Shown: piece by piece, positions 1 to 64,000 of the stretch
Numbering within the stretch: the stretch's first letter is position 1
Layout: every line of letters starts with the position of its first letter
Origin: Mytilus edulis
Taxonomy: Eukaryota
DNA length: 64,000 nucleotides
Assembly (NCBI RefSeq): GCF_963676685.1
Contig: NC_092352.1
Coordinates: 25,234,001 to 25,298,000 of the forward strand
Direction of reading: 5' to 3'
Notes under the pieces: generated by a model
What the model was told of the DNA's origin: nothing
What the model saw: the letters and a program-made list of their open reading frames with translations, nothing else
Database searches by the model: none
Position numbers and translations under genes: made by a program

Positions 1-2
1 TT

Positions 3-589
3 TCAGAATATTAACTGGCCATCTAAATCAGTAGGTGCAGTTACTCTCAAATTCTTTATTCTATCTATCTGCTGCTGAGTAACACCTAGGACCATTAATT
101 AAACTGTCTGTAGTGGTATTCCATTTGGTTTGAAATTCATCATACGGAATTATTCTTGCTCTTATGTCATGCATCTATTGGTTGAATTCATTTAGTCTCT
201 TCAAATCTTCAACTTAGTAATCATTGAGAATTCGATTATAAGGAAACATATAACATTTAGATTAAGATTAGATTGTGCATGTTGTTATAACTTGACAAAT
301 ACAACCTGACTTCCTGCAACTATTTGTTTTTTCGTATTTATACAGGAAGCTCCATTGTTTTTGGGTCAGTGTTCCCTTTTTTTGGATATGTACAGTTAGC
401 ATGCAGTGAACAACACGTTGTATTGACACGAAAACAGTGCACAATGCGATGTATATTTGTATCTAAAAATTGGTAGAACGACAATCTATTTTCTCGCAGA
501 TGGTTGTCCAGAATCTTTTCACACGTTGGGTATACTAATTGATTTAATAATCCATTCAGACGCTCGTAATTTTGGTTTTCTGATGTCAT
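3..589 (-). pseudogene. Disrupted paralogue 1 of the Cys/His-rich DZIP3-HEPN-like family
   Basis: Manual translation from the ATG at 589 gives MTSENQNYERL..HRIVHCFR..CCSLHANC. After a frameshift at the T7 run (377-383) it continues GTLTQKQWSFLY..CRKSGCICQV, then LNLNVICFLIIEF, DLKRLNEFNQ*MHD..YDEFQTKWNTTTDSL and MVLGVTQQQIDRIK. This is colinear with ORFs 7422-8027 and 14949-15674 but needs about 4 frameshifts and has an in-frame TAG at 175-177. Confidence 0.85.
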
Positions 590-3258
590 GTTTCTTGCAG
601 GGACAAAAGAATAACCTGAAATGATAGTTATTATTGAATTATTGGTCGTGTCTGTGTCTATCTGTTTTATTCGTGACGTTGCTGTTTGAAATTTTGCGCG
701 AAAAATAGCTATCAAAAATAAGGGATTACCGATTATGTACTTTTGCTTACATTCATAGAACGCGAACATTCTTCGATACGGTACTATGGAATGTTGTATG
801 TTTGTACCTGTGTTTGTTGTTGGTCATACTAGCATGATTGTATGGCTTTTTTCTAAAATGATGATCATTGTTTGTTGTTGTTGTTTTTTATTCCTGTTGT
901 AATTCCACTGCTCGAAATTAAAGGAAGTTGTTTTTGTGTTAAAACTAACAATGACGGTGTAAACCTGGCACGCACATATCTATCTGTTTATGAATCTTGA
1001 TGTGTAGTCTTAAGTTATGTCTTTATGTTTAAGTCATTTAAGACGTCCGTTTTATTAACAAATTTTGATAGCCTGTTAAAATTATTATCAATTTCTCAAT
1101 ATTATCTTTTATTTATATTTTAAAGCCGAAGTTACTATGAAATTATAAAGAAAAACATGAATTTGTTTATATATAATATATATATATATTTAGAATCTTA
1201 CCGATATTTGTTGGTCAATATTCAAAATCCTTACAAATACCACATGACATGAAATTATAAATAGTTGACCTTTTTCAAATGTTTAGATTTTTGTTAGACT
1301 TACAAAGCGATTCACATAAGTGAATCTTTATTGTTTTTATTGTTTTATTAACTATGAATAAAGAATATTTAGTACGTACGTATGTAATTTTATAATGTCA
1401 TAACCGTTCTAATCGATAATTTTTATAGTGTATGTTTTAGTTCAAACATGTGTGTTAACAACACCAAATTTCTAAAAGCAAATCGAAGTAATAGGATAAT
1501 AAGAACTAATTATTAGTTTATGGTTATATACAAAAGCCATTTGAACTTTCAGTCCAGGTAAAGGAATAAGAGTGAGTCATGATGTTTTGACATGGAAGAT
1601 GCTGCTTAATATGCCAGCACTACAGGCTTCAAGTTAAATTCATACACATTTCTTTGCACTTTTCAAAGAAACTTGAAAAACCGTTGACACATATGTACAA
1701 TGTAGGGCATGTAGTATTTTCGGCATAGTCATGACGTTTCTCTACTAAATTTAGACTATGTTATGATCAACCATTCAGTCTTGTCGAATGTAGAACTGTA
1801 GTTTTAAGACGAATTGATCTTCCTCGCATTCCCGATTTATTAAATTGAATTAGATATTAATAAACAATAATTAAACTCACAAAACATAGAATATGTGAGT
1901 TCTTCTTGATAAAATATCTGCTATGTCGAATTAACTGACCTAGTATTGTCTATTTTTTTCCAGCGTTTCATATAACAAATGAAATTAATCGAACTAATTG
2001 AAAAAAAATTAGTATCGTGATTGTCAAAAATGTTTCTTTTTTGCTTAAATTTTTAGAAAATGGTGAAGATATATAAATCAGAATCGTTATAATCAAACTA
2101 CCTTGGATACACGAGATACCAGTAAATATAGAATGGATAAATTGCACAGCCTTATCGTCAGTATGATTGCCAATAGGACAACATCCATCAGAGACAAAAG
2201 GACGATATCGTCAAACAGACATCTATTATGAATAGTTTTTTCAAAGAAGTCTTATTTTTTAAAAGGCAATGATATATTTTTTTTCACTTGTTCTGATATT
2301 TATCTTTTTGATATTTTTTAATATCTGCAAGAATAATTGATACTACCTTGTGTGTTTTTTTATTTCTGTTTCATTATTGTTCACTTTTATTTTCTTTAAT
2401 AATTTACAAAACAAAACAGGCCATATGAGCGTACAAATGAAAGGTGTATGTATTAATAGATACAAGGGCAGTTGTACCAGACAAAAAGGTTTTTTAAGTG
2501 AAAAATTAGGCAGTTACAAATTAAACTTTTTTTTCTTCAATTCTTTGTAAAACGTTGACACTCAAAAGAAACAACAATAATAGTACCTTTTAAATACTAT
2601 AGTGCATTTTTTTAAAAGTACATAACCTTAAGTGGGCTTTCCTTTATTTTCAACAACACATGAGTCGGAAGCTATCCAATTTAAATTGCATCTAGTTATT
2701 ATTCATTATTTTTGAAATAAATGCCAAACGTTTAATTAGGGAAACGGTTATAAAACTTCTAGTTACGGCATCAATGTAAAAATGCCCCTGCTAGCTTCAC
2801 TGCAGATTCCAAATACGCAATACTAAGAATTTGTTCTTAATTATTAATGTACAGTTGTTGTTTCAGGCAATCGCGACAGTAAAGCAAGGGCAGTCTAAAT
2901 CTATAAAATTGCTTTTGAATGCTATATTTCAGTCATAACAGTACTTTCTTGCAGGCGGGATTATCAAAATCGAGACATGAAAGAACAATTAACATTTAAT
3001 TGATATGTGTCATATAACGATGGGAAATATTTAAGCGGACAAAGTAAATGCATAATGACATTTCCGACCTTATTAAGACACTTTCTTCGGAAATAATCTA
3101 TCTTTTGAAGACATCTTCCCACATCAATGTAAATATGTCAAAGGCAGCCTCAGAAAAACATGAACAACACAGAATATGGGCTATGTTCCGTAATATAAGG
3201 AATATCTTTATTTACAAAAATTTATAAACCACAAGTAAAACAAAAACGAACCCTAAAA

Positions 3259-3785
3259 CTTTACGACAAAAGGGATTAGTCCAGCTTCCCCATTATGTAC
3301 CTTTAATTTATATGTTTAAAGATTCCAGCAGAGCCTAAATATAGCTTTGTGTACCCCAGTTGATGCTTGGGTTTCTTATCATGATGTCCTTGATAGAGGA
3401 TTGCTACTAACATGGAAGATATATTGAACGCATGGTTCTAATTTATAAAGGTTGGGTAATATTTTCGAGAGTTGGTTGACCGTTATTGAATATCGGTGTC
3501 ACAGATGACAACGGTTAATTCAGTCGTCGTTACAGTCTCTTTCCCCTATTATAATATCACCGAATGTGACTTATCACTGAATGTGTACTTAAAATTATCA
3601 ACATGACGGGTGAAAATATTACAGCGGGATCCGCTTATCCTTTTAGAGAACCTGTAATTATTTTTTGTATTATTCTAGTGTTCAGGTTTAAATGTATTGT
3701 TTTCGTCATCTTTAGTTTTTACGATGTTGTTGACTCTTCGACTTATGAGTTTTGTTGTCCCCTTGGTATCTTTTGTCGTATTTTT
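3259..3785 (+). mobile_element. Degenerate 3' fragment of the Penelope-like retroelement
   Basis: Colinear with 9447-10057 (ctttacgacaaaag..., catgat.tccttgatagag, gagttggttgaccgtta, 3' end tgtccc.ttggtatcttt); many indels. Confidence 0.8.
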
Positions 3786-4009
3786 TAAGAAAGAAAAATG
3801 ATGAATATACTATAAGTTACCACTGTACAGAAAACAAACTAAAGATGGAGCAAATCGGGTGAGTGAAATAAACGAAGGGTCAGCAGTTCCAACTTCACAA
3901 GTGTTACCCGACGTGTAACTCTTGATGGAATATATTGTCGATTGGCATTAGACAATTATTGCCGATAATTGACATCCTTGTAAGTATCATAATGAATCAC
4001 AAATTGTGT

Positions 4010-4275
4010 AATATCCTCTCAACTAGGAGATATATATTCCGTATGCATGCTTGGCTAGTAGCTTGCTTCAGAGAAATGGAAAGTTCAGGGAATTTAAAAA
4101 AAGTAAAATAACAAAAATAATGAACTCCAAGGGAAATTCAAAACGGAAAGTCCTTATAAATGGCAAAATCAAAAGCTCAAACCGGCACAGCTTACTAAAT
4201 ACTATTAATTTGTAGATGTAAGTAAAAATTTAAAACAGACATAATGATATCTGTGGTATTTTTTATTTCAATTAG
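4010..4275 (-). mobile_element. Degenerate inverted Penelope-like RT fragment interrupted by another repeat (about 4087-4182)
   Basis: Reverse complement matches tgaactttccatttct..gcatacgg.atatatatctcc.agttg and gaaataaa..ataccacagata of the 9177-9755 copy. The insert matches the reverse complement of 12170-12245. Confidence 0.6.
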
Positions 4276-5443
4276 TTCAATGAAATAGTTCAATGGGATG
4301 TCATCATCAATTAATAACAGTTCAATTTTCACAATGTATGATTTGTTTCTTCCTTCAAGATACATAAATAACTGCGATTATTTTTTTCTAACTGTAGATA
4401 AATCTAATATAAAGAACACTAGTTTTCAAAGAAGGACGTAGACTGGGCTATTTATTAGTATTTTATGATACGCTTTGAATGCTGTGTTCTCTACAAATAA
4501 TCCATTACGCAATTAGCACCAATTTTGTTTTGTTAAAAAGCTATTAGCAAAAATAACCTTTACTGCATCTGAAATTAGAAACAATATTCTTAACTGAAAG
4601 TTAAGAGAACGACATTATAAATTACATTTCAATTCAGCTATAATCAATTTATAATTGTTTTTCTAAATTTATTATAAATCAAACATTATAACTATATTCA
4701 GTATAATTTCTATTCTCCTTTGCAGAAAAATCATCTTCAGGTTCAAAGGATATTCATATGAATTTTAAAAATATATATCTGGTATAATTGCTACCGAGAA
4801 AAAATGATAACAATTACATTGCGCAAAAAAATATACACTACAGTAAGCTATAAAAGGCCATGGTTTGAAAAAATGAAACAACTAAAGAAATTAACAAAAA
4901 TACCGAACTCTGAGAAAAAGAAAAACAATGCCATGATTTATGCTTCCACAAAACACCAATTAACATACTTAAAATATCAGCTTCACTCATCGGATCGCTA
5001 CCAAACAAAACAAATTACAAAAAGACATAGAAAAGACGCAAAGTATTGTTTTGCAAAATGCAGTTACTAAAGGCTAATCAAAGTCAAATTCTCCAAATAA
5101 ATCCATGTTAACCTAGACTAAAAATAATAATCAGAACACCTCACAAATATTTGGTAGAAAATTTAAAATTACTTAGTTAATGCTTGTTTCAAAATCTCGA
5201 TACCAGAGCACAAAACAAAAGAGATCAAAAGTCATGTAAAACAACTTTCGATTGTATAGGAAGTTTATGTAACAAGGAAAATAAATGTTGTGTTTTCAAT
5301 GATCTAATTGTCAGCTTTATACCTACTACGGTTGCAAATCTGATAGTCTAATGTGAACTTAACAGATTTTGTACTTTTGGTCAATACTCTCAAACAGTTT
5401 AGCGGTTTGTCTTGTAAGAAGTTTTCATACGTTTATATTCATT

Positions 5444-5830
5444 AATTTTACGGACGCCATCACGAGTTGGTTGACCGTTATGGAATAACCATTTCACAAT
5501 GATATCGGATATGTTCCTTACGTCGTAACTTCAGTCCCCTTCCCTTTCATAAATGTGACCTACCGAATTAGACTATTTACCGGATTAGTTATCTCATAAG
5601 CAACACGACGGGTGCCACATGTGGAGCAGGATCTGATTACCCTTCCGAAGCACCTGAGATCACCCCTAGTTTTTGGTGGGGTTCATGTTGTTTATTCTTT
5701 AGTTTTCTATTTTGTGTTATGTGTGCTGTTGTTTGTCTGTTTGTCCTTTTCATTTTTAGCCATGGCGTTGTCAGTTTCTTGTCGATTTATGAGTTTGACT
5801 GTCCCTCTTGTATCTTTCGTCCCTCTTTTA
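5444..5830 (+). mobile_element. Young 5'-truncated copy (3' ~390 bp) of the Penelope-like retroelement
   Basis: Near-identical to 9670-10057 and ends at the same ...gtatctttcgtccctctttta terminus. Confidence 0.92.
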
Positions 5831-6288
5831 TATACAAATAAAACTAGACACAGACCGTCAAGACCACTTGAATATCACCCCCTTCTTTTTGCAGGTTTTA
5901 ATTTCTCTGACAACTTTTTTTTCATTCTGCACAGCAACAATGTTATCTATTGAATAAAGCAAAATATTGATATTGTTTTCATTGATCTCAGTCTTGTTTA
6001 CTTTATTTATGTATACTAAGGACTAGTCTACATAATAGTATGTCAAACGTGTCCGTCGGATGGGAACGTTTAGTCCAATGTTCTGTGTTCAGGAAGTACA
6101 ACACTCTTTGCAAGTTAAAGATCCTTCTCAACAAGCTCTTTTTGGTAGGTCCATATCAAGTGACTGGTTGTTTAATTTATTGTATACTGTTTTGCTTTCA
6201 TGAACTATTTTTGTCTAAAATCTGTTAGTATTCATACTTGGGTGACTTCTGCCTTTTTCAATTAATGTTGTATAGTGTGTCATTGTGT

Positions 6289-6632
6289 GTTGTATTGTTA
6301 CACTGTCTCGTGTTAGGGTTAAAGTTGTCGACAGACAAAATTTTCAAATCCGCTGCATGTGTTTACACCTGTTCAAAGTCTTGTACCTGATGTTCAGTGG
6401 TTTTTCGTTTGTTAATGCGGTTCATACGTGTTTCTCGTTTCTCGTTTTATATAGATTAGACCGTTGTCCTACTTTACACTAGTCATTTTGGGGCCCTTTA
6501 TACCTTGCTGTTCGGTGTGAGCCAAGGCTCCGTGTTGAAGGCCGTACTTTGGCCTATAATGGTTTACTTTTACAAGTTGTGGCTTGGATGGAGAGTTGTC
6601 TCGTTGGCACTCATACCACATCTTCTTATATC
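6289..6632 (+). repeat. Abundant SINE-like interspersed repeat (terminus tggatggagagttgtctc.ttggcactcataccacatcttctta)
   Basis: The same terminus recurs at 19890-20052 and 38070-38185 (+), and inverted near 2160, 19208, 32348, 37655 and 52447. Confidence 0.75.
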
Positions 6633-7421
6633 TACTCACCATGACAGAGCTAGTGCCAATCCTACTGCTCCTCCTATGGGAATTCCCAGTATTATTAATA
6701 TCTTTAGATAATTTAAGGAATTATAAATTGTCAAAATCAATCCTAAATGGTTCAAAGTTTTAAATTCTGTGCTCAATTAAGTAACTATTTTTGCTTTTTA
6801 GGACACCTCTAGAAATTTCAACTGTTTCTAAAGTAACATTTAAATAGCAAGATATTTCACGGTGTGTGTTTTATATTCATTTTAAGACTTTTTTATATTA
6901 AGGATACCACACATCCCATCATTAAAACTCTACAGAGAGGTCCAATTATACTGTCCTGTTAATGAAAATAAAGATTACTTAGTGAATATCTAATTAGAAA
7001 AATAGAAATTATTCGGGGAAAAAAACAAAAAAAGCAATGACACGTTTTATATTATAAAATGTTCTTTTAATATATACACAATCACAATAATATATCACTC
7101 GACATTTCTTACAATGATAATCGGGCACTGGCTATTTTTAATTATATTTACCAACAGGTACTGAATATAATCTAAGAAAAGCCACAGTAAACAATATGAT
7201 AAAAAATTACTTTTTATTGGAATTATATACGGTTCTTTTTGGAATCACTCGAGATTTAAATTAAAAAAAAAGTAGAAACAAATTGAAAGATTTATCACAT
7301 CCTATGTCTCCGGCCTTTTCCTTATAAAGATACAGACAAGAGAAGCCGGAATGTTTCAGTACTCTATATATCAGCAGGATATTCAAAAACTTCATCATGA
7401 ATAATGAATTTAAGAACGTAA

Positions 7422-8027
7422 TTATCTTAATATATGTTGTATACTTACTTGCTTTACTGGGATAGGTGATGGTATTGTCCGTTTTACTTCATCTATTGCT
7501 GTTGATTCTAAACCAAGAACTAATAAACTATTTGTAACCGTATTCCAATTTCTTAGATACTCGTCTTTTTTTACTCTTGTATTTTCTAATTCGTGGAAAT
7601 ATTCACTGAATTTTTCGAGTTCTTTTAAAGCGGGAAATTTTTTAAATTCTATAATATTGAATTCGCGTATTAAAAACGTTAAGATTTCGACGTCGAATTT
7701 TGGCATTCGACGACTCTTTGTTAACACATGACAAATACAACCATCTTTAATACACTTTTTTGTCCTGACTTCCATAAAGATACGACCCCACGCACGTTCA
7801 CTTAGTGTCTGTGTCTCATTTAAAACACATTTGTATTTGTTCTGGAAGCAGCAATAAGCATCATGGCGGAAACAATGCATTATCCTATGTTTGTTTCTGT
7901 CCAAAAATGTAAACAGCGTCAGGTATTGTGATTGTAAGTAATTATTGAGTAATCTTTTACAAAATGGTAAAACAACTCTCTCTAACAGAAGCCGAAGTCG
8001 CTCGTAGTACTCAGTATCTGTAAGCAT
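7422..8027 (-). CDS. Paralogue 2: ~200-aa Cys/His-rich protein with a DZIP3-type HEPN-like domain, catalytic motif degenerate
   Basis: Intact 201-aa ORF. YYERLRLLL..FDVEILTFLIREF..ALKELEKFSEYFH..VKKDEYLRNWNTVTNSLLVLG follows the HEPN_DZIP3 pattern as I recall it (FDITLL..LLRN / RNxxAH / ISxxEF..W..L..LG). Acceptor ttttatcttcatacag| at 8037/8036, probable donor CAA|gtaagt at 7449/7448, upstream non-coding exon donor CG|gtaagt at 8569/8568. Confidence 0.75.
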   Translation of the reverse strand: MLTDTEYYERLRLLLERVVLPFCKRLLNNYLQSQYLTLFTFLDRNKHRIMHCFRHDAYCCFQNKYKCVLNETQTLSERAWGRIFMEVRTKKCIKDGCICHVLTKSRRMPKFDVEILTFLIREFNIIEFKKFPALKELEKFSEYFHELENTRVKKDEYLRNWNTVTNSLLVLGLESTAIDEVKRTIPSPIPVKQVSIQHILR

Positions 8028-9176
8028 TCTTTGTCACTGTATGAAGATAAAAGAGATTTTAAATTTGTTAGAATTTTTATCTATTAAGATAAAATCTTCG
8101 TTGGTGATCAAGGTAACCAATGTAATTCTCAACATTCAAAAATAGGCAGCACATTCCTGGAAACTTTCAGTACATTATCAGATCGAACTTATCGGCGTTG
8201 AATGCCTTGAAAAAATCGGTTGAAAGTTTAGAAGAGTCAAAATTAATCAGTTAGAGAATATTGAATATAACATTTTATGAAAAGTTTCCCCCATTAGCTA
8301 CTGTACATAGTTAAATAAAACTTATAAATAAATACTTTTTCATATTCGGCCCGCATACTGTAGTAGTATGTTTTACAGTATGTCCTTTCAAATTATATTA
8401 GATGCCCAAGGTGTCGTATTTGTAATTTATAGACCAACTGGATTCATCCTTTTAAACAATTCTTGGGTGTATTTCCTTGACTTTAAACTTTTTCTACACT
8501 GATACAAAAACAAAAAGTGTCTTTAATAAAAAGAAAGAAAAATGATTAACTTTAAAATTGAAACTTACCGTAAAGTGTGTGTGTTATAAATTTAGCGTGA
8601 CCTCGACAATCATGTCACATTTATTTCAATTGGTTTGAAATAAATATCTCTTGTGCTTTGCGAAACAGAACGTTTAACATTCATTGTTGTTAAAAACATT
8701 ACTTAATATTCGTACATATACATTGTAGATTGAATCAGACTTACTAATACAGTAACTATTTTTTAGACGAATTTTATTTCTTTATCAAAAATTGCAATGC
8801 CGGTTATTCCTTATAATGTTTTAATTAATTCTTAACAATCTCTGAAGCCAAATACGTAAAAAAAAGAAAAATCCTTGTGCAGCTATATAATCAAAAGTAA
8901 CCTTACAATATAGTCAAATTCATCCATGGTCAACTTTGACAAAGGCAGTTTGGTGTAATTTTAGCTTCTTCAAAATTTATCAAATAACATTAAGAAATGG
9001 ATTTAGGGAGTGTGTCAAAGAGACAACAACCCGACCAAAGAGCAGAAAAGCAAAATTTAGGCAAAGTTTTTTAATAATAATTTCAGTATCGAATCACTGA
9101 ATACTAAAATGATGATACCCTAGTGGCTTAACAGTCCACCTATAGTGGAATCGACCAATATAAGAAAATGAATATT

Positions 9177-10057
9177 ATACTTGCCGACTTGTTTCTTTAT
9201 TATTATGAGGCTGACTTCATGCAGGAACTTCTTAGGAAGAAAGATAAGAAGTTAGCAATATCCTTTAACTCTACTTTCCGCTATATAGATGACGTTCTTT
9301 CACTAAACAATTCAAAATTTGGTGACTATGTGGAACGCATCTATCCCATCGAATTGGAGATAAAGGATACTACAGATACAGTTAAGTCGGCTTCATATCT
9401 TGACTTACATCTAGAAATTGACAATGAGGGTCGGTTGAAAACAAAACTTTACGACAAAAGAGATGATTTCAGTTTTCCAATTGTGAACTTTCCATTTCTA
9501 AGTAGCAACATTCCAGCAGCACCTGCATACGGGGTATATATCTCCCAGTTGATACGATATTCCCGTGCGTGCATTTCCTATCATGATTTTCTTGATAGAG
9601 GGTTACTGCTCACCAGGAAGCTATTAAACCAAGAGTTCCAAATGGTGAAGTTGAAATCATCCCTTCGTAAATTTTACGGACGCCATCACGAGTTGGTTGA
9701 ACGTTATGGAATAACCGTTTCACAAATGATATCGGATATGTTCCTTACGTCGTAACTACAGTCCCCTCCCATTTCATGAATGTGACCTACCGAATTAGAC
9801 TATTTACCGGATTTGTAATCACATAAGCAACACGACGGGTGCCACATGTGGAGCAGGATCTGCTTACCCTTCCGGAGCACCTGAGATCACCCCTAGTTTT
9901 TGGTGGGGTTCGTGTTGTTTATTCTTTAGTTTTCTATGTTGTGTCATGTGTACTATTGTTTTTCTGTTTGTCTTTTTCATTTTTAGCCATGGCGTTGTCA
10001 GTTTGTTTTAGATTTATGAGTTTGACTGTCCCTTTGGTATCTTTCGTCCCTCTTTTA
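9177..10057 (+). mobile_element. 5'-truncated Penelope-like element (probably Naiad clade): C-terminal half of the reverse transcriptase plus structured 3' UTR
   Basis: ORF 9168-9755 contains LADLFL..YE, FRYIDD, YLDL and LYDKRDDFSF.IVNFP..SSNIP...AYGVYISQLIRY, which are PLE RT and thumb motifs. It stops without a C-terminal GIY-YIG domain. Several other copies occur in the window. Confidence 0.9.
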
Positions 10058-11534
10058 TACAAATTTGGTGAGTTTAATTTGCAATTCTAGCAAAATGAAA
10101 AAGAAACTTAAATACAATTTTTTTCTGTAACTACTTTAAATATTGAAGTTTCTGTGAATATGATATATGAATGTCAATTTTTATTTTCGGAAAACCTTGA
10201 AGACGTATGATTTATAACGCTTTAACTGAGATAACCAATTGCAAAGTTCACAGCTCATATTCAATTGTGTGGCAAACCTCTCTCATGCTGTACTAAATGC
10301 AGCGTTATTTTAAAAGATTGTGTTTTTCGCTCTTTAGTTCTGCATCTCATGACTATGCAGGTAAAGACTCGCACTTGATGGTTGAGTTTGATTTAATCTG
10401 GGTTTTCTTTTTCTGTTTGTCTTTTTTCGGAAAACAACCTTATTAGTCTATGACTTTTTCTCATAAAAAAATATTCTTACTAGGAAAAAGGATACGCGTT
10501 ATTCTAGCGTATTTTGCCATTGATTTTGATTTTTTCTTTGTTTCAGATCGTTGGTCTCTCTCGAATTTCCTTACAAATTATCATATAGGTTCATCATACG
10601 TGCTGATTGGGGGTAAGATGGCATTTTTATTGCTGGGTTATTTCATTGACGTAAAATTAACAAAGAGCTATATCTACTTCATACTTTTGGGTAATTTTAC
10701 TTTTGTGCTTACTTTACTTTTACAGAACTTTGTTACGACGTTATGAGATAATATCATTTTTGGGGATAAAAGCTCTTGACCTTGCGTTTTTGTATGTTGT
10801 ACTAAACCAACTTTAAATAAAATGTTGTATTTTCTCTTTTAATGATCAAGAGAAATCCTGTTATGCAATCTTTTTTTCAAATAATGATTTACAGGTATAT
10901 CGATTACTCCTGAACATGTTCCTTCAACAAGCATTGCACAAGTAGATGCTTAAAGTGGGCCACTTTGTTTATATTGAACAGCCGATCAATTAATTCAAAA
11001 ATGTGATGTTATGATTCTGAAGTTAAATGTAGCCCCTTCAAATTTTAGAACATTAATTAATTTGTTTTCTCACCATCTTCTAAAGGTACGTGTTCTTTTA
11101 TTTGTTGGTACATTTTTGTATTCTGTCTTAAATTTTTGTCTATATGCCTTTTTGTGATTCTTTGTTACATATTTGTTTGTTTTATGGTGAATAAGATTAT
11201 AACAAAATGTTTTATTTAAAATGCGTGATAAATTATAATCCTGTTACTTTTGATAACTATTTACACCACTGGGTCGATAACACTGCTGGTGGACGTTTCG
11301 TCCCCGACGGTATCACCAGCCCAGTAGTTAACACTTCGGTGTTGACATGAATATCAATTATATGGTAATTTTTATAATTTCCCTTTACAAAACTTTTAAT
11401 TTTTCGAAAAACTAAGGATGTTCTTATCCCAGGAACAGATTACCTTAGACGTATTTGGCACAACTTTTTGGAATTTTGGTTCCTCAATGCTCTTCAACTT
11501 TGTACTTGTTTGGCTTTAAACTACTTTGATCTGA

Positions 11535-11578
11535 GCGTCACTGATGAGTCTTATGTAGACGAAACGCGCGTCTGGCGT
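11535..11578 (+). ncRNA. Type I hammerhead ribozyme (intact core)
   Basis: gcgtca-CTGATGA-gtct tatgt agac-GAAAC-gcgc-GTC^tggcgt: stem I gcgtca/tggcgt, stem II gtct/agac, short palindromic stem III. Predicted cleavage 11572/11573. Confidence 0.9.
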
Positions 11579-11886
11579 ATTAGATTATAATCCTGGTACC
11601 TTTGATAACTATTAAACCACTGGGTCGATAACACTGCTGGTGGAAGTTTCGTCTCCGAGGGTATCACCAGCCCAGTAGTCAGCACTTCGGTTTTGACATG
11701 AATATCAATTATATGGTCATTTATATAAATTTCCCGTTTCAAAACTTTGAATTTTTCGAAAAACTAAGGATGTCCTTATTCCAGGAATAGATTTCCTTAG
11801 ACGTATTTGGTACAACCTTTTGGAATTTTGGTTCCTCAATGCTCTTCAACTTTGTACTTGTTTGACTTTTAACTATTTTGATCTGA

Positions 11887-11930
11887 GCGTCACTGATGAG
11901 GGTTATGTAGACGAAACGCGCGTCTGGCGT
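11887..11930 (+). ncRNA. Type I hammerhead ribozyme, second copy with disrupted stem II
   Basis: CTGATGA-gggttatgtagac-GAAAC-gcgc-GTC: gtc>ggg removes two stem II pairs. Cleavage position 11924/11925. Confidence 0.75.
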
Positions 11931-14900
11931 ATTAAATTATAATCCTGGTACCTTTGATAACTAAATATAGCCCTTTTTGGGGACATTTTTACCTATTATT
12001 TCTGGTTGTTGTGTTCAGACATCGTTGTCAATATAATGGAATTTGATGCGACTGTCATACAAGTGAGAGCTTTAGCTAGCTATAAAACCAGGTTTAATCC
12101 ACCGTTTTCTACATTAGAAAAGGCCTGTACCAAGTCAAGAATATGACATTTTTTTTCTATTGGTTTGACCTTTTGGTTTTGCCATTTGTTTAGGGACTTT
12201 TCTTTTTGAATTTTCCTCGGAGTTCAGTATTTATGTGAATGTTATTCTCTTTTCATACTGTTATGATAATTTTTTTTTCGTTTCTATATATGTTGACGTT
12301 TGTTTTTGCTGTAGTTCAGTCTTTCTGGTGATCCGTTGTTTTGTTCTTATAGTTGATGTGGTTCCCTCGTTGTTTGTTTTTTTTTCTTTTTTGTATGTGA
12401 CCCGGATTTGTTAAATCGCCTAATCGATTTATGTATATTGAACCGCGGTATACTACTGTTGCTTTAATTTAATAGTACAATGTATTTATAAAATAAATTC
12501 TGAATTCGACATAAAACTGCATTTTCCACATTGTATTGTTTTAAACTGTATATGCCACTAATAAAAGCAAGAAAGATTTTTTTTATAATACTTCCATCAT
12601 CCAAATGGCAATCAGTCGTGTTCTCATGAAGAAAAGATAAACAAATCCACTGTTTCTTTTTTTTTTCGATGTTGATCATAGTCCTTAAATAGAAAATCAA
12701 AAATAAAATATTAGATACGTTGTTAACCATGAAAAATAAATCAAGAAAGGATGGAAACATAATATTTTTACTTATAAATTTTAGTACACTACGCATAAAA
12801 AAAATAATGAATCTTCATAAAAAGGGGCTAATTACAAATAGTGTACTTATTGGAACTATGTTTTCCTCAATATGATAATGTAGGCAAATATGACAATCTT
12901 GTTTTCTAAACGTTTCAGATTGCCAAATGATATCATTCATATCAATAAGATTTAAGCCTTTTACGATTTTTATTTTAAAACCTCCAAATAATGCAATTCC
13001 AGAAGTGTATCTAACCAAATGACGACCTTAACTGAGGGAAATAACCCTTTTTAGTATAAAATGCAACATTTATAGTGAGCATAATTCTGAAATTAAAGTT
13101 TTGAAGTTTCCAACACAAAACGAAAAAAAATGTTCAACTGCTGTACAAAAATAATACATTAACGTGTATATCAATTAGATTTCATTCCCATATCGTGACA
13201 TTCAACATTGTATGTTTACTTACATGTTAGAGCGACAGCCAGTCCAATACCTAGTGGGACTCCAATAATAACTAATGTCTGTAAGTATTAAAGTTAAGGA
13301 TAATGTGACATCAGTTCTTTTTACATTGTATACATTTTATTCCATAAAACTATATATTTGTTTTGCTGCACTGTAATGCTGATGTTATGGTTTATTAAAA
13401 TAATGATTATTGTCAATCAGACAACTATATTCTTCAAAAGATCAGAAGTCAAAGGATCTTCAACAACTATAAGATTTGAAACAGCCTTCAAAAATTATTA
13501 AAGGCATACTGTATAGTAAGTTATACATACATTGTTATAAACTTTCTCTGAAGATATTATAACTGTTTTTCAATAAATCTAAAAAGAAGAAAATGGTACT
13601 ATCGCCAACTTATCTGAGATGGAGAAACATTCAAATGTCACTGTTTTTTCTTCAACGATAAGGCAAGAACTATAATGCTACAAGCTATGAATGGACCATC
13701 GAATACAAAATTAGACCGTTAAAAAAATATAATAGCCTTATTTGGGTCAATCTAATCAAACAAACAAAAAGTATACCATGGAGATAACAACCACTGAATA
13801 GACTCTTCAATTGAAAGTCAAATAAAATAGCATAAAACTATGAGATGCAAACAGCTCCTCCTACTTTAAGGGTTCTTCAGAGAAAATGGTTAATTGATGT
13901 GTGTCATGACCTAAATTGACACGTGTCTCAATCGGAAATAATATTGATTGTGATTCTTTACATTTGGAAAATCATACAAATTCTATAATTAAGAAAACTG
14001 AAGAGGGTGAAAGAATAGATGAGTAGGATGTCCGGAGACTGTATAAATTCATTTTTTTTTTCAATTTTGGAGAAATCTTTCTTCAACTTGACTTTCAAAA
14101 TCTGTCCATGTAATATATTGATCATTTAGAGTTATTTTAAGCTTTTAGATGTCCTCTGAGTGTGACAATCTAAACAAAGTAATCACTATATTTGATAATT
14201 AAATCGTCTGCTGAAGGTTAAACACTTGACCTTTATAACTATTTATATTTATTTTATGGGTCTTCTGCATATTTAACTTAATTGCTATTGTATGCTTTAA
14301 GAAATAAACCAGGTCTTATGCCTTTTATACGAGTTTCTGTTTCAGCGAATAAGATTTACGGATATTAGTTTTGTCTGAGTAGAATAGAAAGCTTTGATGT
14401 ACAAATGCAAAAGCCATAAAGGATACAGCCAGTATATAGGCTACTATTCTACATTTGAGAAAGCGGTGTCTCCATTTCTAAAATAAAAATAAAATGATGC
14501 CTTTAAACCATGAAAAGCATTAAAAATCGATATAGTATACAAACTTAAATCGGCAAAAGTATGTGCACACCCTAAAACCAACTTTATATTAATTTCGTTA
14601 GATTCTGTAAATAACGTTAGAATAGCTTCTGGTTAAATTAAGTTGCCATTTTAAGGCTGCAGACTATGTTTTCAAAATGGAAATATGAATGATTTTTTTT
14701 TTTAACTCAGCACTGTAGATTCTTCATTTTCAGGTAAAGCCGTTAAGGCCGCTCATTATTGTGTATATGTGACATAACATCAACAGTTTTGTGCACTTAA
14801 TTTTATTCAATTCAATGCATAATATTAAAATTTGAAGAAAGAGTTCTCAATTGTCCATTGTCAGTTGTATTCACACCCAAATGAGTTCTGACACGAAATA

Positions 14901-14948
14901 TTTCCTTTGGTGACTATGTATTGAGTGCATTTGAGTGGTCTGTTTGTT

Positions 14949-15674
14949 TTACGACTGGTAACGACCAGTATTTTCAATAGAATCTGATGCATTTTTATTT
15001 AATGAAGTAATAAGTGCTGAATAGTTTGGATAATAAATCATTAAATATTTATTATTGGCATGTAGTTTTAATCTAAGAAATACCACTTGGCATGTTTCAG
15101 GTTGCTCATATTCCGGTATATCTTCTACTGGCATTGTTCTCACTTCTTCAATCTGTTTTTTAGTAACACCAAGTTTTCGAAGGTATTCTGACGCATTTTT
15201 CCATTTAGTTTCAAATGCTTCGTTGCTTATCTTTTTAGGTCTCATAAATTCACAGAGTCTACATTCTCGATGAAGACCTCGTATACTGGGCATAACGTCT
15301 GAATTACCGGCAACGAAAGTCACCATCAATAAAGAAAGTATGTAAAAGTCTAAATGAGATGCACGAACATGGTTCGTTATAACATTACACACGCACGTCA
15401 CTTTGTTACAATGTGGATTTTTTGTGTCGTCGTACAAGATAAGCCATTGACTTCTCACAAGCGGAAGCTTCTCTGGACTCTTGCAGTTGATGGCGTTTGG
15501 ACAACAAGCACCCGGTAGTCTGTATAAGTGAAGAACCCGATGTTTGTGACGATCAAGTAAAACCGAAAACGATAACATATTTTCTTTTAGATATTCGTCT
15601 AATATTTTCAGCAAGGCTGGCTTTCCACATAACTGAAACAATTTCAGCATCCGTTTGTAGTGGGCATGTTCCAT
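14949..15674 (-). CDS. Paralogue 3: Cys/His-rich DZIP3-HEPN-like protein, catalytic motif absent
   Basis: Intact 241-aa ORF that aligns with paralogue 2 over about 190 aa (HYKRMLKL, LLDRHKHRVLHLYR..CC..C, QW, CNKVTCVC, LDFYILSLL, ISNEAFETKWKNASEYLRKLG). The last ~45 aa may be intron read-through. Acceptor at about 15699; candidate upstream donor TG|gtgagt at about 16595. Confidence 0.75.
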   Translation of the reverse strand: MEHAHYKRMLKLFQLCGKPALLKILDEYLKENMLSFSVLLDRHKHRVLHLYRLPGACCPNAINCKSPEKLPLVRSQWLILYDDTKNPHCNKVTCVCNVITNHVRASHLDFYILSLLMVTFVAGNSDVMPSIRGLHRECRLCEFMRPKKISNEAFETKWKNASEYLRKLGVTKKQIEEVRTMPVEDIPEYEQPETCQVVFLRLKLHANNKYLMIYYPNYSALITSLNKNASDSIENTGRYQS

Positions 15675-15812
15675 ATTTTACAAAAAAAAATCCTCATTCT
15701 ATAAAAAAAAAAAATCAAAACCAATATGTGTTACAGCATAACAATATGAATGGCGTTGCATAGAAGATGAATTTGAAATATCTGAAGTTACAGATTCGTT
15801 GAATGAATAGGA

Positions 15813-15950
15813 CAGGGTCCATCTGAAGCCTGCCTCCAGGTGTGGGATTTTCTCGCTATGTTGAAGTCCCATTTGTGGCCTTCTGTTGTGTTCTGCTCTT
15901 TGGTCGGGTTGTTGTCTCTTTGACACATTCCTCATTTCCATTCGAATTTT
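15813..15950 (+). repeat. 3' fragment of the repeat family seen at 30893-31565
   Basis: Matches 31427-31565 (gcctcc.ggtg.ggga..tctcgcta..ttgaag..., ggtcgggttgttgtctctttg.cacattcc.catttccatt). Inverted fragments lie near 9000-9045 and 18075-18140. Confidence 0.8.
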
Positions 15951-17140
15951 TTGGCTTCGATGAATTTGTCCAAACGACATTCACTTCCAAACGTTTATTT
16001 GAAACGTTTCATATTTACCTCCTGAAAATTGCAGGCAAATCGGCATATCAAAATTTACAATTATATGTTTGGAATGTTCTTCTACCGAAAATATCAAATC
16101 ATTTCAAATGTATGCACAATGGACTGTTAATTGGAGCTGTGTGTCTAACGTGTGGAATGTTGTACTTTTTAGTTACACACATTTTTATCATATATTTAAC
16201 ATCTTATGTAAAACGGACAATTGGTTACCGAACTAGTGGACTGTCGGACTTTTGAATTGTGAATTGTCGTCTAATGGCCTGTTGGACCAACTAGTGTCTT
16301 ACAACTAGAATGTTGGACTTTTGACCCATCGGACCTTCCAAGTAATAAATAAAATATTTTCTCTGATATATTTTACTTGTGATTGTATAAACTAGCAAAT
16401 ATAAAATGAATACAAAACAAATCACACTAACAGTACGAATACGTGTATTTCTATATTTTTCAAACATTCCTGTCTTAACTTAGAATCTTTTCAGGAAAAT
16501 TGGAATACGTAAAGTTGTTTCAGATCAAACTGGATGGATGCATCGAGCTAAAGAAAAGATGGATGAAATATTTTATATGATAGCTGTTTACTCACCAAGT
16601 CACATTTACGTGTTTCTGTATGCCATAGTGTGTTTATGTATGCCAATGTATTTAATTTCATTTAAACGTATGATCATATTAGTAGGTGACACATACATTG
16701 TTTAAGCCCTAATGCTTGACTAGCCAAACAAAAGTGTTTTTGTTTTTTATTAAACAATAGGTGGTGAAAACCGATATAAGTTCATTGTATTTGGTTGTTG
16801 ATGATGAAATTAAATTGTTTTTAACTTCCCTAAATACAAATCATTTTATGACAGTCAAGATGGAAATAAAATGTATCTTCTTTTTATATTCAAAATGGTT
16901 ATAAATAATACATCAAAAGTGCATTTTCATGTTATATTGCTATTTCAGAATTATATTTTATTTACTGGTATTAAACATAGAACAGAACCCTTGACTTATT
17001 TGTATACAAAATCAAAAACACCATTAGGAGGCTCAGAATTTGTCTTTAAAACCCTTTATGGTCCTAGGTTATATCTGGCCGTTGTTGATGATGCTAAATT
17101 TATTTGTTGGTACTTATATTTATCACAAAATTCCCGATAG

Positions 17141-17149
17141 AAAATGGCG
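17141..17149 (+). promoter_or_regulatory. YY1-like AAAATGGCG motif overlapping the start codon of the coiled-coil gene
   Basis: aaaATGgcgtctg|gtttgt. This motif is typical of the TSS or start region of housekeeping-type animal genes. Confidence 0.5.
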
Positions 17150-20100
17150 TCTGGTTTGTTATTCTTTTTTAGAAACATAGTGTTACCCCTATTTATCTAT
17201 ATATACAACTTATTATGAGATTCTATGCGGTTAAGGATACGCATATGGTTTATATGACTTGTATGCATCAAATGCCATTAAGATTTAATGTGTTTTATGA
17301 ATGCAAATGATTGAAAACCACCAACTTACTTGCGGCTTTTGCCGAAAAATACTGTTCCCATGCTTAAATCTAAATTATACACAGTCCCTTCACACGCTTA
17401 ATTTAAGCAATTATTTCAGCTGAACTTAGATACAAACTAGAATCATTCACAATTCACATATTCTTTGTGCATTCACTTGACTAAGGGTTCCTGTGTTTAT
17501 ATTTGTTAATTTGGGAGTTATTATTTATTTTTTTAGGCTCTTTTCCCAAGCACAAACTTTATTTTCATGTTATTGTTAGTATGTCTATGACACATACTTT
17601 AATAGAAGTTAATACACATGAAATTTGTTAACCATGAAATAGATTTCAGTGTACCTTTTAATACAGTTTGTAAAAATACACTCAAAATAAAATGCATCTG
17701 CAAGTTTTTTAATACAAAAATGTCAATATTATGAATATACTGTAAAACTATTAAGGGGTTCTTAATTTTGTCAATAATGAGGATCTGTATAAAATTTACA
17801 AAATAATGGCAGAAAAATAATAAATAAAGAAAAATTTAAAATGTCATGAGAATTGATAAATTAACGTAAAATTTTCTAAAGAAAAATGCCCTAAAAATTT
17901 AAAGGATGCAAAATTTTAGGACCCCCTTTCTAGACCCTTATAAATAATTTTAGAGTTATTGTTCTTTTCCTGAACTTTTCTTGAAATTTTTTTCAGAAAA
18001 TCAGCTAACCATGTTTTTGTTAATTGGTTAGTAGAATTTACAATACCCATATTATTTTAAGTGTTAAGTGAAAAGAGAATGGAAAAGAGGAATGTGTAAG
18101 GCCACCAGTATGTCTTTAATGTAGTGAGAAATTTCTGCACTTGGATGCAATAAATTAACAATAAAGGATTTTTACCTAAAAGATGAACCTACAAACCGCT
18201 GAACCTGCACTTCACTGGTAGGCAATGAAAGCTACAGTCCTCTACGTTAAATGCTAAATAGAGAGATCGTATGAAAAATGAACCCCAATATGTAGCAAAT
18301 ATTCCCCCCATGAACTCTTTGGTTTCCATTCCAGCTTATTTATTATAAAATTCAAAGAGAACCCCTTAAGTTCTAAACTGGGACCAATTCAGGATGTTCC
18401 TTTCAATGGTACATACAAAGAAGACCCAATCTAATCTCTGTGGGAACACAGAAGAATATAATCCCAAATATAAGCTAGCATACAAGGTGGGGACATGTTC
18501 CATTTTCATCTTGCCATATCCCGCCGGCTATAAATTTATACAGATATCATACATCCAGTCTGACGGGAAAAACTTATACAATGGTCATTTATTTACTGGT
18601 GTACATGTACAATGTAGGTAAATTATTTTGGAGGAAAAGTTCCATTTTTAGACATTCTAACAGCTAATTTTTTTATTTCCTTCTTTTCTTGAATTTCTCC
18701 TGACTACACATTTGTACATTGCTCTACTGGAGTGTTTAATTGTATGTCATCAAAAGCTGTCTTTACTATGCATCATTTCATGGAAAAATAACTGCTGGTT
18801 TACAAGCCTATAGGTAGCAATTTTTGGAAGCCTTACTTTTATACCTCTTTGCTGAATAGACTTCTTTGTAAATTGTTTGGTTCTAAAGGTAAAAGATTGG
18901 ACTCTTTTTGAAAATTTATTAGAAAACCAGATGATTAAGGGGAGGTAATTCAAACTTTATATATAAAATAAAAATCTTGCAAATATACTTAAACAAGTAA
19001 ATATAACTTGCATCTTCAAATAAATAGAAATGACTTGCAAAAGTATTACCCCTATATATAGCTAACTGAGATCATTTAAGTAAATAAATACTTAACAAAA
19101 ATTTGAAATATACAACTACATTGTTGTACTGTAGTATTTGTGTTCCAAAACGGGTACAACATTGAGTTCAGGAGTTATGTATACATATATATACATTTGT
19201 ATATTAAATAAGGGGATGTGGTATGATTGTCAATGTAACAAGTTTCCATCAGAGTCCATAAAATGTGGATATACATGTAAGTAACCTTATCTTGAACTCA
19301 CTATACAGCCTTCAACCATGAGCAAAACCAATATCATATAGCTTTTATATAGTTTATAACAATTCGTTTTATGAAAAACAAATACCACAGATCTATAGAA
19401 ATAAATGCAACCTAACTTTGAACACACACAAAGAAGAATGGGGAGGGTTATATAAATGTATGTTTGTAACTGCTCATCCCTTTCCTTAACCTTGGGCAGT
19501 GATGTAACAGCACAACATGTACATTAGAACAAATTTTCAATTAGTTGCAAATGGCTTTACTTAATAGATCATTACAAAGCACAGAAAACAATAGACATGA
19601 AGCACCATTAAAAGAGTACTCCTTGACTGAAAGCTAGTTCAAAGCTTCTTACAACTGATATTAAATGTATCATCTCCTCCCAGACCAAAGTTTCAATTAG
19701 TACACATTCAGCAGTATGAGCAGATTCTGTGTCTAAAGACATCATAAACAGAAACAAATAAACTTGTAAAATGAAATATAAGTAAATAGTACAATAGTAT
19801 ATAGGATCATGAGTACTCATAGCTGTAAAGACATGCTCAATTTTTATATAGATACACGTAATAAGATCTAGACGGTTGGTTGTCTGTTTGAAATGTTTTA
19901 TATATACTAGTTTGGGAACTTTTATAGCTTGCTGTTTGACTTGAGCCAAGTCCCTGTTTTTAAGGCTGTACTTTGACCTATAAAGGTTAGCTTTTTACGT
20001 ATTGTGACTTAGATGGAGAGTTGTCTCATTGGCACTCATACCACATCTTTTATCCTCATTTGTTGTATGTCTAGTTAATCATATTTTGACTTATTAAAAA

Positions 20101-23100
20101 TGAAATCCATGTAATTATAAGTACCCATAAAAATAATAATCATTATGGAAAAAAAGATGAATAAAAATTAAGGTGCTCTGACATGACTGAATGATTTTCT
20201 GTGGTTGTAATGTTATTGTCAGAAATTTGCTTATTCAATTTATTTATTTATATTGACAGAAATTGAACAAGATACAAGTAACAGGACAAAAGAGAAAGCA
20301 GTAAAGACCATTGAGTTGATAAAGTCATTTACTGGTTTGTTTGCTTTATATTAATGATTTATTTATTACAAGTTCTGTAAGATTGTTCAAATTGATAAAA
20401 AAAAAATATTATCAGTAAATTCTGCCTGTTGATATGCATTCATCCAATATTTATAGTTGCATGTTCATATTAAATATAAATTTTGTAAATTATCTCCCTT
20501 GTTAGGCATTTATGGTGGAGCAGTTGAAGTAGTGTAATAATGTTATATATTTTAAAAACTTGCATATTACTGCATCCAAAATATAAATGGATGCATATGC
20601 ATTTTTGTATGAAATAAAAGTTGTATATAGTGTTGCTAGAGTAAAACTGATTCAAAGACAATGAAAGACAATTGGTTAGATGTTTTAAATGTTGTTTATG
20701 ACTTTAAAGGAAATGCTTTGGTTTAAACATATTATTTTTTTGTCATCTTTATCAAACTAAAATACATTAATGTAAAGCTACAATGTAAGATTGTAAGATA
20801 TATATTCAGTTTCAAGTCTTTTTCTAGGTGAACTGCCTAAAGATTTCAGACTGATTGCTGATATACAAGAATTGATAGAAAACACCATTCATCAGAGATC
20901 ACTAAGCACAAGGGGTGATGAATGTCATCTAACCACCATAGCAACAGATGATGGATCACTGTTTGAGAAATTATCTGGTATTTGAATTTTATTTAATTTA
21001 TTCTTTGATTCTCACCAAAACAATGTTCTTCTTGATTTATCTTCAAAAGTTTTGATAAAATTATTAAACGTAATTGTTATACACACCTACTGATTTACAT
21101 TGTATTTCTAACAAAAACTTAATGTCATGCACTGAAAGAAATGGTCAACTTTAATATTTGTGATGTGAATAAAAGAGGATGTAAAAATTTACTTCCACAT
21201 TTGTATCTTTTTTACGACAAGGGGGATTCTATAATAGTCTTGTTGAACTGAGATTTCAAATGAGTCAAAAGTTAATATGCATTGAACGAATTGGGATTCA
21301 CTATGACTTATCAATACTTCAACTTAAACAAAATTTGTTTCCACTACAAGGTTCAGCTACAATTCAGGAAGTCTTTTCACACAATTTTTGCCAGTTTTTG
21401 AGAACTTCCCAAAAATACCAATCAACAATTATACATAGAAATTTCAACTGGATTATAAATTACAAATGAATCCATTTCTAAGAAACACAGGTACACAGAA
21501 TAGCTTCTTCTGATGACTATTAAGTGAAAGTAAATCATCATAAGCTTTAACATGTTTAATAAATTCTGAAAATAATTGTTTTATATTTCTAATATATTTT
21601 TGAAAACAATGTAACAACAATATAGAGCATAATATTGAAATTATCTCCCCTAGAATGACTTGGAAGGATATAGGTTTCTTTTCAATATTGATTTTAATTT
21701 TTTCTTTATTTGCAGATTGGTCAACATTACCATCCGTAGAAAAAAATAACCACAAAAACTTTCTAGAGGAGAATTATTCACCTGAAGACTTGCAGTTGGC
21801 TTATGATGAATACTTTGCAAGACATGGTAACATTTTCATATTATTTTCATTTCAATCTTTGGTTATCTCTGAAATGACAGTTGTGTCATACACTCTTTGT
21901 TATTTAAAAAAAATCTTTATTTGGTTTCCATTCTTTATATGTAAGTTTAACTTACTAATTTGCTTCTCAGACATAGTTTTCATGAAGAAAAAAAATTCTA
22001 TATTTGGTTCAGTTGCTTTTATTGACATTCAGTCGGACAATTTATTTAATGATGTGCAGGTATCAATCAAGTCTAAAATTTAATGCAGGAGGTATAATAA
22101 AAACCATTATCTGGCCTTAAAATGCAAAAAAATAGTCAAATTTTGGAAATTGGTTAGAAATATATTCTAATAACTATGATCTCAAAATAAGGCTATGTAG
22201 ACAGTTTTAGAGTTTAGCATCAAAAGCAAGATAAGAAGTGTTAACCTTTGATGCAAATAGGTTTAAGGCGGTTAGACATGATTTAAAAAATTTAAATACT
22301 GATATCTGATAAAATTAAGAGTCTTTGGAAAATCTGAAGGCTACAACTGATAAATACAATAGCAAATCCAAGGTGAAAACCTGGCCTTATATCATACCTT
22401 CTACTTGATTTCATCATGTGACAATCAACTATTGTTAAAGTAATTGTATGATATTTTTAGTGAAAAGCATGCTGGACCCATTTGGATATTTTACATAATT
22501 CATTTTAATTGAGTTTCAGCAATACAATGAAACTTACGCACATGTGTACTTCATATATGTTTTCAAGTTAAATCATTTTTTTCGTACTCGATTTTTGTGA
22601 ACCTGGTTAGTTAAAATATTTGTGGATAATGGGTAAGCTCACAACAATTTCAATAAAAAAGAGCTTTTTATATAGGACACTGAGAACTAAGTTATTTTAT
22701 TTCATACTGAGATTTGTATGTATTTCAAATTGAATATTTGAATGGTATTATGATAGGTTATAGTTGATTTCATGCATCATTTGTGTCTATATGTTTAACT
22801 AATTAGATCTAATCTTTATTTTAGGAAGAATACCTGCTTTACGAGACTTCAGAGTTTTCATTCTACAGTGGCAAGGTAGGCCAAGGAAGAATTGTCTAGG
22901 TACTTTTTGTCTATTGAGTTATCTCCCATGTTTTATCAACTAAAAGCCTTATTTTCCAAAATATGGCACAGATATGAAAACAATCTTTCAAAGTTTGTAA
23001 CATGGCATGGTAACAATTTAGTAATGTTCAGAAAATAAAGGTTTCACCATTTATAGCAAACAAAAGCATGATCTTAACTATAGAAAATAAACATAAAACT

Positions 23101-26100
23101 TCCAATATACCTGTTTGTTATACACCCAGCTTTTTCACTGTATTCTGTTTAAAAGCCTTCCACAATATTCTATAATATTCTAACAAATTTAGTATGCTTA
23201 TAACAAGCATATCTTGCCCTCATGGCTTCACTGTTTTATATAAAAAAAAAATTAGGTACAGTGGTAAAATATTTGCAGTTTTTATAGTAAACAGCTTCAA
23301 AGTAAATGATTAATTGTACCAGTAGATTATAATGTTGATTCTTGATTGTAGTTGTAGTTCCTCAATACATTTGATAAAATGGCACATTAATAAAAGATAT
23401 TATTTTCTTTAAAATTAATTTTCTTTTTTGATAAATGAATTTCTGTGTATTTTTTTTCAAACACCAGTCTATGTTCAATGTTCACATATTTCCCTTAAAT
23501 TTTGAAACTGATATCACTTGAAAAACTAACAGAATGTATGTTTAATCACATTTTCTCTCTATAGCGACAGTTTACAAATATTATAAATGTTGTTATATAA
23601 TAAGTGAACATTTTTTTAAGATAAAATGTAAAAGAATTTGTAATTATTGAATGATGCAACTAAAATTGACTAAAAATGTATGGTGATTATTTAACTATTC
23701 TTTATCTATTCCCAACTAGGTCATGTTCAGTGTTATATATTAGGATATTTTATTTATTTCAGTTGAAATGCAACAGAAAAACATAGACCTAGAATCCGAC
23801 AACAGTAATTTGAATCTTAACCAAGAGAATTTCAGATTAGCATTAGATCATGCTGTGCATGTTTCAACGGAACAACAGAACCAGCTTCAGAATCTGATCA
23901 CAGACCGTGTGAACTTACAGAGGCGATTTGAACAGGCTATAGATACTGCTGAACAATTAAATACAATTAATGTACAACATGTTACTAATAATGGTCTATT
24001 GCAAAACGAGTGTACAAGGCTCATTGGAGAGAATAATCAAGTAAATACAAGATGTAATAGGTTACATCAAGATAATAGAAGAAAGGACATGCAAATTGTT
24101 GGTCTTGACAAAGAAATTGTTCAGTTGATTGTACAAGTAGCTGAAAAGGAAACTAACTTAAAACAAAAAGACACTACCATAGAACATCTGACATCACAGA
24201 ATGAACAACAAAGCACAACCATTGAACAGCAAGGCACAACCATTGAACAAAAAGACACTACCATTGAACATCTGACATCACAGAATAAGGAAAAAGATGG
24301 TAAAATTAAAGACATGAAGTGCATGAACAAAAAACTTTATAGTGATCTCCAAGAAAAACAAGAATTGTGTGTAGAAAAAGATAGGCAGCTTAAAAAACAA
24401 TGTCTAGTCATTGATGAGTTACATGTGGAAATGAGTGCTACGAATGAAAGACTTGCAAATCTGGAAAAAGGTCTTGAAAAGAAAAATAAACATATCAGTG
24501 AACAAGATAAAATGATCAGTGATTTAAATGATAAAGTACAATCTCAGGACAAAGTAAACCAAGATCTGTTTGAACAGTTACTGGAGTTAAAAAACATGTA
24601 AGTACATGTACATTTGAATTAGAGAAATACCCGTACATAAAGATGGGTTTTTTTTTAAAGTCTATAAAAATGAAGATGTTATAGCAGTCTTACATGTATT
24701 ATCATGATTATCGAGAGAAAATGTTTATTTGATAATTAGAATTCCTCTGCTGTTTGTTTCTACTTGTACTAGCAAATGACTAGTATTATACATGTAAATG
24801 TATGTTATTTAAAGAAAGTATGTCCATCATTATCAAAGTTGTAGTACATATATATTGGAAACAGAAAGATGAACAAGTTATGGAAATTATAATTATTTAG
24901 GTTTATTGCAAGTATTTGATGAATATGGTACCCAGTTTATTTATCATATTGCACAGCATATCATTTAATGAGGGATAATATAATATTTACAAATAATGAA
25001 TGCCACAAAAGGTCAGAATGGGACATCAAATTTGATGCCTTCATAAGGTAGTGTGTATGTCCATAGGCAGAAATCTCATAAGTGGCCGTGTCTAAATCCC
25101 ATTTGTCAATTAAGGAATTTGACATACTGTACATGTATATATAGATATGGCTGAAATACATATTTTATAGTTTTGTTAAACTTATTTTCAACTTGTCTAG
25201 ATTTGTTTTAGCTTAGCAAATGGTATGGACACTAGTTTATAATCGAAAAAAAAGATAACATTTATGTTTACCTCTAGAAACATTTTGGCTTTATTCAATT
25301 GTATTGAAAGAAGTAAAAAAAAATGTAAAACTGATGTCATTGACATTGTGCATAACAATACTTTTGAATAATTGTCATCATGTTCATTAGATGCAAATAT
25401 TCTTGAGATGAATGACAGATATCAAAGACCTCTGTGATCATCAAAACAAAATATGTCTAAAAGTAAAGAAGCAGTTGCAACCTTAGCATGCTCAGTTTTA
25501 GTAATATTACATAATGTATAACATACTTTTTAGCACCAGGTGATAACAGTTTATCTTCTATAATGTATCAGTTTAATGTCTTAAAATTTAAACTTATATA
25601 CTTGAACCTTACATTTAGTGCTACATGTATTCTCCTTCTCATTAAAGTGGAAATGAAGACACCTGAATGGTTTAAATTCTAATTTTATTTTTCACTTCAT
25701 ACCAAAATCACATCCATAAAAAGTCTAAATTGTGTTAAAGTATTTTTAATGTGTTTTTTTTGTATCAGGTTCAGTATTAGACTGTATCATGTAGTTAAGG
25801 AAATATGATAGAAATATGCAAAACAAAAGACGGTGTGCTTGCATTGTCCATTTTTGTTAAGCCGTTCCTAAAACACTGATTACTTGTACAAAAAAATCTG
25901 TACAAATTATAATTTGTACAACATAACAACTTGTACACAACATATATATAGTAGAAGTTCATATAATAACAAAATACAAAATGTATATACATGATATGAA
26001 TATTTAAAAAGTCTAAATAGAAAACTACGTTCAAACCTTGAATATTATATATAAAACTGTGAAAACATCACATGTACATGTATTATTTTTCATTGTAGGT

Positions 26101-26162
26101 TACTAACTGTGAACCAGCGACAAGAGGCAGCAGAATCAAACAAGAAAACCTCTTCATCATGA
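17144..26162 (+). CDS. Uncharacterised coiled-coil protein, 7 coding exons, about 431 aa
   Basis: Phase-consistent GT-AG exons: 17144-17153, 20260-20334, 20828-20977, 21716-21826, 22825-22875 (alternative donor 22899), 23763-24597, 26099-26162. They give one open frame MASEIEQDTSNRT...GELPKDFRLIADIQELIE...DWSTLPS...GRIPALRDFRVFILQWQ-VEMQQKN..(heptad-rich)..KN-MLLTVNQRQEAAESNKKTSSS*. Exon 1 and the last exon are the least certain. Confidence 0.8.
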
Positions 26163-29100
26163 AGTCACCCAGTGTACAGACATTTTATATTATCAATCTA
26201 TTTTGTGTTATGCTTCATTTGTTCATTTAAATGCACTGTGAAAAATATTTGTACATGTTTCATTTTATCAAACCAAATACATTTGTAATTTGTTATAAAA
26301 ATATCTGCTGGGCAGATTTTAAGTTAAACTTTAAGTATTTATTAATTGATGTTGTTAAGATTGTTACTGAAGTCAGCACTTTTTTTTCAATGCATTTACT
26401 TTATCATGGTTTTGAAGTATCTGTTATATATTTGAGTAATAGAGAACATCAGTAAATTGTCTTAAGTAATTTTGATATGCAATTTTAATAATAAAATTTT
26501 ATACATCATGTACATGTACATTTTTAACATTATTTTTAAAATTCCAGAATGAACTATTTTTATTAAATTAATTATTGAGTGTTTTCCTAAATGAACTACG
26601 ATTTATCTATTTAATGTTTTCACATTTTTCATGTTATGGACTAATTTCAGTCATACAATTAAAAAAAAAGAAAAAGGGTAATATATTGTATGCTTTAACC
26701 ATATGAAAAATATTTTTAAGAAAACTGAAATAAATCTGTGGCTTTTATTAAAAAATCTTATAATTTCATTTTAAAGGGGAGACAATTTGCTGTTATAAAT
26801 ATTTCTAGCCATCATGCATTATTCAATTTACAAAAAGAATCATAAGCAATTTAAAAGGCAGCAATTACAGATACATAAACATCTTTTCATAAATAAAATA
26901 AATCTATCATTTACTAATACCATTATCCACCTGCTGAAATCTCCATTTCTTGATTCTGACATTCTTTTTAATAAGATTCATGTATTTATGTATTTTTTTT
27001 AATTTACAGTTTTTTAAATGTGGTTACTATCTCAGCCTGATGTAGATAACTTTTAATGCCATATATATGAATTGTATATATATTTATTTATAATTGTTGT
27101 ATTTAATCGGAAACTTGGTTAGCTGATGTAAATAAATAACATTGAAATGGTATAAACATTAACTCAAATGTTTACAATACTGTAGTAATCTAGTTTTGGG
27201 GCATTTTAGTTAATGCAAATTAAGTGCAAAACATTATACTGTGTGCTAAACATGTTATTATGAACTGACGTAGTACAGACACTGGTGAAATAGTGTCTCT
27301 CTGTATATAAATCTAGATATTTCTTAAAGTGCTTCATTGTTTAGAACAAAAATAACCAATGAATGTCTATGTTTTGTACAAACATTGTTTTCAACTTTTT
27401 TCAGAACATTTAAAATTCAACCAACCCAACCTATCATGTTTAAAACTTGAGGAACAACAGATCTTTTTGGTTGTTTTAATGGTCAGTAGGACTTTAAAAA
27501 TGGCATTAAAATTTAGTTTAAACCTAAATACTTTTTAAAGCTTTGTAAATATCAATGTAGAATTGTGTATATAATGTAGTGTTTTTACGTTTTTGCTTCA
27601 AATACAATGAACCAATCATGCATATTTAATAAAATATCTAGATTATTGTTGGTAATATTTTATACAAAATGCATCCTTTAACTAAATTACAACCAAACAA
27701 ATTTCTTTGGCAATTTCGTTTGGTATGATTTTTTGTTCTAATGTTTGTTTTACCTATTGAATATGTACTGGTAGTCTATAATTTACTATTGGTTTTTTAT
27801 TATTTTTATTGAATTTAAGTCTGTTAAAGAAAAATACAGTTTAAAAATTACAAATGTTTTATTTTAATGTAGGCAATATAGGAAAGGTGTACTGACATAA
27901 GTGGTCTCTAAACACAATAACTCCAAATGGGAGTTTTATTTTAATGTAATTGAATGATGGTAATAAACTTTCAGTTTTGTTAAATTTCTCCTTTCTGGGG
28001 AATATATTCTATATAATATATTGGACAAGTCTTAACACAGTTAATTGAATTATTTTTCTACTGCACATTGGAAGGTAAAGCCAATATAAACTTCCCTTAT
28101 TTTTACCATAACCAATTTTGAAGGGATACCAATATTTTTTTTATCAATATTGCAATTCATTACTAGCACATTTAGTGCTTCATTTATTTTACAATTTTTT
28201 TTAGTCAGTTATATTAGTGTTTTAAAGGAAATTTCCATCCTACCTAAATGTGTTCAGTTAGTTTTTAGATTCAGGTATTTCCATGTCCATATTTGTTTTC
28301 AAACTACACGAATTTTTCGTGTCATTCTGATATCACTTCATAAGGCATTACCTGAAAAGCATTCAGTAACTATTTATAAATTTTGAGGCCTTGTCTTTAG
28401 ACATTATCATATCATCATAATAAGTGTTTGTATTTTAACAGATATTTCTTCCTTTTTTTCGTGACAGCTGAAAATAGCATGTATCATGAATTTTAATAAC
28501 CATATTGCTGTTTTTCGTTTATTTTAAATTTGACCAGTCTTTTCTAAAGTTTTGTAGATGTTTAGATATACATTTAAAAAATTCTTTATTCTTAACACAC
28601 CTTTTGTGCTAAAACTTGGTTTTTTTTTGAAAGGGATTATTTTTCAGTTCTATTGATGACCAAGTTTTATTCCACTAGTTAATGTAAAGTTGAATGGAGA
28701 TATTATTTTAATCTGTTGATTTATATCTTAGCAGAGGCAACTCTTTTGATTTATCAAAAATATACTTGTTTGAGATTGTATGTGAACATTTATTTGTAAT
28801 GAGGGTCAGATAAGTTCATGGTACAGCCATAAACATTTCCATTCGATAAATTATATTGTCATTGTATTTGTATTTTTATAAGTGTATTTTTATTTTAATT
28901 GTTAAAATTTGTCCAAAAAAATCATTGATAAAATCAGACTGACAGCAAAATAGTAACTATCTTTGGCAAAAAGAAATGTTGAAATTTAAATGTTCCATAT
29001 TTTAAATGGATAGATATGAATGCAGTTATATAAATGATGAACTGAAACAAACTTTTGAAATTATTTCTGTCTATTTCTTGTTTCTTTGTACATTTGCACA

Positions 29101-29816
29101 TATTGTAAATATGTAATTATGTAAATATGTTAATAGTAATGAAAAGTCATAGAGTATTTATATACACATATTTTTGTGAAGAGTCATTGCTTACTAGATT
29201 TTTCTATATTCTATATTTTCCAGAAATTCATATGAAGAATGTTTTAATTTCTTTCTTTTTTTCACTTTTAATCTCAACATGTATGGTCAAGCTATTTTCA
29301 AAGGTGAATATTAATTTGAAAAACAATAAAAAGTGAGATTGCCATGTAAGCTTTCATAGTAATTGAAATATATTTTGTTCAAAAAGATTTAAATATATTT
29401 TGCATTCCTTTGGTTACTAAAATTAAACAGGTTTTCCTTGAAAAAAAGAAATTTATAAAATAAAAAATATACTTGGAAGTATATAAGCCCTAAAACAGTA
29501 AACAGACAGTTTACACATGGATTTTAGTAGAACCAACATGTGTAGTGTGGTGTAATTCTTCTTTGTTTTATTCTCACAAATCTTTCTATATTTTAATGTT
29601 TTCAATTTTACATGACATGCATTTCTATAGTTTTAGTGCTAATATATTTACTTGTCATCAATTTTACTATTGCAATAAATATATATAACGATAAAAGTAT
29701 TCTTTTTGTATATACAGTTTTATGCAATCACAAATTAATAACAGGAGTTGATCTATATACTTCTATAAAAAGCATTAAGGTGTTTGTCATATTTAAATGG
29801 CAATAAGAACAATCAT

Positions 29817-29868
29817 ATTTTTATGCCCAATTTATGGGCATCATGTTTTCTAGTCTGTGATCGTCCGT
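29817..29868 (-). repeat. Terminal fragment of a Helentron-associated (HINE/pearl-like) element
   Basis: tttttatgccc..gggcat.atgttttct.gtctgtg..cgtccgtc resembles the reverse complement of 46960-47028. Confidence 0.55.
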
Positions 29869-30165
29869 CATAAAACTTTGCTCAGTGATCAAAGCACAAA
29901 AATCATGCTCGAATCATGAAATCCAGCATTTTGATTGGTTGATTTTGGAGAATGACTACAAAAAACTGACTTAAACTTGGCTTATGCACTCAAGCAGTTC
30001 TGTAGTTTTTTGTGTCAACTCTTATTAGACATATAACACCGAAGTGCATAATGAAGACTAACATGAAATAATGACAAATTGAGACTGTGAACATGTATCA
30101 TGCAAATTGGCAGCCTGCAGATCTGACCAAATGGACATTTTTCAATTTGAAGATGAAGTGTTTTA

Positions 30166-30421
30166 GGCAGCAACCATTTGATTTTCTGGGGGGGGCTATG
30201 GTTTTTTTTTCTGGACAAATTATTTTTTTCGTGACAAGTCGAAAACAATTTTTTTCTTTCAATTTTAGCATTACATATAGTGGCAGCTGAGGGTGAAACA
30301 AACATTTTTTTTTTCTCAGAATCAAAAACAAATTATTTTTTTCTCCAAAAACTGGAAACAAACTTTTTTTTTCCAAAAAAAAACATAGCCCCCCCCCCCA
30401 GAAAATCAAATGGTTGCTGCC
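30166..30421. mobile_element. MITE, PIF/Harbinger (Tourist)-like
   Basis: ~35-bp TIRs ggcagcaaccatttgattttctggggggggctatg / catagcccccccccccagaaaatcaaatggttgctgcc; flanks tta / ttt (imperfect 3-bp TSD); non-coding. Confidence 0.85.
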
Positions 30422-30892
30422 TTTATAGTTTCAGTATTTTCTGCGGATAAATCATTGTCTAGATGATGTGGCCTTTTCATGATTGGCTCTCTGTCCTTTT
30501 GAAATTCTAGCTGGAACACTGGGATCTTTAATTATAAGGTCAATTATAGAAAAGGCAAATAGACTATTAACGATTAGATTTTAAAGAGAGAAATTTATGA
30601 ATTACTGAAAAATTATTACACCAGGGTTTTAGATATCACAAACTAGTCAAAACATTTACTAAATTTTATCATCGGTATAAGGACATCATTGGTAAATATA
30701 GCTCAACATGCAGACTTCTTATACGTTCAGGTATTTCACATCCAATTTTTTATGGAAATATTCTTTATAAAGCACAAAGGTGTCAGTATTCACCTCAAAA
30801 ACTAACAAAACATTTGAATAGACTTATTAAGAAGGGATATAGTTACGATACTGTTGTCAGGTCATTAAAGATTGCATATTTTGGCGTTAATA

Positions 30893-31565
30893 TTGATTCA
30901 CTTATAGGGTCTTTGCATCGGAACTAAACACATTTATTCAAAAACCAGTTGTTGGCATGACACGGGTTATGTTCTTCTCATATATGTTATGATGGTATGA
31001 TACTAAACCCCTAACAGGAAGGATTGTGCCTGATGTTCATATGATGAAATCATAATCTTTCAGTCAGTTTAATTGAAGTCTGGAGCTGGCATGTCAGTTA
31101 ACTGCTAGTAGTCTGTTGTTATTTATGTATTATTGTCATTTTGTTTATTTTCTTTGGTTACATCTTCTGACATCAGACTCGGACTTCTCTTGAACTGAAT
31201 TTTAATGTGCGTATTGTTATGCGTTTACTTTTCTACATTGGCTAGAGGTATAGGGGGAGGGTTGAGATCTCACAAACATGTTTAACCCCGCCGCATTTTT
31301 GCGCCTGTCCCAAGTCAGGAGCCTCTAGCCTTTGTTAGTCTTGTATTATTTTAATTTTAGTTTCTTGTGTACAATTTTGAAATTAGTATGGCGTTCATTA
31401 TCACTGAACTAGTATATATTTGTTTAGGGGCCAATTGAATGACGCCTCCGGGTGCGGGAATCCTCGCTACATTGAAGACCTGTTGGTGACCTTCTGCTGT
31501 TGTTTTTTTCTATGGTCGGGTTGTTGTCTCTTTGGCACATTCCCCATTTCCATTCTCAATTTTAT
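30893..31565 (+). repeat. Long copy of an abundant non-coding interspersed repeat
   Basis: CpG-retaining island within a CpG-poor region. Its 3' 140 bp match 15813-15950 and it carries the shared cctgtcccaagtcagg module. The left boundary is approximate. Confidence 0.75.
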
Positions 31566-31933
31566 TAATTATTGGTCACTTTTTTGCTCATGATTAGAAG
31601 TTTCACGTTTATTCCATACTTTCAACCTATAATGCTGCAATTCCTTACTAAGAAAAATCCCAAATGTGTATATTGCTTTTTGTTTATGTCAATTTAAAAT
31701 AACACTTGACTTCCTCATGACAGAACAAGAATATCTGTACATTGGAACCAATGTCTACCTCACACTTTTCACCTTCACTAAATCACAAAATCTGGATCAA
31801 AACCTCTTTAAACTACCTTAAAACTAAAACTTTAATATGATGTGTATTAAAATACACTAGAAAAAATGCTCCCTGTTATGTATGGAGAGCATTAAATATT
31901 CCCCAGGCACATGAACAATAACGAGTACCTTAA

Positions 31934-32213
31934 GGGAGCTACCATTTGATTTTTATGGGGGGGCTAGGATGAAAAATTTTGTCCTGCATTTTTTTTAGTT
32001 GTAATCTCTGTCCTGCCTTTTTATTTTTAACTCTATTCGGTCCTGCCTTTTTTTTTTAGTTTATCCTGACTTTTTTTTACCTAAATTGTCATCCTGACTT
32101 TTTTTTTTTGCAAGTGTCTTATCCTGCCTTTTTTTTTAATTCAAAATTCCTGTCCTGCCTATTTTTTTCAAATTTCATCCTAGCCCCCCCATAAAAATCA
32201 AATGGTAGCTCCC
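31934..32213. mobile_element. MITE, PIF/Harbinger (Tourist)-like, with perfect TAA target-site duplication
   Basis: TAA|gggagctaccatttgatttttatgggggggctaggatgaaa ... tttcatcctagcccccccataaaaatcaaatggtagctccc|TAA, with internal tcctg[c/a]c(t)n subrepeats. Confidence 0.92.
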
Positions 32214-35202
32214 TAACTCTTAAAAATAATAAAACAGTTTCATAAATTTTTTGTTCACATTGAGTACAGACATACAGGGATAAAATGCCACTTTCTTTGT
32301 AAATGCTTAACTTCTCATTTTCCAATTTTGGTTTGCTTGAATATTTAGAGATGTGGTATTATTGCCAATGAGTCATCTGTCCACCTTGAGACCAATTGAT
32401 GTAGATACAAGCAACTATAGATCATTATATAGCTGTCAACATTATGAGCCAAACTCATACTCTATAGTAAGTTTTAAATGGTCTGGCAGAAAAAATGTGA
32501 AATAATTTAAAAAAAAAAAAAAAAAAACCCAATAGCCTGATCTATGCTAGAAGTAAAACAAATATGACTGAGATCAACCAATGACAACTAAAACATTCAA
32601 AGAGTTTTTAACATTCCAAAATAATTTTTCAAATATTTTCATATTGCTTTCTGAAGACAAAATAGCGTTAAGGGAATATTAAATTTCAGGGCAAAAAGAT
32701 AGAACACTTATTAGAGCTGAGATTAAGTGAAGAAATAGACATTAGCTAAATTGGAAATCCAGCAACATCCATAAAGTACTGCTAACCATATTCAAATATT
32801 AAAACTGACATCCTTTTGATTTTTCAGGATTGAGAATTTTGAAAAAATAACTTGGTCTGGTAAAAAGTAAAGTATTAAGATTAAAATAAATGATCAATCT
32901 CCAAGATTTCTCTTCCCCTGAAATATTATTGATTGTGTAGACATGTGGTGCACAGTATATCTGTTTTATGGAAATTTCGACTGAGGCTGAGACTATAACC
33001 ACATAGAAGTAGAAGAATTTGATTTACAGTATATTTCTCTTTAAAAGTATCAATAGCACATGCAAACTTCATTACAAATTACCTAGAACATACTATGTAT
33101 TATAGCTGAAACAAGTATACTATCAATATATTATGTCCCAGGTTATAGCAGTCTCAGAAATTACATGTACTTTTAACAAATCATGCAGGTGCACTCGACT
33201 CCAATCATAATTGACAAGGATTGTCAGTTTTCCTATCAAAGGTTGGTAGTTTTCTACGGGCACTCCAGCTTCCTCAACCAATAAAAACTGGCGACCACCT
33301 AATAGCAAAATTGCAGTGCTTAAAAGTTGCGTAAAAATATCTTAAAACACCAAAAAACAAAAAACAAAAAAATACTTTTTAAAAACACCTACAATATAAA
33401 AAAGGGCAACTTTTGAAATATTTGATTACTAAATATAAATAAGAAATAATCAGATAAAATTATGTCGATTACAGTCATTACAGGTCATGTATATATGTGA
33501 GAAACTAGTTAAGCTTCTGTGGATAATTGATGTGTTCCTTATCATTAGGGAGGATTTACAGGCAAGTAGATGCATTCACACATGTTGCAGTCGTTTCTCT
33601 CCCCTTCCCATATAGTTCCCAAAACTAAAAGAGAAAGCAAAAACAAAGGTTAGATTATTGGAGTAAGATAATGGATATTGTCACTCACAGTTAGTTCCCA
33701 ATATAAATTTACTATCTAATAAGTATGACTAAGTGGGGATATGTGGGTGCCATCTGGAACTCTAACCCATATATGTGTTATGATGGTCGACTACCCAAAA
33801 AATGGGCGTAGCTAGGTATCCAATAAACTATACTCTATAGGCACAAATTGTGGCAGGCCCACAGCAGGTTTAGGGAAGAGCATTGGTAGGGGTTGAAGCC
33901 CCGTACAACAGAAAACGTTTTTTCAGCATCTTAGTTGCAAAATTTGGTGTACAAAAACATTTAGGCTACTGGTTATTTTATTTCATTTGGATCAGCATAG
34001 CCCTTTATTAAGCAGCAGAACCTGTTTCTGCTTCAGTATAATTAAAATATACGTCAATTGATAGTACATATTGATGAGCCTACATTAAAAAAAAGAAATA
34101 GATAAATAAACACTGAGACTACCATAATATTACTATCTTTTGGACTGCATGTCCACCATTCATCTTTTGATTCTTAAACCTTCACCCTTCCCTGGCCTCA
34201 CAAACACATACACAGTCAATATGTCATGCTGAAGTTCTGTTATGTTCTGTTCATACTATCTAACAAAATTTAGACTGACCCTTGTTTGTGCCCCCCAACC
34301 CTAACTTTTTTATGGCATCAGCCAAAAAAAAAAAAAAAATCTGGAATTTCAGCTTTTTCCCTGGCCGATTTGCATTTTATTGTATTTTTAAAAATCGATT
34401 TCCCATGTGTAAAAAAAAAACAAAAAAAACTTCTTACTTACCCTTATTTTAAAAAGGATGTTACTGGAAAAACACATATTTTTTTTAGGCCTAATTATGA
34501 AAAAATCATTTTTAGAAGTGAAATAATTTTTTTTTTGGCCCACAACATACATGAATCAGTAGAATATTAAGGTGGAATATATGATGACATACAGTTCCAA
34601 TGCTCTACTGATTCACTAAGGATAATAGAAAAGGGTTTTGACGACTTCACATGCATCTACATGCAGACATGAAAGACAGATAAGTTAACATTGCTTATTA
34701 ATTTTTTAAATAAACCAAAATTGGTGAGAAAAAATTATATGTAGGCATGTGACTAAAGTGTCTAACAGCAGCTACATGCCTGCCATATATAACTTCTATA
34801 ATTGTATATTATCAATTATCATGTATATGGATAGTTGACCTTCATAACACATACATGTATGTTGTCTGAAAAGAAGAGGAACAGTTTTATCACAAAGTTT
34901 TTACATTCTCAAAAGTGTATGTAGATTTTAAGTATATTTATTCTTTATGTTCTTAGAGTCTAATTTTGTGTATGAAGATAGAATTTCTTTGAAATCTTTG
35001 CAATGGAACCTAAGAGTTTTATTGACAAATACTAAATAATTTCTAATCTACAATCTATTATTTTATCTTTAGTTTCAGTTGAATTTAAATGAATCATTCT
35101 GTTTTCAGAGCAATAAATAATGAAATGAGAGATATTGGAATGCAACATTATAGTGCACTGTAAGAGAGAAATTGGCAAAATATACAACTCACAGAATTAG
35201 AG

Positions 35203-37044
35203 ATGCAACAGAAGGAGACAGGCACAGACTTTTTGTCACAAATCAATGAATCATCATATAATCAAGATGAGAATACTTTAATAAGTGATCAACAAAAGGA
35301 GACAGACCCAGACTTTTTGTCACAAATCAATAAATCTTCAAATAGTCAAGATGAGAATATTACTTTAACGAGAAATCAAGGATCCAAGAAGTGCCAGTGT
35401 CAGATATGCAAAAACTTTTACTTTTCTGAATACTCTTTAAAGATTCACTTGAAACGTATGCATGCAGAAAACTTGGTTCATACTTGTAGGAATTGTGGAA
35501 AAAGCTTTAACCAAAGATACAACTTATTTATTCATATGAAGTATCACTACAATCAAATACCTAGACCATTTGCATGCAAAGAATGTGGTAAAACTTTCAC
35601 TTCAAAACATCGTTTATTCGTTCATCAACAGACCCATTCTACTGATAAGTTTACTTGTAGCATTTGTGGAAAAGAATTGTTAACCTCAGAGGGTAGAAGA
35701 AATCACTATCGACGTCATGTCAAAGAAAAAAGGCATGCATATGAAATATGTGGTCACAAATTTCATTCTCCTTCAGAACTGGATGCCCATTCTATAACAC
35801 ATGAGAGACAGTTTTTTGAATGTTCTTTGTGCAATAAAAAATATTCTACATACAAACTGCTTGAAAGACATGAGAAGATTCACACTGGAAATTATGATAG
35901 ACCTGTTACATGTCACCTTTGTCACAAGTTTTTCTTCCGATTGTCTGTTTTAAAAAGACATATAAAAGAAGTGCATAGCAGTACTACCTACAGTTGTGAT
36001 ATCTGCGGAACTAAGACAAAATCTGAAAAAAATCTTAAATTACACTACAAGAGGATTCATTCAACACGTTCAGGAGAAAAGAAGTTTAATTGTACAGTTT
36101 GTGACAAAAAATTTAGTTTTAAAACCTGCTTAGTTGACCATTTCAGAAGATGTCACACTGACCCAGAAAATGTAAAATATCCTTATACTTGTCATATTTG
36201 TAAAAAAGGATTTTTTGTAAAAGCAATATATGAAGGTCACTTAAATACCCATTTTGGAAAAAGACCATTTTCATGTCAGTATTGTCCTAAATCTTACTGT
36301 AATATTTATTATCTAAATATTCATACCAAAAGAACTCATTCTGGAAGAAAAGTCTGTAAACCAAAGCCATTTGAGTGTGAATTTTGTGGTAAAATGTTTG
36401 ATTATAAAAGTACAAGAAAAGAACACATCAGAAAACACACAGGATATTATTGCCCATTTGTATGTTCAATTTGTGGAAAAACTTTAAAATCAAAATTAAG
36501 TTATAAGATGCATCAAAACACACATTCAAGACCATTTCACTGTGGAATTTGTCAAGCAAGATATAGTTCTAATAAAGCACTTGTTAAACATATGAAATCG
36601 CATGAGAAGGAATTACCGGCACCAAAAATAAAAGTTGAAGATGAAACTATAGGACAGAAAACAAGATTGGTAGGTTTTGAAGAACACATTGCTTCATCCA
36701 ATAAGTTTAAGAATTTAGATACAGTACAACCAAATTTTACTGTTAGCACAATAATAGATGGACATGACTTACAAGAATTTTCTATTTCCAATGCAAAGTC
36801 AGGTCTTACAAGTTCCACATTGCCAAATCCTACAGTAAAGACTGAACAACCTTCAAGATATATTCCTTTCAACAGCCACCATGAGGAAGACAGCAACCTC
36901 AATTCCACTACTAGTAATGTGCTTATGTTAAACAAAATAGGATCTTTTAAAGTCAGTGCAGAAAGTCTAAAAGAGATATTAAGTGGAAAGCAAGTTTTAT
37001 CTCTTGTCAAAAGGGAGAATGCTATAAAGAAAGAAAATCAGTAA
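35203..37044 (+). CDS. C2H2 zinc-finger protein (14 fingers, finger 5 degenerate), encoded by a single large exon
   Basis: 613-aa ORF with tandem CxxC-x12-Hx3-4H motifs and HTG/KRPF-type linkers. Splice acceptor ctgttttcag| at 35108/35109. N-terminal 28-aa duplication. Confidence 0.92.
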   Translation: MQQKETGTDFLSQINESSYNQDENTLISDQQKETDPDFLSQINKSSNSQDENITLTRNQGSKKCQCQICKNFYFSEYSLKIHLKRMHAENLVHTCRNCGKSFNQRYNLFIHMKYHYNQIPRPFACKECGKTFTSKHRLFVHQQTHSTDKFTCSICGKELLTSEGRRNHYRRHVKEKRHAYEICGHKFHSPSELDAHSITHERQFFECSLCNKKYSTYKLLERHEKIHTGNYDRPVTCHLCHKFFFRLSVLKRHIKEVHSSTTYSCDICGTKTKSEKNLKLHYKRIHSTRSGEKKFNCTVCDKKFSFKTCLVDHFRRCHTDPENVKYPYTCHICKKGFFVKAIYEGHLNTHFGKRPFSCQYCPKSYCNIYYLNIHTKRTHSGRKVCKPKPFECEFCGKMFDYKSTRKEHIRKHTGYYCPFVCSICGKTLKSKLSYKMHQNTHSRPFHCGICQARYSSNKALVKHMKSHEKELPAPKIKVEDETIGQKTRLVGFEEHIASSNKFKNLDTVQPNFTVSTIIDGHDLQEFSISNAKSGLTSSTLPNPTVKTEQPSRYIPFNSHHEEDSNLNSTTSNVLMLNKIGSFKVSAESLKEILSGKQVLSLVKRENAIKKENQ

Positions 37045-38715
37045 AGTACATTGTAAATGGTTGTTGTGCAAGTAGAGATTGTCTTGTTTATGTGTTTTGA
37101 CATAGATTTATTTCATTTTTTGAGAGAAAAAAAATTTAATTATTACTTTTTCAAATATACATGTTTGACGTCACCCTTCTGAATCGAAAGACAAGTATAT
37201 ATGAAAACAATTTTTTTTATTAATGATTAAAATGAAAAACCTTTTATTAATCCTTTTAAACTTAAAAAAAAAAACATCAAACTTATATTTTATCACTAAT
37301 TAACAGTACAAGATTTTAGAATAGTAAAGTTGTTAACTTATCATGCTTATGATGAGGTGTGTACAAGTATTTTGAGTATCAGGGAATGAATATGCACATT
37401 TGTAGATATGAAAATTTAAGCCTATTTAATGTTAATTATTGTCAAAATGTACATAAAATATTTAAGATCAAATTCATTATAAATAAATGGATGGGTTTTA
37501 AGAGCATTTAAACAATGTAACAAATGTTGATGCTTACAACCAATGTGTAAAAACTGAAGTTGAATAAATATCAAAATATTTTAAATAAAATATAATAAGA
37601 GATGATATGATGTCATGAGATGTCCTTAAGCATTATGTTCCATATATATAGATATAAGATGATGTGATATAAGTGCTAATGAGCCAACTCTCATTCCAAG
37701 TTACAATTGGTAAAAGTCTTGGCTTCCTTATAGTCTTCCGTTATCCTGTATCATAATTATTTTTTTTACTCATAATATATCTGACATGTACATTGTATAT
37801 TGACATTGTATATTACATTGTGATGATCTGAAGAAAAACGTTGCAAAGATGCAACCAAAATTATTTTGATATAGTGTATTGCAATCGTCCTTTCTTTTGT
37901 CCAACTAGTATTTTTGTCTCACTTTTCTTAGTTTCTTCTAAACAAATTCAATTCATATTGGTTAACATCTTAACAGTGATGAGTTGTATTTTGTGAGCAA
38001 TTTTTTTATCTGTCGAACACCTCCTTCCTCTTTGCTGATACTTTTCATTTTTCAATGAGTTGAATAAACTGTTCAGTGTGAGCTAAGGCTCCATGTTAAT
38101 GGTTTACTTTTATAAATTGTTACTTGGATGGAGAGATGTCTCATTGGCACTCAATTGACTCAAACAACATCTTCCTATATCTATTAATATTTTGTCACAT
38201 TTTTCCAGATTTCTCAACTAAATAACATCATAGGGGGTCTGTCAGGTCTGTGCTCTGACCGTGATGACTTGTAACATGTTAGCACTTATCAGATCTTTCA
38301 GATTGTCTCCAACAATGGACAAAAACACTAAAAAAGAAAACATCAAAAAACAAATTTGTTGCCCTGATTTCAGACTTGGCCAATTGCTGCTGTAACCTTA
38401 TTCTTTTACCAAGTGACCTCAAAAATCAAAAGGTGTTAGTTTATTTATTGACTTGCATCATGGTTATTAACAAATCAATGTTGTTAAAAGTTGGGACATT
38501 TGGTTCAAAAGATAAGATGTTGAAACCCACAATTCAGTCTATCAATAGCTTCTGTGACCTCAATCTTTGACCTGTTGTCCCAAATTTCAGTAGGGATCTC
38601 CAACCTCATTGACCAACCAACTTTGGTTAAAATAGGCATACAGTTGAAGGATAATAGAATAGGACATAATCCAACATAGTTTGTCAAAATATAAATGACT
38701 TCTGTTTATAGTTAT

Positions 38716-39690
38716 AACAAGAGTGCACACGCTGAAATGTCTTGCCTTCTTTACTAATCATTGATATCATGTTGATATTCATAAATATAAAGCTAAACTA
38801 CAACTATCACGTAAACTTAACATGATCCAAGAAAATGAGGTCATGGTCATACAAACCAAACATGAAATACATTTACACCTTACAATCATTCAATACACTA
38901 AATATAGATGACCTATTGCTTATAGTTTCTAACTTACAGACTAAATCAAGAAAACTAAACATTGACCAATGAACCATGAAAATGAGGTCAATGTCAGATG
39001 AACCATGCTAGGCAGACATGTACAGCCTCCAATTCTTCCATACAACAAATAAAGGTGACCTATTGCTTATAGTTGAAGAAAAACAGACAAAAACACAAAC
39101 ACTTAATACTGAGTAATGAACTGTGAAAATGAGGCCAAGGTCAATTCAAACCTGCGAGACCGACATGTACATCATCAAAATATTTTCATACATCAAATGT
39201 TTTAAACATATTGCATACAGTATACAGACTAAAACACAAATCTTAACTTAACCACTAAACCATGTTGGACATTTACAAATTACAGTCCTTCTATACACTG
39301 AATATACTAGACCTATTGCTTAAAGTATCCAAGATATGGACTTCACTTATCTATGAAATGAGGTTGAGGTCAAGTGAAAACTGTCTTGACGGGCATGAGG
39401 ACCTTGCAAGCTACCCACATACCAAATATAGTCACCCTTTTACTCATAATAAGAGAGAAATTAACATTAATTTTTTTTTTCAAATAGTCGCTGAACCAAG
39501 AAAATAAGGTCAAGGATAATGGACAGACGGAAATATCGTAACATGAGGCCTCTTTTTACAAAGAATAAAACATCCAGGTCTTTCACCTTCTAAAATATAA
39601 AGCTTTTAAGGAGTAAAATGCCACCACCTCAGAATTACTATTCCTATGTGAAGCTTTCTGCGACAGAGGTCACAGGCTTGACAAAAAAAA
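38716..39690 (+). mobile_element. Helentron-associated non-autonomous element (HINE/DINE-1/pearl-like) with internal tandem core repeats
   Basis: Begins aacaagag..., contains several diverged ~145-230-bp units marked by gaaaatgaggtca.ggtca and gacctattgctta, and ends in a hairpin-like segment followed by an A-run. Confidence 0.65.
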
Positions 39691-42404
39691 GACCAAACAC
39701 AAAAACTAGAGATCAATGAACCATAAAAATAAGGTCATGATCGCATGAATATCTGCCAGACATGTACACCTTACAATAATTTGATACACCAAAAATAGTT
39801 GACTTACTGTCAAGAACACAGAACTCAGTACATGCATCATTAATTTCTATTGCTAAAACTTGGGTCAGCACTTTTGCTAGTACCATCTGCTCCAAAACGT
39901 TTTTTGCAGAACAGACTTGATTTTAATATTACATTAGATTGATTGGAGTTTAATGAAAACTTTCAACACAACATGTTGGCTTTTTTTTTGGTAGCCAGTT
40001 TTTGTTGTTGGGGAAAGCTGCAATTGACAGAAGAGGAACTACTAATACCACTCAACCACCAAGGCCCCAATATAACATTAGATGCTGTACCAAAACTAAG
40101 ATTGCAACTTCCTGAATCATGGCTGACAGTTCACCTTAGAAACATCTTTTTAAGTATTTGGCCTCGTGAACTTTTTGTGGAACGTATACTGTATAGACAT
40201 TTCCAGAGTGCAAAATACAGTCAGTGTTCTCCATTTTTCACCAAGGTAAGATGGGTGTTTTGATTAAATCACTTGCAACCGGGTGGTTTTTTTTTGTTTT
40301 AACATATGCAAGAGAAATCAATATTGTTCACCTTTGTTTAGATCACTTTTCTTATATAGAACTTGCATGATGTTAAATTTTATTGGAATGAAATATTTGC
40401 TAGACATTAGTTCCTGCAATAGACCACAGCAAATTTATAAGCATATGTTCTGTAGGAATATGTCATGTGCACTGAAGACGGTATTCTTAGTTTACACCTC
40501 ATTACATATTGTGATAACAAAGCAATAAAATACACAAAATGAATAAAAAATATTTTATTTACAAGACATATTTTGATGATGATGAATTGATAAATGTAAA
40601 TGAAATGCGTTAAATCCTTCCTGCAAGAAATATTTAAATGAAAATTAAAAATTAAGAGATCCTTTTCTAGCAAATTGAACATTTGCAATATTAGTTTTCT
40701 CATCATCAATTCAACCATCACATTCAAATGAACATTTTTAAAAAGAGGTATATTTTCTGAATAAAATTTGATTATACACCTTAAGTCATTTAAGTATAGA
40801 ATTGTCGGCCTTTAAATTCATTTTCACACAACTTTTGGAGAAATTTAACAATGACAATTTGACACAAGTTGATTTTGATTTCAAACGAATTATCCATTGA
40901 ATCATATGATAGTCACAAACAACTTGACAAAAAGGTCTGAAGTAATACATATTTAAAATTAAAATTTCCATTCATCTCTGTTTCTGCCCTTTATTTTCTT
41001 CATGTTTTGAAAAAATATTAATGGAAAATAAATATTGTCTACAAATACAGTAAAAGAGAACATAGACTTTAGTCAAAAAGGTATTTATTTGTAATATGTG
41101 CAAAATTGCAAAAAATATATTAGGTTATATATAAAACACAGCACTAGTGTTCAAAATTGAGATCCCCAAGTAATAAAGCTGGAGAGTACCCACAAAGAAA
41201 AAATGCCAAATAAAACAACTACAACTGATTCTAACCATAAATTACCCAAATACACTAAAATCTAGTCATGTCAGCCCTTTTCTATTTCAAAATTAAAATA
41301 ATTTTCACATTCATTCCTGGTCCAACTTCATTTGTACTGCAGTATTTTTTTTAACATTTAATGTGATATGGAAATATAAAGAAGATCAAATTTTCCTAAT
41401 GACCAAATTATTCGATCACTTGGCTTTCTCTACTATCAACTGATTTGATCAATCTTACACATTAAAATAAAACAATAAAATACAAAAGTGATTTGTGTGA
41501 TGAAAACTAAATCAGGTTCTCAAGTTTTATAAATGTTCTAGCATACCTGAAGTAACCATGACATATATCTTGTATGACATACAAAAAACATCAACATAAA
41601 TAGTACATATTACAGTAAAACAAATTAACTATTATTCAATGTATTCAAATCATGACCAACCACAATGTAACATTTGTGTATTTTTCTTTTTCTCTCAAAA
41701 CAATAATGCATATGTCAATGAATAAGTTTTTGGTACCTATATGGACTTAGAAAGATACTGACATAATTTGTGTGCAGAATTCCAAAATTTTTTTGTTCAG
41801 TTGCCTTGTGTCCAGAATAAGTTTTTTGGGGGAGCTTATAATCAACATTTATAGGAACAAGAGATTAATATATGAGTCTTTTTAATATGTGGAAAATGGA
41901 AATATTTATGTATTTATATTTATTATATACTCAAAAATGTTATGCTAAGTCCATATTGTCCATGAAACTTTTAGGACGAAAATAAATAATAATAAATGTT
42001 CAGGTTTACATGTGCATTTTTTTTTCTTGTTTAATATGAAGTATAAATTTTAAATTGTTTAAAATAATAAAACAAAATAAAATTATATGCAAATATAAAT
42101 TACTTTGAAAACTGAATTGCAAATATTAAAATCAACAAAATAAAAACATGTAGATTTCATTTGAAATAAGATATAATAGTTCTTCTATTTCATTTATCGA
42201 GTACACGCTCTCCAAGCCTATTTAGGCTGTTCACTGAAATTGAATCTTACAAGAATTTATCAATGATCACAGTATATTTCATTCTTCTCTTTACTCGATG
42301 ATGGATCCATTCACTCTTATAAAGTTTTCACATAACTACAATACTCAATCAAGTGTCAGTGAGAATTATTTCCTTTGCCTTTCCTATATAAGTTCTTTCA
42401 AACA

Positions 42405-45400
42405 TCAATCAGTTTCCATCTGCAAATGAATAATTTAAAATATTATTTAATAACAACACATTTTTCATAACTATAAGAAAACACAACACACCAGTTTTTT
42501 GACAACCTTTAAATTGTTATGATATACATAGCTTGCTTATCTCCCTTTCTAAGGTCAAGTGTCTCATCTCTAGTCATTTTATAACTTATCAGTGGATGTC
42601 TAATATTTTTATTGATTTTTTTGTCATTCAATACAGATCTTTCTTAGTTTGTAATAAATTTGTGTAATCCCAATAAAAGGTAGGACAGTACTGGCTTATT
42701 TTGAAAGATTTTTGGTTCCCCTTATTGAATAACATTATCTCAAATAAATGTGGTTGGTAGTTTAAAATATTCAACCAAAACACGGTGTCAATTTTACCTG
42801 ACTGCAACAATAAATGATATATTCTGTTCCAAAACACTTCAATTATAGCACCCCATTATTATGTTATCTTTATATCTCTCTAATATGCATCCTTTGGCTT
42901 ATGATCAATAAAATTATTTTTTTAAGTATGTGCACGATGTTTGATGAATCAGCAATACTCCCAAAAGTTTATTCTAACTTTTACCTTTGAATTATATGCT
43001 TCTAATTCAGCATCAAGTTCTTCTGCTGTTCTAGGTTTCTTATTTCCTCCTCCACGTCCTCTTCCTCCCCGACCTCTAAATCCTCCTCCTCCACCACCAC
43101 CACCACCACCACCTCCTCCTCCTCCTCGCCTGCCACCACGACTAAACCTTCAATTTAAAAGTTCAGTGAAAACATAGGTTATATTTCATAAATAAGACTT
43201 GCATGTTATATATAACGTATATATTATCAAATGTAAGAATTTTATATCTTAAACATATTTAATTTGCAGATTTACCTAGAAAATACTTGAAAATGGAATT
43301 AAACAGAAGTAATCAGCCTTTTTTCTGAAACTTAACTTATCATTCTATTTATAATATCCTCCAGCAGTAATGTTGTTTTAATCATCGTTTACATACAATA
43401 TATATGGACAGACTTATGATTGTTTACATCCACGTTAACTTTAGCTTTAACAGTTGTCTCATTAGCAGTCAAACCATATCTAACATTGATAATGAACAAA
43501 TGGATGAGTAGACACCAGGATTACTATGTACCGCTGCTCCATTATCAGGTTATAGTTATAGTACAATGATCAAACATATGAATTCAGGGAATATCATTAA
43601 CCACACAATTGTAGGCGAAAAAAATCTTCCATAATTTTATCAAGTATCAAACAAAAACATTTGATCAGCTGTATATAGACTTTAGAGTAAACTTAAAACT
43701 GTTTGATTGCCAGCTGCACACACATATAATTTATATAGCTGTATATATATATCATTATGAGTTAGCTAAAGCTATTTTAAATTAAGAGCAACCTACCCTC
43801 GTCCTCCTCCTCTTCCTCCACCACCACCACCTCCTCTGCTTACACCTAGTCTGCTTCTATTAAATCCATCTCCTGAACCAGAATCTGTTGGACCAATCAA
43901 CTGTATATTCATGGGTCGGCCTAAAACATTATTATATAAAAATTAAGTTTTAAATCTTTATAGCATAATACAATCATGGAAATACAATTTGTCATCATGA
44001 CATGGGAAATGAAATTAACTGTAACAATATATACATGCGTATGAACAAAATTGACTTTTGTGCTACTTTAAATATTGATTGAGGCCAAACATGATATTAG
44101 GAGTAAAGTTAATGTGTTTTTAAAAATGTACAGCACATGTATCTGTCCAATGATTTTGAATTTAAAATGAAATGATCATTCAGCTTCAAAGATTGATTGA
44201 TTTTTTATTACGCCAAATCAGCAAAAAAAGGCTATATCATGGTGTCAGCTTCCGAGAAAGTTGCTAATATAAACCTGTAGTTTTCATAAAATTCTCGCAT
44301 TGACACAAACTAGAAAGTCCTTGATCAGTAATGATTAGGTCACTGTAAATTATTGCTTATATTAATCTCTTGATAAAAATTTCATATAATTTGGACAAAA
44401 CAGGTGCTTACTATGGAATTTCCTACATACTTTTTTACTTGACATTACTTTACTTAGTCTTCATAAAAAGATCAATGATTTTTATCCTTATGTGTTTATA
44501 TATTTTTAATAAACTTTTATTTACACAATATATTGTTATTCAGATTCAACTGGAACAGTAGAAATTACCTAACTATTTGATACCAGATAAAAAGATGTTA
44601 TGTAACAACATGTATATATTCATTGACTATTACCATCTAAAGGAACATTATTATATTGTTTCATGGCTTTTGCAGCATCTGAATTTCTCTCATATATCAC
44701 TTCTGCTGTGCCTAAAGATCTTCCAGATCTGTCATAGTGTATAGCTGCCTTCTTCAATGGACCAAATTCTGCAAACAGTTCCTGAAGAAAAAAATTAAAA
44801 TGCAAGCATGCTTAAATGTACTCAAATTGAGCAGTTATGATCATATTTTCTAACTGGTTCTTTTGTTAAAACATCTATTATATGATTCAAGGTAATATGT
44901 CTATCATTTTGTTTTTCTTCATGTCTTAAGATTTTATGAACAAAACTATGCCACCTTTAATTTAGTAATATTTATAATGATTTTGTTTAAAATACATATT
45001 CGTGTAATCTTAAAACTTGTATTAATACATTGAAATATAAAATACAAATGTAATTCCTCACTGGTAAGATTTTATTCAAATATCTGCATGTTTTGAAAAT
45101 TAAGAATACAAGATAACAAGACTATCTGCATTTTGTACATGTATGTATTAAATGTTTCTTTTCCTATATTTCAAACTCCTACATAAAAGCAAAAGAACTA
45201 GGAACAACATGAAAATCTTATTAAATTGAAGTACCTGTATATCAGAATCATTGACCCCAAAGTCTAAATTGGATATATGTAGTTTACTTGTGCTGCCACC
45301 ACCCCCAACAGCAGCTCCTCCTCCTCTACCCCTCTTCATTGTACCAACATCTCCGTCAAACATATCATGCTTCCATACATCATCTGGTGTGTCTTTAGAC

Positions 45401-47456
45401 TAAACAAATGGAAAAACAAATCCTATTAATTTTTATGCATCAATCACGTTTCATGGTGTTACATTCTAGATTACTTGTTTAACTTAACTGGCATCAGCAT
45501 GTATAAACAGATACAAAAGGCTGTCAAAAAGTCAGCAAAAAAGTGGGTTTTTTTTATACAATTTCAGGCAAATATGCTGGTTATTAGACAAATATTCAAC
45601 AGTCCTATCAACATGATAAACAAATAATATATAGAGTCCAGAACTTGATGTCAAAATCATAGTTATTGTGTCTGGCAACTTAGTCTTTAATTCATCAATT
45701 CACAATTTATCATGTAAATTATATATACAATATATACAATTGTAAATGTAGAAAACCATGAAATAATTTTAGAACATTGTGTATTTGTGCATACTTTTTC
45801 AGAACAAGCAGTCTTCACGTCAATATTTTAAATCTACAGGCCTGAAGCTGAGTCTTATAAAATTTTTAGCTATATTCTATTGGCGTGTAGAGATATTTTT
45901 GACAGGCAAGACAGCATTTTTACAAGCCTAGGCTGGTGAGCCTACATATATGGTTGAGCCTGAAGACTGATCATGAAATAAATAACAGATATATCATATG
46001 TAGTATGAAAAATCACAAGGTACATGTAGCTAACAAAAAGTGTTTAATTCAACCTATATTTTCTAACATTCCCTTGCATTTCCCATGATTAAACATGTAC
46101 ACACATCAATCTGCTGGTAATTTATTTATCTTTACAACAATATAACATGTTTCATGAACTTTGTACAAGTATAGATAGTAAATCCCCCATTCACAGAACA
46201 CAATTGTCTGTGATCTAACAAAAAATAATACTACATATATTTATAGATTATTGTTGATTATCTCAACAAGATTGATTTTCTCGCTTGAGCCGAAAAGACG
46301 AAAGCAAAAAAAGCAATCGAGTTGAGATGACCAATGATGATCTGTTTATCGCTATTTTACCTATGACAACGTTTTCAATTTCATTAGCAACGCCACATGC
46401 CTCCTTTATTTCTAGCGATAATTTTCCATCTCAGGCGAGTAGCATGATATGAAAAATTATCACATAAAAAGATCAAACAAAAATGCACAAAATAGCGATA
46501 AGATGGTTTATAATACACCTTATTATGGCTATTTATCCGCCATTACTCAAAACTGGACATCACACAGGTTCCTGTAAAATTTTGAAACAATACAAATATC
46601 TGACGCCACAATGGAATTTAAGTGATTTTCATTTTTGTATGAAGCCATAGTTCAAATGGGACAGATTTTCATGTCAGCCAGGCTTAACGATAAGGTGTAT
46701 TTATATTCCTCAAATTAATGAGCATGTTGATAATAATCATAAACAAGAATGTGTCCTCAGTACACGAATGCCCCACTCGCACTATCATTTTCTATGTTCA
46801 GTGGACCGTGAAAGTGGGGTAAAATCTCTAATTTGGCATTAAAATTAGAAAGATCATATCATAGGGAACATGTGTACCAAGTTTGAAGTCGATTGGACTT
46901 CAACTTCATCAAAAACTACCTCGACCAAAAACTTTAACCTGAAGCGGGACAGACGGACGAACGAACGGACGGACGCACAGACCAGAAAACATAATGCCCC
47001 TCTACTATCGTAGGTGGGGCATAAAAAATTAGTGAATTGGACAAAAACTACTCTTAAGTAATGATAACCTGTGCAGTTGCAAAAGTTTTAAGGCCTAGCA
47101 TCCACAAATTATATTAAGAAATAGACAAAATAATGAAATGAAATTATGTACACAACAAAAACAAAGACTGGTCTGATGTCGACATCATTTTTGAAGTTTA
47201 CCCGGGAAAAGCTTTGTCTTCCTCCACCACCACTGGTTCTTCTTTTCTGAATGCCGCCACGAAACACTCCTCCTCCACCGCCGCCTCGATTCTGTCGGCC
47301 CCCAAAGCCTCCTCCCCCGCGTCTACCTCTTGTTGCACCACCGGCACCACCGCCGCCGGAACCGCGTCCCCTCCTTTGACCGCCTCCTCTACCACGACCT
47401 CCTTTTTTGGTTGACTTGATTATATCATCTAAACTCATGTCCATTTTGTCTCCCAT
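42405..47456 (-). CDS. ALYREF: THO complex subunit 4 / Aly-REF mRNA export adaptor, 6 exons, about 289 aa
   Basis: Exons 47456-47202, 45399-45235, 44781-44634, 43920-43797, 43147-42985, 42419-42405, all GT-AG and in phase. Motifs: N-terminal [19 protein letters not shown] tract, WKHDMF, RRM ([64 protein letters not shown]), second RGG tract, C-terminal [22 protein letters not shown]. An alternative ATG lies at 47462. Confidence 0.97.
46243..46502. repeat. Non-autonomous element with two pairs of inverted repeats, in ALYREF intron 1
   Basis: agattattgttgattatctcaac..gattg..ttt..gctt pairs with aagc..aaa..caatc..gttgagatgaccaatgatgatct; tttatcgctatttt pairs with aaaatagcgataa. Confidence 0.55.
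46742..47028 (+). mobile_element. Helentron-associated non-autonomous element (HINE/pearl-like) in ALYREF intron 1
   Basis: aacaag start, a single core unit, a (GACG/GAAC)n microsatellite at about 46948-46980, terminal hairpin atgcccc.ctac..gtag.ggggcat and an A-run. This is the standard DINE-1/HINE layout. Confidence 0.8.
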
Positions 47457-47535
47457 TGTCATAACCTTTGTAGAAATACGTTGTTCAATCAATATCTACC
47501 GGCTTTGTTGGTGTTCTCGTGTTCTCTGTTTAGTG

Positions 47536-47546
47536 AAAATGGCGGC
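47536..47546. promoter_or_regulatory. YY1 motif (AAAATGGCGGC) in the ALYREF TSS region
   Basis: Exact YY1 consensus about 80 bp upstream of the start codon, within a locally CpG-rich segment. Confidence 0.6.
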
Positions 47547-47830
47547 ATACGAGTGGTGCACGATGGGATAGGGAATTTTATAATAAGATTGTCTCCCCTT
47601 GCTTTTGAAAAAAAATAAGTGCGGGTTGGATCTTGCCTCGATCACAGGGGCACATGAATCTTATGTTAAAATGTACTATGCCTTACGCCCAACAAAAAAC
47701 TCGAAGAATGCCTAGTCTTTTTCTTGTAAATATGGCGTATATGTACTGTAAAAGATAAAAAAAAAAAAAAAAGAATTAGATTATATAAATTTTATGAGCC
47801 AATGTTGGACCCCGAGGGGCATAAAGATTA

Positions 47831-48313
47831 GAATGTAGGACAGAAAGTCACAGGACAAAAAGTCACAGACAAAAAGTCACGGACAAAAAGTCACAGGACA
47901 AAAAGTTACAATTCATATTTTCTTTGAATAAAAAACCCTTATTTCTACAAAAATATTTTTGTATTTTTCTTGAACTATTGTATATAAACCAACTTTGTAA
48001 ACAAAATTTTTCATTTAAGATGATCAAATAATTGTTAAAAAAAACATATTGTCAACGTTGCTTTGCACTTAAATGGCTTCATGGTGCCAAGAAATATATC
48101 TTTTGCATGATTAAAATTAAATAAATCTTCATTTTTCAAGTATAATGACACATTTCCTCAACTTTAGTATGCATATTTCAAAATATTCTCTTATATATCC
48201 AAGCAATTGTCAGCAAATTATTTGTGACTTTTTGTCCTGTGACTATTTGTCCTACCTAATTTGTGACTTTATGTCCTGTGACTTTTTGTCCTGTGACTTT
48301 CTGTCCGTTTACC
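47831..48313. mobile_element. Foldback-type MITE with inverted arrays of 15-bp subterminal repeats
   Basis: About 5 copies of ggacaaaaagtcaca at 47838-47910 and inverted tgtgactttttgtcc copies at 48223-48306, with an AT-rich spacer. No clear TSD. Confidence 0.8.
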
Positions 48314-49320
48314 AAAGAGAATACAGAGAAAGAAAATCCAATAAATAACAGATTACAAACCAAATAACAGACACAAATATACAATATATATAATCCTTAT
48401 AATGATATACCTTTTTTAAGATGTTAAAGCCGGGGGAAATACACCAAAAAATATTGTAATGTACTATGTGTGTGCATATAGTATTGCAATCTATACAAAT
48501 CAATGCATAAAATTAATTGTTTATGTTAATTATTAGGACAAAACAATAGTTTTGTTCTTTTATCAAAGCTCTTTATTGTATTGTATATATGGCGTATAAC
48601 TGATATATAGACTAGAGTATAGAAATGCAAGTTAAGGTTGTTCCTCTGCCGGTCAGACTTTTTATATTTCGAAGTTTTTATCTCTGTGTTTTTTTCAGGA
48701 TTCTAATCTACCATTACCGTATAAGTTTGTTTTTTTTTTTATCATATTGTTAATTTAATCTAATCTAAATGTAATTCAATTACTTTAAAATTACAAATTC
48801 ACTTGTCATAAAAAAAAAAAGGAATTGAGTGTTATACAAACTAATTAGTGTTTTCAAAGACATATATACGCCTCTGGTGTTTTTTTAGTGACAGGTGTCA
48901 ATTATCAGTCAATCAACTCATTTCTAAAACTTTAATCTCTAAATATCTTTGTTAGGTTTTTCAATGACTATACTTGTATACGAACATAACTGCAATAGCT
49001 GCAAAAAAATAAATCAAACTGACAATATTATTGTAATATATATGTATGCTTATTAAATGGTAGAAGTATCAATTAAAGTTAGATGTAAAAAATATTAGTT
49101 TTACAAAAGTTTGAATTTACACTTAATTAATATTATTTAACTAGACAATGTTTTTTCTTCTTCAAATTAAATATTTTTTGAAAAAAAGTATACAGTAGGT
49201 CCTTATTATTTTTGAAATTTGTAGCAATAGAAAAACTATCCGAAAGAGGTACTGCTAAAGTGCTATGTAATGCATAAATCATCAATTTCACAAGGAAGCT
49301 ATTAAAGTTCCAAGTGTAAG

Positions 49321-51014
49321 AGAGAAACAATGGGAGTATCAACACTCAAAGTTACGGGAGGAACAATAGACAGCAGCAAACATGGCAAAGGAAAGATAGA
49401 AAAACTGCATGTACAATTTCAATCAGTATTTATAATGGAAGACTGAAATCATAACTGAAAATGAAACACCAGAAATACCAAATCTACACATCAGTACAGA
49501 TCTCGAGGTCTTAACCAAACTACTTAAGGGAGTATACCAAAGCATGGCAACTGGTCCAGACAACATATCATACAGAATATTGAAAGAGTGTGCAGAGTCA
49601 ATATCAAAATATTTACAGCTTATCTTCACCAAAACATTAAAAGATCATAGTGTACCACAGGACTGCCTATAGTTGCAAATGTCACTGCACTTTTCAATAA
49701 AGGGAATAAGAGTATCATTGACGTCAGTTCCATGTAAAGTAATGGAACATGTCATATTCAACCACATCATGATGAACCATCTTGACAAGCATAATATACT
49801 TGTGCAATTCCAACGTGGCTTCAGAAGCAAAAGATTGCTTGAGTCGCAACCAGTAATTACAGCAGAGGACATAACTGGCAACCTTGCATCAAATGGTATC
49901 AAGGCCAGGGGAAACATACCTGGTTATAGAAGCATGGTTGACACAAAGAGAACAACAAGTCACACTGGAAGGGGAAAGTTCAAGTACTACTAAAGTAACA
50001 CCCGGCGTACCACAGGAAACAGTTTAAGGACCACTGATGATTTCTCCTATACATAAACGACATAGCAAAACGAAATAACATTAAAGATTCGCCTATTCGA
50101 AGACGATAAATTAACGTACCTAGCGATATCATCAAAGGACGACTGTAAAAAATTACAAGAAGATCTTGACAAAATGGTAAAGTGGACCAAATGATCTCTC
50201 AAAATGTTATGTCATTACAATTACCAAAAAGAGAAAAACATCCATTTCAACCTCAACATCAATTGACATGTTCTTGGCATGATCAGGCGCATCAAACCAA
50301 TACCTTGGAGCTAAACTTACCAACACAATGTCATGCATGGGGAAAAGATGTCAATAACGGAAACAGAGTACTAGGCTTCATACGAAGAAAGGTTGGGTCA
50401 TGTCCAGAGGAAGTCAAGAAACAAGCCTATCTTGCTCTTGTCCGACATCACCTTTAATACGCTTGCAGCTACTCAAGAGAGCCTGGAACAGTTACAACAC
50501 TTTTAGAATTGAACCCGAAACCACTAGAAACCAGAAGAAGAATTATAGCACGTACAACGCTCTTTCATAAAGCCATCCGTGAAAAGGTTATTGTACCTAT
50601 GCCATCCCATTTTAAAACCAAGAAGAACTTCGAGATATTAAAAGATACGTACAAATCAGATCAAATAGATCGATATTTACATGTACAGCTTTCTTCCCTG
50701 GGCCACCAGAGACTGGAATAAACTACAAGTCTAACTTTACTAGAGATTGAGAGCATGCAGTGGGGAATTATAGTCCAAACTCACCAAGCTTCTCTGTAAT
50801 GGCTAACCAACACCAACAAAAGATAGATGATATTTATAACCAGCACCTGTACATAATTTTGAGCACAATTTGGAACTATTGTATATTAAATATCATATAC
50901 AATTTTTTCGTCATGTAGGAAGACGTCAAACTTAACTTGATACTTGTGTGATGGGTCGAAGAGCCTTTTTCGAGTGACGACAGAGCTGCAAGATGTAGAT
51001 GTATAGATGTAGAT
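49321..51014 (+). mobile_element. Decayed CR1/L2-group LINE (RT region to 3' tail)
   Basis: Frameshifted remnants GPDNISYRILKECA, SLTSVPCKVMEHVI, QRGFRSKR, GVPQ, RLFEDD, LQEDLDKM and NRVLGFIRR..KKQAYLALVR. Ends in an (AGATGT)n-like tail at 50991-51014. Confidence 0.85.
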
Positions 51015-51027
51015 AAACAGATAACTG

Positions 51028-51170
51028 GTTGAAATAATTCTTACGTTTTACGGATGACATCATGAGTTGGTTAACCGTCATGGAATATATCCGTTTCACA
51101 TATGATAGTGGATATATGTTAATTCTAAATGGTGTTACTACAATCCCGTCCCCTTTTCGCCGAGTGTGAC
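51028..51170 (+). mobile_element. Penelope-like fragment (right half of a copy split by the LINE)
   Basis: Matches 9650-9787. The left half is at about 49240-49320. Confidence 0.7.
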
Positions 51171-51927
51171 AATATAATCCAACAATCATAGTTCTTGGGA
51201 TTATATATATTCATTTGTTGTCACGGGTTGATACGAATGTGATGTTGAAAAAGCCACAGTTTCTCTTATAGTTGTGGTCAGCCTGTTAACTATTCATTGC
51301 AAACAGCGATATATTTCATTTCACACACCTATAATAAGGTGTGAATTGAGAATAATGGGTAAAAAGTGCAGAATAAAGGCCAAACAAATAAAAAGATTAA
51401 AGAGAAAATCGCCCAAAAAAAACAACAGAAAAGAGAATAATAGAGTGCTAAAATATAAAGAATAGTGAATATTGGAGTGCTAAAATTTAAAGAACACCGA
51501 GAGAATAAGGGACAAACCATATAATATAAAGAATAGAGAAAAGGGCCATAACGAATTTTAAAGAATACAGAATTGAATGAACCCCACCTTCCTTTAAGTG
51601 TGATACGAAAAATGCAATTTATTTAGTTGATTACTCTAGCACCTTATTTATATGTTACGAATGTGAATGCATTTTGTAACTTATGTTGTCATTGTGTTCC
51701 GTTGGGGACTTAAAACTAAAAATCAGAGGTTTCTAGTTGTGTAAATTACCACCATATGATGTGAATACAACCATTCACATCACCACTTATCATACATCAT
51801 ACTTATTATTATATTATATTGAACTGTATTGTATTGTCTGAATCATGTATAAAATTTTATCTTACCTCCTATTCATTTCAAGGAAGATGATTGATTAAAA
51901 GCGTCCGCGTGGAGACCGTGTATATTT

Positions 51928-52063
51928 CATATTAGGTTAATAGGGAGGCGGGGCTTTTTTCATACACAGTTAGTAGTAGTGTTACGTCCCTTTATATTCC
52001 ATATTAGGTAAGAAGGGAGGCGGGGCTTATTTCATACACGGTCAGTAGTGGTGTTACGTCCCT
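51928..52063. repeat. Direct duplication of about 64-72 bp
   Basis: catattaggt.a..agggaggcggggctt.tttcatacac.gt.agtagt.gtgttacgtccctt occurs twice. Confidence 0.85.
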
Positions 52064-52228
52064 TGTTGGAAATAAATTCATAAAACACATTTAAACCTAA
52101 GTTGTTATTGTTGGTGTCTGTTTTTGTAGGATTAATGGAAGTAGTTTCTTAATGGTAACAGTACTGAAGACTTGCTCATTTTGATAGGTCTAAATTTCAC
52201 ACGTTAAAATCGTTGGTAAGATAAATTC

Positions 52229-52402
52229 GTTACATAGTGTGCTAGTAATCTAATACGGTATATAAGGGGTCAGTAAATTTCATATGGGGTGAGAGCGAAG
52301 TCATATATACCGTATTATGTCACTAGCACACTTCGCTCTCACCCCAAATGGGATTTACTGACCCCATATATACCGTATTAGGTCACTAGCACACTATGTA
52401 AC
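52229..52402. repeat. Palindromic element with ~73-bp inverted arms
   Basis: gttacatagtgtgctagt..taatacggtatata.ggggtcagtaaat..ggggtgagagcgaagt and its reverse complement. Confidence 0.85.
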
Positions 52403-52884
52403 TAATAATATTTAATCAACGAGAAAAGAGTACATATTGTAAAAATAAGAAATGAGTATAATTGCCAATTAGAGAACTACTTATGAGTTTGCTTAGCTTG
52501 TGTCTCACCCCTTTGCATACATAAGCAAATAAAATAAATATGACTGTTCAAACTTAGTCTGCATTAATGATATTCTGTACTTCAATAAATCTGTTGTTAA
52601 AGGTGTACTTGATGATACATTAGTCTTGGAAACCACGATCTATTTATAAGTTTGTATTGGCTTTGAACTAGCTTAGTTAACGAAACTGTAAGTACATTTA
52701 ATGTTAGTTGGTTAATTTTGTGTACCAAGTAGTATGTGTTGCTCATTGTTGAAGATAGGACGATTACCTTTTATTATTGTTTTTATCATTAGCCTTTGGT
52801 ATTTGGTGGATAGTTGCCTAATTGTCAATCATACCATACCTCCTGATCAAAGCTATTTTTTAGATCGATTTTTCGTGTTGGAAA

Positions 52885-53620
52885 CACTTTTCTACAATCC
52901 CGTCCCCTTTTCCCCGAGTGTGACATACCGAATAGACTTATATATACCACATCAGTGCTATTTCAGCAATACCAAAAACGAGAGCACCATTCGTGATTTA
53001 ATACATAGGTTGTTTACGGTTTAGTTTGATTCATATCTTGACATGCATCTAGATTTTGACAATGCACGATGGTTGTTTGAGAACAGAACTTTTCGATAAA
53101 ATAGATGATTTCAGCTTCCCAATTGTGAACTTTCCATTTTTATGTAACAATATTCCCGCATGCACTATGCCTGCATTCGGAGTATATATCTCATGCCATG
53201 TTGATAAGTGGTGAAGTTGAAATCATCCTCCTATCAAAAGTAGTATGTCCTCCATCACGAGTTGGTTGACCTTTATTGAATATATGTTTCATGTTCTAAT
53301 TGTCGTAACCACTATTCCGTCCTTTTTTCTCGATTGTGACCTACCAAATTATACTTATCATCAGATTTGTACTTATGTGGGCAACACGACGGATGGCACA
53401 TATGAAGCAGGAACTGCCTACCCTTCTGTAGAACTTGAGATCACACCCGTTTTTTATGGGGTTTGTGTTTCCCATTCTTAAGTTTTGGATATTTTTTTTT
53501 TTTTTTTGTATTGTTGGTCTTTTGTCCGTTTTTCGTATTATGCCATGGCCATGTCATTGCCAGTTTGTTTTCGACTGATGCGTTTGAATGTCCGTTTTTG
53601 ATATATTTCGTTTCTCTTAG
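52885..53620 (+). mobile_element. Degenerate Penelope-like element fragments
   Basis: 53030-53620 is colinear with 9390-10050 (catatcttgac.t.catctaga..ttgacaatg, gatgatttcag.tt.ccaattgtgaactttccattt, gcaacacgacgg.tg). There is an extra 3' UTR piece at 52885-52940. Confidence 0.8.
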
Positions 53621-55730
53621 TATATTGATAAAATCTTTCCCATTTTTTGACAGTCGTTTTTATTTATAATATATAATGATAACATTGTTTCTTGTGAAAT
53701 GTTTCTCCCCTACTCTTGAACTTGAATGTCGTATAGATAGAACTGAAATATTAACAAACATAAACATTTTTAAACCATGAAGAGTTTCTTATATCTTTTA
53801 ACAACAAGGTCTTAATGCGTGATTTCCTATTGATTTCCTAACTGGTTCGTTCTTCCGATGGCCTGACAATTTTGAATACTTATTACGTACCTTTTCCAAA
53901 AATGCCAACAGAAACTAAACATTATGAGAGGACATTAAATCCTGTAAGTAGTATTGTTTTTTGAGAATTGTTTTCTTGATCGGCACTATTTAACAAACAG
54001 ATATGGCTAACTTATCATTTTGCTGTAATAGCAATATATCACTGTGGTCGTGACTTTTGAATGCATCGTCTTCTTTCAGCTTAGTTATGAACGTTCGTTT
54101 TTTTATTGCATTTAAGACCTTTAAGAAATATGTTCTAAATAGGCAACGGCGGAGGTTTGTGCTTACTTAAAACAAGTTTAACCTCACAGTATTTGACTGT
54201 TGTTTTTAAATCTATAAATAGAAGCTAGATTAAAAGTATAACTCGACTAAAATTGCAACATGACAAGATGTAGATCTATTCTAAAAATTGGGGGGAAAAT
54301 CGAACTGGTGGTATTGGAGTTATTGCTTTGGAACTGTCTGGGTTTTCCCCTCCATTTTTTTCTAAAATTTTGTTTTGAGTTGTTTCATCTGAAATGTTAA
54401 CTATACTCATTTCAATACTTTCTTTTCTCTCTTTAAACCGGTCATATGAGCCAGTGTAACTATTTATAAAATCTTCTTTTATTTAGTTCTGTACGAAACT
54501 AAAATAATACTCCATCCGATTGAAAATAAAAGGTTTTTATATGAAATATTCTATACATGATGTATAAAGTGATAATCTATAACGCGTGTTTTTTTTTTTA
54601 TTAGTTGGGCATTGAAAAAGTCAAAAATACATACGTCAAAATCACGTTAGGTTTTGTATACTGATGTTAGTCTTTTTGGTAGTTTTTCTTTTTTTCATCA
54701 CTTCACTGTCAATTTGTGTTCGATTTAAGAGTTTGAATATTTCTTTGTTATCTTTCTTCTCTCTTTTGAAGCGTGAGATAAAAAGTCGAAGAAAACATCT
54801 CCAAAACACAGATCCATGCTCTGACTCAGAATGGGTTATCTTTGTGCGCTGGCAAAATTTATCGCTCAAGTTTTTCAAAACTGTCCATTGAATACTTTAT
54901 CCGCGTCCCTATAAACTGTAAGAGCACTCACCGAAAAGTGCACCTAAAAAAACCAAACATGCATCAAATGGTAGCGGTGTGATGATACAAGTTCCAAACA
55001 GCAAAATTAAAACCTTATATTTATATGTCAAGTCATACTAAACGATCATCCGATCGAATGCAGCATCTATAAAACTAACCTGTAGTTATTTCGCACAGAA
55101 AAGTATTGAGACACGATAAAAAAGCAAACTGCTATTTGTCAAAAGAGTGATATTACTTTTTTTTTTACCGAAATCCCAGTAGAACCCAATAAAGCATCAA
55201 CACGAAACACCCATCAATCTAGGAGACACCGACAGAAGCAAACAAACCATTCTACGAAAAATGGTAAATCAAAACTCGACTTGAATAGTAAATAGAACTC
55301 CACAACAGGATTATAAAAACATTCATATACAAATTAAATGTGGAATGAATACCAATATTAAGACGACTATCTTCCAGAGACCATATAAGAAGTTGATGTA
55401 AGCAACTGTATGTTACCGTGTGGCATTCATTCAAGCTAAACTCATACCGCATAGTACATGTAGGCTTTAAAATGTTCTGAACTGATCAATTGCATTTTTA
55501 ACATTTGAAAAGAGATGGAACACCATAGGCCTGAGTGGCAGCGACCATTAATACAATGACAACTTCTGAATTACAGGATCCTGACTTTGTCCACCTATAT
55601 ATTATGACGGTGGTTTAGACATGGAAAAATGGTATACCAGCACAACATAAGAAAACATAATAAGCAGTTAAAAAAAGGTTGACTCATCATATTTACACAA
55701 AGCACAAAAATAACTAACCTTATATTCCAA

Positions 55731-56067
55731 TAATTACATTAGATGTATGTTTCATTATAATATTTTATTCTGATTGGCTAACTGCACATCACGTGTTATT
55801 CCGTAAGCAGTTGCATTGCTCAATACAACTTTTCATTCATGATAACACGTGCTCCAACAATAAAGTGCACAGGTGAATTAAATAATAAAATATATAAAAT
55901 TCGTGTTTTCATGATCATAGCTAAAAAATGTAATTATAAGTTGTAAAAGCGTTGACCGTGCGTACATTTTTAGAATGAAGCGTTTCCGCGCTTCATATAC
56001 AAAATGTACTTCGGTCAACGCTTTCACGCCCCAATAAATTTACAAAAAGAAGCATTCAATTCTTAAA
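55731..56067. repeat. Non-autonomous repeat with an ~80-nt near-terminal hairpin (possibly Crypton-like)
   Basis: Hairpin aaagcgttgaccg..gtacatttt..atgaagcg / cgcttcat..aaaatgtac..cggtcaacgcttt at 55946-56024, and a ctgattggct motif near the other end. The superfamily call is tentative. Confidence 0.5.
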
Positions 56068-56220
56068 ATAATTCCACTAATATATATATTTATCAATTTA
56101 CTATGTACCGGATCGTCTAAAATAGGCGATACTATGCAGATAAGGAAAATATTATATCAGTCTAAAGATTTGCACAACGGTACTGATATAAGATGTTACG
56201 AAAATGTTGTTATTAAATCG

Positions 56221-56269
56221 TGTTGACAAATATTTCGGCTCAACAAATGGCCTTCTTCAAGTGTCACAA
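56221..56269 (-). ncRNA. Candidate minimal type I hammerhead ribozyme (PLE-type variant core)
   Basis: Minus strand: tgtgaca-CTTGAAGA-a-ggc catttgttga gcc-GAAATATT-tgtcaaca. Confidence 0.5.
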
Positions 56270-56295
56270 GTTTTAACTATATATATATATATATC

Positions 56296-57410
56296 ATTTT
56301 ATTAATTTTGAGCCTTTTGATATTGGTACAGATGATATGCTCCAATAGTTTACATGATATTGCAATAAGCGAGACAGGTCGATAATTTGATGCTTGGCTA
56401 CGATCCCCTTTTTTAAATATCGGTACTACATTTGCATTTTTCCAATCAGTTGGTAATGTGCCTTGGTCGACCGAGGCTTGAAAAAAGGTGGTAAGTATTG
56501 TTGATATTTCAGTAGCTATTGATTTTAATAATCTTGTAGAGATTTCATCTTGCCCTGATACTTTATGTTTGTTAAGATTTGACAATACTTTGCAAAATGT
56601 TGTGTATTCCGTTTCCCCCAATAGTGATGTTTTCCATGTGTGGGTACGGTTTCATTTTCATTTTCTTTATGGTATTCTTGTTCTCATTGCTGTTAAATAC
56701 TCAAGAGAACTGATTGTTGAGTATATTTTCCTTCAATTTTGTTATCCAAGTATGTGAAGCCGTCTGTGTTTCTAAGTGGTGCCACTCCTCCATCTTCTCA
56801 TCTTTTATTCTCTATGAAGCTCCAAAACTTCTTAGGATTGTATTTCTGTCCTGAGCTTGTGATGTCGTGGATGTATGTAGAATAAGCTTTCTTACATTCT
56901 TTTTGTGCGCTCTTTTTTGAACAGTTTTGTATCGTTTGAGCTTCAGTTTTAAAAGCTTTCATTTCCTTCGTATGATACGTTTTATTGTACCATTTATCCA
57001 AGGATGGTGGAATCTTGTTGATGACATTTTGGATGGTACGTTTTTATCCTGGATATTCTTGAGTCCTGATTTTATGAAGTCCCACTTCTCTGATATTAAA
57101 CTCTGTGTGTTGTAAAAGCCATGGAATATTTTGGATAGTTAATGTGCTTCTGATTTTATCTTTTCTATATCTGCTCTCTTCCAGATGTAAATTATTCTTT
57201 GTGTTGGTTTGGGGTGCATTACTATGGCATTACTATCAATATAGACGATGTCATGGCCACCTATTCCAGGAATAGGCTCACATCTATTATATAAGGATGA
57301 TCTGTTTGTGAGGAAAATGTCGAGTGTTGCTGTTCCTCTTGTGGGGAATGTTACCACTTGATATAGGCTGCAGTTATTTACCATATCAACAAACCTATTA
57401 TAGATTTTTG
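56296..57410 (-). mobile_element. Decayed CR1-group LINE fragment (endonuclease C-terminus to start of RT)
   Basis: QVVTFPTRGTATLDIFLTN..GIGGHDIV, NPKKFWSFI and GQDEISTRLLK..DWKNANVVPIFKKGDRSQASNYRPVSL..CKLLEHII across three frames. Truncated at a (TA)n run. Confidence 0.88.
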
Positions 57411-57959
57411 TGTAGAATATTGGTTGCCACTTACTGGTGACGATTTGAATACTACACGAGAAGGCAAAATATATCTGGCGAGGGGACAATCTAAAACCAT
57501 AAGCAGTCGAAGAAAACAGATAATCATCGGCGTGGGGTAAATACGACCAAAACATTAACAAGTCTACAAAAACCTCAATTGAAAATGTAAGACTGAGCAA
57601 CACGAACCTTTATCTATTCTGGGTGGCCAGAACCAGGTCACAACGGTTTTTGAAGTGTGGATATATCCCGCACCGTGACTAGTGGCACCCCGCGTCATGT
57701 TGGAGCAGTTGAAAGTGCATTTCAGTTGTGTTTCATATTTCCACTATCAAATTTTAAAAGATAAATCCCCATACTCAAGAATCAATATATATAAAATATA
57801 TAGCTCTACCACATCAATACGATGAAACAATGGTTGGTAAAAAGTACTTATGGTGGCTGTCCAAAAGGTAAACTTTTATTTCGGAAACTCATCTTTTCTC
57901 CGATTTTGTTCGCATTTTAAACGCGCCTTTTTTATTGATGTAAGCGGTCTCACAGCAGA

Positions 57960-58038
57960 CGGCTCACTTCCGCATTTGAATGGAGGCCACAAAAATATGG
58001 AAATCATTCATCGAAATAAATTACAAGTCTTCAGTAAG
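57960..58038 (+). other. Probable first exon of a plus-strand gene that continues beyond the window
   Basis: CpG-rich patch, ETS-like ACTTCCG at 57966, ATGs at 57980 and 57997, strong donor AAG|gtaagc at 58038/58039, followed by CpG-poor intron-like sequence. Confidence 0.45.
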
Positions 58039-61000
58039 GTAAGCCCAACCTAGGTCAAGCATAATAATCAGCTTTGGAGGATTCAAATAGATATTAAAAA
58101 TATGTTTTAAGAAGATAAGAAAGTCGACTATGATGTTGTTTTTAATGAGAAGACATAGACTTATTTTGCATCTTTAATTAGACAGAAAATTAGTTATTTG
58201 AAATGACTTTCAAGAATATTCCTGGATTTAAAGGATATATTTTATCACCATAATATCTTTGAAGTTATTTTTTTTCACGTACATTGCATGACAATGTGGT
58301 TAAATTTCCGGCCGAAATTTCCTTTCTATTGACAAGTTCAAGTTGCTGTTTCAATAAGACAATATTGTGTATCTTCATAACCTGTGGAAATATTTATCAA
58401 AACGCACAAAAATTTGGGCTAATAAGATAAGGCCCAGTTTCAACCACATGATTTAATCAACTTGGGGAGAACCTTATAAATGGGTGTTATGATCCCTGTT
58501 TATGGTTATAAGTGATTACTGTCAAAGATAATGGCCTCCAAATACCCTACTTTCATTTTGACTTTTTGAAGGTTATACACCTGACACTGGCTATATTAAG
58601 TTCAAAAGGTTACAATAAGAAACAGCTATTGTTTCTTCCAAGACTAATCTTGATAATTGCCAAAATGTATTTCCAGACAGGGACCCCCATACAGAAATTG
58701 CAAGTTACAAAAAAAATATTTTTATCATGTTTATTTTTCAATTGTGCATTTACAAATGTACTTGCAAAATTTTACATTTGCAAATCGTGTCATTTGTGTG
58801 TGTGATATCAGGATAATTTGTTCTGTCTATGTGCCATTGCTCCTTATACATTGTTTAACATATTTGAACATTGTTTTATTGAACATAGTTTTGACACTGT
58901 CACACATATCCAGAAACCTTTTGTATTTATTTGGTGGCACTTCCTTAATATCCAGTATGTAGCCTTATGAAGTTATGTCTCATTTTAAGTTCAAAAGGAC
59001 ACCTGTCAAAAACTGTAAAGTCCTATATATATATATGCACATCTATACTGCACACAAGACTGCTATTCTGCTATATCCTTCTTCAGTAATACCTTGTTTT
59101 CTTTTTTTGAAACTGAAACAATGTATAATCATGTGAACTGTAAAGAAAATGCAAATATTGTCAAAAGACACAACACTCTTAATAATGCCAATAATCAGAT
59201 TTCAATCACAGAGAATTTAAAAGAGCATATATGTACAGTCTGAATCTTTTTTCTCCTACATTCAGTGATGTACAGTTTGTACTGCATTTGTATATAAGTG
59301 TAAAAGAAGCATTTAAGAGAGTATAACAGCTTCACAACAAAAGTGGATTACTCCCATACTCTACAGACTAAGTTAGGGTTATAGTTCAACTTCATCATTG
59401 ATACCAAATACATAATTCATTAAAGAAGTTTGAATTATAATATTATAAAAGGTTCAGGTGACAATGTTTGATGATTTTGGTACCTTTGAACAAGTCTTGC
59501 ATATATATATATACATATATACATATATTTATTTTATACTTTTACATGTGTATTGTTGTCCCAGCTTTAATAAAAGAAAAAAATGCTGAAAATCATGATT
59601 GCTTGGTACATTATACATATATAAAGATCTATTATCTATACATGCTATACATAATACATGCTCAAAAGTGTGTTTAGATAATGAACAGAGTACTGCTTTC
59701 AGCATGAACTATTCATGACTATTCTTTACTTAAGCCTACATTTATATATCTCCTTTATGAAAGACATCTGTCTGGATGAATCTGCAAACTTAAGAGCACA
59801 ACCCTTCCCCTCAACCCATGCGTGGCAGCAAGTATATTACACATGTTAAAGGTCAATTCTGAATGTGTGTCTACATTTTATTTTTTTCCTTGTTTTTTAT
59901 TGGCAAATGCAATGGTCATGTTGCGATATCACAACATGTTTTATTGTATAAAAATTGATGAAAGCTTTGTACCACATGCCACAATCAATACATAAATGAT
60001 AAGTACAATATATCTACATGATCTATTCAAATTAAATAAATGATATTGATTATTTAAATGATTATTCTATTTAGATACAAATAATTTTTATATACAAATA
60101 TAAGAATTGAATGCTTTTAAGCAATAAGTAAATTGATGTAGGGCATTTTTAAGCAAGAAGCAGGGTACTTTGAGGTGAAGTGTGCGGTGAGTGAGAGTGA
60201 GGGGGACATCATACTGCTCCAGGTTTACAGCATAAATACAATGATGATACCTTGAAGCTCAAATTTATATTTTGTTGCTGAGTAAATTTATTGACTTGAC
60301 AGGGGTGGGTTGATTATACTTTGAAGTGAGTACTCCATTCCAAAAAAGTTGTGAGCAGAATATATAAGTAGCTTAATAACATGACTAACATTGAAAAGAA
60401 AAAACACAACATGGCTATGATATCACCTGGGTAACTGTTTGTAAGGAAAAGACTTGATATGTTACCTGATACAAGTGTTTACATGGTTTGAAATTTAAAT
60501 GATTTTAAATGTGTGAACTGAAAATATCATATTTAAATCATTATTCATATTGATAGAATATGTTTAATTGTAAATTGCCCATATATATGATGTCACATTT
60601 TATTGGTTCTAGAATTTCCTTTGCAACTTTTGAACATGTATGACTTTTAGCTTTCCATATCATCTTATATTTACAATTATATGCTGGTTCTATGGCAGAT
60701 TTAGAATTTAAGATGTCTTTGTCTATTTTTATGCTTACATGTTACAATATGTGTATAAATTGCCCTTTAGAGGGTTATTATCAAATTAATGCTACCAATA
60801 AAGATATAATGATCATTAATAATCACATGTTTACATGAGAGTATTTTGGCTGGACCTTTATTGTTTTTATAGAATTATTTTATTGTCAAGTTATAGCACT
60901 ATATGGGGTTTTCATTAACGAGCCAAGGACCTCCACACCTGTTCAGTTTTACCTGATATGATTAATGATCATTGTTTTGATATTTATTACAGAAGTATAA

Positions 61001-61596
61001 GACCATTGCAAGTGTAATTAATGCTAGAATAAATTGATCTTTTCTGATTATTTATTTGTTTTATAACATAGTATGTTAAAGGATCATTATGATATTAAGT
61101 GCTTTTCAAATATAAAATATCGGCCAATTTATCATTAATGAGTGGATTAAGTATTAAAATATATATCTGAGTGAAAATTTAATAAGTGTATTTCAAAATG
61201 TTTAGGTTGAACAATCTAAAGTATTTTTTTTATATTTCAAGATATTTGACCTTTTATCATGTTTATTGATTCGAGAATGTCAATATAAAATAATAGTTAT
61301 TTTGAAGTAGACTTTCTGTATACCTTAAGCAAATGCTGAGTCTGAGATCATTTGATAGTGTTATTTCACAACTGAGAAAACAGAACTGTCAGGGTGCAAC
61401 CCCTCTTTAGCTTCTGTATTTAGGAATAATTTGATATTTAGCTGGAACCTTATGATGTTCAGTTGCAACTTGTACCTTATGTTAGTTATTTTCATATCTG
61501 CTAGGCAATTGCTTCCTCTTTAACAGCACTTTAACATCTAATGACGACTTGGGGGTATACTTAGATAGGTTGTACTACACTGCATCTTCTTTTCCT

Positions 61597-63383
61597 GCTA
61601 GATAAACCTATTTGACTGGTATGTAATCTTGCTAGACAAACCTCCTATTTGACTGGTATGTAATCTTGCTAGATAAACCTCCTATTTGACTGGTATGTAA
61701 TCTTGCTAGATAAACCTCTTATTTGACTGGTATGTAATCTTGCTAGACAAACCTCCTATTTGACTGGTATGTAATCTTGCTAGATAAACCTCCTATTTGA
61801 CTGGTATGTAATCTTGCTAGATAAACCTCCTATTTGACTGGTATGTAATCTTGCTAGATAAACCTCCTATTTGACTGGTATGTAATCTTGCTAGATAAAC
61901 CTCTTATTTGACTGGTATGTAATCTTGCTAGATAAACCTCCTATTTGACTGGTATGTAATCTTGCTAGATAAACCTCCTATTTGACTGGTATGTAATCTT
62001 GCTAGATAAACCTCCTATTTGACTGGTATGTAATCTTGCTAGATAAACCTCCTATTTGACTGGTATGTAATCTTGCTAGATAAACCTCCTATTTGACTGG
62101 TATGTAATCTTGCTAGATAAACCTCCTATTTGACTGGTATGTAATCTTGCTAGATAAACCTCCTATTTGACTGGTATGTAATCTTGCTAGATAAACCTCC
62201 TATTTGACTGGTATGTAATCTTGCTAGATAAACCTCCTATTTGACTGGTATGTAATCTTGCTAGATAAACCTCCTATTTGACTGGTATGTAATCTTGCTA
62301 GATAAACCTATTTGACTGGTATGTAATCTTGCTAGATAAACCTCTTATTTGACTGGTATGTAATCTTGCCAGATAAACCTCTTATTTGACTGGTATGTAA
62401 TCTTGCCAGATAAACCTCCTATTTGACTGGTATGTAATCTTGCTAGATAAAACCTCCTATTTGACTGGTATGTAATCTTGCTAGATAAACCTCTTATTTG
62501 ACTGGTATGTAATCTTGCTAGATAAACCTCCTATTTGACTGGTATGTAATCTTGCTAGATAAACCTATTTGACTGGTATGTAATCTTGCTAGATAAACCT
62601 CCTATTTGACTGGTATGTAATCTTGCTAGATAAACCTCCTATTTGACTGGTATGTAATCTGGTATGTAATCTTGCTAGATAAACCTCCTATTTGACTGGT
62701 ATGTAATCTTGCTAGATAAACTTCCTATTTGACTGGTATGTAATCTTGCTAGATAAACCTCTTATTTGACTGGTATGTAATCTTGCTAGATAAACCTCTT
62801 ATTTGACTGGTATGTAATCTTGCTAGATAAACCTCTTATTTGACTGGTATGTAATCTTGCTAGATAAACCTCTTATTTGACTGGTATGTAATCTTGCTAG
62901 ATAAACCTCTTATTTGACTGGTATGTAATCTTGCTAGATAAACCTCCTATTTGACTGGTATGTAATCTTGCTAGATAAACCTCCTATTTGACTGGTATGT
63001 AATCTTGCTAGATAAACCTCTTATTTGACTGGTATGTAATCTTGCTAGATAAACCTCTTATTTGACTGGTATGTAATCTTGCTAGATAAACCTCCTATTT
63101 GACTGGTATGTAATCTTGCTAGATAAACCTCTTATTTGACTGGTATGTAATCTTGCTAGATAAACCTCTTATTTGACTGGTATGTAATCTTGCTAGATAA
63201 ACCTCCTATTTGACTGGTATGTAATCTTGCTAGATAAACCTCCTATTTGACTGGTATGTAATCTTGCTAGATAAACCTCCTATTTGACTGGTATGTAATC
63301 TTGCTAGATAAACCTCCTATTTGACTGGTATGTAATCTTGCTAGAAAAATCTCCTATTTGACTGGTATGTAATCTTGCTAGAT
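61597..63383. repeat. 37-bp minisatellite, about 48 near-identical copies
   Basis: Unit ctagataaacctc[c/t]tatttgactggtatgtaatcttg, head-to-tail with no spacers. Confidence 0.98.
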
Positions 63384-64000
63384 ATATTCCAATCATGCAT
63401 GACAATAATTAATACAGAAAGAAATCAGAAGAAAATTTCTTTCAGGTAGATTTCAATCTTATTTGAAGTATCTGATAATTAATGATTATTCTTCATGCAC
63501 ACAGACTATAAATCTTATGGTCATCTCTCTGGCTAGTGTAAAAGAGAAGAACAGACGGATGATCTCCTACATAAATGTATATGTCAAAAATGAGATTTTC
63601 TCGTTTAGCTTCTTTTGAAAATTTGTAATAAAAAAAAGTAAATTTATAAAATTTCATATGTTGAAACAGCAAAAGTTTTTGTCAGATTATTTGATTGGAA
63701 ATAAATTCTTAAACAAAAATTAGATGAACATACATCTCTTAAATGTTTCACAAAGGTGCTGTGTGGTTAATATAGATATATATATTTCTCTAATTCTTCG
63801 TCAATTTATCCCTTTCTGCACCCGTTGTATAAAAAAATTTAATCAACGTATGGTTCGTTTGATCTCAGTTCTTCATTGGTTAAAATCCAATTATGACGTT
63901 GAATTTTCTTGTTTTCCTCTGAATTTTCTATTGTGACGGCATGAAAAAAGGCAACCATGCCTGATGACGTCACATAGAAAGAGCACATCTTTTTGCAGAT

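What the first reader, a model, noticed from the sequence alone, without database searches (positions are those of the whole stretch)
3..15674. Tandem array of short HEPN-like proteins with a conserved Cys/His module and no RxxxxH active site
Seen: three co-oriented paralogous exons about 7.5 kb apart (starts at 589, 8027 and 15674). They are strongly diverged but keep HRxxHx[FY]R-x4-CC-x5-6-C, a Trp, C-x4-C-[IV]-C, a [FL][DN]..I...L helix and E[FY]..[KN]W......L..LG. Where the catalytic R-x4-H would lie they read FSEYFH, FNQ*MH and ECRLCE. Established: HEPN domains are RNases or nucleotide sensors that use R-x4-6-H; DZIP3-type HEPN domains are expanded in invertebrates and are often fused to NLR, ankyrin or TRIM-like modules. 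Inference: this is a fast-evolving family of catalytically dead, possibly Zn-binding, nearly stand-alone HEPN proteins, perhaps decoys or dominant-negative partners of active HEPN effectors, since HEPN works as a dimer. It is the best protein-level candidate for an undescribed system here.
Basis: partly seen in the sequence, partly recalled or inferred. Interest (0 to 1): 0.75.

Follow-up and report, generated by a model that had tools for sequence, protein, structure and literature searches.

The report
Membrane-anchored dead HEPN RNases in mussels
A cluster of six mussel genes encodes relatives of RNA-cutting HEPN enzymes that have lost the cutting motif and gained a predicted C-terminal membrane anchor, so they likely act as membrane-tethered RNA binders or regulators rather than as enzymes.

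Summary
The three exons and motifs are real. The array has six copies: three more lie left of the window. They are DZIP3-like HEPN domains (profile match 94%, E 1e-7), and the catalytic R-x4-6-H is gone in 5 of 5 intact copies. First, the proteins are not soluble stand-alones: small spliced exons add a hydrophobic C-terminal anchor. Five of six copies have both anchor exons, and contigs from three probable RNA runs end at the predicted donors. Second, the Cys/His module is not special to the array. 76 other insert-bearing HEPN exons sampled from the same genome share it, and 70 keep an [RK]-[NDHY]-x3-4-H motif. The array is one old clade (SH-aLRT 99). Orthologs are 96-98% identical across Mytilus species, and 16 of 20 listed variants are synonymous, so it is conserved, not fast-evolving. 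Copy 1 is broken in this assembly but looks intact and spliced in another sample. Best reading: tail-anchored HEPN pseudo-RNases that likely bind RNA at a membrane. The decoy idea is possible but untested. A new variant of a known kind; moderate interest.

The parts
15084..15674 (-). Copy 3, coding exon 1: DZIP3-like HEPN domain with Cys/His insert, no catalytic motif; H135-x2-C138-x2-C141 at the former active site
   Evidence: contigs of runs X1 and X5 end at 15084; in-frame TAA just before the ATG
14427..14477 (-). Copy 3, exon 2 (51 nt): basic, Cys-bearing juxtamembrane stretch and first part of the hydrophobic segment
   Evidence: AG / GTATCC ends; present in gene models P0026, P0054, P0056
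13224..13278 (-). Copy 3, exon 3 (55 nt): second part of the predicted transmembrane helix with GxxxG
   Evidence: gene models P0026, P0054, P0056
7449..8027 (-). Copy 2, coding exon 1: HEPN domain with Cys/His insert, no catalytic motif
   Evidence: contigs of X1, X5 and X18 all end at 7448 with further letters
6908..6955 (-). Copy 2, exon 2 (48 nt): juxtamembrane Cys and start of the hydrophobic segment
   Evidence: model P0005; its first G explains the one-base overhang at 7448
6640..6701 (-). Copy 2, exon 3 (62 nt): predicted transmembrane helix with GxxxG motifs
   Evidence: the X18 contig has 109+1 letters beyond exon 1, equal to 48+62
15..589 (-). Copy 1, exon 1: broken in this assembly (four frameshifts, internal stop, lost donor); its exons 2 and 3 lie left of the window at G000:C9:25231449 and 25229368
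   Evidence: X5 contigs differ by 6 and 11 gap letters and end at 15 with 54 more letters
5804..6533 (-). Stretch covered by contigs downstream of copy 2 exon 3: likely 3' UTR or retained intron; not resolved
   Evidence: contigs in X1, X5 and X18 at depth 6-12

Best explanation
These genes encode DZIP3-like HEPN domains that lack the catalytic motif and are spliced to a predicted C-terminal membrane anchor, so they likely act as non-cutting, RNA-binding proteins tethered to the cytosolic face of a membrane. Steps: (1) shown: HEPN homology, loss of R, N and H, the exon structure, one clade, conservation. (2) Predicted: a 25-29 residue hydrophobic tail with no or a very short C-terminal stretch and no N-terminal signal peptide (by inspection) gives tail-anchored topology. 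Juxtamembrane cysteines would be palmitoylation sites and GxxxG would favour pairing in the membrane (established knowledge, recalled). (3) Inferred: H45, H49, C57, C58, C64, C89, C94 and C96 (copy 3 numbering) bind structural zinc, as they are kept whether or not the catalytic motif is present. (4) Inferred: the basic HEPN surface binds RNA without cutting it, holding it at the membrane or presenting it to the many motif-bearing HEPN proteins of the same genome. The clade arose once from an insert-bearing, motif-bearing HEPN, then duplicated in tandem; copy 1 is now polymorphic for loss.
For: HEPN homology: hhalign against insert-less HEPN_DZIP3 exons of the same genome, probability 94.3%, E 1e-7, 160 columns, with the two Cys stretches as insertions. 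PF18738 is hit by 15 of 17 aligned members at E<=1, best 6.9e-11. Atlas neighbours of copy 3 are DUF4559, HEPN_DZIP3 and HEPN_Swt1 clusters (best 0.90). Motif loss: 0 of 5 intact array exons against 70 of 76 other insert-bearing exons. Anchor: exon 2 with a GTATCCTT donor in 6 of 6 copies (10 such words on this strand in 154 kb, 0 on the other); exon 3 in 5 of 6. Best 19-residue hydropathy is 2.5-3.6 for the four joined models with exon 3, against 0.8-1.7 for exon 1 alone. Public gene models from three Mytilus species make the same joins. Contigs of three probable RNA runs stop at the donors, and their extra letters match exon lengths in two cases: 110 = 48+62 for copy 2 and 54 for copy 1. Charge: net +8 to +11 in 4 of 5 array domains (+3 in the fifth) against a median +0.5, quartiles -1 and 3, in 76 relatives. 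Constraint: 16 of 20 listed variants synonymous, u1/u2 dN/dS 0.39, orthologs 96-98% identical. One clade, SH-aLRT 99.
Against: No call shows RNA binding, zinc binding or membrane insertion. The basic surface could bind anionic lipids or proteins instead, and the charge comparison used 188-residue cuts that include different C-terminal helices. Both window copies score under Pfam's cut-off (23.3 and 18.9 bits against 27). The three contig runs are only guessed to be RNA, and no listed joint or piece showed the exon 1 to exon 2 junction directly. The one confirmed RNA-seq run, 19% read, had almost no reads on the exons (depth 0-0.24). Copy u2 has no exon 3 that I could find. The 20 variants are the best-supported rows; 621 more were not shown. 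P0056 is identical to copy 3 over 197 of 197 residues and may share its source, so it is not independent. The tree is a quick search without bootstrap on 57 of 98 rows.
Confidence: 0.45

Rival explanations
1. Decoy or dominant-negative regulators: the dead domains pair with active HEPN RNases, break their composite active site, and sequester them at a membrane, like a built-in antitoxin.
For: HEPN catalysis needs a dimer with juxtaposed motifs (10.64898/2026.05.28.728550, passages). The genome holds at least 150 PF18738 matches (651 candidates) and 112 matches to one insert-bearing relative. Motif-bearing DUF4559 exons with a hydrophobic segment after the HEPN exist in the same genome.
Against: Array members are only 16-25% identical to their nearest motif-bearing relatives, which makes a matched dimer interface less likely. 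Five stable genes could not cover hundreds of diverse targets unless the interface is generic (inference).
Confidence: 0.25
2. Active enzymes with a moved or rebuilt site: K44-H45-x3-H49 fits [RK]-[DNH]-x3-H, and the copy 3 lineage has a conserved H-R-E-C-x2-C-E at the old site.
For: K44, H45 and H49 are invariant in 10 of 10 array sequences. H-x-E-C-x2-C-E is present in 33 of 33 copy-3-like records picked by a neighbouring pattern; these run down to 64% identity but many are near-copies. PMC3710099 notes HEPN families with alternative active-site residues (passages).
Against: H45 and H49 are also present in 76 of 76 relatives, 70 of which keep the canonical motif, and the residue before H45 is K in only 33 of 76. 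The two His go together with the CC pair and are absent from insert-less members, which fits metal ligands. The copy 3 motif is absent from the other four copies. The His of FSEYFH is N or Q in close homologues.
Confidence: 0.12
3. The HEPN fold has been reused as a protein-interaction or metal/redox module on a small membrane protein, with no link to RNA.
For: Long stem branch (1.01 changes per column) and loss of all catalytic residues. Stable orthologs under purifying selection fit a fixed cellular job better than an arms race. A lineage-specific CxxC sits at the old active site of copy 3.
Against: The array domains are more basic than their relatives. The loss polymorphism of copy 1 and the missing anchor exon of u2 resemble birth-and-death of immune genes (the comparison is recalled).
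Confidence: 0.15
4. Decaying duplicates without function.
For: Copy 1 is broken in this assembly and u2 lacks exon 3; almost no reads in one RNA-seq run.
Against: Open frames at 25-35% paralog identity with saturated synonymous sites, 16 of 20 variants synonymous, and 96-98% ortholog identity; spliced-looking contigs in three runs.
Confidence: 0.03

Closest known systems
DZIP3/hRUL138-like HEPN (Pfam PF18738), expanded in bivalves (PMC9646362, PMC3710099)
   Same: Same domain by profile alignment over its full length; tandem arrays in a bivalve genome.
   Different: 194 of 202 pearl-oyster members keep R-x4-6-H (PMC9646362 passages); these have none. They carry a two-part Cys/His insert and a C-terminal hydrophobic anchor instead of NACHT, death, ankyrin or propeller fusions.
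CXorf38 / DUF4559 (PF15112) HEPN with an inserted Zn ribbon
   Same: A metal-type insert within an animal HEPN (PMC3710099 Table 1 passage); best Atlas neighbour, 0.90; mussel members also show a hydrophobic segment after the HEPN.
   Different: No PF15112 match for any of 17 members, and the array is not among the 14 PF15112 matches in the genome. The insert pattern differs (C-x3-5-C...C-x2-C against H-x3-H...CC...C-x-C), and most of the 8 fetched DUF4559 exons keep R-N-x3-4-H.
Inactive HEPN domains: Swt1 C-terminal HEPN, Caenorhabditis paREP1/8 expansions, MtlR
   Same: Motif loss with a proposed non-catalytic RNA-binding or receptor role (PMC3710099 section 9 and passages).
   Different: Those are fused to PIN or ATPase domains or are soluble; none is described in the text I read as tail-anchored or as carrying this insert.
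Membrane-bound HEPN proteins: Ire1 KEN and C6orf70/ERMARD
   Same: A HEPN domain held at a membrane by one transmembrane helix (PMC3710099 section 9).
   Different: Those are active or predicted active, large, and conserved across eukaryotes; these are about 230 aa, motif-less, and their named records are all from Mytilus.

Membership tests
DZIP3/hRUL138-like HEPN (PF18738) | Profile similarity across the HEPN core | tested here: met
   hhalign 94.3%, E 1e-7, 160 columns; 15 of 17 members hit PF18738 at E<=1
DZIP3/hRUL138-like HEPN (PF18738) | Score over Pfam's gathering cut-off (27 bits) | tested here: not met
   copy 2 23.3 bits, copy 3 18.9 bits; they are divergent relatives, linked through insert-bearing members that Pfam does label
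HEPN superfamily | HEPN helical fold | tested here: inconclusive
   Confident models (pLDDT 85 and 87). No structural match at Z>=8. HEPN chains make up 7, probably 8, of the 11 rows with 90 or more aligned residues (Z 5.7-6.7, rmsd 3.0-5.3). Csm6 Z 7.0, rmsd 4.0, 110 aligned; AbiF Z 5.6, rmsd 5.4, 146 aligned. Some HEPN labels are recalled.
Active HEPN RNase | R-[DNH]-x3-5-H catalytic motif in the core helix | tested here: not met
   0 of 5 intact array exons; R, N and H align to C138, R139 and F143 in copy 3
Active HEPN RNase | Dimer with juxtaposed motifs; RNA cleavage | not testable with these tools
   needs biochemistry
CXorf38 / DUF4559 (PF15112) | PF15112 profile match and its Zn-ribbon pattern | tested here: not met
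   no hit in 17 members; not among 14 genomic matches; different Cys pattern
Tail-anchored membrane proteins | One hydrophobic segment at the extreme C-terminus, short or no tail, no N-terminal signal peptide | tested here: met
   19-residue hydropathy 2.5-3.6 at the C-terminus of four joined models, N-termini polar by inspection; public models end 0-14 residues after the segment for P0026, P0054, P0056, P0080, P0081, while P0055 has a 38-residue tail. Sequence criterion only; no topology predictor was run.
Tail-anchored membrane proteins | Post-translational insertion with the N-terminus in the cytosol | not testable with these tools
   needs cell or microsome assays
Zinc-binding insert | Ligand geometry and bound metal | not testable with these tools
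   model coordinates are not returned; H45, H49 and C57 are conserved in 81 of 81 insert-bearing exons

The most novel reading that the evidence does not exclude
A lineage of membrane-tethered HEPN pseudo-enzymes acts as the animal counterpart of antitoxins. They restrain or localise the hundreds of HEPN RNases of mussel immunity, and the copy 3 lineage has rebuilt its dead active site into a His/Cys metal or redox clasp across the dimer.
Probability: 0.2. Interest if true: 0.75.

Novelty: new variant of a known kind. Interest (0 to 1): 0.48.

Why it matters
Bivalves carry hundreds of predicted HEPN RNases, and I found nothing in print on how they are kept in check or localised. A small, conserved, motif-less, membrane-anchored clade next to a large motif-bearing subfamily with the same insert gives a direct test of pseudo-enzyme control in an invertebrate immune family. 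The work also outlines a large His/Cys-insert HEPN subfamily that my searches did not find described. If the proteins only bind RNA, this is one more inactive-HEPN variant.

Tried and rejected
Homodimer prediction of the copy 3 domain with four zinc ions: no verdict, score 0.00, alignment not used; no evidence either way. Foldseek against the PDB: no match at E<=0.001. VIA searches: no Z>=8 in either model. Sequence search of solved structures: best E 0.044, a coronavirus nsp3 chain, treated as noise. No listed holder in the run search is on record as RNA; laying the contigs was what gave evidence. 'N-terminus of a large multidomain protein': rejected by upstream in-frame stops in copies 2 and 3 and by short gene models. 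'FSEYFH holds a catalytic His': rejected; it is out of register and is N or Q in homologues. 'Copy 1 is an assembly error or a fixed pseudogene': not settled; four separate indels, a stop and a lost donor argue against one sequencing error, and other samples look intact. A search for exon 3 of u2 found none. The exons after exon 3 were not resolved: a conserved stretch near 12470-12800 may be a last exon, and public models disagree on the last residues. Earlier findings of this scan: nothing in three look-ups. Paper searches for HEPN with 'pseudonuclease' or 'tail-anchored' gave 0 papers. The second Atlas query did not complete. An alignment of the DUF4559 exons failed on a wrong frame and was not repeated, so that comparison rests on Pfam scans and inspection. 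Supplements: the one file of PMC3710099 held as text (4,325 characters) had none of my terms; the PMC9646362 supplement could not be read. Either paper's alignments might already include insert-bearing or motif-less members.
Full report
Observation. A search of the window's genome with copy 2 found three more close paralogs left of the window on the same contig and strand: u1, u2 and u3 at G000:C9:25205399, 25193667 and 25186579. A search with u1 found no other close members among 50 matches from 150 scored candidates. A cytochrome P450 gene lies between copy 1 and u1. All named homologues of the array members are from Mytilus edulis, M. galloprovincialis and M. trossulus.

Domain identity. 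Copies 2 and 3 hit PF18738 HEPN_DZIP3 below the cut-off (E 6.2e-5 and 1.3e-3), and 15 of 17 aligned family members hit it at E<=1. A profile of ten array sequences aligns to seven insert-less PF18738 exons of the same genome with probability 94.3%, E 1e-7, over 160 columns. The two Cys-rich stretches appear as insertions, and the catalytic R, N and H fall on C138, R139 and F143 of copy 3. Both models are confident and mostly helical (pLDDT 85 and 87). Structure searches are inconclusive on their own: no Foldseek match and no Z>=8, though HEPN chains dominate the longest alignments. The Atlas gave DUF4559, HEPN_DZIP3 and HEPN_Swt1 clusters (best 0.90).

The Cys/His module is inherited, not specific. 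One insert-bearing relative finds 112 matches in the genome (150 of 242 candidates scored). I took the loci returned and 40 more picked by hand, which gave 91 distinct ORFs; 10 were dropped (7 insert-less, 3 partial). Of the 76 non-array exons, 70 keep [RK]-[NDHY]-x3-4-H (36 with R, 34 with K); 0 of 5 array exons do. H45, H49 and C57 are present in all 81, C58 in 78 and C96 in 75. Near-identical paralogs count separately, and activity of the K form is an inference. Database relatives carry the domain before coiled coils, propeller-like regions or an AIG1-type GTPase (the propeller label is by inspection). In a quick IQ-TREE search on 57 of 98 rows (thinned at 50% identity, no bootstrap), the eight array rows form one side of a branch with SH-aLRT 99 and length 1.01.

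Gene structure. Exon 1 ends at a GT donor in five copies. Every copy has a 45-54 nt second exon with an AG acceptor and a GTATCCTT donor; that word occurs 10 times on this strand in 154 kb and never on the other. Five copies have a third exon of 55-62 nt; none was found for u2. Joined, exons 2 and 3 give a basic or Cys-rich stretch and then 25-29 hydrophobic residues, with best 19-residue hydropathy 2.5-3.6 against 0.8-1.7 for exon 1. Four copies have GxxxG there. Public models from three Mytilus species make the same joins and are 232-246 aa for copy 3 and u3 (P0026, P0054, P0056, P0080, P0081); P0055 and P0057 are longer, differing models. In-frame stops lie just before the ATG of copies 2 and 3.

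RNA evidence. Contigs of three probable RNA runs from three studies end at 7448 for copy 2, and in two runs at 15084 for copy 3, each with further letters. The overhang at 7448 is the G that starts exon 2, and X18's 109+1 letters equal exons 2 plus 3. X1 has no coverage in intron 1 of copy 2 beyond what its exon contig explains. Limits: the runs are guessed to be RNA, no junction was listed directly, and the one confirmed RNA-seq run (19% read) had almost no reads on these exons.

Copy 1. In this assembly it has four frameshifts, a stop at 177-175 and TT for the GT donor. Two X5 contigs differ from it by 6 and 11 gap letters, with span differences of +4 and +3, exactly the sums of those indels. 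One ends at position 15 with 54 further letters, the length of copy 1's exon 2. X1 and X5 both read another base in the stop codon. I infer an intact, spliced allele elsewhere, so the loss is likely polymorphic.

Selection. Paralogs are 25-36% identical with synonymous sites at or near saturation, except u1/u2 (73%, dN/dS 0.39). Orthologs are 96-98% identical across Mytilus species. Of the 20 variants listed in the copy 2 and 3 exons, 16 are synonymous; 621 rows were not shown. The array is old and constrained rather than fast-evolving. Four of five array domains are strongly basic (+8 to +11) against a median +0.5 in 76 relatives. Copy-3-like records keep H-x-E-C-x2-C-E at the old active site in 33 of 33 cases picked by a neighbouring pattern, across clusters down to 64% identity.

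Mechanism. Shown: HEPN homology, motif loss, exon chain, monophyly and constraint. Predicted: tail-anchored topology and structural zinc. Inferred: RNA binding without cleavage at a membrane (0.45). Rivals: decoy for active HEPNs (0.25), reuse as a non-RNA module (0.15), moved active site (0.12), decay (0.03).

Literature. PMC3710099 (passages and section 9) lists DZIP3-like HEPN expansions, a Zn ribbon inserted in CXorf38, inactive HEPNs as proposed RNA receptors, and membrane-bound ERMARD and Ire1. PMC9646362 (passages) reports 194 of 202 pearl-oyster DZIP3-like HEPNs with the motif. 10.64898/2026.05.28.728550 (passages) states the motif and the dimer requirement. PMC8195603 (passages) shows HEPN fusions in bivalve immune expansions. 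PMC7773633 had only a reference hit. Other papers were seen as search listings only. Eight searches found no description of this insert subfamily or of tail-anchored motif-less HEPNs. The library lacks most subscription papers, and two supplements were largely or wholly unreadable.

Verdict. A real, well-defined new variant of a known kind. Each ingredient has precedent in the HEPN superfamily; I did not find the combination described. Interest 0.48.

Noticed in passing
G000 contigs C3-C14, e.g. L007, L012, L019, L107-L146: A large subfamily of HEPN exons with an H-x3-H...CC...C-x-C insert (112 matches to one member), some with the insert region doubled; 34 of 76 sampled have Lys in place of the catalytic Arg (K-N-x3-4-H).
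   Followed up: partly
L039-L046 (G000 C2, C5, C6, C9): CXorf38/DUF4559-like HEPN exons, most with an intact R-N-x3-4-H and a hydrophobic segment after the domain: candidate membrane-bound active HEPN RNases.
   Followed up: partly
L018 (G000:C3:10229012-10232434): A 717-aa open frame with an insert-bearing HEPN (R-N-x3-H intact) between N- and C-terminal hydrophobic segments; no Pfam hit at E<=0.001.
   Followed up: no
window 15252-15272 (copy 3 residues 135-141): Conserved H-x2-C-x2-C at the former active site in the copy 3 lineage only; possible metal or redox site.
   Followed up: partly
G000:C9:25216727-25225875 (L027, L028): A cytochrome P450 gene interrupts the array between copy 1 and u1, on the same strand.
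   Followed up: partly
window 9132-9755: Fragment of a high-copy retroelement reverse transcriptase (YIDD motif; family not tested) between copies 2 and 3, with very high contig depth.
   Followed up: no
window 11230-11960: A repeated unit of about 340 bases, seen twice and partly a third time, in a high-copy element (by eye).
   Followed up: no
window 23744-24601 (+): 285-aa open frame with a coiled-coil-like, internally repeated sequence and no Pfam hit.
   Followed up: no
window 35164-37044 (+): Single-exon array of C2H2 zinc fingers, 626 aa.
   Followed up: partly
window 47109-47495 (-): Gly/Arg-rich exon resembling the N-terminus of ALYREF/THOC4 (resemblance recalled; no Pfam hit).
   Followed up: no
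window 21604-22083 (+): Open frame with a signal-peptide-like hydrophobic start; no Pfam hit.
   Followed up: no
window 18210-18525: Contigs of X5 and X18 cover this stretch with identical ends and 23 differences: an exon of another gene or a repeat.
   Followed up: no
L021:1246-4650 (G000:C9:25155246-25158650): Two long adjacent open frames (343 and 791 aa) broken by one stop, the second with NHL repeats; possibly a transposon-borne gene.
   Followed up: no
L007 and L008 (G000:C14:37084752 and 37116424): Two insert-bearing HEPN exons 31.7 kb apart with identical translations: a very recent duplication or an assembly duplicate.
   Followed up: no

What the first reader, a model, noticed from the sequence alone, without database searches (positions are those of the whole stretch)
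11221..11962. Hammerhead retrozyme dimer whose left boundary coincides with the ribozyme cleavage site
Seen: predicted cleavage sites at 11572/3 and 11924/5 are 352 nt apart. One period earlier is 11221, exactly where repeat homology begins (tgcgt..aattataatcctg), and the array overshoots the last site by about 38 nt. Established: metazoan non-LTR retrozymes, including those of Mytilus, are tandem repeats with type I hammerheads that yield abundant small circular RNAs. Inference: this locus is a cDNA copy of a self-cleaved multimeric or circular RNA inserted into an older repeat, and could template a 352-nt linear or circular RNA.
Basis: partly seen in the sequence, partly recalled or inferred. 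Interest (0 to 1): 0.7.

Follow-up and report, generated by a model that had tools for sequence, protein, structure and literature searches.

The report
Mussel retrozyme carries Naiad start signal
This is an ageing two-unit copy of a known self-cutting, circle-forming mussel repeat; its left edge most likely meets the cut site by chance, but copies across the genome share one right edge, just before a predicted RNA fold that also opens Naiad jumping genes, which likely names the enzyme that copies these RNAs into the genome and where it would start.

Summary
The dimer is real: 11223-11963, period 352, a homologue of the published Mytilus retrozyme. Left ends of genomic copies are scattered (1 of 85 at +1..+3 from the cut; no peak at +1 in a targeted sample). 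The 'overshoot' is the conserved feature: right ends fall at +38..+48 in 82 of 86 and 21 of 26 arrays. Directly 3' of that end lies a ~60-nt predicted stem-loop that also forms the 5' leader of three Naiad (Penelope-like, hammerhead-less) families here, up to 55/64 identical with compensatory changes, and opens 10 published Naiad consensuses. Naiad copies end in the same register. Likely mechanism: Naiad RT binds this fold, starts internally just upstream, and copies round a circular or multimeric RNA for a variable length. This copy is decayed: ribozyme 2 has lost helix II, and RNA reads carry family alleles, not its own. Family sense RNA is abundant and unbroken across the cut site. No enzyme step is tested. 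The scan noted the same Naiad signal at other copies; I found it here before looking.

The parts
11223..11963 (+). Retrozyme array, 2.1 units; one insertion with a junction unique in the genome
11223..11572 (+). Unit 1, from +3 to the first cut site; the left end is read as a 5' truncation
11573..11924 (+). Unit 2, 352 nt between the two cut sites; 8.3% different from unit 1, sharing 6 rare variants with it
11925..11963 (+). Terminal +1..+39 segment; its right end is the family's fixed 3' end (inferred start of reverse transcription)
11535..11578 (+). Type I hammerhead 1, core and helices I-III intact; predicted cut 11572/3
   Evidence: (33.0 bits, E 3.7e-6)
11887..11930 (+). Type I hammerhead 2, helix II broken at 11901-11902; predicted impaired
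11268..11325 (+). Naiad-leader-like stem-loop in unit 1 (2 of 23 pairs broken)
11619..11676 (+). Naiad-leader-like stem-loop in unit 2 (2 of 23 pairs broken)
11212..11222 (.). 11-nt filler between host repeat and array; about 9 nt of target are missing; no target-site duplication
11143..11211 (+). Host repeat, left part: piece of a Naiad-2-type 3' UTR (80-86% identical)
11982..12260 (+). Host repeat, right part: Naiad-2-type 3' end (82-84% identical)

Best explanation
The locus is an ageing two-unit copy of the mussel hammerhead retrozyme, likely written into the genome by the reverse transcriptase of a Naiad (Penelope-like) retrotransposon, which would bind a shared ~60-nt predicted RNA fold, start copying a few bases upstream of it, and run round a probably circular RNA until it fell off. 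Shown by sequence: family membership, one fixed right end (+39..+43), scattered left ends, the same motif directly 3' of the fixed end in retrozymes and Naiads, compensatory base changes, and abundant sense RNA continuous across the cut site. Inferred: that the hammerhead serves to make the unit-length circle but does not set insertion ends; that Naiad protein binds the fold; internal initiation; a circular rather than uncleaved multimeric template. Here the enzyme would have made about 2.1 turns and stopped near the cut site by chance. The copy has since decayed and likely yields little or no circle itself. Component odds: membership 0.97, left edge is chance 0.85, Naiad is the helper 0.75, internal start on a circle 0.55.
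For: Right ends: +39..+48 in 82 of 86 arrays taken by position along contig C1 (the anchor lies at +14..+39, so this sample is biased), and +38..+48 in 21 of 26 arrays anchored mid-unit. Flank bases stop matching after +41..+43. A second 350-bp hammerhead family ends in the same register in 18 of 23 arrays. Left ends: resultant length 0.17 against 0.94 for right ends; median array 246 bp. Motif: 10 of 10 full-length Naiad-1 copies carry it between upstream pLTR and ORF (alignment score 63, best of 1000 shuffles 42), with the same predicted fold. Against Naiad-1, 9 of 23 pairs change, none breaks, 6 change on both sides; against Naiad-3 (one copy seen, L285) 55/64 identical, 3 pairs change, none breaks. 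Naiad-2 has the core in 7 of 8 copies. Naiad 3' ends in retrozyme numbering: +37..+43 in 10 of 10, +40..+43 in 18 of 19, +39..+45 in 6 of 7 (converted). The motif opens 10 published Naiad consensuses. One template per array: 8 identical units in L046; the two window units share 6 rare variants. RNA: sense-minus-antisense depth ratio across +41 is 1.05-1.26 against 2.72 in genomic copies; no pile-up of ends; many reads wrap round the unit. Precedent: a Poseidon RT starts internally, needs RNA 3' of the start, and does not need hammerhead cleavage (PMC11167929).
Against: No binding or enzyme step is tested. Covariation rests on few independent families (8 rows), and the tool warns that relatedness inflates it. 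A small excess of left ends near the cut exists in the positional sample: 6 of 85 within 3 nt (p 0.003), though 5 are 43-50-nt copies ending at -2/-3 and only 1 of 72 arrays over 100 nt does so. Within-array divergence was below that to the nearest outside unit in only 12 of 22 arrays. The window's units differ at several family-polymorphic sites (+28, +111, +147, +179), which hints at conversion or mixed templates. Short reads cannot tell circles from uncleaved multimers. Leaders of hammerhead-bearing Penelope clades in this genome were not examined. Both window units carry a change at +60 that breaks one pair of the fold.
Confidence: 0.65

Rival explanations
1. One reading: the template was a self-cleaved linear multimer, and reverse transcription ran off its 5' end at the cut site, so the left edge records cleavage.
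For: The left edge lies within 2 nt of the cut register. 6 of 85 left ends lie within 3 nt of the cut. It cannot be excluded for this single copy.
Against: Only 1 of 85 left ends is at +1..+3, and 1 of 72 within 3 nt among arrays over 100 nt. Among 86 junctions placed by eye at -7..+9, 5 are at +1 against a mean of 5.4 (chi-square p 0.23). The near-cut short copies keep the TC upstream of the cut, which a cleaved 5' end would lack. The flank repeats AAAATG just before the junction, so the first bases may be filler.
Confidence: 0.08
2. The shared fold is an RNA-end-forming element (a second self-cleaving ribozyme, or an internal promoter) that makes linear unit-length RNAs ending at about +41; RT primes at that 3' end and jumps to another molecule to build tandems.
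For: Published Naiad consensuses begin at the motif. Ribozymes at 5' ends are known for R2 and RTE elements (PMC7761336 passage). Naiads lack a canonical hammerhead. It explains the fixed end equally well. Sense depth dips about 25-30% just after +41.
Against: Sense RNA is continuous across +41, with no listed pile-up of ends. Ends are ragged over about 5 nt. No Rfam family matches the motif on the sense strand at E up to 10. Identical units in long arrays favour one template although the RNA pool is reported to be mixed.
Confidence: 0.15
3. A shorter copy was inserted and the dimer arose later by DNA-level tandem duplication or unequal exchange; no circle is needed.
For: It also explains the 6 shared rare variants. 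Local amplification is proposed for vertebrate retrozymes (bioRxiv 10.64898/2026.07.22.740005).
Against: Lengths run continuously from 33 to 1650 bp with one fixed end and free left ends, as expected from copying of variable length. Young arrays are already multimeric.
Confidence: 0.1
4. Another enzyme (a hammerhead-bearing Penelope, Neptune or Hydra element, or a LINE) moves the retrozyme, and the Naiad-like fold is only inherited.
For: Xenopus retrozymes resemble pLTRs of PLEs. Those clades were not surveyed here.
Against: The fold is kept in three retrozyme families and three Naiad families, always just 3' of the fixed end. Naiads are young and abundant here: 113 and 141 scored copies at 94-100% and 89-100% identity, many with intact ORFs. 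No poly(A) tail and no regular target-site duplication.
Confidence: 0.1

Closest known systems
Mytilus galloprovincialis non-LTR retrozyme (Cervera and de la Pena 2020, PMC7229834, parts 1-4 of 6 read, supplement unreadable; PMC4918200 Additional file 11, read as PDF text)
   Same: 350-390-bp tandem units with a type I hammerhead; a 353-nt construct is named. The published 375-nt sequence shares, by eye, the hammerhead blocks, the stem-loop and the central blocks. Thousands of copies; expressed as abundant RNA.
   Different: The parts read give no insertion-end analysis, no named helper and no cis signal; the review PMC7761336 (passages) says metazoan repeats show no motif that identifies the helper. 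This copy has a broken second ribozyme.
Naiad Penelope-like elements (Craig et al. 2021, PMC8557442; passages and supplement search hits)
   Same: 5' truncation, partial tandems, fixed 3' end, no regular target-site duplication. The Naiad-2 leader here reads like the start of Naiad_Mgal and Naiad_Mcor. Shared 5' fold.
   Different: Naiads encode N-terminal GIY-YIG plus RT and lack a canonical hammerhead; the retrozyme is non-coding and has one. A term search of the main text found 'stem-loop' and 'hairpin' 0 times.
Poseidon PAc of Anolis (Frangieh et al. 2024, PMC11167929, parts 1-2 of 4 read)
   Same: Reverse transcription starts internally, tens of bases 3' of the hammerhead cut; RNA 3' of the start is needed; cleavage is not needed; AT-rich targets.
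   Different: Other clade, autonomous; the signal lies inside the ORF; no sequence likeness was tested.
Xenopus retrozymes as PLE derivatives (bioRxiv 10.64898/2026.07.22.740005, parts 1-3 of 5 read, supplements closed)
   Same: Retrozymes tied to Penelope-like elements by sequence.
   Different: There the likeness is to pLTRs; no mussel was sampled among the classes named, no Naiad link, no end mapping. Here the link is the 5' leader, which lies outside the pLTR.

Membership tests
Metazoan non-LTR retrozyme | Tandem units of 150-450 bp, low GC, no ORF | tested here: met
   352-bp period; no ORF of 140 aa or more over the array
Metazoan non-LTR retrozyme | Type I hammerhead in each unit | tested here: met
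   Rfam RF00163 33.0 and 24.8 bits, both under the gathering score of 34; second has helix II broken
Metazoan non-LTR retrozyme | Homology to the published Mytilus retrozyme | tested here: met
   Shared blocks by eye against PMC4918200 Additional file 11; no alignment run
Metazoan non-LTR retrozyme | Dispersed, high copy number | tested here: met
   12,275 exact matches of a 26-mer in 1.37 Gb; reversed control 0
Metazoan non-LTR retrozyme | Expressed as circular RNA | tested here: inconclusive
   Family sense RNA flat round the unit, reads wrap; circles and multimers not separable; this locus's alleles nearly absent
Metazoan non-LTR retrozyme | Self-cleavage | not testable with these tools
   Shown for a published mussel clone (kobs about 0.1 per min), not for this copy
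Non-autonomous partner of Naiad | Shared cis sequence in the same position relative to the 3' end | tested here: met
Non-autonomous partner of Naiad | PLE-type insertion pattern (fixed 3' end, 5' truncation, tandems, no regular TSD) | tested here: met
   junction repeats of 6 nt or more in 6 of 82 against 3.8% in shuffled pairs
Non-autonomous partner of Naiad | Intact autonomous elements in the same genome | tested here: met
   1007-aa and 1053-aa open frames; Pfam GIY-YIG at 138-226 (E 1.4e-4) and RVT_1 (E 0.008), both under curated cut-offs
Non-autonomous partner of Naiad | Copied by Naiad protein | not testable with these tools
   needs an in vitro assay
Non-autonomous partner of Naiad | Motif absent from other RT clades | not tested
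   other PLE clades and LINEs not surveyed
cDNA of a self-cleaved linear RNA | Ends cluster at the cut site | tested here: not met

The most novel reading that the evidence does not exclude
Naiads and mussel retrozymes share an old RNA fold (bivalves to hemichordates) that their telomerase-related RT binds to start copying just upstream on a circular or tandem RNA. Retrozymes are then viroid-like circles that stole only this start signal and use the hammerhead just to become round. A 60-nt tag would make any RNA circle a substrate for genomic insertion.
Probability: 0.5. Interest if true: 0.78.

Novelty: new variant of a known kind. Interest (0 to 1): 0.58.

Why it matters
The locus itself is an ordinary, decayed copy of a published family. 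The family-level pattern matters. Which enzyme copies animal retrozyme circles into DNA, and where it starts, is stated as open in the papers read. A named helper (Naiad), a named signal and a mapped start make this testable with one purified protein and a few RNA mutants. It would also give a first cis element for Naiads, which are very abundant in bivalve genomes yet lack the hammerhead of other Penelope-like elements. I did not find this link in six library searches; subscription papers and closed supplements were not seen.

Tried and rejected
1. Rfam at gathering level found nothing in the window; only the E-value mode showed the hammerheads. 2. An apparent left-end mode at unit position 305 was a local-alignment artefact and vanished on remapping. 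3. The cluster of left ends just upstream of the cut reflects selection for full monomers, so that sample was not used for left ends. 4. The idea that the dimer travels inside a larger composite element: rejected, the left junction has 1 match in the genome at up to 2 mismatches, and the Naiad fragment upstream ends at about 10060. 5. The idea that the retrozyme is the Naiad pLTR end: rejected, the retrozyme relic in the Naiad-1 3' UTR is internal and decayed. 6. A systematic target-site duplication: not found. 7. A pseudoknot or HDV-like fold for the motif was considered by eye; the extra pairing is not kept in the published Naiad leaders, so it was dropped. 8. A pile of read starts at 11785-6 is read as clipping at this copy's private mismatches; it did not recur on a near-typical unit. 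9. No indexed holder was on record as RNA; the four raw RNA runs came in by species label. 10. The pattern had a wrong spacer and gave 4 hits; the one left out typical family-A and Naiad-1 copies by its last letter, so its 110 hits are no census. 11. Rows dropped before counts: 3 duplicate or split rows and the window itself from 90, 1 more with N flank for left ends; 114 of the 200 rows (indel variants, internal deletions, repeats of one composite, junctions at -8/-9 or beyond +9), 5 loci set aside beforehand or not family B by eye plus 5 low-scoring and 2 edge rows.
Full report
Numbering: +1 is the first base after the hammerhead cut; negative numbers count back from it.

1. The observation. 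The window lies in a 1.37-Gb genome with 14 large contigs; the repeat likeness below points to a Mytilus mussel (inference). A 352-bp repeat of 2.1 copies spans 11223-11963. Rfam places type I hammerheads at 11535-11578 (33.0 bits) and 11887-11930 (24.8 bits), giving cuts at 11572/3 and 11924/5. Homology starts at 11223, i.e. +3, not exactly at 11221. The array ends 39 nt after the second cut. It interrupts an older repeat; about 9 nt of target are lost, 11 nt of filler stand on the left, and there is no duplication. The older repeat is a piece of a Naiad-type 3' UTR. The left junction occurs once in the genome.

2. Family. The published 375-nt M. galloprovincialis retrozyme shares the same blocks by eye (PMC4918200 Additional file 11). 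PMC7229834 (parts 1-4 of 6) reports about 5000 such hammerheads, 350-390-bp units, slow self-cleavage and mostly circular RNA. A 26-mer from +14..+39 has 12,275 exact matches here.

3. The left edge. I fetched all of the first 100 matches along contig C1 and mapped array ends: 86 arrays after dropping 3 duplicate or split rows and the window. Left ends are scattered (resultant length 0.17). One of 85 lies at +1..+3. Six lie within 3 nt of the cut, more than uniform (p 0.003), but five of these are 43-50-nt copies ending at -2/-3, and only 1 of 72 arrays over 100 nt does so. A targeted display of 200 of 849 junction-enriched matches gave 86 junctions that I placed by eye at -7..+9; 5 fall at +1 against a mean of 5.4 (chi-square p 0.23). 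With some ten thousand copies, many will end near +1 by chance. The coincidence is therefore most likely chance, though a minor run-off class cannot be excluded.

4. The right edge. Right ends fall at +39..+48 in 82 of 86 arrays (biased, since the anchor sits next to this end) and at +38..+48 in 21 of 26 arrays anchored mid-unit. Flank bases stop matching after +41..+43. RNA reads from other animals also run off into unrelated flanks behind +40..+43. A fixed 3' end 41 nt past the cut cannot come from the 3' end of a cleaved monomer. The template must continue through the cut site: a circle or an uncleaved multimer (inference).

5. What lies just 3' of that end. Chasing a recurrent flank led to RT fragments and to young elements with an N-terminal GIY-YIG-like domain, a DKA motif and RT, the marks of Naiad given in PMC8557442. 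In 10 of 10 full-length Naiad-1 copies, the short leader between the upstream pLTR and the ORF matches retrozyme +38..+107. Both fold to the same predicted structure. Nine of 23 pairs differ, none breaks, six change on both sides. On 8 rows, 96% of cells pair against 34-51% when slid (few independent families, structure taken from one row). A second family (58% protein identity) carries the core with an added hairpin in 7 of 8 copies. A third, seen once in full context, is 55/64 identical to the retrozyme and is followed by a GIY-YIG frame. All three families end a few bases before the first stem: +37..+43 in 10 of 10, +39..+45 in 6 of 7, +40..+43 in 18 of 19 (converted). A second hammerhead family ends at +38..+48 in 18 of 23 arrays, and two arrays of a third do likewise. 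The 10-base core occurs 12 times in the Naiad supplement; I saw it within the first 70 bases of 10 consensuses (CGi, Sglo, Tgra, Mcor, Mgal, Bpla, Skow-1, Pfla-1, Pfla-2, Cmel), once inside a record, and did not identify one place. That Skow and Pfla are hemichordates is recalled, not looked up. The paper covers 36 animal hosts, so the exact core is not universal.

6. RNA. Four runs from two studies, chosen by species label, were laid on a typical unit turned so that the cut lies in the middle. In three stranded runs the strand read as sense (assuming the usual library polarity) is mostly 2-5 times deeper near the ribozyme and about 4-20 times deeper elsewhere. Antisense depth drops 2.2-2.7-fold across +41, like the genomic copies (2.72), so it looks like read-through. 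Sense minus antisense is nearly flat (1.05-1.26), with a dip of about 25-30% just after +41. No pile-up of ends was listed, and hundreds to over a thousand reads per stranded run wrap round the unit. This fits circles or uncleaved multimers. On the window itself reads carry family alleles at this copy's private sites, for example T at 11901 in 145 of 146, 172 of 180 and 234 of 240 sense reads. The animals differ from the assembled one, so this does not show that the locus is silent.

7. State of this copy. The units differ by 8.3% and lie 4.9% and 6.2% from the family majority (median 3.7%). They share 6 rare variants, which points to one template. Ribozyme 2 has lost helix II, and each stem-loop has 2 broken pairs. 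Release of a 352-nt monomer needs both cuts, so it is predicted to be poor. Core 1 might still cut site 2 through the palindromic helix III segment (dimeric hammerheads are known).

8. Mechanism. Shown: fixed right end, free left end, tandem units, shared motif in register, covariation, abundant continuous sense RNA. Inferred: read-through transcripts of intact dimers are cut twice and ligated to circles (published for the family); Naiad protein nicks AT-rich DNA, binds the fold, starts just 5' of it, and copies for a variable length, passing the cut junction after about 41 nt. Internal initiation that needs downstream RNA and no ribozyme cut has been shown for a Poseidon element. Rivals: run-off from a cleaved end (0.08), an end-forming role of the fold with template jumps (0.15), DNA-level duplication (0.10), another helper (0.10).

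9. Novelty. The element is known and this copy is ordinary. The helper and signal are not in the papers read: PMC7761336 (passages) says no motif identifies the helper, and the 2026 preprint (parts 1-3 of 5) links Xenopus retrozymes to pLTRs without end mapping or Naiads. Supplements of PMC7229834 and of the preprint could not be seen and may bear on this. Earlier agents of this scan reported the same Naiad signal at other copies, in this genome and another. Those notes are not independent support; my result came before I opened them.

10. Verdict. Observation partly confirmed; first reading partly supported. Interest 0.58, carried by the family-level mechanism and not by the left-edge coincidence.

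Noticed in passing
window 9147-10060 (+): Young 5'-truncated Naiad copy (RT C-terminus plus 3' UTR), 97-98% identical to 39 other scored copies; its family has the leader closest to the retrozyme motif.
   Followed up: partly
window 12334-12471 (+): Old Naiad-1-type 3' end, about 68% identical, in the same orientation as the array.
   Followed up: partly
L185-L214 and L215-L224, 3' UTR: All 30 Naiad-1 copies examined carry a decayed retrozyme relic (about 70% identical, ribozyme degenerate) inside the 3' UTR, followed by pieces of other Naiad ends; the UTR looks like a chain of captured 3' ends.
   Followed up: partly
L147-L154, about 6100-6190 in oriented coordinates: A repeated 535-bp segment, downstream of a Naiad-2 RT frame in L152, holds a 29-nt retrozyme 3' end (+13..+41).
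   Followed up: partly
L247 around the motif: Short tandem of Naiad-1 3' end plus leader motif with no hammerhead found; possibly a minimal non-autonomous Naiad.
   Followed up: no
L227-L258: At least two more ~350-bp hammerhead repeat families (about 70% and about 82% local identity to the window family) share the motif and the end register.
   Followed up: partly
L052, L059, L104, L123: A few insertions have long duplications (50-137 nt) across their flanks; most have none.
   Followed up: no
window 61596-63384: Minisatellite of 37 bp, 48 copies, 96% matches.
   Followed up: no
window 7425-8033 (-) and 14952-15677 (-): Two open frames with similar-looking starts flank the locus; perhaps exons of tandem paralogues. 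Others at 23744-24598 and 35164-37041 (+).
   Followed up: no
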